From NCBI GenBank assembly GCA_015680685.1, contig MNCI01002555.1, positions 196,971 to 260,970 of the forward strand: 64,000 nt of DNA, in the 5' to 3' direction. The notes beneath the pieces were generated by a model. It searched no databases. It worked only from the letters and a program-made list of their open reading frames with translations, and was not told where the DNA came from. Position numbers and translations under genes: made by a program. This document shows, piece by piece, positions 1 through 64,000 of the stretch. Each line of letters starts with the position of its first letter. Positions within the stretch are counted from its first letter, which is position 1. The stretch comes from Gnetum montanum (taxonomy: Eukaryota > Plantae > Gnetophyta).

Positions 1-1668
1 AAAATATCTCTCCTAACTTTTCTCTCAAGTAACTTGACTAACCAATTAGAGAATTCCTTGCCCAACAAGTTAGGAGGTTTACTTGCCCAACAAGTTAGGT
101 AAGTTACAACAATTTTAGGTGGTTTTAACCACAAAAGAGATAAAAAAGGTTGTAATTGACAAGTGGCCTTGGTATAATATAAAATTAAAATACAATATAT
201 GTCCCTTTATTTTGCTTATTCAAATGAAAGGTCAAGTTTAAAATATCAAAAATATCTCAAATATCTTTCCCAACTTCTTTCTTAAGTAATTAGACTAACC
301 AATTAGAAGATAAGTTAGGAGAAGGTTAAGTAGTTAGGGAGTTATGCATAAAATGAGGAGCATTTTATGCTAATTTTAAAATAATGAGGACTTCATAGGA
401 TAATTAAAGTTGCAAATCTTTAATGGCATTTCATAACTTGGGATAATTGGAAGCAAGTCTCTAAATCAAGGTGCCACATTATAAGTATTTCAATGGTCAT
501 AATATGTGTATTATATATGGTTATATATGTGTATTATATATAAGCTATAGATTAATGTTTATTTTATATGTGCTTTGGTGCAAAGTTTGTGGTTAAAACA
601 TTGGTGTTGTATGTAAAAATCGCGCGTCACCGTGGAGGTTTTATCCGGTTTCAGGCAACGGCCTTTCTCCTTCTTTTTTGCCGAGAAACTACACCGATTC
701 AAACTATCCCCGCGCTAGAAGTCCGTGCAAAATCGTAACCGATGATCACCGCGGGAAAGGCCTTGCAACTGCAATCCGACTCCGCCGTGCCCTGCAACTG
801 TAATCCGACTCCGCCGTGCCCTGCAACTGCAATCCGACTTTGCCGTTGCGTGCTAGAGAAGAAAGGGGTTTCTTTTGAAAGATAACACGCCCAAAATAGA
901 GGGTTTAAATCGCCCGAACTGTTTCTGTTTTGCCCCCAAAATTGATTTAGGGCTTCCTGCGTTTTGTTCGAAATTTTTCCTTGAATCTTTACCGCCATTG
1001 CCACTGATTGTAGAACCAAGGGCCAACGTTCTATGGGTCTGTATTCTGCTGAAATTACCTGCAAAAACCTTCAGAATTGCCGCAGCCTCACCATCAAAAT
1101 CGCCACAACATATCCCTGCGTTTTTATTTCATGTGCGGCTGAATGTCACGCGACAGTTTGTGGGGTTTCTGTGCACAACGAACCAACAACGTCAATGGCT
1201 GCGGTGGCGTGGAGGGATGGATGCAGCATTGTTTGTTGGCCTGGCCATAGATTTATGGTGGCCATGGATCGTCCTGTAACACCGTGGTCTTCGTTTTCCT
1301 TTCGCTAATTCTGCACAATTTTGAACACTCGGGCGTGGCTGATTTTTGATTAATTCTCATTTCTTTTCCAATGTTGATACAACCGAATTTAATCCATTGG
1401 CAACTTCATTCTTTTACATGAATAACATACTTCCTTCCTTGCCATAGTACCAATTTCTGATTTTATCAAGAAGATAATTTGGCACCTTTATCTTTTATTC
1501 AGAAGGCTTTAACATCATCATTTTTGTTTACCAGTGAATCAATCTTATAAAAACAAACACCCATGAACCTTCAACACTAAAGCTGTAATTTACCCATAAC
1601 CATAGATTCCTCCAATATTTTGAATAAAGTATTTTAACTGCTCCATGGAATGGCCAAATGTGCCAACA
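1..1668 (-). mobile_element. Family A LTR, copy 1 (U3 part only, truncated by window start), inserted in the RT of element E
   Basis: Ends CCATGGAATGGCCAAATGTGCCAACA like copies ending at 47335 and 57323. Positions 1-200 resemble the TATA-proximal blocks at 44900-45160 and 55515-55640. Abuts RT codons (Y-Q-Q-T-M-T-Y-I-F-S-D-Y) at 1669. Confidence 0.85.
764..848. repeat. 29-bp tandem repeat x3 (TGCAACTGCAATCCGACTCCGCCGTGCCC)
   Basis: Copies start at 764, 793 and 822 with 1-3 mismatches. Confidence 0.9.
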
Positions 1669-4368
1669 ATATCAGCAAACAATGACATACATCTTTAGTG
1701 ACTATATGCTTAATTTTCTCAATGATTATGTAGACAACATCACGGTCAAGTGAAAAAAAACTGAGCAACACGTCAACAATTTAGACTTGGTACTTAAATG
1801 TTGTCTCAAGTGTGAGCTTAGACTTAACCCAAAGAAATGTGTTTTTGGAGTCAAAATAGGAAAAATGCTTGGATTCATAATATCTAAAATAGGAATATGA
1901 GTAGATCTTGATAAGGTTAAGGTAATAACAAATTTGAAGCCACCGAGAAACCTTACTAAATTACGCAGTCTACAAGGTAGATTACAATTTATTAGGCGCT
2001 TCATTGAAAAGCTAACAGATAAGTTGAAGCCCATGCAACATTTATTGTGCAAAAATGTCCATTTTCGGTGGACTCAATAGTGCCAAGAAGCATTTGAGAA
2101 CATTCCCCCATAGAACATTTATTGATGTTCTCAAATGCTTCTACATTTACCTTGCGACAGTTTATCCCCCATAGAACAACAAGCCCTTATACATTTACCT
2201 TGCGACATCGGATTCATCTATCACATCTATGCTTTGTCAGAAACAAGAAGATGGAACCAAAATCCCTGTCTACTACCTAAGCCATGCCTTAGTGGTCCAC
2301 GAATAGAGATACAACGATGTGGAGAGGTCATGTCTGGCCCTTACCTTTTCCTTGAAGAAATGGTGACATTATCTCTTCCATAACCAAGTCAACATTATTT
2401 GTAAAGACAATGTGCTCAGAGCTATCGCCAATAACATTTATCAATCAAGCAAGATAGCTAGATGGAAAGCGATGATTGCTGAGTTTTACCTACGCTACAT
2501 AGCTCAATCTTCCACAAAGGGTCAAGTAATAGTCAATCAAATGACCATCTCACCGATGCAAGACCAAGCAACGATCAACCCTGAGTTCCCTAATGAGAAT
2601 GTGAACACCTTAGACACCATGCCTGACAACTACGATGTAATACTACACTTTGATGGAGCATCGATCTCTGGAGGAGGAAGTGCTGCAGCCATCATAACCA
2701 ATCCCTCTAAAGAAATTTGATCCTCTACCTATCAATTAAACTTCCCTTGCACCAACAACGTGGCGGAGTACAAAGGTCTTCTTAGAGACTTATGGTAGCA
2801 CTAGCTTTAGGAATCACATGGCTCGTAGTTCGAGGTGATTCACAGCCGGTAATCAATCAAGTCACAGATGTTTTCACATGCAAGGCTTCACATTTACAAC
2901 CATACTGTGAATTAACTAAACACTTGCTGAAATAGTTAACAAAAATAGATGTACAAAATGTTTCCAGAAATGAAAAAACCATTACAGATGCACTTGCAAC
3001 ACTAGCCTTAAACATGGCACCTGACATGTTTCATGCGTTGCTTAGTTCCATAATGAACTGCATCAAACCCATAACTGACACTCCCGATGACATACCTATA
3101 GCATCAGTTGGTACCACACATGTAGTGGAATGGTATGATGACATAAAATAGTACCTTCTATGTGGCAAATCGCTACAACATCTAATGAATGCTCAAAAGG
3201 ACGCGGTGCGAAAACGTTCTCGATAGTATGTGCTAACAGGAAACATGTTATGTCACAGATCCTATGAAGTCATTTTGTTAGTATGCGTTAGTAGCATCAA
3301 TGGTCACACGATTGTGGAGCAAGTTCATGAAGGACTTTGCGGAGGACATATAGCACCCAAGGCAATGGCAATGAAAATCAGATGTTTAGGCTATTATTGG
3401 CCACACATGGAGTACGATTGTTTCTTCAAGGTCAAAACATGCAACACCTATCAAAAACATGGTAATTTAATACATGTGCCACCGAATGAGTTGCATACAA
3501 CACAAATCACATGGCCTTTCCAGAAATGGGGGTTAGACATCATTGGACCGATAACCTCCCCATATTCGACATGACATAGCTTCATCATCACCGCAACTGA
3601 ATACTTCACAAAATGGGTAGAAGCTATCTCCCTTAGAAAAAAACATCCAAATAGGTATGCAATTTCATACTCAAAAACATTGTAACCCATTTTGGTGTTC
3701 CAATGACCATAATCACTGATAACGGGCCATAGTTTAGTAGTGTCGAAACCAAAAACTTCTATGTGAGCTTAGGCATCAAACACTCATTCTCATCACCATA
3801 CTACCCACAAAGCAATGGTCAAGCAGAGTCCACGAATAAAACTATCATCATGGTGCTCAAGAAAATGCTTCATTAGAGCAAAAGAAGATGGCATGAACAA
3901 CTAGTTTACGCACTATGGGCATATCAAACGATGCATCAAACTTCCACAGGTAAAACACTCTATAGCCTCATTTATGGATCAGAAGCTATTTTACCTTTAG
4001 AGTTGTAGGTACCCTCATTGCGGATCACTCTTTCTAGACTCCTCGATGAAGGTCAAAATGACGAATTGCACATCGTTGACCTTGACTTGGTGGAGGAAGA
4101 ACGTACACGCATGTTGGATCAAATTGAGTGGTACCAAAAACAACAATGATGACGACATCAACATAACATACACAAGCGTCCAATCAAAGAAGGTGACCTT
4201 ATTCTCAAGATGGTCTGTGAACACTCAGAAAAATTCTCAACCAACTAGGAAGGACCTTAATTGGTTACGAAGGCATACGACAACGGAGCATTCAAACTCA
4301 CCGACATGGATGGAAATGAGTTCTCCAACCCTAAAAATCACATGTACTTGAAACCATTCTACATCTAA
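1669..4368 (+). pseudogene. pol: pol of element E: RT (C-terminal part), RNase H, additional RNase H (aRH), integrase
   Basis: YVDNITVK and LNPKKCVFG (RT); ILHFDGAS...TNNVAEY...VRGDS (aRH); VHEGLCGGH...GYYWP..C..C and WGLDIIGP...ATEYFTKWVEA...YPQSNGQAE (INT). Many stops and frameshifts; stop TAA at 4366-4368. Confidence 0.95.
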
Positions 4369-4394
4369 TAAACTTAAGGTATGCACCAGTCCTA

Positions 4395-4700
4395 GCACCA
4401 TGACCTAAAACTGATACCACAGAACTTCCTGGAGCTATGACTTAAAAATAGCACCACAGAACGTCTTGGCATCATGATGGTAAACTGATACCATAGATTC
4501 GTTGTCTGGTATGACATTAAACTGCCACATTTTTATCTGTCAAATTTTGCTAAGACTATAAACTAGCTTGCTTCTTCACAGTCCGCCACGACTATAAACT
4601 ATCATTGCACCATCCACTACGATGTTAAACTAGCAATGTCCAAAGGGTTATGACATAAAACTAATCCATGACAGTCTGCTAAGACTATAAACTGGCAACA
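4395..4700. repeat. Degenerate ~30-40-bp tandem array after pol (core ATGACnnTAAACTRG)
   Basis: Recurrent CATGACCTAAAACTGAT, GACTATAAACTAGC and GATGTTAAACTAGC units. Confidence 0.75.
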
Positions 4701-5764
4701 TCATCATTAGTGCATTGATCTGTTGCTGCAATCAACAACTTGTCTTCATCTAAAACCTGCTGCATGATTCACCATGTGGACTCTAATGACACTGATGTTG
4801 CTCATTTTGTTTGCCTGAAGTTTAACACGCTGCCTCCGTCCCATCGGTGGTATTCATGTTTAAAGTGTTTTAAGCTAACATCACTTGTGGTTTTCTTATC
4901 TTCTTGGAGTTGTGTTGGTAGGATGACACTTTGAGGTATTCGCACACAGATGCACTTCATCACAATGACAAGGTACCACATTGCTCCTGATGCATACAAT
5001 TGGGTTAATCAATCTGCTCATAAGTACATTCCCAGTTTCCGATGCATCCCCTACTCTCCGTCTTGTTCTCCTTGACCTACTCAGTTACATCTCCCTGATG
5101 CCATATTCATCCCAAGACTCTCGATACACTATTGCACACTGTGATTTTCTAGGTAGTTGCAACGCAAAAAGAAAACGAAAAAACATAGTACACGGTATGT
5201 GACACAAAATGCAAGCGCTTGAACACGAGCAAAGCACAAAATTAGGCTCTTTCAAGAAAAATTAAAAAAAATCAAAGAGCAAAATGTAATCATAAGGCCA
5301 TTGGCTCTTCTCATACAAGCCCCATGTGGGAAGGCAGTTGTCTTGATAAAAAATACTCGCGTCTCAAACAATCATGATGCACCACCTCATCACATGGCTT
5401 TGGCTATTGAAAACGGGTTCTCTTAAACATGATATAAGGGTCCCATGCCTCCAAAGGATGCACCTCCCATGCCTTGGTCCCAAGTTTGCTAGATATTGGC
5501 TATTGACAAGGACCAACATGACTTGTTCACAAGAGCATTCCTCTTACATAGTTGAACAAAAAAATCCCTTGATCAATCCCTGATCCCATAGTTACAACCT
5601 CTTTCCCATGCATCTCAAAACTTCAGTTCCCAATCCAATGTACTTCTGAATATGGTGTGATGACATCTATCCAAGTGCCTGATAAACAGTGCTTGATGCC
5701 AAGTTGCTAGTGGTGTTTTGTACTTCTTTGTCGATGCTTCTTGGGTGGATTCCTCTAGGCGTCA

Positions 5765-5779
5765 ACAAAGAGGGGCCAA
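5765..5779 (+). promoter_or_regulatory. Polypurine tract of element E
   Basis: ACAAAGAGGGGCCAA directly before the TG of the LTR; same motif at 59407-59421. Confidence 0.85.
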
Positions 5780-7574
5780 TGAAGAACACCATAAAAAATT
5801 TTGGCCTAGCACTTTTAGATAGGACTCAAGCTAAGTCATGCCACTGCCCAACATGAGTACAACATGACCAACATTTGGAGCCTTAAGATCAGGTCCAAAC
5901 AACCCTGATTTGAGCACACAGGCCCTCCATGAGCTTCACCGATGCCCCCTGTAGCTCCCAACCTTTGGAACCTTAAAATTTGAGCTTAGAATCACATGTT
6001 CTAAGCCACTTTCAATTAGCCACGCTAAGGTCATGCTGCACAGCGTGACCAAACAAGAACAGCTCAATTCAGGCACCTCTAGGCAGAATTTTGGCATGAA
6101 TTCAACTCCTAGGAGGTAGGCAGCAATTTTACATGTTCACAGGCTCCATAAAATTGAAATTTGGGCCTCAAAAATGGCATTTTTAGTTAGTCACGCTGAG
6201 GTCACGTTGAGGCCACGCTGCACAGTGTGACCACAACGTGACCAAATAAAAGATAACCAAAACAATAGTAAAATGAGGTCAAATTTAGTATCCAGGAAAC
6301 CCTAGAGAGAAGGTAGTAGTTGAGCATCAAAAAGCAAGCATCAGCATCTGAAAATTAGCTTAAAATAGGGCACAAACACTTGGTCATGCTGAGGTCATGC
6401 TGGGCAGTGTGACCACAATGTGACCAACCAAAAGTATGTCAAAAAGCCTCCAAATCAGCTCAAAGTAGACATGCAGAACCCTCTCGAACTCAAGCATGTA
6501 GATCCACTTTGAAAATGGGTTTCATAGGTCAAAAATGGGCTCAAAATGCATCATAAACATTGGACACACTAATGGTCATGCTGGCACGCTGACACTAGCA
6601 TATGCACAGTGTAAACACTTGGACACGCTGCACGCTAACATGTTGGGACATCGGACGCTAGACGTTGATGCCAAGACATGTTGCAGACACACCAGAGCTA
6701 GATCCATGCATGTTGGAGGCCTTGGTGGAGCAAAAATAGCATAGATCTATAGATTTGGAGGTCAGACATCTAGATCCACTCCTGTACTTTAACATTCTTT
6801 GTACATCTTGCATTTTTTAGCGTATCAAGCTCTTACGCTATGGATTACACATGCCAACATAAGAGATCTTGGTCACACCACATCCTGTACATTGTAAAAT
6901 TCTATGCATCTGGTCAAAATGTTCACACCTATCGCTTGATCCACATTTCCCACATCCGGTAATCATTGATCTTCCACACAGATCTGAATCCTATGCTCAA
7001 ACCTGCATAAATACCCCGATCTCACACTAAACTATGGTTGGTAATTTTGGGAGAAGGGAGATCTAGAGAGTTGGTGAATCTCATTATCATTATCTCGTAC
7101 TATTGGGCATTACCTAGACTTGATCACGCTAAGCACTAGGGACAATTCTGGGCACGCTGCACACCTGCAACCAGGAACTTGCGATCCCCCACCATCCGTA
7201 TACCCTTCACATTGGGGCTAAACGTCCACCTTGCGGCGCATCCACAACTACATTCTAACTGGTGCAATTTCTGTACTTTTTAATACAAACAGTTCATTTT
7301 TTCCCGCAATTGTTTGTGATTTTCATTTTGCACACATTCTATGCTATTTTCACTTTATTCAAACAGTTTACGCTTGTTTATGTACATCACGTTTAGTTTA
7401 CATATTTGTTTATGTATAACCCAACGCATTGCAATGTGCATACGTTAGGGGAAGTCCTTGTTTGATTTATGTGCAGAACATTCTAGGCACTCTACCTTCG
7501 TTTATTTCTAGCTTGCCCTCACACGAAGGTGGGGCCTTACTATGTTTTCCATAGATCTCTCGGCGTCTTTTTCA
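5780..7574 (+). repeat. 3' LTR of element E (~1.8 kb)
   Basis: Begins TGAAGA after the PPT and ends TTTTCA. TATA-like CATAAATA near 7006; internal CACGCT/AGCGTG repeats. Right end inferred because no second LTR is in the window. Confidence 0.7.
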
Positions 7575-10500
7575 TTCCAACCTCATGTTGACATTTTTAG
7601 ATGATACAATGCTAGGAGTGTAGTCTTACTATTGCCTTTGCTATTGCTACTAGTTGAGAGCATAGTGATGGGAAAGAAGATGTTCTAAAGTGCACACCTT
7701 CACCTAGGGTTAATGAAGGTCATTGAGGGGAAGAGGACACTAAGCCGCTTACCATAGGTGCATGTTGAGGAGAGGAGGCCATCTGCATCAACAAGGTATG
7801 TCAACTATGCTCTCCCCTTACTTCCATTTTATTTCTTGTTTTTTTCATTTCATAAGGGTTTGGGGACCGTAGTCTTGTAGCATTGCCTACTTGCCCTGTT
7901 ATGGTGGTGGCCATCATAGCCATGTGCTATTTGTGGTGTAGCATGGTGTTAGGGAGGGTTTTCTGCCTTTGTTGGGGTATCTCCACTAACTATTCTCTAG
8001 AGCATAACACCTAGGGGGGGTGGAAGTCTACCATAGGGGATAGGAATTTTTTTTGTTGCTTTCTTCTTTTGGGTCAAAGTAAGGCATGGGGTCCCAAGGA
8101 CTATTCTTTGTGATGCGGCTATAGGGGACCACTACTGACATTGGCGTTGGCGTTTGCTAGTGGCGAGAGTTGCTAAGCCTAGTATGGTAGTAAGGGGAAA
8201 GGTGGGAATTTGTCTCTATGTTTCCATTTTTTCAATTTTGTAAGGACAACCCTACATACCATGCTTTGGGCCACAGGCATAGGGCTGTTGCCTCCATCAA
8301 TGCAATTTGGGATTTTGTGGGTTGTGGGTGCTATCGTGGAGAACTCTACCATGTGTTGCTTCCACCTTATTGTTGGCTACCACCTCTCCTAAACATAAGG
8401 GTTTGAACCTTGTGGGATTATGCTATGAAGATTTTGGATGTCTACTTGGTGCTTTGTGCTTGCATTGGGAGTTTCTATGGATTGTGCCTTAGGCAGTGAC
8501 AATGAGAGAAGGGAGAAGGTTATGGTAGGACCTGGTAGTGTTGGAAGGTGTGATGTTGTGTGGAAACTATGCTTTCCACGAATGTGGTAGGGTGTGACAG
8601 AATGTGTTATTAGCTAGGAATACACTCTTCACACATTGAGAGAATAGTTATTGAGTTGATGCTAAGTATTCACAAAAATGTCTATCAATTTTGAACTACA
8701 CTCTCCATGCACTAAAGCTTACTTGGGGTAGTCTAGAGTTAGCCAAAATTTCGTTAGTCATGTGCAATGCTAAATCTAAAAAATGTGATATATCCCAATG
8801 AGTGCAAGACATATCAAATGAGTTAATTGACATCCTACACATGCAGGGCCCTAGGGTGTATTGTTAAAATTACATATTTTGTTAATTTATGTTGGTAGTT
8901 TATTGTATGTATGTCAAAATATGCATTTATGCATGTATGCTAATGCTTTTCCTATTGCTTAATGACTGCAGGGTGCTATTGAAGCCCATTCTAATAATGG
9001 TTGAGCTTGTGGGTGTCCTATGTTGCATGAGGGAACCCATCCCCAACAACCCTACTCTAAATATGTGAGTGGATTACTAGGTGGTGTGGTTCCAGCTAGG
9101 AGCTTAGGAGTTCCTAGAGTACCTATTGCAAGAATTCAATGTGATCATGTGGTCACACTTGGTAGTTGAGGTTGCTAGTGCTATCACTGAGATGCTGCTA
9201 CCTAGGGCTAATTAGAACATTCTGAAGTTCATATCGGATGATTTTGCTACCAACATTGATGGGGTAGGAGGCTTAAGCAAAGTATCCAAGGGTGTTTGTT
9301 AGCTATCTAGAGTATGGTGCATGATGAGGCTTACTTGTTATAATAAGAGAAACACCCTTTTTTTTGGGCAATGGTTGCATACTCTATTCTAAAACCCACA
9401 TGGAACCATCTATTATGTCAAAGGATAAGTGCTTCTATGGCTCTTGTAGTGTTTTATGCTACTTGCTCATGTTGCTGATAGTTCTATGGTTGATGCTAGG
9501 TTCAAAGTTAATGAAGATGACTTGCATGATGATCTAGATGCTTTGGCCTTAGCCTGCACTACCTTAGATGTATTTTCATCAAGCACAAATGTTTAGGTAG
9601 TCGTGATTGAGTAGCTAGGGCATGATCTAGAGATCTACATCTCTCATCACTTGAAGGCATATGAGTAATGCAGGATCCATGGATGATTAGATGAGGAGTG
9701 GGTTGCTAGTAAGATTAACACTAAGGAGGCGTCTATAGCACCACCTCCATCTTGTACTCTATCCATGCCATATGTGTACCTACATTTTTCACTGATGTGC
9801 TTATGTATATGTCCTTTGGTTTGGCTTATTTTCATGATGAAGTGCTAACATTATTTTTCTTTGTGTTGCAATGGCAGTTGCCTTAGCTAAGTGATAGTGG
9901 TCACTACGAGACACACAAAGGCCACCCTCATCATGAAATATGGGAATCTAGAGGGTGCACAACACTGGCTATGCCATAAAATGTCAGATGTGTTGATGAC
10001 TTGGCTCATGCATGTTGGGTTAGTGGACCTATTTTTGGCCCTTAGCGTGAGTATCCCAGTGGTTGAAATGGTCATCATCATTGACTCCTTTAGCAACAAT
10101 GTTAAGTAGTTTGTCACCTAGATGCATAGCATGATGGTAGTATTGGATCTTAGTGAGACCTTCTTTGCTGATATGTTTGGCATCCTTGTTGATGGCCTAA
10201 TAATTGTTGATAAGGCTAGTAGGGAGGTGGACCATAGAGAGAAGATTAAGGTTTGGTTAGGGGCCACTCGATCTCACAAAGGAATATCAATCAAAGATGT
10301 GTAGGTGCCTAAGGTGTGGGAGATCTACCCTCTATTCCATGCTCATGCCTTTTCAAAGTTTCTTATCCAAGGAAAGATCCTAGGGGTGGAATAGGCATGG
10401 GTGACGAAAGAAGTACTACTAGAGGGTATGAGGTTTAATTGGGCTAGGTACATAGCCACTAGGCTACATGCAGAGATTTCTAATCTTCAGTTCAACCTCC

Positions 10501-10774
10501 AAGAAAGGCCCCATGTACACTTTTCATTCTTTGCAAGATATCTACGAAGGTTCACAAAGCTTCTGGTCATGTAGGATGATGCATAATGGATGGTGTAGGA
10601 TCATTAGTAGTGGTCTAGGCCATGGATCAAACACATGTTTTTGACCACAAGAACATAGGATCCCCTAGAGGGGGTCAATGAGTTGCTATTCATAATGACC
10701 AAGGTTCCCATGGGGCACTCATATTATTCATGCGATAGTGTAGGTGAGGGTCCTTCATTTGGCATTAAGGACAT
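7575..10774 (-). mobile_element. Element D fragment 1 (internal spacer and first part of the antisense gene)
   Basis: Reverse complement is homologous to element C 42000-43600 and, more weakly, to its upstream spacer near 48700-50050. Reading continues across TSD GACAT at 27603. Confidence 0.8.
8972..10774 (+). pseudogene. Element D antisense accessory gene, 5' exons: FCP1/NIF-like domain (8972-~9424) and plant-transposon-type domain (~9877-10774)
   Basis: Acceptor ACTGCAG|G. Translation VLLKPILIMVELVGVLC...VVWFQLGA*EFLEYLLQEFNVIMWSH...LSRVW...YNKRNTLF; later EGMRFNWARYIATRL. Confidence 0.75.
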
Positions 10775-12034
10775 TGTAACAACAGAAAACATCGATTGCT
10801 AGAAACACCGAGAGGATTTCCATGTACACAGTTCCAACCCCGAATCCATGCGAGGGCCGTGTTGAAGAAAATGGATTCGAGGTGCCTTAAATGGTCTTGT
10901 CGATCAGATAGGAACTTACTTAGTCAGTAAAATCATTAACAATCGTGTAACGAGGCAACAATTTAATACAAGAATATAATATAATATCGATTGACAAGGA
11001 AACAAGATCTGCTCCAAGATCTGATCCTGAAGGAAATCAAGACGATGTAAACTATGAAAAATGATTGTACAATTCAACGTAAATAGGGCACAATGAATTG
11101 GACTTGGAACATGCGAGATCCCAAGTTTGGCATCCACATTATAGATAAATATAAAGAATACAACAAGATTTACAAGCGGACTCTAGTTTGGACAAAGTAT
11201 CTGTTACCAACAAGAAGCTATTTAGAGATTAAATAAGCAAAGGCCAATCTACCTTGTTCACTAGCCAATCTGGGTGCAAGGGAATTAGACTCGAAGCAAA
11301 GTGTTTGCTTACTTGAAATCTCTAGCCAAAAGCTTCTCTCTACCACCGTTGATGCTCTTTTGTTGCCAACTCTTTCTTGCCTTCTTCGTCAATCTTTGCC
11401 AAAAATTGCCAACCCTTTGAGCATTGTCCGCTGGCGTATTTATAAGATTAGGTTTAGGATAAAAATGTGGTTTAGATGAAGCATGTCCTAGGCTCACAAA
11501 ATGCCATTGACCTGATATGCTGTAGCTGAGGCTTGTGATGTTATGTTGTGCTACATTCTGAAGCGTAGTATAGCGTAACCACCCTTGTCTTTAGTGTTGA
11601 TAGACTCTTCGGTAGTGAACTATCCCGTGGCTACGCTTTGATATGCTAGGAAGTGTATCCTAGTGTAATGACCACTACTACTTGAATTTTGTTATCCTTG
11701 TTGCTATGGCTAACTCAGCTATGCTACTCACTTGACGCTACGTTACGCTGCATAGCGTAACGCGGCGTAATATGTCAAAAGTTAAGATATTTTGGAACAT
11801 GACTAACTTGTAAAGTTGGAGTGTTGTCACTGTGCATCCCTTGTTCTATTTTGTCCTCCTAAAGTTTGCTACACTGAGCTTCGTAGCGTAGCGTAGCAGG
11901 CCCTTAGCCAAAAAAGAAAAATTACTGAGATGTACTCATCGCCCGAATGTTTTGATGCTGTACTTATGAAGATCCTTGCCTAAACTTTAAGACTTTGCTG
12001 AATCACTGAGGTCTTGAAATTTCATGATGTTTCA
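10775..12034 (-). repeat. 3' LTR of element B
   Basis: TGTAAC...GTTTCA on plus; aligns along its length with 26331-27597; TATA (minus-strand CTTATAAATA) near 11437-11446. Confidence 0.95.
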
Positions 12035-12047
12035 ATAGCCCCTTTGT
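12035..12047 (-). promoter_or_regulatory. Polypurine tract of element B
   Basis: Minus strand ACAAAGGGGCTAT immediately before TGAAAC. Confidence 0.8.
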
Positions 12048-13199
12048 GTTGATGTTTGGAGGGCTTGCTTGCGGAACATCAACAAAGAATGCGAAACACC
12101 ACAGAGGTAAAGATGCTAGCACCATTCGTTGGTTGCTTCTCGGATGTTGTTTTGTCAAACCTAGGAGTGCAAAGGTTGGAAGCGCAAGGGGCGGAAGAGG
12201 GATTTTACAAGTGTGAGTGAGAGGGAGGTTTCGGGAAGACTCAAGCATGAATAGGATACTTTGTAAACATGTTATCGGGTAACTTCTTGTAGGTATTTTC
12301 ACGAGAGGCTACGTTACTGTATTGTATATGTGGGACTTTCCTGGGCGAGTTGTGTTTCATCAATTTTGCCTAGATTTGTCCATTTTTTTTAATAGTTGCA
12401 TTCCATGAGGCGAGTTGCGTTACACCTGTTCATGGATGTGATGGTTATCATGTGTGAAAGGCTTTTTTATGCTTGCATTCTATACAAACGGGGGGAGAAA
12501 GTAAGGGTGGGTACAAGAATAAGAGAGGAAGAAGGTAAGATAAGGTGTATGGAGGGGAAAAGCAGGGTCTACACTTCCAAGCAGTCAAGCTAGTCTGAGC
12601 AGCCACCTCAAAATGTTGTGATACCTCGCCCTCCTAGTTAAAGCATTTTCAAACAATGCTATCATAACAAGTAACCTAAAAAATGCAACAAAGTGCAAAA
12701 AGCAAAAGCAACTATCCTAACTACTGGGAGGCTATTGAAATAAGTGTCGTCCAAAGCAGAAAGGGAAGCATAGGCCATGGAGAGGGTACCATAGCAAAAA
12801 GACAAGGGTCCCTTTGTCAACACCACTGCTAAGGAATTCGCTATCAATAGCCAGATTCATCTTATCCATCTGACTAAGTAGGGAACTAGTTAGATGAATC
12901 TATGAAGCCAGAGTTTGGTGGCGGTAGCGGTTGGAGGCAACCAAGGTTATAGATGACCATAGTTTCCTTGGGGCTCCAATTGGCGATGTTGACCTTGGGA
13001 GCTGTAATTACTGAGTGGCCATTGTAGCAGCATCTCTAAGGGATCAATAGTATGCCTTTTGGCATATATGAGGAATTAGTAGGATGCTAGGAGATAGCGA
13101 TGTTGCTTTTGTTCCAATGCCCTACCCATTCTGTCTAATAGGGATGTCATGCAAGAATGATCATGTCTACTTGTTTCATGGATGGTCTATTCGCAGATC

Positions 13200-13560
13200 C
13201 CAATTTTAGGTCTTGGTAGATCATCGTTTCTAGTTTTAAGTCCCAGTGGACCATAGTCCCAATTTAAAGTCTAGGCAAACCGAAGTATGCTAGTTTTACA
13301 TCGTAGCGGATGGTCGAGGAGCTAGTTTATGGTCCCAGCAAACTGTGTTTTGGGTGTTAGCTTTTGGTCGTGACCTAGGGAAAAATCTGTGCTAGTTTAG
13401 TATCTTAGCAAATGAAGGCTTACCTCACTAGTTTTGCATCATGGTGGATGGTCGAAAGCTCTACCAGTTTAGCGTCATGGCAGACGCATGCAAGAAATGC
13501 CAATTTTACGTCGTAGCGAACGTGTAAAACACTGCCAATTTTTTATCATAGCAGACATGT
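13200..13560. repeat. Tandem array after pol in element B
   Basis: Repeated CTAGTTTT(A)nGTC...G units, the reverse complement of the TAAACTAG core seen in E and C. Confidence 0.7.
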
Positions 13561-13589
13561 GTTACCTTGCATTTAAGCAAAGCTAACAT

Positions 13590-16500
13590 CTAAATGTGGT
13601 ACTGCTTTAGGTACATGTGATTCACTGGATTTGGAAGTTCGTTGCTGTTGATGTCTGCTAGCCTGAATGCTTCATTGCCATATGCATTGACGACCAAGAA
13701 AGGGTCCTCCCAACTTGCAGAGAATCTGCTCACTGGGTCACGAATAGCTTTAAGGACCAAGTCTCCTTTCTTAATCTACCATTCATGCAAGTTGTGATGA
13801 TGTTTTCCTTCTACCTATCCTGATATTTTTCGATGTTGTCGAGTGTCTAGATGCATTTCTCCTCTACTAAGTCTAGATCCATGATTTTGGACTCATTGTG
13901 TTGAGTCTCATTTATAACCATGGAGAGGACCATCTGTAGTGAGGGAACCTATAGTTCAAGGGACAACACTACCTTTGATCTGTAGACTAGTCTGCAGGAT
14001 GTCCTACCAGTAGCTGTTCTGCATGTTGTACGATAGGCCCATAGTATGTAGAGGATTTTCTCATGCCATCGTTTCTTGTTGCTGCTGAGCATCTTTTTCA
14101 GTAAATTGATAACCACCTTATTTGTTACTTCTGCTTGACCATTCACTTATGGGTAATCAGGTGAGGAAAAAGATTACTTAATACCAAGGTTATTGCAGAA
14201 TGATTTGGTTTTGGTGCTACTAAATTGTGGCTCATTGTCGGTCACAATAGTTATGGGAAGCCCAAACTTGGTTACTATGTTATCCAAGATAAAATGGTAA
14301 ACCTGTTGAGATGTAGTCTTTCATAGGGGAATAGCCTCAACCCACTTCGTGAAGTACTCAGTGGCAGTGATAATGAAACAATGTCCTACGGAATACTTAG
14401 GCATGATTGGGCCTATGATGTCTAGTCCCCATCGTTGGAATGGCCAAATGATCTGTGTAGTATGCAACTCAGTTAGTGACACGTGTATTAGACTTGCGTA
14501 ATGCTAGCATATGTTGCATGTCTTAACTTTGGTAAGGTAATCTCATTCTATGTACGACTAGTAATACCCTAAGTGTCTGATTTTAGCAACCATGGCTCGT
14601 GGGGCTATGTGTTCTCCACATAGACCCTCATAAACTTCGCTAACTATCCTTTGCACTTGGTCATTGTTAACACATGTTAACAATACCCCATCAAAAGAGT
14701 GCCTACATAGAGTATTGTATCCAATGATGACATATTGCCTAGCATGCTTGCGGATTACATCCTTTTGTACAGATGTTAACTCGTGTGGTGGTTCGCCATG
14801 TAGAAGGTAGGTTTTAATGTTGTCGTACCATTCTGGCATTCCTTCTGCACTTAGAGAAGAGATTTGCACTACTTGGATGATAGGGTCTATACATTCCATC
14901 ATTAAAGCAGGCAAGGTGGCAAAAAGATGTGGTGGCACATTTAAAGCTAGCGTAGCTAGTGCATCAGCTATAGTGTTCTTGCTACACGGCACGTGTCGAA
15001 CATCATTCATTGTGAATTTTTCAAAAGATCTTTAGCCATATCACAATAGGGTTGTGGATGCACAGCTTTGCAGGCATAAACTTCTATGATTTGATTGACA
15101 ATGAGCATCAAATCACCTCGGATCGTTAGGTGTTGGACGTTCAGTTCTCTGGCTGCTAACAATCCCTTGAGGAGTCCCTTGTATTTTTCCATATTGTTCG
15201 TACAAGGAAACGCTAGGAGGTAAGCAAATGGGCGAACATCCTTAGGGGGAAGCATGATGATAGTGGCAGAATTTCCGCCTCTGGTAGTCAAAGCTCCATC
15301 AAAGTATAATATCACTTCGAGGCCTATTGATATAGGGCTTAAACTATGTACATGTTCATCTGGAAAGTCAAGCTCTATCGTGGCCTAATCGTTAATAGGT
15401 GATGTTACAAGCTGGTCAGCTATTGCTTGGCCTTTCGTGGAAGATTGGCCAATGTAGTGCAAGTAAAATTCTGCTGTGATGGCCCGTAGAATGTTGTTCT
15501 CGTATAAGTTTTTTGTAATGGCCCGTAGGATGTTGTTCTTGCAAATTATGTTAAGTTGGCTGCGAAAAAGATAGTGTCTACATTTATTGAGCGCAAAAAC
15601 CAATGCCAAATAGTTACACTCTACTTCATTGTACCTCGTTTCATATGCAAATAGAGTGTGACTCAGATAATAGATACAGATTTCTGACCTGTCGTCCCTC
15701 TTTTGACATAACAATGTAGCTATGGACACATATGAACTTCCTATGTAGATGTAGAAAGGCTAATCCCTTTCTGGCAGAAAAATCGTTGGCAAATGTAATA
15801 GCTCTTTCTTTAGGTCATCAAAAGCACACTGGCAGTCTTCGGTCCACTCAAAGTTAACCCCCTTCTTGAGCAGATGTTGCATAGGGTGTAATTTGTCTGT
15901 CAACTTTGAGATGAACCTCCTGATAAACTATAACCTACCTTGCAACCCATGCAATTATTTGAGATTTGTAGGTAGTGCCAAGCTAACGATGGCCTTAACC
16001 TTGTCAGGGTCAACTTGTATGCCAACCTCCGAAACCACAAATCCTAACATGCGTCTAGTCTTGACTCCGAACACGCATTTTCTTGAGTTGAGTAATAGGT
16101 CATGCCTGAGACATCATTTAAGGATTAACTCTAAATCCTAAATTCCTAGATTTAACAGCTATGTCATCTATGTACTCATTCAATCTCTCTAAGAGGTAAT
16201 CGCTAAAGATATATGTCATGGCATATTGATAAGTTGCTCTAGCATTTTTTAACCCAAAAGGCATCATGGTGTAACAGAAAGTTCCCCAGGGGGTCATGAA
16301 GGTTATAGTCAATTGATGTTCTGGGTTGATACGGATTTGATTATATCCTGAAAACCCATCCATAAAGGATAGTAAAGAATGTCCAACAGTTGTATCGATA
16401 AGTTGGTTAATACTTGGTAATGGAAAATTGTCTTTAATCGTTGCCTTGTTTAGATCGTAGAGGTCTATACATATGCATATTCCTCCTATTTTCTTAGAAA

Positions 16501-17032
16501 CAACGACGATGTTAGACACCCAATCTGAGTAATCAACTGCGTGGATGAAACCAGCTTGATATAGCTTAGTGATTTCATCATGCACTGCCAACACGATTTC
16601 AGGCTTAATCTTCCATGCATTCTGTCTAATCGCTTTGATATGCAGGTCTAACATGACGTTGTGCTGTATTAGTTGCAGGTCTAACCTCAGCATGTCTTCA
16701 TACGACCATGCAAATGCTGCAACGTTGTTTTGGAGGACTCAAGATATGTCACTCTGCATTTGTTGGTCAAGGAGGAAACTAACCTTCAGAGTTTTTCTTT
16801 CTCCTTTGTGCGTAACCATAGAGGCCTCAGTGAGGGAATCCTCAATCACATCACCAGCCTCCAAGTCTAAGGTTTGGGCTAAATGTTCTAGCTAGTCTGG
16901 GGATAATTCTGAGGCTGCTATGGTTTCATCATAGTAGAAGGTGTCGGTTCCTATCTTTGCAAGATTTGGCTTTCTAAAAGTTTCCCCGTATGGGATTGTG
17001 AGGGCTAGGGGTGTAAGAAAAGCTTCGTCCAT
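13590..17032 (-). pseudogene. pol: pol cistron of element B (RT-RH-aRH-INT, no protease)
   Basis: ORF-track fragments: MDGFSGYNQI...MPFGLKNA...YIDDI (RT), IYYLSHTL...E (RH), ILYFDGA...TNN..GD (aRH), EGLCGEH..GYY and NGQAEVTNK (INT). ATG at 17032 lies 12 nt after the acceptor TTTTGTAG. Confidence 0.93.
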
Positions 17033-17604
17033 TTGCAAACTGACCTACAAAACCACCAAGAATGGAAGTTGTTACATTGCTTTTGTCAACATGGTGAAAT
17101 GATACAAGGTTTTTTAGAGGTGTGTGTCTAAAAGGCTGCTAGTTTAAGGTCTTAGAGGACCATTACAATATGTAGAGTTTGTAATAAAATAGCAAGCAAG
17201 GTTTCCTAGGTGTTAGGTTAAAGTTCTCCTAAACTATAGGTAAAAGTATAAGGTGGTGTGACTAGCGTGACAATAGCTAATTTAGGATTTTTGGCAACCG
17301 TAGTTAATGTGACCGAATTACGAGATGATAAGCTGTGCATTAGTTTAGGGTCTTTTCGGACCACCATCAATGCAATATCTACGAGGTTAATGGTGCGATC
17401 TTTACACTTCATGTCAAACTGACATGCTTGTGTTTTGGGAAAGTTCCATGTTGTACGATCATGAAAATTGTAGGTTTTCACCATCACACTTATAATTAGA
17501 TGTTTCATCTTCCAAGTAAACTGTAAACATAGCAAGGTTAAGTTAGGCTAAGGCAGAAGGAAAGCGTAAGTTAATGATTTTGCAAAGGTTATTGAGGTGG
17601 AAAA

Positions 17605-20600
17605 ATGGCACCGAAGAATGAACGCAAACATGCGAAATTGGCCAAGATTGATGAAGTATAGGAAAGTCTGGGGAGAATTTCAAAAGCACAAGTCGAAACT
17701 CAGGAGGCTACTTCGCTCACCCGATAAGTCATTGTTCACCTTCCTTGTGTGATATATGTGTTGGGTCGTTTTCACTATCATTGTGTCATAATTTGTATTC
17801 ATTTTGAAAATGCGCACTATGTTGGGTGTCGATACCTACCTCTGATAGTTACACTATGCACATTTGTAACATTACCCCTATCTCCATTGTCAGAGACAAA
17901 TCTTACACCATCGTAAGGGTTTGGGCGATCATGGGTAATGTTGTATAAACACAACGCGTAATCGGTCAAGAGTTTAGATGTTGTACCCTTGCATAGTGCA
18001 AAGGGAATTCTATTGTCTTGCCCATAATGGTCATGTGTTATACTAGGATAATATGCTATATCACCTTTATCACCATTGTCATAGACAGACCTTGCACTGT
18101 TGCAAGGGTTTGGGTGGTTTTGGTAGTGCATCTCTAGCATAACATGTGATTTTCTGGGAATCAAGGTAGTGAGAACCTCAGTGTTGTGTGATGGATTCTT
18201 GTGAGTTTTTAGTATTGTTAGCATGTTTAAACTAGTTTCTAATGGTAATGTGTTTTATCATAAAGGAGCACACTAAGGCCCGTCCTGATCGTTCTCAACA
18301 TTATGGGCATTTTATACTGTATAAATGTCCCCGTGGCCAACATTCCTCCTCCCCATGCTTGTGTAGGGAAAGAGGTAGTGTGGTTCCAGATGGGTGCATG
18401 GGAGTTTCTACAATTTTTGTTACATAACTTTAGCGTAATTATTTTTTCGCATCTGTCGGCCGAGACAACCGCCGCCACTCTGGAAACGTTGCTGGTTGGA
18501 TCGTCACAGAGCATCTTGATGTTTCTGGTGAATGGCTCAATCGAGGCCATTAGGAGAAGAGATCGTCAATAGCATGTCAAGGGTTTAAGGTGCTTATCTT
18601 GGATCTGGGAGATGCCGAGGTTTAATTGCTATCATGCCTACAACACATTGTTCGTAGCTCGTCATCTGACAACCTATTTTCAGAATCCACTTGGCATCGT
18701 GTATTATGCCGGAGGGTAAGTGCTATCAAGGTATTGTGATATGTTAACTGCTATTTGATTTTGCATTAGATGTGAACAGTCTTCTATAATCTATGGCATA
18801 GGCTTTTGATTGATGCAGATGGTCTCCAAGGTGATACGGACATGTTATCTATGGTCAAAACAATGTGCTTGCTGGTGTCCTGGGATAACTGGGATTTGAA
18901 ATCCAACAGTACCCTATCTGGTATGCCAAATTCTTTGTCAAGTGTAGAGACTATGGATGGTTGGATAAGGAGTGGACTTTGGATCGTCCCATCATTGTTG
19001 ACAACGTGCAAGAGGACATCCCACCATTTCCTTTGCCTTTTGGACTCAGTAAGTTGCGCTACACTGATTGACTGTGTAACTTTATGAAATGAGAATAATG
19101 TATAAGATTTTACTATTTTTTTGTTCTTTCTAACCTATTTTTTTATAGCTAAAGAATCATAGGAGGTCATAGTGATAGCCTCTGGGCATGACACAGCCAC
19201 CATATTCTTCGCTATGGTGACCTAAATGAAGCACAATGCTGGCTTTGTCACGAAGCAGCCCCAACTACCATAACCAATAACCTCCAGGAAGCTAGACTGA
19301 TGGAGTTATTTCTAGCCATAACCCCCAATGTCACAGTAGCCAAAATGTTGGCCCTAGTCAACTCCTTCAACGAACAAGCAAACCATCTTCACACGTGAGT
19401 GCGTAATGTGCGCGTGAGTTTTGATATTAACGCTCAACTATTCGTCAACTTTTTTGGCATTTCTTCTAATGGTCTCCCAGTGGAAGAAAGATTAAAAAAG
19501 AGTTTTAAACATCAAAAGGACATAGAGGAGTGGCTAGGGATTAAAAAAGAACCAAAAGGCATCTATGCTGAGAAGATCAAGGTAGAGGTGGCTAATATTA
19601 TTTACCCCCTCTTCTGAGCTCATGCTTTTCCCAAGCTACTCTCACAAGAAAAACTCCTTGGCATAGAGTAGGCTTGGGTCATGCGAGAGGTCATGGAGGA
19701 GGGGACATGATATAATTGGGCCAAGCACCTTGCTGAAGGCTTGCAGGCTGAAATGGTCAAGCTTGTCAAGAAGCTTGAGTCTCGTTTCAACATTCATTTT
19801 TCCTTCTTCATAGCTTGTTTGTGGCATTTTGCAAAATTCCTGGTGGTTCACAGGGATGGATTCTAGGTGTAGTAGGATCATAACTAGATCTTCAAACCAT
19901 GGGTTTCCTAGGTCTTCCACATCATTTGATTCCAAGATCCTCCTGAAGGTATTGGAGAGTTGTTTTCACTAACAACTAGGGATCAGGAGGTGCCTCCCGT
20001 CCAAGGCCAGGATAGCATGGGTGGGGTGCCCCCTTCTTATACCAGTAGTGTGTCAAGGGGGAAATGCCTAGTGGCAAAAATAGTGGCTTCATTGGTTCAA
20101 CAAAAAAATCATCATCTAGCTGTGAAGTCTCCTGGCCCGAATGGTGAAGAGGGAAGGAAACTGCAGATTAAGTTTCACAGGAGCCATCCCTCGGCTGGTA
20201 AGTAGAGAAATGCATAATTAGTTTATGTATGTTATGCTATGTATAGACATCGTTGTGTCATGTAGCACTCATGAAAAGTGAGTAAATTTTTTATTTTTGT
20301 TAACTGTGATACGTTTCACAGGAAAAGGGAAAGATGTAGAGGGACTGACCCCTGAAACAGGGGCCATAGTCTTGCGGCATGGAGAAGGGGTCCAAGTTTT
20401 GGAGAAGGAGGCCCTTGTTGACAACGTGGGCAGTACGTAGGCTCCTATGCCTGAGGGGAAGACAAGCATAGGAGATGTTGCAGCCCTTTTAGATAGGATA
20501 GAAAGGGAAGAATAGCTCGTCGCTGGTGAGTTTGGCCACTTGCTTGACCATTCCTCTATGGGAAATATTCTCGTTCCTCTAGGAGTCTTGTATTATTGTA

Positions 20601-21940
20601 GTGTCTCAAATTTTACCTTTGTCTATTGTATTATGTTTAATTCATTTTTTTTGCAGAGTACGCAGTTCTGATAATAGTGGCATACCTTCATCAGCAACTC
20701 CTACTCAATATTGGGTTGAGGCTCCTGACAAATTTGCCTTTATGGAGGGCATTATCAATGATATGATTAGTCTCTTAGAGAGAATTGATCCTGAGATCGG
20801 TACGTCATTGTTGTTACACAGGGATTGTTGAACTGTCACATTATGTTATGCTATTACGTATAATTGCTATTTCCATGTTACAGCATCTTGCCTCAAATGG
20901 GATCCCAAAGAGCCCGTCGACATAGACGCCACCCCTGAACCTTCACTAGAGGTGATCGAAGTGCCACGCAGTCTTTACGATGAAATGCGTAAATGTTTGT
21001 TGCATTCAGCCTGTTCTCTATGGGAGAGTCAGAATGTCAACGAAGACCTCTAGAAGAGGCTGCAGAAAGTAGAAAAAGAGAAAACAACCCTAACTACTAG
21101 GGTTTAAGACCTTGAGTCCAAAAACAAATTTCTGCAAGCTCAAGATATTAATGACGAGAATTGGCGGACAACTATGATTGACTATGCCCACTATTGGACA
21201 ATCGTTAGGAACAACGTTCAAGCTAGCTGTGAGCTCATCAAGCAACAGATTCAAATGGATCTCCTAGCCCAGAAGAACCAAGACTGGAAGGACTTCAGCG
21301 TGAGGGTACAGGAATGGGGGCAGGCATAGAAGAATCATAAACACATGTATAAGCAAGAATGTGCCGCCTATCGTTGACATTACAAAGATTCCATGGTTGA
21401 GGTGTGGTCCCTCTGGCTATTCCTCGATGTCATAGGTGCTTCTAGAGCATATGAAAAGTTTCAGGAGCAAGTGATAGTGAGTGCTTCCCTTGAGAGAGAG
21501 ATGACCCTCCTTGGCGAGGAGACTACTGTCCCTTCCTTTTTCCTGAATCACCGAGATGGACCCCTGTGGAAAAGGGGAAAGAAAGGCTGGAACTGATCTA
21601 GGAGATGGCATTTGGGCAGAGCTCATTGAGGATGAGATTATGCAATGCTTGTTAGTCTGCCTAGAAAAAATTCCCTTCGTGGCTGATGCAAGACCATCAT
21701 AGGTAAGCTACGTTATTGTTGTATTATTCTTACGCAAGATTTTGACGGTGACGCTAACGTTTTCTTTATGTCAAATTATAGGATCAACACGGAGAGGATC
21801 CCCATGAGGAGGAGCCTCACAAAGAGGATCACCCCCATGAAGAGAATCCCCATGAGGAGGGTCCTCATGAGGAAAACCCTCATAAGGTAGATGTGGTGCT
21901 CGATGATGCAGATGGAGGTGGTAATAAAGAGGATGCGTAG
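17605..21940 (+). pseudogene. Element B antisense multi-exon accessory gene (FCP1/NIF-like domain, plant-transposon-type domain, coiled coil, acidic PHEE tail)
   Basis: Approximate exons: 17605-~17721 (MAPKNERK; tentative), 18266-18715, ~18780-19048, ~19149-20197, 20322-~20580, 20657-20799, 20884-21702, 21782-21940. Most junctions are GT..AG, and several match D and C in position. Confidence 0.75.
21798..21885 (+). repeat. 15-bp coding tandem repeat (PHEEx)
   Basis: CCCCATGAGGAG-type units. The phase-0 last exon reads DQHGEDPHEEEPHKEDHPHEENPHEEGPHEENPHKVD with no stop. Confidence 0.75.
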
Positions 21941-22291
21941 CGTAACGATATTGGCCAAAAATCTTGTTGTAATGAAAGGGAATAAAGGATAATCTCTTTG
22001 GTTTTTTAGACATTTATGAAAAGGAAAAAATGCATTGTTAGAAAGGTTAAATGTTTTAGGACACTGTGGGCCTGTGATAGTTTAAGGCCATTTTGGGCTG
22101 GGCAATCGCACATGAAAAAGAATAAACAGAATCACCAGTTTTAGGCCGTTGTGGGCCGTAAATAGTTTAAGGTCATTTTAGGCCATGGTGCATACAAAAA
22201 ATTGTAATGATAATGATGTGATGAGAAAGAACATAAACTATGTAATAGTAAAGAATGTGGACTGATACAATATGTCACGCTAACGTGTTTA

Positions 22292-25200
22292 CTAGATCCA
22301 CAGCTTCTTATTGATCATTTTTAGGTTTGGCAACATGTATGGACGAGGAGGCTTATTACAGCATTCCTCTATACTACCATCTCCTCCCTGAAAGGGTAGT
22401 TCGGCCCAAATCAAGCTTTCATTGGCCATTGTGTTAGCCTATTCCACTATTGGGACAGGAGTTTGATCTTCAAGGATTTCATTCTCTGAATCCTATTCCA
22501 TTTCTACGTTGTTGACAACTTGAGGGATCATCTTATTACCGTGGATGATCATTTTCCCTCCCGCATAGGGCAAGTGAATTTCTTGGTGAATGGGTGATGA
22601 GATGGCTCTTAGTTAAGCCAACCAAGACCTCCCTAAGATTAGGTTGAAGATGGGCATCTCCTCAACAATGATGAACACTACATTTGTGGGGAATTGTCCC
22701 CCTGCTACAAAGTTGATCTACATTGTTCCCTTAACTTGCACTCATGCCCTATTAAATGACTTCAAACATGACGTTGTCATGGGATTGATCTGATCGATCA
22801 AACCTAGTTTATCAACTATGGGAAATGGAATGACATTGGTAGTGGCCCCATCATCTACGTGTACTCTCCGGATCCTATATTGGCCGAGCCAGATAGTGAT
22901 GAACATGGGTGCTATTGTCACCTGACCCTTTTCTGGGTCATCCTTAATTGACTCATCATGGAATGTTAGTTGGGAAGATCGTGGCTATTCAGTAGTGGGG
23001 GAAAGCATGATCGAATGGATTGCTTCTTCATCTACTAGCAAGCTTTCGTCCATGGGTATGGATTCTAGCATGTGAACCATCGCTTCACGATGCCTTTGGG
23101 ATGTCATCAGTAAGTCATACAAGCTCAACATTGTATTTTTCTATTTGAGAGCCTGTTTGACTTGCGTAAGAGTGTCAAGGAGATTATGCCCATGATCTAG
23201 TTGTTTGTTGCCCTTCTCTTCTTCCATTCATCCCAGGAGACGAATCTCTCAGGGAGGAATGGTTTTTGGTTGAGCAACGTGTTTTCTTGGGTAGGGAGAG
23301 GATGGCCACGTCTGCGTAACGTCATCCTTTTTAGAGGTAGGAGAAGCCAAAGGTGCTGAGGTGAGAGGCATAGGCTTAGAAAACCCCAGCATAAGGTGGT
23401 CCTTAACTACTTTGTTTGTCACATGCCCTTCTCCTCTCATTATAGGTTGAGGTCGGGGCATTGACTTAGACGTTTGCCCCTGCGTAGCAAGAGAAACTGA
23501 CGGCTTTGGCACCCTGATGACAAAGGGGGCACTAGGTGTGGGCATGGCCTGGGCCATGGCTTTGATGAAAATCTATTGTGGAATAGTCATCCGAGGTGGA
23601 ACTCGGAGGATATAAGGTTGTCACTGAGCCGCACCCATCGATGTTGACGGGCTTTTCGTCTGAGGAGGGCGAGAAGGCATGCGCAACACAAAGGGTTGCT
23701 TCGACTATGCTGGGCTATCACCTTCCATACCTACTATGTTAATAGTGTACCCTACATTATTTGCATTTAACATGTCTTGGTACACGTGCATAGACTGGTG
23801 TTCTGGATGAACCAAACTACTACTTTCTAGGATCAACTTACCTTGATCAATCATGTGTTGAATGTCATCTTTCAAAGCCCATCAGTAGTCCGTGTCATGA
23901 CCACATAGTTGGTGGTAGTCACAAAAATAATCCAGCCTGAAGTTCTTGGGAACTAGTGGTTCGTTAGGTAGGGCCAAGGAAGGATTCTTGAGCAGCTCAC
24001 AATGCCGTCTGTGGTGCTTTAGGGCCTCCTCAAACACCTTCTTGTGTTGAATGTGGTTAGTTTCCAATAGTTTCTTCAGAAGTTCTGAAGGATTTATAGG
24101 TAGAGCCATGTATTTTGAGTGGTCTCTACGCTCAAAATTAGGCTTTGGCTGAGCGGATGCCTCGGGGGCCAGTGCTATTTTCTGATCAACGCTGTTTGAG
24201 CTAGTTGTGGCTTTAGTGGATGCAGTAGATACTTTCTTGTTGTTATTTTTCTTTTTGGTGCCTTCAACCATGGCTGCTACTATTGTTGCATCCTTGCCCT
24301 TGTCTTTGCTTTTATTGTGTGCATTTTTATAGACCACATACGCTGGGTCTTTGCTAGCCTCTTCCACATCTTAAATGCTCTTAGTCTGAGCAAAGGCTTA
24401 GCTGAGGGAGTGGGGAGCAAGGTAATATAGTTTAAAATTAATGAATTCATTAACTACCCCCTTGAAGATTGTCAACAGATGGGCCTCCATGATGGGTTCA
24501 TGGATTTCGTTCAAGGTGGCGCTCCAATACTATATAAACTTTTGGACTGGCTCAAGTAGATCTTGTTTAACTCCCATTAGCTGGTATAGCATGACCTCTA
24601 GTTTTAGGTTATATTTGAAATGAGTCACGAATTGAGTTAGTAGCTCTTCCAAGGTGGAGATGGAAGAGTGTGGAAGTGCACGATACCAATCTAAAGCCTT
24701 ACCCGTTAGGGACATAGCAAAGACACAGATGATGGTATGTGGCCATTGTTGCAGCAACAATGACTCTAACCTAAAAGTAACTAGATGAGTGTTGGGATCA
24801 CCTTCCCCATTATATTTTGTAAAATGGAGAAGTGACATCCTAGGAGGTAGCAACAAGATGGGTACTACCAGAATGATAGGATCATCATGGTAGAAATCCA
24901 TGACCTATATTATGTTAGAACCAACAGCCTTGAGGCATTTAACCTCCTTGGTAAAGGTTTGAATAAGTTGGAAGGCTTGATCCAGACCCAAGGATGAAGA
25001 GGTTGGTTGTGGAATAGTAGGGGAAGCCACGATTGGTGGTGGGATGGGGGCAATGGCATGGCTTGTAGGTGATGCAGTCGGAACTATCCCTACAGGTGGT
25101 ACTGCCTATGTCATCCACCACCTAGTAGGTGGTGCAGGTAGGGCAAAAACTATCAATTGTGCCATGGGGTACACTTTTTGCATAGCCATGGGCACAGAAA

Positions 25201-26023
25201 ATGATGTTGTAGTCAGATTTACTACCTGCAAGGCTTGATGTTGATGATGAGCGAGATGAGACATCTACATAGGCTATGCTACCAGGGATGACGTACTTGG
25301 AGCCCACAACGTGGTAGTGGTAGGTCCTGCTATTGATTGTGGTGGTATGAGAGTGAAAGCTAGGATGAATACAGGAGTTGTGTGTAATTGCGAAGTGGGT
25401 ACTACGTGCACATATGGTAACGTAGATGTAGGCATGCTATGCAATGGGTTCACTAACTGCGGCTGCAGAGGAATGGTCTGTGAAGGGATGACATCCAGAA
25501 AGGGGATTGGAGAAAAGAAATGCTGATGTGACGCATGCGCAACATGGTCGACGGTAGATAACAATAACAGCATAGTAACCATGAAAAGAAGATTTTCTGG
25601 GGACGTTGTGGAGGGAGGAGCCATAACAAAGCTAGCATGAATGCCTCCCTCAGAGTGGGCATCTAGGTCCTCTTGCCCATCGTTGAATGCTTTGTCATGG
25701 AACACCGCATCTCATTGTTCCATTGACACCCTGGCCATTAACAGTTGATCCAACATCCACTGTTGCTGGTCTGTAAGAGGTATGGAAGCATTAAGTGAAG
25801 GAATGAATTCCTTCCCATTGTAGTAGATGAACTCATATTCGCATTTCTCTTTGAGTTCTTATGGGTACACAGGAAGATTCGCCATAAGCTTGGCACAAAG
25901 GAAATTGTAATGTTCCATTTGTTGAACGTGTCCCTCAGGCTCTTTGTTTTGAATCCTAAGGAATTGGCGTAGCTGCACCGGGCTAGTCGGTGGCTCGATA
26001 GTAGCAGGCGTACCCTACGTCAT
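22292..26023 (-). pseudogene. gag: gag-protease of element B
   Basis: KYNGEGDPNTHL...SLTGKALDWY (retrotransposon gag); YFCDYHQLCGHDTD (Zn-knuckle-like); IRRVHVDDGATTNVIP (aspartic protease). Stop TAG at 22292-22294; start position tentative. Confidence 0.9.
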
Positions 26024-26298
26024 CAAGGGGGTTTTCGAGACTAGCGGTGGGAACGACGGTAGTTATCGCAACCATTCTCTATGTAGTTAGAAGGAAATGA
26101 TAACAAGGATAAAGGTCTTAAAGGCAAAAGAGGGCCAAAGGAAAATGTGGGCTTTCTATCCTGCTGGATTCCAGAGGAATCGTCAAAGTGACCGATCTGT
26201 ACCACATGATCACGTAAACGACCACGGAGGTATCACGTTTACACTAGTCGATAATGGGTACAAATAGCTTACAGGACTACCCGTGAAATGAAAATCAA

Positions 26299-26324
26299 AG
26301 GTTCAAGCTCTCCTTCTAGGGCCA
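26299..26324 (-). promoter_or_regulatory. Primer-binding site of B, complementary to the tRNA-Asn 3' end
   Basis: Plus strand AGGTTCAAGCTCTCCTTCTAGGGCCA versus recalled plant tRNA-Asn(GUU) end ...GGTTCAAGCCCTCCTTCTAGCGCCA; 6 nt from the LTR. Confidence 0.8.
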
Positions 26325-26330
26325 TAAAAC

Positions 26331-27597
26331 TTTAACAATGGAAAATGTCAGTTGTTGGAAACACCAAGAGGATTTCCATGTACATAGTTCCAACCTCGAA
26401 TCCATGAGAGAGCTGTGCTAAAGAAAATGAATCTGAGGTGCCTTGAACAGTCTTGTCAATCAAATAGGAACTTAGTTAGTAAACTCGTTAACAATCATGT
26501 AATGAGGTGACAATTTAATACAAGAATATAATATAATATTGATTGACAAGAAAACAAGATCTGCTCCAAGATCTGATCCTGAAGGTAATGAAGATGATGT
26601 AAACTATGCAAAATGATTGTACAATTAAATGTAAATAGGATGCAATGAATTGGACTTGGAACATGTGAGATCCCGAGATCTAGGATCCACCTTATATATA
26701 AATATAATGAATACAATGGGATTTACAAGTGGACTCCGGTTTGGACGAAGTATCCATTACCAACAAGAAGCTATTTAGAGATTAAACAAGCAAAGATTAA
26801 TCTACCTTGTTCACTAGCCAATTTGGGTGTAAGGAAATCAGACTCGAAGCAAAGTTTTTGCTAACTTAAAATCTCTGGCCAAAATCTTCTCTTTTCCACC
26901 CTTGATGCTTTTTTGTTTCCAACTCTTTCTTGCCTTCTTTGCCAATCTTTGCCAAAAACTGCCAACCCTTTGAGTGTTGTCTGCCGGGGTATTTATAAGA
27001 TTAGGGTTAGGAGAAAAACACGATTTAGATGATGTGTGTCCTAGGCTCACAGAATGTCATTGACCTGATATGCTATAGCTGAGGCTTGTGAAGTTATGTT
27101 GTGCTACGTTCTGAAGCATAGTATAGCGTAACCACCCTTTTCTTTAGCGTTGACGGACTCTTCGGTAGCAAACTGTCCCATGGCTATGCTTTGATATGCT
27201 GTGAAGTGTATCCTAGCATAATGACCACTACTACTTAAATTTTGTTATCCTTGTTGTTGTGGCTAACTCAACTCTGCTGCTCCCTTTATGCTACATTATG
27301 CTTCATTACACTGCATAGCGTAACGTGGCGTAATACGCCAAAAGTTAAGATATTTTGGAACATGACTAACTTGCAAAGTTGGAGTGTTTTCACGATGCAT
27401 CCCTTGTTCTGTTCTATCCTCCTAAAGTCTATTATTCTGAGCTACGTAGCATAGCATAGTAGGCCCTTAGCCAAAAAAGAAAACTTGCTAAGATGTACTC
27501 ATCACCCAGATGTTTTAACGTTGTACTTATGAAGATCCTTGCCTAAACTTCAAGACTTTGCTGAATCACCAAGGTCTCAAAATTTCACGGTGTTTTA
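26331..27597 (-). repeat. 5' LTR of element B
   Basis: Direct repeat of 10775-12034, followed by TSD GACAT. Confidence 0.95.
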
Positions 27598-27602
27598 GAC
27601 AT

Positions 27603-29447
27603 GAGCAAGATGGATTGATACATAGCAGAGATGGTCAGACCATCTAAGGCCAAGATTAAGAGGTGGTGACCTCAAGAGAAGGCTGGCCCCAAGGTCACGA
27701 AGCCAAACAACAAAAAGATCCACATCAAGCTATAAGGTTTGCACGTGGATGCAATAGGTTTATATGTGTAGATGCTAGAAGCTTTAGTTGTATTTATGCA
27801 TATATTTTTTATATTTTTTATGCTATAATGTTAATTAGGTAATGATACTATGCTTTATGCATATATGTGTCAGTCATAGAAAAAGAAGAGAGGGCTGCGA
27901 GAGCATTAGCTAAAGCAGCAGTGAAGGAAGGCCCCCCTCTAGCTAAGGATGTGGTAGCTCATAGAGATGAGCTTCACTAGGTGATGGAGATCCTCCAGCA
28001 ATTGGAAGAAGAGGGGTTACTCCACCCTTATGGGAATGACTTTGATACTTTGTTTGATGCTATGCAACTAGGTGAGCCCCCTGCACTCATGCCTAAGGGC
28101 TTACTAGGTAATCTACTTTTGTTGCCATTTGTTTGTCCTTATTTACTCTAGTACCTTGAGCTATATTAGGCCATGTGATAATTGCATCATTGTATTACAA
28201 CATCAAATTTTTTCACCAACAGTCCTACGTTAGCCTACTACATGGAGCCATGGGTAGAGATGTCGTATAAATTTGCTTTTATGGAAGGCATTACTGAGGA
28301 CATGGTGGACTGCTTGCGACAAGCAGACCTAGAACTAGGTATGTGTGCAATGCTATCATGCTTTGTGTTATCCTGCTTAGTGCTTAAATGATTAGTTTTT
28401 GGCTGAGGTTGATCAGTTGTTATATGCTTATACATCCTAAGGTACAATGTGATCCAAGCAAGGTGACAAAGGTGGATGCTCTACTTAACCTTTCTCTTGA
28501 GGCTGATTAGGTGCCTCATCATATGTATGAAACATCTAACAAGTGCATGCTTTCCTATGCCAAGTTCCTATGGGTTTGCAAGCACTTGAATGAACACCTA
28601 TGGAAATGCATGCATGAACTACAAGAGAAGGTGGCTATCTAGGATGAGAAGATCAAGGATCTTCAATCTAGGTATGACTTTATAGTGGCTAGATCATAGA
28701 GAGATAGCACCTGGTGCACCTATGAGATTGAGTATGCTAGGTATTGGATCATACTTAGACATAAGCATGGGGTAATGTGGGAGTTGGTAAAGCAACAACT
28801 CTAGATGAACTTACATGTTTAGAAAAACTAGGACTAGAAAAACTATAGCACAAAGGTTTATAGGTGGCATTAGACACAGAAAAATCATAAGAATCAATAC
28901 AAGCAGGAGTGTGATGCATACTTGTAGTGGTACAAGGAAGAGTCTATTGAATGCCACTACCTTGATATGTTTCTTTAGGTGACCAATGGAAAGTAGGAAT
29001 ATGACATGTTTACATAGCGTACAATTGTGAGTGACTCTCTCATGAGGTAGATTATCATCCCCTCTAGAGAGGCCTCTTTTTCCACATTTCCCATGGAGCC
29101 ACCCACATGGACTATCATGGATAAAGTCAAGACCCTTGCAGGCATTGAGTTTAACTAGGAAGGATGGATGAAACTTTCCAAAGATGAAATCCTTTATCAC
29201 TTAGAGGCTAGTCTTGAAAAGCTAACTCTAAAGCTCATCAATTTGGGGCCCTTCTAGACTAGTTTTTGCTATGCTATTTTATACTTTTTTATGCTTTTTG
29301 TATTTCTAAGTTATCTTGACACATGTAACATGTGCTTACTAATTTCATATATTTTTTTTATTGTGGTAGGTACCAGACGATGCTGAAGGCCCCAACAACT
29401 TAGTAGAGGAAGTGGAACCTCCACCTGCACCTAATGCTACCAACTGA
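27603..29447 (+). pseudogene. Element D antisense accessory gene, 3' exons
   Basis: PWVEMSYKFAFMEGITEDMVDCLRQADLELG|gtatgt; coiled-coil exon ~28430-29255; last exon 29370-29447 VPDDAEGPNNLVEEVEPPPAPNATN*. Confidence 0.75.
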
Positions 29448-29699
29448 GCATGACTGAATATATCTCCCATGGGTTTTTTTGCTATATTTTTGCTATGTAA
29501 TGCTACTCATCCTATGTTATGACTATGTATTGCTATTCATGCTATATTTTATTATGTATGACTATTTGCTAAGTGCAATGTGCAAAATTTATGGCTATAT
29601 AATGATTTTATCACATTTTGCTATGATAACATGCATAAGTGATGAATTAATGTGGCAAAGATGTGTTATGCTAGCCTAAAGTTATGAAATGATAGTAAT

Positions 29700-30020
29700 A
29701 CTAGGCCATTGCAAGCCATAGTGACTATTGTTAGTTTAAAGCCTTGATGGGCCTCATGCCAGTTTAAGGCCATAGTGGGAGGACCAATGCTAGTTTTTGG
29801 CCATTTCAAGTTGTGCGTTGCCAATTTTAGGCCATAGTGAGCCATTGTTATGGGGTTAAAGGTGATATGACTTGCTAGTGTTAGGCTGTAGCAAGACATA
29901 GGTAATCTAATTTAAGGCCATGATGGGCCACTATTATAGTTTAAGGCCATTCCATGCTACAGTGATAGTTTAAGGTCATTCTAGGCTACAATGATAGTTT
30001 AAGGCCATTTTGGGCCACAT
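29700..30020. repeat. Degenerate tandem array (AGTTTAAGGCCAT core) between the gag-PR stop and the antisense gene 3' end
   Basis: At least 8 AGTTTAAGGCC-like units; homologous arrays at 22060-22190 and 39640-39995. Confidence 0.75.
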
Positions 30021-30346
30021 ATTGCTATCTCTCTTTTTTTTTGTGATTTTTGCTTTTATGATTTTTATGCATTTTTTATGTTTTTCATGCATTAAGGTAT
30101 AATTGCAAAAGTGTAAAGTAAGCAAGAAAATGTGTAGACAAAGAAAATGAATGCATAAACAAAGTAGATAAATGCATAAAGTAAGCAAACTAATGCATGA
30201 TTTGAGCAATCAAGCTAAATGCAAGTAACATGCTACAATGCTAATCTAATGTGAAAAAAATGCAACATATGTAGAAAATAAAATATAGGGCATGAAAATG
30301 GGAATAGTGGGTAAGCACCTAGCACATTTTGTACTAAGAGGGTACC

Positions 30347-33300
30347 TTAGTTGCGTAGTTACTTCCTAACTTGGTGTGCATTAGAAGGCATGTGCGGTCT
30401 AGATTGCACTATCTGGTAAATTCCCTTGACCTTTTCTTGCTATGTCAAAGGGAAACTCTACCTAAAGGGCATCCTCTAGGAGGTTACTATCATCTACCAT
30501 TCTTTCAGTTATATCTGGTTCATGCATCTCATTGTTTGCCATAGGTGTGTCATCAAGAAACCTAGCTTGCAATCCTTGCTCCATGTCTACATTGTTGATG
30601 GCTAAAGGGGTGGCATTATGACCATGGATGATAACTTCACCACCTTCATATGGGAGGTGGATCTCTTGATGAATTAGAGAGAAGATGACTTGTAATTAGG
30701 CTAGCTAAGGTCTGCCCAATATCAAGTTGAGGCTTGGCATCTCTTCTATGATAATGAATTCAATAGTGGTGGGGAATTGCTTCCTTGCTACAAAAGCTAT
30801 AGTAATGGTGCCCCTGACAATGACGTGTGACCCACTGAAAGATTTCAAGCATGTAATTTTGGTTGGCCTAATTTGATTTGTAAGGCCTAGCTTATCCACG
30901 ATGGTGTATGGTATTACATTTGTTGCTACTCCATTATCATGTGCACTCTATGGATCTTGCATTGCCCAATGCATATAGTAATAAACATAGGAGCTGTTAT
31001 GACCTTGCCCCTATTAGGATCAACCTTGATTGTTTCATTGTGAAATGTTAGGGGCATTGAACTCGATTCCTATGATGCAGAGGTAGCATCATTACATGGA
31101 TAGAGGTCTCATCTATAGGGATGTCCTTTGTAATAGGGATGGAGATCAACATCCACAGCAATGCTTTGTAGTGGGTATATGAGGTTATGATTAGGTTGTA
31201 CAAGCTCAATGTTATATCTTTCTATTTAAGCACTTGTTTGACATGAGCTAAGGTTTCAATGAAGTCCTTGCCATTAGCTCCATTTTTGTTGGCCTTGATT
31301 GCTTCCATGTGGCCTAAGAGATGGATTTCTCATGGAGGCTACTTGGGCTTTGTTTGGTTGGCTTGCTTAGGAGCCTTAGTTCTCCCTTGTGATTTGCTCA
31401 TTGTGGCTTCTTTGATTGTTTTGGATATAGGAACTAGCTCTTGGCTCTCAATGTTGCCTAATCATTTTGTTTGCAAGACACTCGTTGGGTCTCTTATGTT
31501 GCCACCTTGGGGGCCTATGAATGTTGCCAGTGAGATTGGCCCTTGAAAAGGAAGGGACTGAAGTGTTGGCTACTATTGGGCCTTGGATAGGTGAGGGGCT
31601 AGCATGTTTTGATACTCTAATAATGAAGGATGGCTAAATGATTATTGTTGATGCGACATGCATAGAGACCATAACTATGAAGGACATAGTAGGTGCTTGA
31701 GGTGACACTTTAATAATGAAAGGGGGCCTCGAACTAGTGGGGGCTAAGGGAATCCTTTCACTACCAGAGGGCACCTAGACCATGAATGGCTACTGCACTA
31801 GTTCTAGATCATCATCAATGCTGATAGCATTTATGACATAGTCGAAATCATCTGCATTTATAGGGTCATTGTACACCATCATGGACTAGTTTTGAGGCTT
31901 GACCAAGTTTGCAGTGTCAAGTACTAGCTCACCTCTATTGATCATCCTTAGTAGGTCATCTTTCATGTCTAGGCAAAAGTTCATGCTATGTCTAGGCAAC
32001 TAGTGGTAATGGAAAAATCAGTCTAGCCTAAAATGTCTTGGGACTAGGGGCTTGTTTGGTGCTTCCAAAGTGGGATTTCCTAGTAGCTCAAAGTATCTAT
32101 CATGTTTTTTGTGTGCAACCTTGGACATTTATTTGTATTGGATGCATCTAGCTTTTAGTAGCTGGTCTAGAAACTCTAAAGGATTTAGTGGAAATAAGGT
32201 ATATTTAGAACGATCCTTTCACTCAAAGTTGGGCCTTTGAACAACTTGCACTGTGGCCACCAAGGATGTAGGCTAGTTGATTATCTTAGCACTAGAGTTG
32301 GTAGATTTGTTACTAGCCAAGGCTTTGGGCTACTTAGCCATCTACCCCTAGTTGATTCTTTCGGCTTCTTTGACTACAATTGCCACCATTGCATTCTACT
32401 TTCCCTTATCTTTGTCCCTCCTTGCATCCTGGCTCTTGTAGGCCATGTAGGCCAATCCTTGCTCACTTCTACCATGTCTTCTATGCTTTTGATTTTAGAG
32501 AAGGCTTAGCTTAGGGATTGTGGACCCAAGTAATACAATTTTAACTTTATAAAGTTGTTGAATGCACCCTTGAAAATGGCTAGGAGATGTGCTTTAGCTA
32601 TCAGCTCTTGTATTTCATTAGCAAGGAACTCTAGTGTTGAATGAACTTCTATATGGGCTCTAGGTGGCCTTTCCTGACTTGCATTAGTTGGTCTAAGGTT
32701 GCCTCTAGCTTCAAATTGTATTTGAAACATATTATGAATTGGCTCAAGAGGTCATCCAAAGACGAGATAGAGCCTCTAGGTGATGCATGGTACCAATGTA
32801 ATGTAGTGATAGTCAGTGACATGGCAAACATGCACATGATGGCATGCATGCTTGCAATAGTAGGCACTTAGAGCTAAACATGACCAGATGCACATTGGGA
32901 TCTCCCTTACTATTGTATTTCATGAATTGAGGTAGTGAGGCTCTATTTAGAAGAGTTAGAGGTGAGACCATAGGACTTATAGGGTTCTCCTGGTAGATGT
33001 CCACCACTTTGATAGTTTTGAAAAAGGTAGCTTTGAGTTGCCTTACCTCTTTTGTCAAGCTTTGGATCATCTAGAATGCCTAGTCTTAATTTTGAGATAC
33101 TCTAGTTGGCTATGCTAGTTCTATTATATGATATGCTAGTTGTGCTACCTATTGTTGGACTGGCTATGTGGGACATGCCCTAGTTACATGTTACAAAACC
33201 ACACGATGCACTTGATGCATTGGCTTTGCTATGGGGATGGTGATTTGGTAAGCAACACACACATGGGTTAAGTTGGCACTGGGGATGTTGATGAAATAGG

Positions 33301-33574
33301 CAGGATATAGGATGCCTGTGTGTTTTTGGGGGCTATAGATGGGCCCTGCATGGACATATGGTTGATTTAGTGTGATTGCTATAGGAAGAGATGGTTGAGT
33401 GGGTTGTGATGATGCCAAAATGGTTAAGTTAAGGGGAGCCACTATGTCATAATGTGTGTGTTATATCTGATGCGTTGCTATTACAAGCATTGACTTAGGC
33501 CTAGTGAAGTGGAAAGGTGATGCTTGTGTTATATCATCTTGAGGAGAATGGGTGAATGAGGTTGAGGAGGAGCT
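30347..33574 (-). pseudogene. gag: gag-protease of element D (N-terminus continues at 61090-~61530)
   Basis: KYNSKGDPNVHL, FKYNLKLEATLDQLMQV, protease ...NLILGRP; stop TAA at 30347-30349. Confidence 0.88.
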
Positions 33575-35264
33575 TGAAACATTATCAAATTTGGAGCTCC
33601 CAGGTCTTGACCAAAAATTTGGCTAAGTTTCAAAACTTGGAAAATTTTTTCTAAGTGTTAAGACTATGCTCTCATTGCTGGGACTATGCTCTAGAGCATA
33701 GTTAGTGTAATTGACATTGACAATCTAGATTTACAAAATTCTTCTAAATGTCAATAGTAGCTACAAATGTTTTGAAGTGTCCTGACTATGCTCACACTAT
33801 CGGGACTATGCTCTAGAGTGTAGTTAGCCTTGGGATGATCAATTTTGCAAATTTTCCTAAGTGTTAAGCTAGAGGTTGCTGAGCATGTATGGGATGGATG
33901 AAACAACCTGGTAGATTTTCTAACTTTTGGTACTATGCTTCAAAGTATAGCTAGTGTAGTCTACATGTAAGAATCAAATTTTCAAGATGTTTTTATGTTT
34001 TTTGGCTATGCTCCCCTTGCTGGGACTATGCTCTAGAGTATATTTAGCATAGCCAACACTAAACTACACTTTTTTGCCAAATTTTCCTAACCCCTTGGGC
34101 TACACTCTAGAGTGTAGCTAGTGTAGCCATGTGGAACTACCTCTAGAAGCTTCCAAAACTTAGCACTAGCTTGCATCTCAACTTCATTATTCCTTCAGCA
34201 AGTAAGACCAGTAAGTTTTGTCTAATTTGCATCCCTCAATTAACCCCAAGATGTACCTATTCTTAACACCACTCAGAAAAGTGGGCATCATAGTCTCGGA
34301 GCATAGTCTCCAAGACTGTACTCTCTTGCACTATTTTCAAGTACCTTGTGATCTATTTAGCACTCTTACATGCACTATGGGTAGTGTATTCATAGTATAG
34401 TAGTTTCATAGGGTCCATTGGAGCACACTAGTAGAACACCATTTTGATCCACTAGGAGCATAGCTAGGATCAGCATAGTCCCAACTACACCCTTTGTCAT
34501 GTGGTGCCTAATCCACGATTCATGCTAATCCTATCCCTATAAACACCCAAACACTTCATGTTCTAGGGGTTGACGAATCAAAAGCAAGATTGGCATTTTT
34601 CAAACATAGTTGACATCTTCATTCAACAATTAGCATTTTGGCTTTCCAAGCACCCACACATCCGAGCACACTTAGCACCTTGATAGACTTTGTCATACCA
34701 TTGGACATTGTTGCATGCTGCCTAGTGATTTTCACACCTTCAAATCCCCTAGGACACTATGGTAGCCAAATCAATAAGCTTAGGCTTCATGGTGGATGTT
34801 AATCTTCATAGCTAGACACCTTGAGACTATGACTACGCTACCTACTATGCCTATTTGTACACTACATACCTCCTCACCTTTTCTTTATAGTTGACTACAT
34901 TCCCCTCATTTGGGGTGCTTCTATCTTATATTTAGCTTGCATTCTATGCATGTTTCACTTTTTTGGCATTTTACTCACATTTTTCACTATTCATGCATCT
35001 ATTTGCACATTTGCACCTCCATTTTTGTGCTTAAAACTTTGACTACACTCACCTTCGTGAGCACTACAAATGCCATGGACACCACATAAACACATTAAAA
35101 CACATTTTTTATAACACTTGTAAGTCCTAGTTCAATCAACAAGACCATCCTAGGCACCCTAGTTCCATTTTCCAACAAGCCCTCATGTTGGAGTAGGGTC
35201 AAGGCTATGCGATCGTCGACCTCTTAGAGTACTATTCCAACCTCCAACATTTTTGGTTGATATA
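33575..35264 (+). repeat. 5' LTR of element C
   Basis: Begins TGAAAC; aligns with 59422-61084; TATA CCTATAAA near 34536. Confidence 0.93.
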
Positions 35265-35270
35265 GTTTTA

Positions 35271-35288
35271 TAGAACTAGAAGGAGGAC
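35271..35288 (+). promoter_or_regulatory. Degenerate tRNA-Asn PBS of element C
   Basis: TAGAACTAGAAGGAGGAC resembles TGGCGCTAGAAGGAGGG; 6 nt after the LTR. Confidence 0.7.
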
Positions 35289-35699
35289 CTTATCCATTTC
35301 ATTATTTGGCCATATATTAGTTGTTGCCTTGCATGCTCTCTATACTCTATGTAGATTAGTCCCTATCGTTAATTCCCCTAGAACCCCACTTGACAACATT
35401 GGTGTTTACACTTAGTCAAAATTCTAGGTCCTAGTAGAGTGTAGCTAGCTCCACAATAGTAAGCGTAGTTGGCTCTAAGTGTAATCCCAAAGTTATCCAT
35501 TTTTAACACATTGATACTTAGTCATTTTTGTTTCATTTCATAGTTCTTTATTTTTCTACAATTTTATACTTAGCCATTTTCTACATTTTTTCACTTAGCC
35601 ATTTTTCTGCCTGTTTGGCCCAAGCAACATTTTGTATTTCTCTTTACATCATGTACCTTGAACAACCCTTGACCTCCACTTTAGATGAAGTTGTGTTCT

Positions 35700-38600
35700 G
35701 GCTTGTATAGTAGGAGTTTCTGGTTGACATTCTTGGGGGTCCTATCCTAGCACAGACGTAATCTCTTAGGTTGTGCAACCTAACGCCTGAGGTCATTGTG
35801 CTTAATGATGATTAATATAACTTTGTTTGTGAAATTTTCTAGGTATTTTAACCTTTATACTACCAAGAAATGGAAGCCAAATGTAGTTATGAGCACATGC
35901 ATTGTAACTGGAGGGAATGGTTCCCTTTTGACTTTGACTTTATCCTGCTCACAGAAGACTACTAGTGGATGTTAGAGAACTACACCATGAGGATCTAGAT
36001 GACTTTGAGTTTTAGTCTAAGCATGATAACCCATTCTATGTCTCATTCTAGTAGGTAGCCTCTACTATTCCTCCTTCATCATCCCGTAGTCCAGTGTTGC
36101 CACCCAAGTTAACACCTATGGTGGTAACCCACTAAATGTAGTAGACACCAAGATGTTACTCTATGCTTCAGCCTTCCCTTCAACATGCCTTTTGTCATCT
36201 CTTCCCATCTTGTTTAGTATGTTCAGGTTGTTTAGATTGTTAAGGTCACCTAGCCTTTTGTAGCAACAACCGTTTCATCCACGTAACCTTATGTGCACAC
36301 TACGTACATTTGGCCCTCATTGTATGCAACTTAGACATCATTAGTCCTACCTATCATGTTGACATCTTTTTTGATAGCCCAAATATTCAACCAATGGTGG
36401 GGCCTAGGTGCTATGCCCATGGCACAACCCACATAATAGGCATTGCACATGGTCACATAGCCTTGAGGTAGGTTGTGGACTACCCAATAACCCTAGTGGA
36501 TGGCACATACCACATAGCCCACTACAACCACACCCAAATTGGACCAAGCATTCCAGCTAATCTAGAGCCTCACTAAAGAGGTCAAGCAGCTCAAGGTTGC
36601 CTTCTATAAAATAGTATAGGTGATGGACTTTTACTAGGATGATTTGATTAGTCTTGTGGTCCCACCACTAGGGATACCTACAGGGGTCCTACTTCCATAG
36701 TTTACCAAATATAATGGTCAAGGGGACCCTAATGCTCATCTAGTTACCTTTTGGTTAGAGTGCCTCTTACTACAAGAATGGCCAAATGCCATTATCTACA
36801 TCTTCAGCATATCCCCAATAGGGAAGGCACTCGATTGGTATCATGTGCTTCCCAAGGCCTCCATCTCTTCATTAGAGGAATTGCTCATGCAATTCATTAC
36901 ATGCTTCAAGTACAACTTGAAGCCTAAAGCAACCCTAAACCAACTAATGTAAGTGAAGCAGGGACACTTAGAGCCCATACAGAAATTCATTCAATGGTGA
37001 GGAACTTCCCTTAATGAGATTCATGAGCCTATGGTGGAAGTCCACTTGCTAGCCATCTTCAAAGGTGCAGTGAATGACCTTATCAAGTCGAAGTTGTATT
37101 ACCTTTCTTCACAATCCTTAATCAAAGCATTTGCTTAAAATAAGAGCATTTAGGATGTGACAGAGGATAGCAAGGATCTAGCCTACATGGCCTATAGGAA
37201 CCTACATGCAAAAAATGATAAAGACAAGGAAAAAGGTAAGCAAGAAACTACAATCATTGCAATGGTGGCCAACGAAGCTAAGTCAACCAATGCCAAACCA
37301 ACGGCAAAGCCACCCAAGGCCCCAACCAACAACAAGGTAGCCAACTCTAGCACTATGATGACAAACTAATCCATAGCATCGATGGCCATGACACCAACTA
37401 CCATAAGGCCTAACATTGAGTGAAATAATCACTCAATTTATACACCATTACCTATTAAGAAATCGAAGCTCTTGGACCAACTACTTAATGCTAGATGTAT
37501 CCAGTACAAGCAAATGTTTGAGGATGCTTGTAAGTGGTATGACTAAGATTACAAGCTCATCAAGAGCCCTTCATCTACATTTCCTAACAAGCCTCTAGTC
37601 CCTAAGCACTTCATATTGGATTATTTTTGCCAGTATTAGTAATTGCAAGATCATGACACAAACCTTTGCATGGCTTTGCAGGATGACATCCAATGCATGA
37701 CTGATAAGGGTAAGTTGGTTCTTGATGCTACCAACCTAGTGCACCCCCAAAACCCATCAATGGGGGTTTATAAGAACCCTCTAAATATAAGCGATGCAGG
37801 GTACATCATCAATGCCATCAGCATTGATGACAATGCTGAACTAGCAGAGGAACCATTCATGATTCATGTGCCCTCTAGCAACATTGGGACCTCCTCGGCA
37901 CCAACCAGCTTGAGGATCCCTTTTATCATTAGAGCACCACCTCAGGCATCTATAACATCCTTTTTGGTTAGGGCTTTGCAACACATTGTAGTAGCAATTA
38001 CCAAAACACCCTTTGTCATAAGGGAACTGTGACATGAGAACTCCCTACTTGTTGGGAGTCTAGTGGTGGGAAATGCATCGACCCCTACTCATCCAAGATC
38101 CCATCCTACAAACAATGTCAACCATCAAGCAAGATGATAAATTGGAAGGCCTAATGAGTGCCTTGCCAATCAAATGCTTAGGAAGCACTAGGAGTAAAGG
38201 GTATGAGGCCCATCAAATCCTACCCCCTTGTCTTCTATACCAATGGCCCAACCAACTAAAGAGGCTACTGCAACAAGCAGTCAACCACAGAGCACTAAGG
38301 CTCCAAAGCAACCCAACCAACAATGGAGCATTGAGGCTCTAAAGCACACTAAGCAAACTAAGCCAAAATCCCCTCCATGAGAGATTTGTCTCTTGGGTCG
38401 CATGGAGGAGGTGAAGGCCAACACTAATAAAAAAGTAGCAAATAGTGGAAAGGACTTCCTTGATGCATTGGCATAAGTTAAGTAGACTTTATAATAGAAA
38501 AATGCAACTCTAAGCTTGCATGACCATATAATGACTTCCTTCACCCATCATGAAGTGTTAGCACACATGTTGAGCTCCATTCCTATCATGGAGGACATCC

Positions 38601-39379
38601 CAATGGATGAATAATCCATTCATGCTATGATGTTACCTCCTCCTCCACAGGAATTGAGTTCAACACCCCTAGTGCTTTGTGATGAGGTAATCAAGGTAGA
38701 CCTTGAAAAGGTTCTAGTCATTATCACACCAATGTTCATAACTATCCATATGGGAGAATGTAGGATTTGCAAGGTGCATGTTGATGATGGGATGGCAACC
38801 AATGTCATCCCATACATAGTCATTAACAAACTTGGTCTTGCTAACTAGGTTCCACCAACAAAGACAACATGCTTGAAGTCTTTCAATGCATCACAAGTTG
38901 TCAGAAGGGGAACTATCATGATAGCCTTCATGGCAGGGGAGTGATTCCCCACCATAGCTGAATTCATAGTCATTGAGGAGATGCCAGGTTTCAACCTAAT
39001 CCTAGGTAGGCCTTGGTTAGCCCAACTATGGGTTGTCTCCTCCTCAATCCATTAGGAAATCCACCTTTCATATGAAGGTGAAGAGGTATTAATACATGGT
39101 GACAACGTAGCCCCTCTGACCATCAACAACATTGACACTAAACAAGGATTAGAGGTAGAGTTCCTTGATGATACACCTTTCACAAAGAACGAAGGCAAAA
39201 AGTATGAAGCAAACCAACCTAAAGAGCCAATGGAAAACCATGACCTCTTGAAAGATGCTCTATGGGCAGAATTACCCTTTGACACAACTGATGAAGGTTA
39301 GGGCAACTATCATATCATATCCTCTAGGCCCTATGCACCACCTAACCCACACCAGCTTAGGAAACAACTACACGACTAA
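35700..39379 (+). pseudogene. gag: gag-protease of element C
   Basis: KYNGQGDPNAHLVTF...GKALDWY; ICKVHVDDGMATNVIP...NLILGRPWL; stop TAA at 39377-39379. Start approximate. Confidence 0.9.
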
Positions 39380-39639
39380 GGTATGCCCTTGGTTTCATAG
39401 GCATCGAGTCCCTAGTTGTCCCACTTCTGCACATTTTTCTTACTTGAATTTTGTTTGCATTCTATGTTAGCTTGGTTATTAGCATTTTTGCATTGTTTAC
39501 CTTTACATGTCCTTATTCCTCTACTTGTGCATTTATGGTAAGTTTACATTTTTGATTAATTGCTTTCTTGGTATTTAGTTTACACATGGAAAATAGTAAA
39601 ACTCATAAAATTCATAAATGTTAAAAAATTACAAAATGC

Positions 39640-39995
39640 CATAGCCCACCAAGGCCTAAACCTAGCAATCTTTCCCCTTTTGTTGCATGGCCCAAAATGG
39701 CCTTAAACTACCAGCATGACCCACCAAAATCTAGAATTAGCACACATGCTTGAGAAGGCCTTAAAATACCGCATGGCCCACCATGGCCTAAAACTAGTAG
39801 CCTTTTCCCATTTTATTGCATGGCCTGGAATGGCCTAAGACTACTAGTGTGACCTGCCATAGCCCAAAACTAACAACACTCTCTATTTTAATACATGGAT
39901 TGAAATGGCCCTAAACTATCAATGGGGCTTGGTATGGCCTAGAACTCTTAAAAAATTATCTACATACATGGAACAAAATGGCCTAAAACTAACAA
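39640..39995. repeat. Tandem array (ATGGCCTnAAACT core) in element C
   Basis: Multiple GGCCTTAAACT and GGCCTAAAACT units. Confidence 0.7.
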
Positions 39996-40178
39996 TCACT
40001 TCACATCAATTCATTGCACTATCAACACTTAACACACAACAATACACATCATATAGAAACAAATCCACTATATTCCATAAAAGGATAATCTTACATGACA
40101 TGATCATCCATACAACAACATGCAAAGATACACAAAAGTAAAAAAAATTCCCAATGGTAAGGCTACATTGGGATCTAC

Positions 40179-43100
40179 TTAGCCAATGGCACTAGGTGGT
40201 GGTGGAGGCTCCTCTTCATCCACCATGTTGCTGGGGCCCACAGCATCACCTAGTGCCTATCATAGATAACAATCACAAAAATCCATAAACAAATGTACAA
40301 TACAAAACTTAACAGAAAAGCCATGACATAAAAATAGAACAAAAAAAACTAACCTAAGAGGATCCCACATTGACCATGTTTGACAGTAAGCTATTAAGTC
40401 CCTCCTCCAAGTGTCAGAGGATCTTGGCCTTTGATAGCCACGTTCAGTCCTCATGCCTGAAGTTAACACTTGTAAGGGTCTTGTCCTTGTCCATGGTGGT
40501 TCATGTGGGTAGCTACATCAAAAAGGTGGTGGTAGATGTCTCCCCTGAGGGCATGGCAATCTCCTACTCTAGGGATCCACTAACCACTAACCACTATGTG
40601 CTGAGCAAATAGCACAAAGGCCCAACTCCCACCAATCGCCTCAATGAACAACTCAAGGTAGAAGGCTTTGATGGACTCTTCTTTGAGCTGATACACATAT
40701 GCATCTCATTCAATCTTGTAGTGTTTCTTATGGTCTTTTTATGTGTGCCCCCACTTGCACACCTTAGTGTTGAAGCTCTTCCACTCTTGGCTCTTTTGGA
40801 CAAGTAGATCCATTTGAAACCTTTTCTTAATAATCTCCTAGGTGGCCTCATTTTTGCCCCATATTTTCAACCAGTACCTAGCATAATCAATCTCTGTGGT
40901 TCACGAGGTACTATCTCCCATGACTAGGCCGATAGGAAATCATAATGGGACTGAAGGTCCTTGTTCTTTGTGCTCATTCTCACCATGGTCTCCTCGAGCT
41001 TGTGCATGCGTTTCCATAGGTGCTCATTTGAGCACATGCAATTCTATAATGCTTTCACACTAGAAAGCATGCACTTGCTAACTACCTCATACACATGGCA
41101 AGGCACCTACTCCACCTTAAGGGGATACTTAAGGATGACATCCACCTTAGCCACCTAGTTTGGATTCCAATGGAGCTTAGAACCTATTAGCATACAACAA
41201 GAAAATCAACATTAGCCATAGACTAAGCATGAAATATGTAAAGCAATTCAAGAAAAACAACATAAATACCTAGTTCAGGATCCACCTACTCTATGTGGTC
41301 CACCATATCCTCTACAATGCCTTCCATGAAGCCAAATTTATCCAACATCTCTACCCATGGCTTCATGCGGTGAGTAGGTGCCAAAGGTGGATCTCTAGCA
41401 GGGACATCTAAGGCTATAATTCAACACAACACAATACTTAGCAATAGTTTAATAGCCAAAGATGCAAAGAGCAAAGAGTAAAATAGATGGTAACTTAAAG
41501 CAGTCACCTAGTAAGCCCTTAGGTGTCAATGCAGGGGGGTCTCCCAGCTACACATTATCAAAGAGGCTAGAAAAATTATCCTTAGGGTGGAATAGCCCCT
41601 CTACATCAAATTGATAGAAGATCCTTGTGACCTTGGGTAGCTCCTCTCTATGTGCTTCCTCCTCCTCAACTTGAGGAGGAGCCACTTTACTATTGTTGTT
41701 GCCATTGCTTCTTTAGTAGCCCTCTTGTCTAACTCACAAACATAGCACAGTAGTATTAGCATAGCATAGCAAGAAAACATAAAACTTATAAATATGAAAA
41801 AAATATAAAACAAATGCATTCAAGACATGTGCTAACTTGCAACAACTAAATAGAAGGTGGGTATCTTGAGGTGGACTCTCTTAATGCCCACCTATCCAAC
41901 TGCAGGGGTAGCCTTTTTTGTTAGGCATGGCCTCTTGATTTTCAACTTGGAAGGTCCCACTGTCTTTGTGATGTACTAGTTGGCCTTGATTACATCCCCA
42001 ATGATCATTAGGGGGCACTCACCCATGCTATCATGGGAATAGTATGACTGTAACATCCCCAGATGAGCCTTTTTTGTAACTGAGTATGACTCTTCAATCC
42101 TTTCTAGGGGGTCCTGTATGCGAGTGGTAGCAAACAAGTGCCTAATCCAAGGCTTGGATAGCGACTTGTGATCCTACACAACCTAATGCCCACTATCTCA
42201 CATCACCAAGAACTCCACAAACCTTCACAAATATGCTACAAAGAATGCAAAGTGAACGTGATACCTCACCTGAAGCTTGTAGCAAAGTCTAGTGATCTTT
42301 GCTTGTAGTCTAGTAGTGATGAAGGAGGCCCAGTTAAACTTGGTGCCCTCCTCCAAAACCTCCCTCATTATCAATGCTTTCTCCACCTCACGGATTTTTC
42401 CTTGGTAGAGAAGCTTCAAAAAGGCATGATCATGAAAAAGGGGGTAGAGCTCCTGAATGTCAAGCACACACACTTTCCTAATCACAATGTCTTTGCAAGA
42501 TTGAGTGGATCCTAGCCACTCCTCAATATCCTCTTTGCATCTTCCTCTCTACTAGCCTTGTCAATAACTAATGGGCCTTTAGAAGGAAGGCCAAAGAGGT
42601 TTTTTCAGAGAAGGCATCGCTAAGGTCTAGGACTACCCTCACTCCATGCACATGAGTGATGAAGCAGCAAGCATCGTTGTTGAAGGAGTCAATAATAGTG
42701 ACCATCTTAGCCACTATAGTGCTCGAGCTAAGGGCCAAGAAGAGGCCCATCAACCCAGCATGAGTGCATGTGAGTAAGTAATAAAAGCTAAGCCAAATAA
42801 CAATCACTTATGTGGAAAAAATGTACTCGATGGAGGTGGTGGTGCAACTAGCTTCCCAAAGTTGGGCTTGCCATTAGCCCATCCCTCATCAAGCAGACCA
42901 TAGGTCTTGCACCTCTTAAATGCCTTTGGGTACTAGGTAGGATAGCTCTCTAAGTCCTCTCTCACTTGCTCAGCCATAGCCTCCCAAAAGTTCAAACTAG
43001 AGGAGAACACCTCTATGGTAGTGCATGTTAAGGTAAGAGCCCCTAGTTCATCATGGAGCCCTTCATCATTGACTTTAAATCTAGCATCAAACATGAGCAA

Positions 43101-43599
43101 TTAGTAGATAGCAAATCTAGCATGGACAATAGCAATGGAAAATAATGAGAAAATAGTAGTATATAGTTCCAGGTGTATTTTGGAACATGGTATGCACATG
43201 CATAGTAATGGAAAGGGTGTTGCTCCTATTGTAACAAGAGAACTTCGGTGTTCCATAGATTCTAGCTAGGGGACAAGTGCCCTTGGGGCCTCAACTTGAA
43301 CCACTTGCTCAACCATCATTGGTCATGGGTTCATCAGACATGAACCTCAATATGTCTCGGTTGGCCCCAAGTAGCAATGTCTCAATGATGGTGGCTGCAG
43401 CCTCCACTGCTAGGTGTGACCAATGATCATATTTAACTACTATAGCAGGAATGTTAGGAACTTAGATGTTCCCAACTGAAACCATACCACCTGATGATCC
43501 AACTTCATATCCAGTGCAAGTGTGTTGGACACGGGCTTAGTCACGTAGCAAAGGATGCTGACAATCTCCATGATGATCAGGATAGGCTTTAGCAACACT
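40179..43599 (-). pseudogene. Element C antisense multi-exon accessory gene
   Basis: VLLKPILIIMEIVSILC...VVWFQLGTSKFLTFLL...LARIY..PKFSCYNRSNTL; EEGTKFNWASFITTRLQAKI; PWVEMLDKFGFMEGIVEDM. Last exon 40256-40179 is 78 nt, the same length as in D. Confidence 0.75.
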
Positions 43600-44957
43600 T
43601 TATTATTGACGACCATTTGGGACATGACCACCAACGAGTGTCCTCGAACAAGATTTAGGTGCTTGCTAGTCTTTGGCAACACCAAGGCCCAGATACCTCC
43701 AAATAGACTCAGTAGTTAATGTGAGTATGTATGTGCAATTGTGAAATATGAAACGATTGCATTGTGTGTAAACTACAAATGACTTATCTTAAAGAGATTC
43801 AACCAACTTTGCCAAGTACTGTGAGTTGTTGAGAGTTCCTATTTTGTTCAATTTCCTAGTCTACGTGGTCCTTATAATACCTACTTGTAACAAATAAAAT
43901 TTTGCAAAAACATTTAAGCACAACTCTATGAATCTACTTCTAATTTTCCCCAGAGAAAGAAATAGTTCCACAAGAAAACTAGAAATAGAGCAAGATTCAA
44001 TGGAAATAGATAGAAAACAAAGCAGATTTGCGCAGACCTCAAATATTTAAACAAGGTAAAATGACACGAGTAAACAATTTAGAATAAAGCTATCCCAAAT
44101 TCAATAACTATGAATTGTTCAAACTTCCACGGCTCAAATAAGCAATTTCTTCAAGACAATCCTACTATGCTACCAAAAAATTGTTGTGTAAACTACCACG
44201 TACGAGACTCCATTTTGGCTAGATAATGGATGTCAACAATTGCATTCAATAGAACCTTCAAAAGACTTGACAATTTTTGATTGAACTACCACGGAGATTC
44301 ACTTTAAAGATAAAAAGAAGCTATTCTGGTCCCATCAAAATACAAAATATTTTCTGAATCCTCTTGACTATTGAATCATTCAACGACATGACTACAAGTA
44401 GAGGCTCTCTTACAACAATCTCAAAAGCAATTCTTATACATTGCATAATAACAAAATTCACTACTAAAATGCTCTTAAGGTTTTCAAACACAAGCGCTTC
44501 TATGGAAAAATTTTAATAGAAATTTTCTATTGGGCAACAAGAACAATAAGAGTAATCTAAAAATCTCAAAATTACTTGCCAAGGATGATACTATCTAAAC
44601 CACTAGCTAGACAATTTAAACAAAATAAAAATAAAACATAACTCACAGGACTATGACAAAGAGGCTGAAATCTTTTCTTTAGTAAGTCATCTTACAAGCA
44701 ATCTTTCACAATTTCTTCTTTACAATGCTCTTCTCCTAAGACTCAAAGTGTGTCTCCAAGTGAGAGCCCAAGTGTTAGCTAGTAGCCTTTCAAAGTGTAG
44801 TATCAATGTCTTCTCCCCAGTATGATCTCCAAAGTGTCTTGTCCTTCCTTCCCCCTGAAGCCTTTTTATAAGGTTGAAAAGGTAGGTAGGTAAGTTACAA
44901 AATATCTTGGGTGGTTATAACCACCATAGAGATAAAAAAGCTGCGAGTGACAAGTGT

Positions 44958-45020
44958 CCCATTCAATTGCCAAGTGTCTTCATTCAATTGCCAAGTGTCT
45001 TCATTCAGTTGCCAAGTGGT
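44958..45020. repeat. 21-bp tandem repeat x3 (CATTCAATTGCCAAGTGTCTT)
   Basis: Visible directly, and as WQLNEDT repeats in the ORF track. Confidence 0.85.
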
Positions 45021-46486
45021 CACCATGGAGATAAAAAAGGTTGCAGTTGACAAGTGTCCCATGTAAGTGACAAGTGGCCATTGTGGAGATAAAGAGGTTG
45101 TAGTTGACAAGTGGCCTTTGTATTGGTTACAATATCATAGAAAATTAAAATACAATCACTAAGTTACATAGAAATACAAGCTATAGTTGCAACTTATTCC
45201 ATACATATATATCCTCTTTACTTTGCTTTTTCTTGGAAATATAGGAGGTGTCGGTTGGATGGTATTATAAAATCATGCAATCTAACCCTCAAAAACACAT
45301 AAACATTTTTACCACAGGGCCTTTGTTTATTAGAGATTTTCTATTTGATTTGTTCTTTGTGAAGTAAAAAAAATATTCAAGCCCTCTGATGATCTAGAAA
45401 CTGCATCCACCAAGAAGCTGGAGTAGAGCTTTGGGAAAGAATGCATGTCGGAAAGCCTGTCAGCATGAACGCTAGAACAAAAAAAGAATAGGAGATCTGC
45501 AAAATCCGAGTTCCCTACAATAGCAAACTACTTACTAGAACCATTTTATTCAAATTTAAATCCTGAAACTCCCCTTTTCGCAACGATCCACTCCAAAAAG
45601 AATACAACTTCCACATGAGATCTTGCATCAGAGAAAAAACTATAAAGAGGGTTATCGAAGAGAATATTGGACAACTTGATGGATCAAGATGGGCACCCTT
45701 GAACTTTGTCAGGAATCAGAAAGAGTTCTGCATAATTTCCACAAAAATTCACAGTTTTGTTTCCTGCATCTCATTTCTCACATGGGTTTACTAACGGTAG
45801 TCTTTTTCTATCTACAAAACCATAGCAGAGCATATGACGCAGTTGTTGACCTGACGAGGGTTTTCTTTGGCGCAGGTTTTGGTGACTTCAGCTTCGGTTT
45901 AGGGGCGACGATGATACTAAGGGAGCTTAGAAATGCATTGTTGCAATGTATCATGCTTTGTTGGAGTAGCTCGTATGTGGTCATGGCAGGAAACTAGCGA
46001 TTGCTATTTCTTGCTTGATTTCCTCAAGTCGTTTTAGTCGATTTTGCGGTTTTGCATTTCCGATTGAATATCACGTGGGTAAGGGTGTAACGGTTTTGTG
46101 GTTCTTAAAATAGATTTTGATTGGTGGTTTACATGATAAATTTCCCATCATACTGATTTTCGTTTTCCCCAAACAAATCCTACCCTACGAGGTGGACAGG
46201 TGTAAGTGACTGCGACGTCGATTCCCAAGGTGACGCCCAAGCCCAAGCCGATGCCGATGCCAATGCCGACACTTTTCATCCTTAGTGGCCACCCATGACA
46301 CCATGTCGCCATCGTCAACATCACCTCCTTAATTGGCACACAGGTGCTGCTAAAGCTAAGCATGACTCTGTTATCCTTGTTGATGTTGATGAACAGATTA
46401 TCAACATCTTCCGTAGGACTCATTGCTCCTTCAAATAAACAGAAAAGGAAAAGAGATGAAACAGCAAAAACCCTAGCACAGAGGGT

Positions 46487-47058
46487 TTAGCCAGAACTAA
46501 ACTTAATTATGGCCTTAGTGCCCTTAGAAACAACATGTTTGGCTAGCTCACCAGGAAAAATGAGCTTCATGGCTCTGAACCTCGCGAGAAGAAAGTGTAT
46601 CGCGCTTGGTGTAGCAAGTGAGCTTGGAAGACGCATTCGCAACTTTCTCAAAAATGTCAGTGGAAAACAAATTCATGATGCTCATGGCCTTGGATGAAAT
46701 GCCAAGATCTAGATGCACCTACTTCAGAACTTTGTAAACATAAACCTTGTAAGACTCCACAAGCTTGCACCGGACTTTGTTCCAGGTTTTCGGCCATGCT
46801 TGCGTTCACCGGATTCCACTTTCACGATCTTTTTGCACCTGGATTTCATGGCCTTCTCCCTCTCTTTTGTCTATACTTCCATTCCTTTGCTTTATAGAAT
46901 TTTCTTTGTTACTGAGTGTCTTTCAAAATATCCAACTTCAACTCTTCTCCCAGATAACTCTATCCTTGGAAAAATTTAGTTTTTCATTGTCTCAACTTTT
47001 CTCTCTTCAGTGACCTTAGCAGGCAAGATGTTTTGTGCAGATGTGAATGAAGACACAT
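46487..47058 (-). pseudogene. H2B: Histone H2B (variant-like, long N-tail) pseudogene
   Basis: Minus strand: [89 protein letters not shown]. One internal stop and one frameshift in the core (46487-~46765), plus a frameshift just upstream. The N-terminal extent is tentative. Confidence 0.93.
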
Positions 47059-47920
47059 AGATATTGAAAAATTTCACTAATATTCTAATGGGACAGTTCA
47101 TACAAACATTTTTTCATGAAAATCTCTAAACTGTTATTGTAGTCCTTGCCATTATTAGTAATATGGAAAATATTCTTGTACTTTATCTGCAAACTCCTCA
47201 AAATATTTTCTACCACAAAGGATCATGTTATACGTAGCAAACCCACTTCTCCATTTCAATAGTTCTATTGAAATATTTTGAAGGTTTCAATTATCTCATA
47301 TCTCTGTTGCATGAAATGGACAAAATGTGCCAACATTTATAATTGCAAGCCAATAAACAAACACAATTTTAGTATATAATGGATGGACTTTGGCAAAAAT
47401 TCATTAATCCATACTTAGTGAAAAATTGACATAACATAGTGTAACTTAGAAAAAAAACCTAGAGCCCCCTGGGCCTTGCAAGTATAGGACATCAACATAC
47501 ACATTTGACATGTTTGGTACTCCCTAGGGTACAACATGTTTAGCATAGTGCTATCATTTCATTTCATGTGTTTGCACATTTTGCATTATCTTAGCTTGCA
47601 CATTTAGCAATTTGGCATTGTTTTGATTTATAAGTTAGACATTATCGCACCCTTAGCATTGTTGGCATTTTTACATTCAGTAGATTTTTTAAAAATCTTC
47701 TAACTCTGGTAGCATAGTTTGAAGCAATCACACAAAACTCTAACTCTAAGCTACCTCTAGGCGCATAGTCCAAAATACCAAATTTTCTAACTCTAGGATA
47801 CAATCCCAGTGAGTGTAGGCCCCCAAAATTTTAAAGAATTTTCAAAAATTCTCTAAATATTGGCTACGCTCCTTGGGAGTGTAGCACCCTTGTGCTCCAC
47901 CCTCCCCTTCCACCCCCCCN

Positions 47921-50010
47921 ACCAAGGGTAAAATGCATTTATATACCCTTGGAGATCACTTTCAATTTTTACCTTCCAGGGAGCATAGCCCTAAAAATGA
48001 TGTTTCTATATATATAGCTACCTACATCGCATCTTCATGCCTCTTACCATCGTGGTTGCTACCATAGTGGTCCTACCATTGTGCCTCACAGCATCACCCC
48101 ATCACACACCTTGTATTATAGGTAGCAATAGTCCCCAAACCCTTGCCTCTACCACATAGAAGGTAAACCCTTATCAAATGCCCCACTTCATGGGTAGTGG
48201 CCTTATGGCCACTACCAAACCCTTGCAAAAAAAATGAACAAAGTTACCCCCATCACACCTTATCTGCAATGTGCCTTCTTGGCTGTCATCAATGCCTTGC
48301 CCTCACCCATGCCTCAAAAAAGCAAACAAAAAATTGAAAAGAGTAGAAACCATCTACTTCCTCTATGACCCCATGGCGACAAATCTTGATAGCCACTACT
48401 AAAATATCCATGTCCCCTCCACACCACACCCACAAGAACAAAACCTCTCAATAATGCACATCCTAGTTGGCCACCACCACTGTCATAATGATGTGTGATA
48501 GGAATGACCCTTGTCATGGTAGGGCACCATGGCAAGCCATGGCCCAAAACCCTCATTCATCAAAAAGTGAAACCCCTACCTAGCATGCACTCCCTCATGG
48601 CAATGATGGCCATAGTGGCCATGGTGGCAGTGGCCCCTACCAAGGCAAGGAACCACCCATAAAACCTCAAAACCTCGAAAATGCCTAAGTGTGAAAGCCC
48701 AAAGGGATAGGAAACAATGACAAAGGAGGTGAGCATAGCAGTGCACTTGGTAGTTAGTGACATTCTCCTCTCCTCCATGCATGCCTACAGTAAGCATTCC
48801 AAGACTCACTCTCCCTCCTTTACGTTGGCTAGGTTGGGGTGTTGGCATCCACTTTGGTACAACATCTTTGGTAGACTATGCTCTTGCAACCGCACTATGC
48901 TCTAAAAGTTCATTTTTACCTTTTGACATTGATAGGTTTACCAAGGGTAAAATGCATTTATATACCCTTGGAGATCACTTTCAATTTTTACCTTCCAGGG
49001 AGCATAGCCCTAAAAATGATGTTTCTATATATATAGCTACCTACATCGCATCTTCATGTCTCTTACCATCGTGGTTGCTACCATAGTGGTCCTACCATTG
49101 TGCCTCACAGCATCACCCCATCACACACCTTGTATTATAGGTAGCAATAGTCCCCAAACCCTTGCCTCTACCACATAGAAGGTAAACCCTTACCACATGC
49201 CCCACTTCATGGGTAGTGGCCTTGTGGCCACTACCAAACCCTTGCAAAAAAAAATGAGCAAAGTTACCCCCATCACACCTTATCTGCAATGTGCCTTCTT
49301 GGCTGTCATCAATGCCTTGCCCTCACCCATGCCTCAAAAAAGCAAATAAAAAATTGAAAAAAGTAGAAACCATCTACTTCCTCTATGACCCCATGGCGAC
49401 AAATCTTGGTAGCCACTACTAAAATATCCATGTCCCCTCCACACCACACCCACAAGAACAAAACCTCTCAATAATGCACATCCTAGTTGGCCACCACCAC
49501 TGTCATAATGATGTGTGATAGGAATGACCCTTTTCATGGTAGGGCACCATGGCAAGCCATGGCCCAAAACCCTCATTCATCAAAAAGTGAAACCCCTACC
49601 TAGCATGCACTCCCTCATGGCAATGATGGCCATAGTGGCCATGGTGGCAGTGGCCCCTACCAAGGCAAGGAACCACCCATAAAACCTCAAAACCTCGAAA
49701 ATGCCTAAGTGTGAAAGCCCAAAGGGATAGGAAACAATGACAAAGGAGGTGAGCATAGCAGTGCACTTGGTAGTTAGTGACATTCTCCTCTCCTCCATGC
49801 ATGACTGTAGTAAGCATTCCAAGACTCACTCTCCCTCCTTTACGTTGGCTAGGTTGGGGTGTTGGCATCCACTTTGGTGCAACATCTTTGGTAGACTATG
49901 CTCTTGCAACCGCACTATGCTCTAAAAGTTCATTTTTACCTTTTGACATTGATAGGTTTACCAAGGGTAAAATGCATTTATATACCCTTGGAGATCACTT
50001 TCAATTTTTA
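47921..50010. repeat. ~1020-bp near-identical tandem duplication (2 copies plus a ~50-bp partial) beginning at an N
   Basis: ACCAAGGGTAAAATGCATTT at 47921, 48940 and 49960; few SNPs between copies; N at 47920. Confidence 0.92.
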
Positions 50011-50214
50011 CCTACCCATTACTATGCTCAATAGTGCTGAGCATAGTTGGGATGAGTGTAGTCTCTAGAGTTATAAAATTTTTGGTTTTCCTAGTAGTCT
50101 CTATACTTAGAAAATTTTAAATTTTTCTTATTGCCCAATGGGCACCTAAGCCAATTTTTCTTCTCTAACGCACCAAACCTCACTCTAAAAAATGTAGTTG
50201 GTGCATCTAACCTT

Positions 50215-50460
50215 TCGCTATGATGTTAAACTGGCACATTTAACCATCCACTACAATGTTAAACTGGCACATTTAACCATCTACTATGATGTTAAAATAG
50301 TGCATTTAACTATCCACTATGATGTTAAACTAGTGCATAACTATCCACTATGACATTAAACTAGCATTCAATAGTCTATTAAGACATTAAACTAATACTT
50401 TTCAGTCCACTAAGACCTTAAACTGGCAACCCCATGGCCTGTTGAGGCCCAAAACTGGCC
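50215..50460. repeat. ~31-bp tandem array upstream of pol (CTATGATGTTAAACTGGCACATTTAACCATCCA-like)
   Basis: About 8 successive units, degrading rightwards. Confidence 0.85.
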
Positions 50461-50609
50461 CACACATTCCTTGCTTCTTAACCTCATTTGCACACTTGGG
50501 CAATTTTATCACATTTTTTTCTTTCAACTATGCATATTGCTCTCATTAAGACAAGTGTGGCTTGACATTTTCTTAGTTGCTTTTGTTGGATTATTATAGG
50601 ATTTACAAC

Positions 50610-53600
50610 ATGTCTATGTACGAGCATATTCATTCACCTCTGGTACTCACCGGGCCACATGGTGATCTCACGCGATGCATTGATTTGCAATGTTTGGACC
50701 TTGAGCCCATAGCCTATGATGAATACATAACATCTATAGATGCACTTCTAGACTAGCCAGACCATTTGATTAGGGCTCTAGATCTAGAGGTAGGTGACAT
50801 CACCAAGGATCCCCTCATTGAAGTCCCTATAGCAACAACTAGTGAAGAGGCTAAAACATTAAAACATAGTTCTTTATTAGAACTTAAACATGCCCAAAGC
50901 ATCACAAGAGTGCTTAATGAAAACATCAAGGCATTCACATGGTCTTATGATGACATGCTAGGCCTCAATCCTGATGTAATGCAACGCAACATAATCCTTG
51001 ATCCCAACATAAAACCAATTAAACAAAAATCCCGTAAGGTTAGGCTTGAGGTGGCATTGGTAGTTCACATTGAAATCACCAAGTTTTACAAAGCTAGTTT
51101 CATCTAGTCCATTGAATATGCAGATTGGATCTCCAACATCATGGTTATGCCCAAGAAAAATAGAAGTATACGCATTTCCATAGACTTCTAGAACCTCAAC
51201 AAGGCAACCATTAAAGATGATTTTCTATTGCATAGTATTGATCAATTGGTTGATACCATGGCCGATCATGCCTTGTTGTCCTTTATGGATGGGTTCTCAG
51301 GGTACAACCAAATTCAAATCAACCTAGAGCACCAGCTCAATACCATGTTCATGACCTCTTAGAGTACCTTTTGCTACACCATGATACCATTTGGACTCAA
51401 GAACGTAGGAGCAACTTATCAATGAGCTATGATGTACATCTTTAGTGACTACCTTTAAGGTTTTCTCAATGATTACATTGATGATATAACAGTTAAATCC
51501 ACGACATTACACAACCACACAAATGACTTAAACCTTATGGTCAAATGCTACTTGAAGCATGAAATTAGGCTAAATCCTAAGAAATGTATCTTAGGCATCA
51601 AGACAAGCCACATGCTAAGTTTTGTAGTATCTAAAGTAGGCATACATGTAGACCTTAATAAGGTTAAGGCCATTAGCAACTTAGCACCACTGGCCAATCT
51701 TAAGGAGCTATGAGGGTTGCAAGGCAAATTGTAATTCATATGATAGTTTATTGCATGGTTGACCAACAAGTTGCTGCTAATGCAATACCTGCTTAAGAAG
51801 AGAGTCCACTTTAAGTGGATAGCTTAATGCTAAAATGCATTTGACAACCTCAAATAGAAGCTGGCTCAACTTCCAATCGTCTACCCTCTGCAAGAAGATA
51901 AACCATTTTACATCTACCTTGCTACCTTAGACACGTCCATTTTCTCCCTGCTTTGCCAAAAGTGGGAGGATGGTACTAAGGTCCTTGTTTACTACCTTAG
52001 CCATGCATTAGTGGCCTATGAAGAAAAATACAATGATGTGGAAAAGACTTTTCTTTCCTTAGTCTTTGCACTTAAGAAGTGGAGGCATTATCTTTTCTAT
52101 AGCCAAGTAAACATCATCTACAAGAGTAATGTACTCTAAGCCATTACAACAAACATTTACAAGGGCGGGCACATTACATGCTGGAAAGTAATAACTATAG
52201 AGTTTGACTTGCATTACATTTCCCAAGCATCAAAAAAATGTCAAGCAATAACCACATAAGTTATGGCCTCACCAGTCGATGATTGAGCAAAGATAGATCT
52301 AGAATTTCCAGACAAGCATGTCACTAGCATAAGGCAAGTGCCTAGCAACTTGAAGGCACTTTTACACTTCAATTATGCTTTAACCTCCCAAAGGGGTAGT
52401 GCTAATATCATAATCATGTTCCCCTCTACAGAGATCTGAGCCTTCATGTATCATTTTGCATTTCCATGTACTAACAACATGATAGAGTACGAAGGTCTCC
52501 TCTAGGGTATCTTAGCAGCTTGTTACCTAGGAATACAAAACCTAGTAATCTAAGGTGATTTTCAACTAGTTGTCAACCAAGTTATAGAGGTTTATGCTTG
52601 TAAAGCCCAACACTTGAAGCCTTATTGTGACTTGGAAAAGCACTTGGTCAAGTAATTTGCAATTTCTTATGTTCAACATATTCCCTATAATGAAAATGAC
52701 ATTGTTGATGCATTATCTATGTTAGCTATAAGCATTGCACTTGAAATATTCTGCACATTACCCACCATAATGGTAGATTGCACTACGCCTATCCCATAAA
52801 CAACCAACATTGCATCCATATCCATAGTAAGCACAACCACACAGTAGAGTGGTACAATAGCATCAAGTCATACATTATATAGGGTGAACCTCCATAGCAT
52901 CTAACCACTACTTAAAAGGATGCAGTGCAGAAGAGATCATGGTAATATGTTATTGTAGGTGATAGAACATTGTGTTGATGATCCTATGATGGCATACTAT
53001 TAACATGTGTTAGTGATAGCAAAGTGTAGATGATCATTGAACAAGTCCATGAGGAACTTTGTAGAGGCCACATAGCACCCAAGGTAATGGCAGCAAAGAT
53101 CAAACTCTTAAGCTACTATTGGCCTAACATGGAGTTTGATTGTGTATCCAAGGTCAAGATGTGTGATACGTGTCAATAACATGGTAACCTAATGCACATG
53201 CCACCTACTGAGCTACATACAACGTAGATCATGTGGCCATTCCAATGTTGGGGGTTGGACATCATAGGATCAATAATGCTCACATCCTCCACAGGGCATA
53301 GTTTTATCATAACCACCATTGAGTACTTTACAAAGTGGGTAGAAGCTATTCCCCTTAGGAGAACAACATCATAGTAGGTTTTCAAATTCATACTTGACAA
53401 CATAGTGTTATGTTTTGGTCTACCCATGACTATAGTCACTGATAATGGACCACCGTTTAGTAGTGTTGATACTAAAGCCTTTTGCAAATGCTTTAGAATT
53501 AAACATTTCTTTTCTTCACCCTACTACCCATAGGAAAATGTCCAAGAAGAGACCAAAAACAAAGTCATCATCAATATTCTAAAGAATATTCTTCACAACA

Positions 53601-54072
53601 TCAAATGATGATGACATAAGCAACTAATCTACGCACTCTAAGCCTACTGCAGGACACAAAGAACTATAATAGGTAAGATATCGTATAGCTTGGTTTATGG
53701 ATATGAAGCCATTTTGCCTCTTGAATTGTAGGTCCCATCACTCTGTGTAATCCTATCAAGCTTCATCAATAAGGCTCAAAATGACAAGTTGAGAACCATT
53801 AACCTTGACTCAATAGAGGAGGAGCACATGTAGGTGCTTTGTTAAATCAAGTTGTTCAAACAAACACAATGGCAAAAGTATTTTCACAATCAGCATCAAT
53901 GTCTAATCAAGGAGGGGGACTTGATCTTCAAGGTTATTTGTGAACTAAATAGGAAGGGCCTTTCTTGGTTGTCAAGGCTTATGGAAATGGAGCATTCAAT
54001 CTTGCTAACCATGATGACAATGAATTTTCCAATCTGGTAAAACATTCATACCTGAAGCTATAGTATGCTTAG
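50610..54072 (+). pseudogene. pol: pol cistron of element C (RT-RH-aRH-INT, no protease)
   Basis: AFTWSYDDMLG, MDGFSGYNQI, PFGLKN, YIDDI, aRH TNN..EYEG..GD, INT WGLDIIG..FTKWVEA; stop at 54070-54072. ATGs at 50610 and 50616 follow the acceptor at 50598-50599. Confidence 0.93.
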
Positions 54073-54197
54073 CATGTAATGCTGCATCACCAACAAAGCA
54101 AGGTAAGTAAGAGTCTATTATGACTATAAACTAGCATAGATTATCCTCGGGCCATGCCACTAAAACTAGCACCCACAACATAGTCTGCTATGACTAT

Positions 54198-57100
54198 TGT
54201 TGGCGATCGTTTGGGACGCGACCGCCAACGAGTGTCCTCGAATAGGATTTAGGTGCCTGCTAGTCTCTGGCAACACCAAGGCCCAGATACCTCCAAATAA
54301 AATTAGTAGTTAATGTGAGTATGTGTGTATGCTGTTGTGGCGTGCAGTTGTGAAAAATGAAACGATTGCATTGTGTGTAAAATACAAATGACTTATCTTA
54401 AAGAGATTCAGCCAACTTTGCCAAGTACTGTGAGTTGTTGAGAGTTCCTATTTTGTTCAATTGCCTAGTCTACACAATCCTTATAATACCTACTTGTAAC
54501 AAATAAAATTTTGCAAAAAAATTTGGGCACAACTCTACGAATCTACTTCTAGTTTTCCCCAGAGAAAGAGATAGTTCCACAAGAAAACTAGAAATAGAGC
54601 AAGATTCGATGGAAATAAGCAGAAAAGAAAAGAAAGCAGATTTGTGTAGACCTCAAATATTTAAACAAGGTAAAATGACACGAGTAAACACTTCGCAATA
54701 AAGCTATCCCAAATTCAATATCTACGAATTGTTCAAACTTCCAAGGCTCAAACAAGCAATATCTTCAAGACAATCCTACTATGCTACCAAAAATTGCTGC
54801 GTAAACTACCACGTACGAGACTCCATTTTGACTAGATAATAGATGTCAACGATTGCATTCAAACAGAACCTTTAAAAGACTTGACAATTTCTGATTGAAA
54901 TACCACGGGAATTCACTTTAAAGATAAAAAGAAGCTATTCTGGTCCCATCAAAATACCAAAGATTTTCTGAACCCTCTCGACTACTGAATTGTTCAACGG
55001 CATGACTACAAACAGAGGCTCTCTTACAACAATCCCAATAGCAGTTCCCACACGTTGCACAATAACAAAATTTACTACTAAAATGCTCTTAAGGCTTTTA
55101 AACACAAGCGCTTCTATGGCAAAATTTTAACAGAAATTTTCTATCGAGCAACAAGAACAATAAGAGCAATCTAAAAATCCCAAAATTACTTGCCAAGGAT
55201 GATACTATCTAAACCACTAGCTAAACAATTTAAACAAAATAAAAAAATAAAAAACATAACTCACAGGACTATGACAAAGAGGCTGAAATATTTTCTTTAG
55301 CAAGCCATTTTACAAGCAATCTTTCATAATGTCTTTTACAAATGCTCTTCTCCCAAGACTCAAGGTGTGTCTCTAAGTGAGAGCTCAAGTGCTAGCTAGT
55401 AGCCTTCCAAAGTGTGATGTATCAAGTCTTCTCCCGAAAGTATGATATCTTGACCCCCCCACTTTTGAGACCCCAATGTCCTCTTTTTATAGGGTTCAAA
55501 GGTGGTTACATACTTAAAATATCTTAGCTAAATTTTCTCCCAAGTAAGGGAGTTACAACTTACCCATGTAGTTAGGAGATATTTCTCATCAATTTAATAG
55601 GGAAGTTATGTGGTTGGGAAGTTGTACATAAAGTTAGGAGGAATTTATGCTAACACTAATAAATATTAAAAATATTTCTTTTGTAAATATTAGCCTATAG
55701 TATTTTGTTTATTTATTTATTTATTAAAATAAAGCTAAAATCCCCAATTTAATTTAATTAAGTATTTTATTTAGAATTTTAAATACTAAATGTCATGTCC
55801 TTATTAATCCTTGGAAATATCCTGAAAATCCTAAAAATATCTTTTTCCCTTTCCTCAGAGTTACATATATATCTTACACTATGCATACCTAAATTAGTTC
55901 ATTTTAATTTAATTTTCAGAGTTATAGTTAAGGGGACCTTTCTTAAAATAGCTGAAATTCAGGGCATCGTGGATGGTGGTTTTGTCTTGTATTTTTCCTG
56001 CATTTGACATCTGGAATAATGTTATGTCTATTTGTTTCAACAACACCATCGAATCAGCAGGCATCGGCAGTGGCATCAAGTTTGTTTTAACCAAAGGAGG
56101 TAACGTGTTGATTTTATCTTCATCTTGGCAGATGAATATTCAGCGCAATTCTAGCATCCACCAGAAAGGTAACTGTTAATGGTGCAGGTCTCCCTGGTTA
56201 ATCGTATAATTAGCAACGATGCCACTGGATGTAGACGTGTTTCTTCTCTTTTACTGAATCAAGTTCCATTTTGGCTTGTTGATGTGGGACGCAGTAAATC
56301 CACATTTCGTATGAGTTGCAAAGCTTCAATTCTACCACGTTATACCCTTCAAAACCCCATCTCTGCTGGCTTCGGTTTCCTTATCTTCTACCCACAAGTT
56401 GTGGAGTGAGGCCCTGGCCCTGGCTCTTGTGCATGTGTTCAACACCGCAAAAACATTTGTTCACCACATAGGCATAACTGCCGTTGTTGGGGGAGATTCT
56501 TCTTCTAGCAAAATGGAAACCCTGTAATGACGGAGGATATTTTTGAACTCACGCATTTGTCTCTAGTGCCGCTTCAGACTCCTCCTGCTCTGATAACGTC
56601 AATACAATCCACTGTTAAACGAATCCAAATGTGATTTGATGAAAGAACGGGTATTCTTCTGGATTTTTTTTCCATCAGTTGCAGCAGGAGACACTTGGGC
56701 TATGTTTGAATGTTTATTGTGGAATTTCTAACCACAGAAAATAAAGGCGAAACAGAACAATACGTAGTCTGCAACTTCATCCAAGGGCCATTAAATACAA
56801 GAGTTAAATTGAAAACAGGAGAAAAATTAATAAGAGAAAACGACCATGAATTCATTGATCTGTTCTCCATCCTCAAAGCCACTTTGTGCGGGGCACAATC
56901 TTAGCCGCAGCAATTTCATTCATTTTTTCCTTGAAATACCTTGCCAACGCGTACAGTGGATGGAACTGCTCTTTACCGTAAAAGCGTCCGTTGAAATCTT
57001 ACAATGGTGAATTCCGTAAGGTTGATTTTAATTTCTTATTGATGTATTCATGAATGGGGTCAGCTCTTTTTAATCATTAAAGCTTTTCAATTTCTTTTCA

Positions 57101-57323
57101 ATCTTCCCCTCACACAGGAGCATGATAAATTTTCCTTTCCTTGGTATCATCATTTGAAAGTTGAAACACTATATCTTCACCCAACAAATTTCCACATGAA
57201 ACCTATGGCATTAAAATATCAATAGGACACAACCATCATATATTTTTTTATTTAAATATCTTCTATATCTCATTCGTATTTTATCACCTTTGTTGTTCCA
57301 TGAAATGGCTAAATGTGCCAACA
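54198..57323 (-). mobile_element. Family A solo LTR, copy 3 (3126 bp)
   Basis: TGTTGGC...GCCAACA; TSD ACTAT at 54193-54197 and 57324-57328; minus-strand TATAAAAAGA near 55491; no PBS or PPT adjacent. Confidence 0.93.
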
Positions 57324-57750
57324 ACTATAAATTGGCAAAACATGTTTGTTATGATGCTAAATTGACATAGATTAGTTTTCTATGACTATAAACTAGCACA
57401 GAGAGTCTTCTATGACTATAACCTGATGCAACATGTTCACTATAATGCTAAATTGGCACAACAATAGTATGTTATGACTATAAACATACTGTCCTTGGGC
57501 CATGATGCTAAAATTGGCACCCACAACATTCATCTTCCATGATGCTTAAACTGCATAACTTGTCCTTGCATCATGACATTAGATTAGCACAACATTCACC
57601 ATCTGCTACAATTTTAAACTAGCACACAACAATCTACTAGGACTATAAACTAGTACATCATAATCTACCAGGACCTTAAACTAGGTTCATGATATGCTAG
57701 GACCCTAAACTAGCATAGTATGCAGTCTACCAAGATCTTAAACTAGGTTC
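57324..57750. repeat. Post-pol tandem array of element C (starts at 54115-54197, split by the solo LTR)
   Basis: Repeated TATGACTATAAACTAGC and GACCTTAAACTAGG units. Confidence 0.8.
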
Positions 57751-59406
57751 ACAGTTCAACATACATAGCTCAACATACACAAATCTGTGAATAAGCGAGC
57801 ACAAATATTTCCAATCCTCTATCATCTGCCAACACCTCGTGGACAAGGTGGGGCAAGGTGTTGCAATTCTAGAATGGAGTTCATGTCATCAAGAAATGCC
57901 TTTGGAACATTTGCCGCATTACTGCCCTTGGCATCTTACTGATTCTCCAAAGATTCCCTTAGGTATTTTTTTGACCTTCTGAAGCTCCTATCACCATCGC
58001 CAATAGTTCCACCCCTTGGCCATGCTAACAGTAATACTGACCTTAGGTATTTCATTATTACTTGGAGCTCTCACCATCAACACTACCCACTAGAGTACTA
58101 GTAGTATTATGGCCCAACCATTTTGCTACCATCCTCTAGGCCTCACCATTGCCTAGGTTTGGAAGTGCATTCAGCATCTTAGCTCTCTACCATTTTGTTG
58201 GCTTTCTAAGCTCCTATCCTTGGTGTGGAGTCTCAAGCACCTACATCATTGTTGCCCTCAACTATTTTGCTAGCCTCCCTAGGATGCTCAGTTCCAATGT
58301 GGCTATTGGAGCTTTTATAGCCTTCTTGCTCCAACACCTGCACTATTTTTTCTACACTAGTTGTTTAAGCTCTTGCAACTAGTCTAGCCATTATAACATT
58401 TGCAACATGTTTGCATCCAATAGTTTACTCACTTCATGTTTTGTGGTTTTTTTCTTGTTTTCTCTACATTCTATTTGCAGGATGAAGCCCTAGAGGTGGT
58501 TGTGTAGAGATGCATCTCATCGTAGTGGAAAGATGCCACATTACTCTAATGGGCATGATCAGACTAGTTGAATTGCTCAAGAGTGCACATCCCTATTACC
58601 CTTGCTATAGCCTACTTACACTTATCCCTTTCACCTTGCATTTCCCTACTTCCCCTTGCATCACTAAGCTTGCAACCCTTCTAATGCACATGGCACCCTC
58701 TTTACGTCAACTGTAGAACCCATAGCATATGTAAAGCAACTCATCCTATGGGGAGTTTCTGTGGGCTATTCAAAGCCCCAAGTGGATGTAACACAACTCA
58801 TCCTAGGGAGGAAACACCTATCTTGTAGATGCAACATCAAAGTCCATTAGGTGGCATGTAGTCCACCCAATGTTAAGCATCTCATAGCTACCATCTCATA
58901 GTGTGCAGAGCCCAAAGCAATCTTACATCATTGTTCAAGAAAAAAGAAAGAGAAAACAAAAGCAAAGAGATAGGGTGAAACATGTCCCTAATCAAAAATT
59001 AGAAAAGTTGCAATTTCACAAATAGTCCAACCCTAAAACCACATCAACCTTCTCATAAGCACTCCAACAAGAGGTCATAGCTTTAGGGGCAAGCCATCAT
59101 GGCACCATCGATGCTAACTCCCTTACAAGCACTTCAATGACAAATCATCATTTGGCAACAAGCCATCCTAGTGTTGCACCTTGTAGCTACATACATAGTT
59201 TGTATTTCACTCCCCTTCTATTCCTTATTCCATCTCCTTAACATGTCACCTATCATCCTTTGCCTCAAATATACCATTACCCTTAGCACCTTTGAGCATG
59301 ACAAAGTGATGTTTGATCAGGTACTAACAAGCGACATTAGTGTTGGGCCTACTGTGGTGTTTTGTGTTCTTTATCAATGTCTCTCAGGCCACTCCTCCAG
59401 ATGTCA

Positions 59407-59421
59407 AAAAAGAGGGGCCAA
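59407..59421 (+). promoter_or_regulatory. Polypurine tract of element C
   Basis: AAAAAGAGGGGCCAA before TGAAAC. Confidence 0.88.
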
Positions 59422-61084
59422 TGAAACACCACCAAATTTGGAGCTCCCGAGTCTCAACCATGAAATTTGCTAAGTGTCAAAACTTTTTTAAAAAAATTTC
59501 TAAGTGTTGAGACTACACTCTCACTGCTAGGACTACACTTTAGAGCATAGTTAGCATAGTTGACTTTGATAATCTAGATTTGCAAATTTTTTTCAAATGT
59601 CAATAGTAGTTGTAAATTTTTCTAAGTGTCCTAACTATGCTCACACTACCAGCACTATGCTCTAGAGTGTAGTTAGCCTTGGGATGACTAGTTTTGCAAA
59701 TTTTCCTAAGTGTCAAGCTAGAGGTTGCTGAGCATGTATGGGATGGATGAAACAACCTGGTAGATTTTCTAACTTTTGGTGCTACTTTCCCTGCTATGCT
59801 CTAGATCATAGCTAGCATAGTTTGCATGTAGGCATCAATTTTGCAAGATTTTTCCAAGTTTTTGGGCTACACTTCCCCTATCAGGACTACACTCTAGAGT
59901 GTAGTTAGCGTAGCCAGCACTAAACTACACTTTTTTGTCAAATTTTCTTAATCCCTTAGGCTATGCTTTAGAGCATAGCTAGAATAGCCATGCAAAAATG
60001 CCTCTATAAGCTTCTAGAACTTAGCATTGTCTTGCATCTTAGCTCCAATGTCCCTTTAGCAAGCAAGATTAGCAAGTTTTGTCTCACTTGCATCCCTCAT
60101 TTGCCCCAAGGTGTACCTATAGTTGACACTACTCAGAAAAGTGGGCAACGTAGTCTTGGATCGTAGTCTCCAAAACTATACTATTTTGCATTATTTTCAA
60201 GTACCTTGTGGTCTATTTCACACTCTTACATGCAATCTTAGTAGCATATTCATAGTTTGGCAGTTTCATAGGGCCCATTGGAGGACACTAGCAGAACACC
60301 ATTTTGCTCCACTAGGAGCATAGCTAGGGTCAACATAGTCCCAACTACCCCCTCTGCCACATGGTGCCCGATCAATGATTCATGCTAACCCTAGCCCTAT
60401 AAATACACTAGTGCTCCATGTTCTAGGGGTTGGAAAATCAAAAGCAAGGTTGGCATTTTTCAAACATGATTTGCATCTTTATTTAACAATTGGCATTTTG
60501 GCGTTCCAAGCACCCTTGCATCTAAGCACACTTAGCACCTTGGAAAACTTTGGAATTTTACTAGACATTGTTGTACACTACCTAGCACTCTACACACCTC
60601 TGTAGCTTGTAGGACACCATGGCAACCAAACCAGTAGGCTCAAACTTCACAACGAATGTTAGTCTTCATAGCTAGACACCTTAAGACTATGACTACATTG
60701 TCTATTACGCTTGTTTTTACATTGCATACCTCAACTTTTCTTTATAGTTGACTATGCTTCCCTTATTTGGGGTGATGTTGTTTTCCCTTTAGCTCATATT
60801 TTGTGCATGTTTTACATTTTTGCACATTTTTGGCATTTTACTTGCATTTTTCACTGTTCATGCATCTATTTGCATGTTCACATGTCTGTTTTCATCCGTG
60901 AGCACCATGGACACTGCAGACACCACATAAACACCTTAAAACATGTTTCATCATAACACTTGTAAGTCCTAGTTTGATTAATAAGACTATCCTAGGTACT
61001 TTGCTTCTATTTTCTAGTAGGCCCTCACACAGGAGTAGGGTTAAGGCTATGGATGGAAGGCCTCCAACATTTTTGGTCACTATA
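59422..61084 (+). repeat. 3' LTR of element C
   Basis: Direct repeat of 33575-35264, followed by TSD GAGCT; TATA CCTATAAATA near 60396. Confidence 0.93.
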
Positions 61085-62001
61085 GAGCTAGACTAGAGAT
61101 CACTCATTGGAAGATGGTGTGGAAAGATCCCTCCTACTTAGAGTGAGCTTTGAACTTGTCCTCTTCCTCTTGTAGGGCTTCTTCATAGTCCATTCCTATG
61201 TCATGCTCACCTACTCAGATGAGCTAGGCTAACAACTGATGGTAGGGCTGCGTGAGTGGGATGATATTAAATGAGGAGGGGATATACTTTCATCCATCCC
61301 AATGGATTAGCTCATAGTTTTTTTTCCTAGATGTCAAAGTAGTCTACAGATAACCTTGCTTGAATCTTCACACATATGAAGTTGTATTGCTCATTACTTA
61401 CCACGACATATTCTAGGTTTTTACCATGCAACCTAAGGGACTACCTTCATCCTACCATTACGAGACTTCCAGGGTCATCAATCCTAGTCTCCTATTGGAT
61501 GGAAAAAATGTCAACTAAGTTTGAGATTGACATCAAAGGTTGATCTAGGTTCATATATGTAGATTGAGTTGTAAGAGGGAACTATAGAGATTGCTAGTTG
61601 TGAAACATTATGGACTATGCTGAAACTGACTCTATCCCAGCTAACACCACTGACTACACTACGTATGCTCTTCATGCTAGAGATTTGACTATGCTCTCCA
61701 CGTTGGAGAGTGGACTACGTTGGCTATGCTAGAAATGACTATGCTCTAGCTGAAAATGATGGGAATTTAGTAGAAAGTGAAAACAAGTGTGATTTGGATT
61801 GCTACATGGAGTCTAGGGGGGATTAACTATAGGGTCTAATCTACATTGACAGGTTAATAGACAATGCCTAAACTGGCCTAAGATGTAGCTACTGCTGGGT
61901 TTATAGCAGGTCCATAAGTGTGTTATAGTCTATGCTAGCCTGAAGCCAACAACTACAATGTAGAGAGCACGTGAGATAGCCACAATGGAGTTTGAAAAAG
62001 T

Positions 62002-62025
62002 GGTTCAACCCTCCTTCTAGCACCA
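62002..62025 (-). promoter_or_regulatory. tRNA-Asn PBS of element D
   Basis: Plus strand GGTTCAACCCTCCTTCTAGCACCA, 5 nt from the LTR edge TATAAC. Confidence 0.85.
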
Positions 62026-62030
62026 AAAAC

Positions 62031-63604
62031 TATAACGATCAAAAATGTTGACGACTAGAATACTAAGGTCCATGGGCACATAGCCTAACCCTGAATTTGT
62101 GTGAGGGTCAAATGGAGGTGGAGACAGGACACCTTTAATGGTCTAGTTGATTGAACAAGGACTTATTAGATGCAACATGGATGTAGCATGGTTAGTTACA
62201 ATGCTAATGCGAGATGATGCTAAGGGTGCAAGTAGTGTTTGTGATGTTAGTGGGGTCAAGTGTAGTTACAGGAATCCAAGGGGATGAGCGTAGTCAAGGA
62301 TTTCATTGAAGAAGATAGTGTCAATGCGTGGGGACCACTACATGAGCATGGTTTCAAGTGTGGCTATGTGGTAAAATGATGAAAAATGTAAAGAAAATGT
62401 AGAGAATGCCAAGAAACAAAGAGAATGAAGTGGAGTACCATCCTAAATGGGGTTGAGCATAGTTAACACCAAGAAGGAGGTTAGTAGCCATAGGTGGACA
62501 ACGTAGTTATAGTCCCTGGGCTATCTAGATGTGAAGACTGGTGTTTTACCAAGACATCTACTTCTACTAAGTTATCCATTGTGGTGTACTATTGGATGTA
62601 GTGTTTTGCTAGGCTATGGGAATTTATGGTGGTTTACAACTTCACCTATTTTTTGGTTCACCAATGTGCCCTTGATTCGTCAAATTTGCTAACCACTCAT
62701 TAATTTTTTTTTTACTTCTCCTCCTTCTCTCCCCTCTTGCAAATGTCAAAGATGCAAGTATTTATAAGTTTAGGATTAGCATGGAATATGGGTGGTTGCC
62801 ATGTTGTGGATGGGATGGCTAGGACTATGCTCAGTGTAGTTACTGTTCATGTGGTGTGTCGATGGGGCTGATGGTGTCAATGGTGTTGTGCTTTCTTGTG
62901 CTTTGCTAGACTCTGCAGGACTCTATGGGACTGTGACTATGTTTCCACCTACATGTATGTATGTTGAGAGGACCACAAGGTATCCAAAAAATGAAACTCA
63001 AAGACTATGCTCTGAAGCACTATGCTCTCCACACTCTCACGTGGGGTTAAGCATAGTTGCAATTTTGGGACAAAAGGGGATACAAAGAAGAAGTATTTTT
63101 CCAACTATGCTTACCAAAGGTGAGTTGACTACATTCTAGAGTTGAGATGAGTGTCATTGCTATTCTATGGAGGCTACTAGAGAATTTTCTTATTGACTAC
63201 GCTCTTTTGAATGTTTACTACACTTTGGGCTGGGGGTGAGCATAGTCTCAATGCTAGTAATGGGAATTTTGTAGACTACGCTCTCCATAGGAGGCTAGCT
63301 ATGCTCCCATCTGGGGAGGAGCATAGTCCTAGGACTTGGAAAAATTTGTGAACCTGATAGACTACACTCTCCCGAAGAGCTTGACTATGCTCTCAACTGG
63401 GGTTGAGTGTCATCTCAGGACTTGGCAAAACTTGTAAAATTGACCTACTACTAACTATGCTCTCCCTAACTCCACTGTCTATGCTCCATAATGGTGTGTT
63501 TGGGGGAAGAGCTTAGTATCAACACTTGGGTGAAATTTCCAAAATTTTCCTTCCAACTGACTACGCTATGGGAGACTACACTCTAGGATTTTCTTAAGTG
63601 ATCA
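62031..63604 (-). repeat. 5' LTR of element D (right boundary approximate)
   Basis: Starts TATAACGATCAAAAATGTTG, matching the reverse complement of the C LTR end. Minus-strand TATA near 62760-62768; ACTAYRCTC motif cluster 62820-63590. Confidence 0.7.
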
Positions 63605-64000
63605 TTTTTTTTCTTCTTTTCTAACTATGATGTTAACAGAATGATAAAATAATTTTATATAGCTCTACCTACATCATCATTGATACAATGTATTAGAAGT
63701 TGTGTGGCCTTATATATACCAACATTTTGTCGTATCAAGAGATCATCAATTCATTCCACCCTTAGGAAACCTCTTGCAGTTTATTTTCATAGTCAACACT
63801 TAGCGATAGAGTGATGCTCATAGTGTGGTGTTGAGTAGTTGAACAAAATGGCAATAAAGATCAATATTTATTATCATCATTACAACATCCACCTAGTTCC
63901 ATTATTTTACTTAGCTTAATTTTCATGTTTACTTTAGCTTAGCTCTTTACATTTCCAAAGTACTTTACTTTTCATGTTTACTAGTAAGGTAGAATGAGTA

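Follow-up and report, generated by a model that had tools for sequence, protein, structure and literature searches.

Three related repeats in the genome of Gnetum montanum agree near their ends and differ almost completely in between, and in one of them pieces of host genes lie in the part that differs. This raises the question of what kind of element they represent and how the host sequence came to be inside them. They lie in a 64,000-nucleotide stretch of assembly GCA_015680685.1 (contig MNCI01002555.1, positions 196,971 to 260,970 of the forward strand), the whole of which was analysed and is called the window. A preliminary description had read them as long terminal repeats (LTRs) whose U3 region is a hypervariable cassette of captured sequence. 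The three copies are as follows.

43604..47335, minus strand: copy 2, an entire element of 3732 bp, likely a solo LTR, with target-site duplication (TSD) TTTAT at 43599-43603 and 47336-47340
54198..57323, minus strand: copy 3, an entire element of 3126 bp, likely a solo LTR, with TSD ACTAT
1..1668, minus strand: copy 1, truncated by the window start, with proximal blocks common with copies 2 and 3, an interior at 600-1350 and the conserved tip

Both complete copies (2/2) are bounded by a 5-bp TSD, and the chance of two perfect 5-mer TSDs is about 1.4e-6. The TG..CA termini previously ascribed to the family are present in copy 3, together with a 7-bp inverted repeat, whereas copy 2 retains CA on the right and has TA, decayed from TG, on the left. 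An uninterrupted paralog at 9241-8659 matches both flanks of copy 2, almost abutting, and the right flank scores 80 against it, a value reached by 0/200 shuffles. In self-comparisons, the ends of the elements are not direct repeats of each other. Only the right end of copy 1 is visible in the window, and its TSD, TATA box and shared arm would lie beyond the window start. Old elements are nested in one another across the window; copy 1 sits in the reverse transcriptase of a Tat-type element and copy 3 in an array of repeats lying downstream of a Tat-type pol. A single X7 contig joins 57325 to 54198.

Outside the cargo of copy 2, the following parts are distinguished.

43604..44829, minus strand: conserved arm of copy 2, putative R-U5, 89% identical to copy 3, with the terminal hairpin in decayed form
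44865..44871, minus strand: TATA box (TATAAAA) of copy 2, a promoter predicted from sequence
44884..45270, minus strand: TATA-proximal U3 block of copy 2, with short tandem repeats (21-bp unit, 3.3 copies), common to copy 1 and of high copy
47304..47335, minus strand: conserved tip of copy 2, about 31 bp, the presumed integrase attachment end of U3, recognised by similarity among copies
54198..55449, minus strand: conserved arm of copy 3, putative R-U5, with an 11-bp hairpin (54199-54229) at its end
55960..57290, minus strand: variable interior of copy 3, in which 56528-56963 matches RNA, sense to the element

The common R-U5 reported for copies 2 and 3 is borne out by an alignment of 43601-44829 with 54195-55449 (89.4% identity over 1259 columns), and the copies differ by about 10%. 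The terminal hairpin of copy 3 folds at -21.1 kcal/mol (z -3.2). This shared arm of about 1.25 kb breaks off about 40 bp past the TATA box, which sits where the window's intact LTR pair has its own. At the opposite end, the final 31 bp or so are common to all three copies (84-90%), as had been noted for the terminal 30 bp. Sharing of TATA-proximal blocks among all three was also claimed, and it is strong between copies 1 and 2 and between copies 1 and 3 (E 6e-15 to 1e-4), but copies 2 and 3 match over 47 bp only (74%, E 0.12). Copy 1 combines blocks from copies 2 and 3, which supports an exchange of U3s between copies.

Between the proximal blocks and the tip, the copies have nothing alignable in common. 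U3 measures 2465 bp in copy 2, 1833 bp in copy 3 and more than 1668 bp in copy 1, in keeping with the sizes first estimated, and the best local scores for the three pairs of interiors (25, 24 and 26) fall below the shuffle maxima of 30, 29 and 32 (20 shuffles each). As a control, another LTR pair from the window can be aligned along its full length (1101/1289 columns). The replaced interval is the same in 3/3 copies, reaching to about 31 bp from the tip, and no ancestral distal U3 is left. The interiors had been said to hold patchy CpG-rich segments, and CpG richness stands out in copy 1 (600-1350; observed/expected 1.07) but not to copies 2 and 3 (0.59 and 0.63), which are no higher than the shared arm of copy 3 (0.59) and the control LTR (0.73).

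Within copy 2, at least five discrete pieces of the interior match expressed host sequences, in both orientations.

45375..45458, sense to the element (minus strand): putative piece of an expressed gene with kelch repeats, the core of the match at 45412-45458, from RNA loose ends
45659..46010, plus strand, antisense to the element: fragment of an unnamed expressed gene, from loose ends, an X16 contig and X22 strand
46062..46129, sense to the element (minus strand): short piece of an unnamed transcript, from X22, right border approximate
46411..46867, minus strand: histone H2B fragment, from about codon 30 to the stop (46490) plus about 80 nt of 3' UTR, from Pfam, tblastn and RNA reads
46905..47227, plus strand, antisense to the element by weak strand counts: piece of an unnamed transcript, from a transcript contig

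Most of the aligned RNA records (82-93%) continue into unrelated sequence, at loose ends that are sharp and common, which argues for a host origin of the pieces. The H2B segment recognised at the outset is confirmed by Pfam (Histone, E=1e-10) and by tblastn (46867-46490, minus strand). It is 5'-truncated, carries one premature stop and two frameshifts, and ends inside the UTR without poly(A); 771 X22 reads exit the window sequence at 46411, with indels at 46571/46572 and 46771. The kelch piece is marked by loose ends of 106 reads in X16 and 83 in X24, and its translation by eye gives kelch-like motifs, which we take to indicate that family; the window piece itself had 0 Pfam or PDB matches. 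Likewise, 80 X22 reads with a common loose end define the piece at 46062..46129 (strand depth 30.1 vs 0), and a transcript contig of 710 nt (depth 92.8, 37 differences, 6 gaps) defines that at 46905..47227. In the stranded run X22, two pieces lie on the strand opposite to H2B, at low counts (depth 0.8-3.4 vs 0-0.5). In the piece at 45659..46010, X24 reads have loose ends at 45659 (143 reads) and 45722 (126 reads), an X16 contig aligns over 45802-46010, and a candidate 76-bp GT..AG intron lies at 45725-45800. By eye, mRNA leaving at 45722 picks up 15/17 letters from 45811 (p 3e-5 to 2e-4), and a GT..CTAAC..AG stretch spans the gap in this match. With a weak donor, a spliced length one base short of the mRNA and no joint listed there by the read alignment, the candidate is nevertheless likely, judged from sequence, to be a retained intron. 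Host fragments in the hypervariable end region, as originally proposed, are thus seen beyond H2B in copy 2.

Cargo naming covered part of the frames and length classes, and H2B alone has database support. It was the single Pfam match in 24 frames; in 37 short frames the single match was ABC2_membrane (55962-56115, E=0.03), rejected as chance-level for 37 queries and absent from the PDB matches. Six PDB searches on cargo frames gave best E values of 0.13-0.58 or no match, and mago nashi, bestrophin and cyanovirin were discarded as cargo identities on those values. Two homolog searches scored 0/85 and 0/374 candidates, a profile search with one copy 2 frame against 1.84e9 proteins returned 0 matches, and two protein atlas look-ups gave a best value of 0.76 and none. 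For the frames covered, these searches identified no protein in the interiors of copies 1 and 3.

Genomic contig depth suggests that these mosaics are not private to single copies. Summed contig depth is not equal to copy number and the read evidence covers copies 2 and 3, for which the shared arm has a depth of about 1e6 (0.36-1.6e6 over 54239-55328, copy 3), the TATA-proximal block of copy 2 one of 1.2e4-2.3e5, the bin of its terminal tip 4.5e4 and its mid-interior 150-900, vs 5-12 for single contigs. The interior of copy 3 reaches 300-3100 over 55983-57181, patchily. The profile is U-shaped, with its maxima at the two ends and its minimum in the centre. A genomic contig, 9% diverged, crosses the cargo junction at 45659. 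This junction-spanning contig and the multi-copy depth of the interior indicate that cargo was likely amplified after capture.

The cargo itself is decayed. At 111/147 transition sites, the copy 2 cargo has A/T where transcripts have G/C, and RNA reads at least 99% alike to it number 0/859 and 10/1816. The A/T bias is the footprint of methylation, and such decay by deamination argues against the protection from silencing that had been suggested as a role; a protected, CpG-rich state was rejected for copies 2 and 3 on this decay and on their CpG values. None of the functional roles first suggested finds support in the data, which show no benefit to host or element, and we regard the cargo as most likely a neutral passenger.

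The anatomy and a blurred primer-binding-site signal make it likely that the elements are solo LTRs. At 54198, a loose end in X21 (54 reads, agreement 0.44; a single blurred consensus) agrees at 16/23 letters, with one gap, with 26308-26330, where the intact element has its spacer and primer-binding site, in a comparison made by eye and post hoc (p about 1e-4 to 5e-4). In X24, the loose end found there (33 reads, 0.75) is not primer-like. Related primer motifs stand behind other LTRs at 62011 and 35271; the motif has three matches in the window, without enrichment (13/100 shuffles reach 3). No loose end was found at the U3 tip, where a polypurine tract would lie, among the rows listed, and RNA reads on copies 2 and 3 have no position where many molecules begin or end. 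Three RNA ends (54700, 54763 and 46466) were discarded as candidate start sites, their loose letters resembling what we take to be the template-switch primer of the library, which the window sequence itself resembles at 54700 and 54763; an A-run at 55254 is genomic. Pattern scans found 0 loci for the tip in viral contigs and in metagenome contigs, and 0 for the conserved arm in metagenome contigs; neither these scans nor the window yielded a family member with two LTRs, a polypurine tract or an internal region. Neighbouring Tat elements in the window encode a pol with an additional RNase H. In the available text of PMC6317226, 5-bp TSDs accompany 93.4% of plant LTR elements, and Tat-clade LTRs reach about 5 kb.

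Other classes fit less well. TSDs are present and a perfect-stem scan of the three copies found 0 hairpin-CTRR-T ends, unlike Helitrons; a 7-bp inverted repeat and a 5-bp TSD do not suit a TIR superfamily; and the TRIM layout of short paired LTRs around cargo is not seen. Rfam had 0 matches in the window, hence no 5S rRNA-like Cassandra sequence. One Pack-type feature is present: pieces of several host genes lie between the ends of copy 2.

On balance, we lean towards solo LTRs of a huge Ty3/Tat-like family in which the distal U3 acts as a tolerated spacer that has been filled, for the most part, by capture at the DNA level and spread by retrotransposition. The mixed orientation and the likely retained intron argue for capture from DNA, a route added here to the original idea, which left it unspecified. 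The needed parts of U3 would be the tip of about 30 bp (integrase end) and the TATA-proximal block, with anything tolerated in between. Breaks in this zone might be patched, repeatedly, by gap filling from an ectopic genomic template, each repair adding a fragment of 50-500 bp in either orientation. A fragment in the 3' LTR would enter the genomic RNA and be templated into both LTRs of the daughters, so that cargo presumably doubles at each cycle, and antisense introns would survive the RNA passage because they cannot be spliced. Between co-packaged RNAs, strand transfer could move whole U3s onto a common R-U5, which would place the breaks in sharing near the start site. Recombination between LTRs would then leave solo copies to methylation and decay.

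It is unlikely that the cargo of this same family arose instead by reverse-transcriptase template switching onto co-packaged host RNAs just after first-strand transfer. U3 is the first stretch copied after that transfer, and every identified piece matches expressed RNA; H2B, the kelch piece, the piece at 46062 and 56528-56963 of copy 3 are all sense to the element, and H2B is 5'-truncated. However, two pieces are antisense, one with a likely intron, and H2B stops inside the UTR without poly(A). Antisense or unspliced templates could also explain these features, and both routes may operate. In the available portions of the literature, template switching has been put forward for Bs1, for TRIMs and for the BARE-1 LTR swap (PMC13317346, PMC4717578), and the exon-only cargo of TRIMs and Bs1 favours RNA routes for LTR elements generally (PMC4717578).

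We consider it unlikely that the elements are not LTRs at all and are non-autonomous, Pack-type cut-and-paste elements with one long and one short end, an integrase-like transposase and Pack-MULE-like capture in the middle. The inverted repeat is only 7 bp, the TATA box lies at the conservation break and is joined by the primer-site signal, and Pfam finds no transposase domain in copies 1-3. A 5-bp TSD with TG..CA suits LTR integrases, not Mutator, hAT or CACTA with their characteristic TSD and TIR lengths. These points stand against two complete copies (2/2) that are alone between their TSDs, the U-shaped depth, and multi-gene mosaics with introns in both orientations, which are the Pack pattern; moreover, as far as the accessible part of PMC2774510 goes, maize has no LTR elements with fragments of more than one gene.

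That ordinary solo LTRs were altered after insertion by nested Helitrons, retrocopies and local repair, without spread of the mosaic, is highly improbable: the nest of old elements, the 10% distance between copies and the hundreds of thousands of gene fragments in gymnosperm TEs (PMC13477047, available text) would agree with it, but the same interval is replaced in 3/3 copies and none retains an ancestral distal U3, the interiors are multi-copy with junction-spanning contigs, and the cargo borders have no TSD, TIR or poly(A) of their own, the signs of later insertion that had been named in advance, and no Helitron end, while the direct repeats (4-6 bp) and inverted repeats (3-7 bp) at these borders are within the random range.

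Returning to solo LTRs with DNA-level capture, a broader claim is offered tentatively. A "Pack-LTR" family, among the largest LTR families of the genome and present in several related species, may capture sequence in its distal U3 as in a rolling cassette; very many different multi-gene mosaics, drawn from expressed host genes, would be amplified by retrotransposition, swapped between subfamilies at the U3/R border and strewn as solo LTRs, forming a main source of the genome's gene fragments and of small RNAs against donor genes. If so, a very abundant family with a fixed capture slot would offer a direct test: from the fragments that thousands of U3s have in common, an order could be derived that reveals the route (RNA or DNA), rate and donor bias of capture. 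Cargo in an LTR would double per transposition and outlive the formation of solo LTRs, in which cargo of the internal region is lost. Repeat annotation that relies on consensus sequences would fail on such copies, and pseudogenes would be overcounted.

LTR elements that capture genes, and U3s that vary, are already known; multi-gene mosaics within U3 did not turn up in the literature searched. In the available text of PMC13477047, gymnosperm genomes hold about 400,000 TE-captured gene fragments each, LTR elements included, 13.68% of carriers have at least two fragments, no methylation advantage is seen, and capture routes are called poorly understood. Position inside the LTR is not treated there, and neither "U3 region" nor "within LTR" occurs in its two supplement files.

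As far as the accessible accounts of known systems extend, each resembles the Gnetum elements in part. Maize Bs1 and gene-carrying TRIMs are LTR elements with two or three host-gene fragments, amplification after capture and a 5-bp TSD (PMC13317346, PMC4717578), but TRIM cargo is internal and exon-only, whereas here it lies in the putative U3, in both orientations and likely with an intron. Tnt1, Retrolyc1 and Retrosol share variability limited to U3 on a conserved remainder, with modular evolution; their U3s, however, come in few versions that differ by substitutions and indels, with no host-gene fragments reported (PMC1838419), whereas here 1.3-2 kb are exchanged for unrelated mosaics. Cassandra TRIMs (and Helenus and Ajax) likewise hold host-derived sequence inside the LTR, but that of Cassandra is one fixed, conserved 5S or small-RNA promoter piece, unlike the many decaying, copy-specific protein-gene scraps seen here. 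In the BARE-1 LTR swap with Wis-2, foreign LTR sequence is also inherited by a subgroup, although the donor was another retrotransposon in a single event (PMC13317346). Finally, Pack-MULE, Pack-CACTA and Helitron capture offers the same picture of several short gene fragments with introns, in both orientations, between conserved ends; unlike those systems, the Gnetum elements have a 5-bp TSD, no long TIRs and no Helitron end, and would be mobilised through RNA.

Three minus-strand copies of one element family were compared: copy 1 (1-1668, cut by the window start), copy 2 (43604-47335) and copy 3 (54198-57323). Copies 2 and 3 do share a common arm, the presumptive R-U5, with 89.4% identity over 1259 columns. 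Their similarity ends ~40 bp downstream of the minus-strand TATA box, which has short tandem repeats immediately upstream. Beyond that point only the terminal 31 bp are alike again, and copy 1 has them too. The proposed TG..CA termini and 5-bp target site duplications (TSDs) hold: the element ends form a 7-bp inverted repeat, and TTTAT brackets copy 2 and ACTAT copy 3 (joint chance ~1.4e-6). Both copy 2 flanks match, nearly end to end with each other, a paralog around 8660-9240 that has no insertion, and the borders of copy 2 are therefore correct. Copy 3 ends in a hairpin (z -3.2), which has decayed in copy 2.

The interiors, probably distal U3, are indeed unalignable among the three copies (scores of 24-26, below shuffle maxima of 29-32), while an intact LTR pair in the window (10777/26333), used as a control, aligns along its full length. 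The CpG richness attributed to the interiors applies to copy 1 only, copies 2 and 3 being not unusual. The copy 1 island (600-1350; observed/expected 1.07, GC 48%) is the strongest in the window and contains a 29-bp unit three times at 760-846; protein and RNA family searches of the island gave no match, and protein-family and similarity searches of the copy 1 interior named no cargo.

The interior of copy 2 is a mosaic of host-gene-like pieces:
45412-45458: piece (a), where loose ends of RNA translate, by eye, to kelch-like motifs
45659-45722: piece (b), RNA match
45802-46010: piece (c), RNA match
from 46062: piece (d), RNA match
46867-46411, minus strand: piece (e), histone H2B, ~30 N-terminal codons missing, coding part 46867-46490
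46905-47227: piece (f), RNA match

Further RNA depth occurs at 45442-45613 and 46216-46301. Between 82 and 93% of the RNA records aligned to the copy 2 U3 continue into unrelated sequence and so come from donors, not from copies of the mosaic. Host matches thus extend beyond H2B; with (b) and (c) taken as one gene, the expressed donors number at least five in all, H2B included, with database support for one of them. The donor family of (a) we take to be kelch; its window sequence alone had no match in domain and structure databases. The H2B recognized earlier is a decayed, 5'-truncated fragment with one premature stop and two frameshifts, whose UTR diverges from the mRNA without poly(A). Its best named relatives are conifer H2B variants (73-75% identity; Cryptomeria, Wollemia, Araucaria), pointing most probably to a gymnosperm host. 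The donor is a divergent variant, its closest relatives being plant proteins, unlike animal-type matches lower in the list; sequencing runs X22 and X24 contain several expressed H2B paralogs with differing loose ends. Copy 3 matches RNA at 56528-56963, all of one strand.

Genome-wide evidence was drawn from public sequencing runs. Part of copy 3 is present in at least 20 runs among the matches listed (12 studies, 10 organism codes). When contigs of two DNA runs were aligned to copy 3, summed depth was 0.36-1.6e6 in the common arm (run X1), 3-5e4 around TATA, 300-3100, in patches, across the greater part of the interior, and ~9e4 at the tip; copy 2 drops stepwise from 2.3e5 beside TATA to 150-900 centrally and rises to 4.5e4 in the terminal bin. 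Summed contig depth is not copy number; what is used here is solely its difference by three orders of magnitude, from which any single interior is a small minority of the family. An individual interior is still multi-copy, since single contigs reach a depth of only 5-12 and a genomic contig 9% diverged crosses the 45659 junction of copy 2. An X16 contig (another organism code) covers 46839-47233 at about 93%. A contig from X7 (depth 11.9) runs from the element's tip (57323) across a few letters into the start (54198) of another copy, so that two copies stand head to tail in that genome.

Two observations bear on the route of capture. In the stranded run X22, the H2B piece is read at 744 vs 0.35 by strand and (a) and (d) lie on the same strand, with (b) and (f) opposite at low counts (2.3 vs 0.5, 2.2 vs 0.2; 0.8-3.4 vs 0). 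Moreover, an mRNA departing at 45722 picks up again at 45811 (by eye, 15/17 letters agree; probability by chance 3e-5 to 2e-4), skipping 76 bp that start with GT and end CTAAC..AG, and an RNA contig starts at 45802. This stretch is likely a retained intron, despite a weak donor site, a length one base off and no joint listed by read alignment. Mixed strand and likely intron together favour copying from genomic DNA, although the sense pieces could also be explained by RNA template switching.

The setting is a window of nested, decayed Ty3 retrotransposons, with these features:
50757-54050 (+), 1669-4350 (+), 14030-16740 (-): pol remnants, in the order RT, RNase H, second RNase H, integrase
10774-27600 (-): Tat-type element of ~16.8 kb, apparently intact, 1.26-kb LTR pair at 86% identity (the control)
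26308-26324: its primer-binding site
4380-4700, 13200-13550, 29900-30010, 39640-40010, 50200-50430, 54100-54190, 57330-57750: arrays of 29-33-bp degenerate repeats

Several arrays lie downstream of integrase remnants, and copy 3 is inserted in one. In the available text of PMC6317226 this pol order belongs to Ogre and Retand, clades 'found in angiosperm species', and gymnosperm TatII and TatIII have other orders, yet the host is a gymnosperm. At 47920-50016, from the window's only N (47920) onward, a ~1019-bp unit stands twice in tandem with a further 57 bp (98.6% identity), either duplicated recently or created by the assembly. A second repeat pair (33575-35209/59422-61051; 78% over 1660 columns) has internal ~60-bp repeats, one copy being followed by a primer-site-like motif (35271-35285).

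The copies are probably LTRs, as indicated by TG..CA ends, 5-bp TSDs, TATA at the conservation break, the tandem repeats beside it and the terminal hairpin. Mosaic cargo is the pattern of Pack DNA transposons; a Pack-type DNA element is unlikely. A hint of LTR identity may also come from 54 X21 reads leaving the element at 54198, whose blurred consensus (agreement 0.44) matches the intact element's spacer and primer-binding site (26308-26330) at 16/23 letters, by eye, post hoc and with one gap (p 1e-4 to 5e-4); in X24 the loose end at this place does not resemble a primer site. Among the rows listed for run contigs and reads aligned to copies 2 and 3, none showed a paired member, a polypurine tract or a start site. 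Later insertion of the cargo, a test set beforehand, found no footing, as the pieces have no TSD, TIR, poly(A) or Helitron end of their own beyond chance (9 segments vs 500 random pairs).

Against X24 transcripts, copy 2 carries A/T at 111 of 147 transition sites and G/C at the other 36 (from 202 differing places; p 2e-10), a bias suggesting that its cargo was likely methylated and is decaying, contrary to the protection from silencing first envisaged. RNA reads at least 99% alike number 0/859 and 10/1816 for the copy 2 U3, and 1/235 and 22/1589 for copy 3. Neither protection nor borrowed regulation has any support; the simplest reading is a neutral passenger, in agreement with the accessible part of PMC13477047, where carriers of captured fragments have no methylation advantage.

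Gene capture by LTR elements is described, in the portions available, for 425 maize elements, for Bs1 (PMC13317346), for TRIMs (PMC4717578) and in a gymnosperm survey (PMC13477047); U3-centred variability for Tnt1 (PMC1838419); and foreign sequence inside LTRs for BARE-1/Wis-2 (PMC13317346) and Cassandra. Parts of PMC6317226, PMC2774510 and PMC3485330 were also compared. In the literature searched, which included few subscription papers and no bioRxiv supplements, no family had a U3 in which fragments of several host genes form a mosaic that varies, and the term 'Pack-LTR', given in the preliminary description to an LTR family shuffling host fragments in U3, occurred 0 times among the 10 papers listed. 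As a genome-wide reading, 'Pack-LTR' is possible but doubtful. The feature of these copies is real, a transposable-element gene capture with the mosaic in the presumptive U3; it behaves as Pack elements do and is probably built into an LTR.
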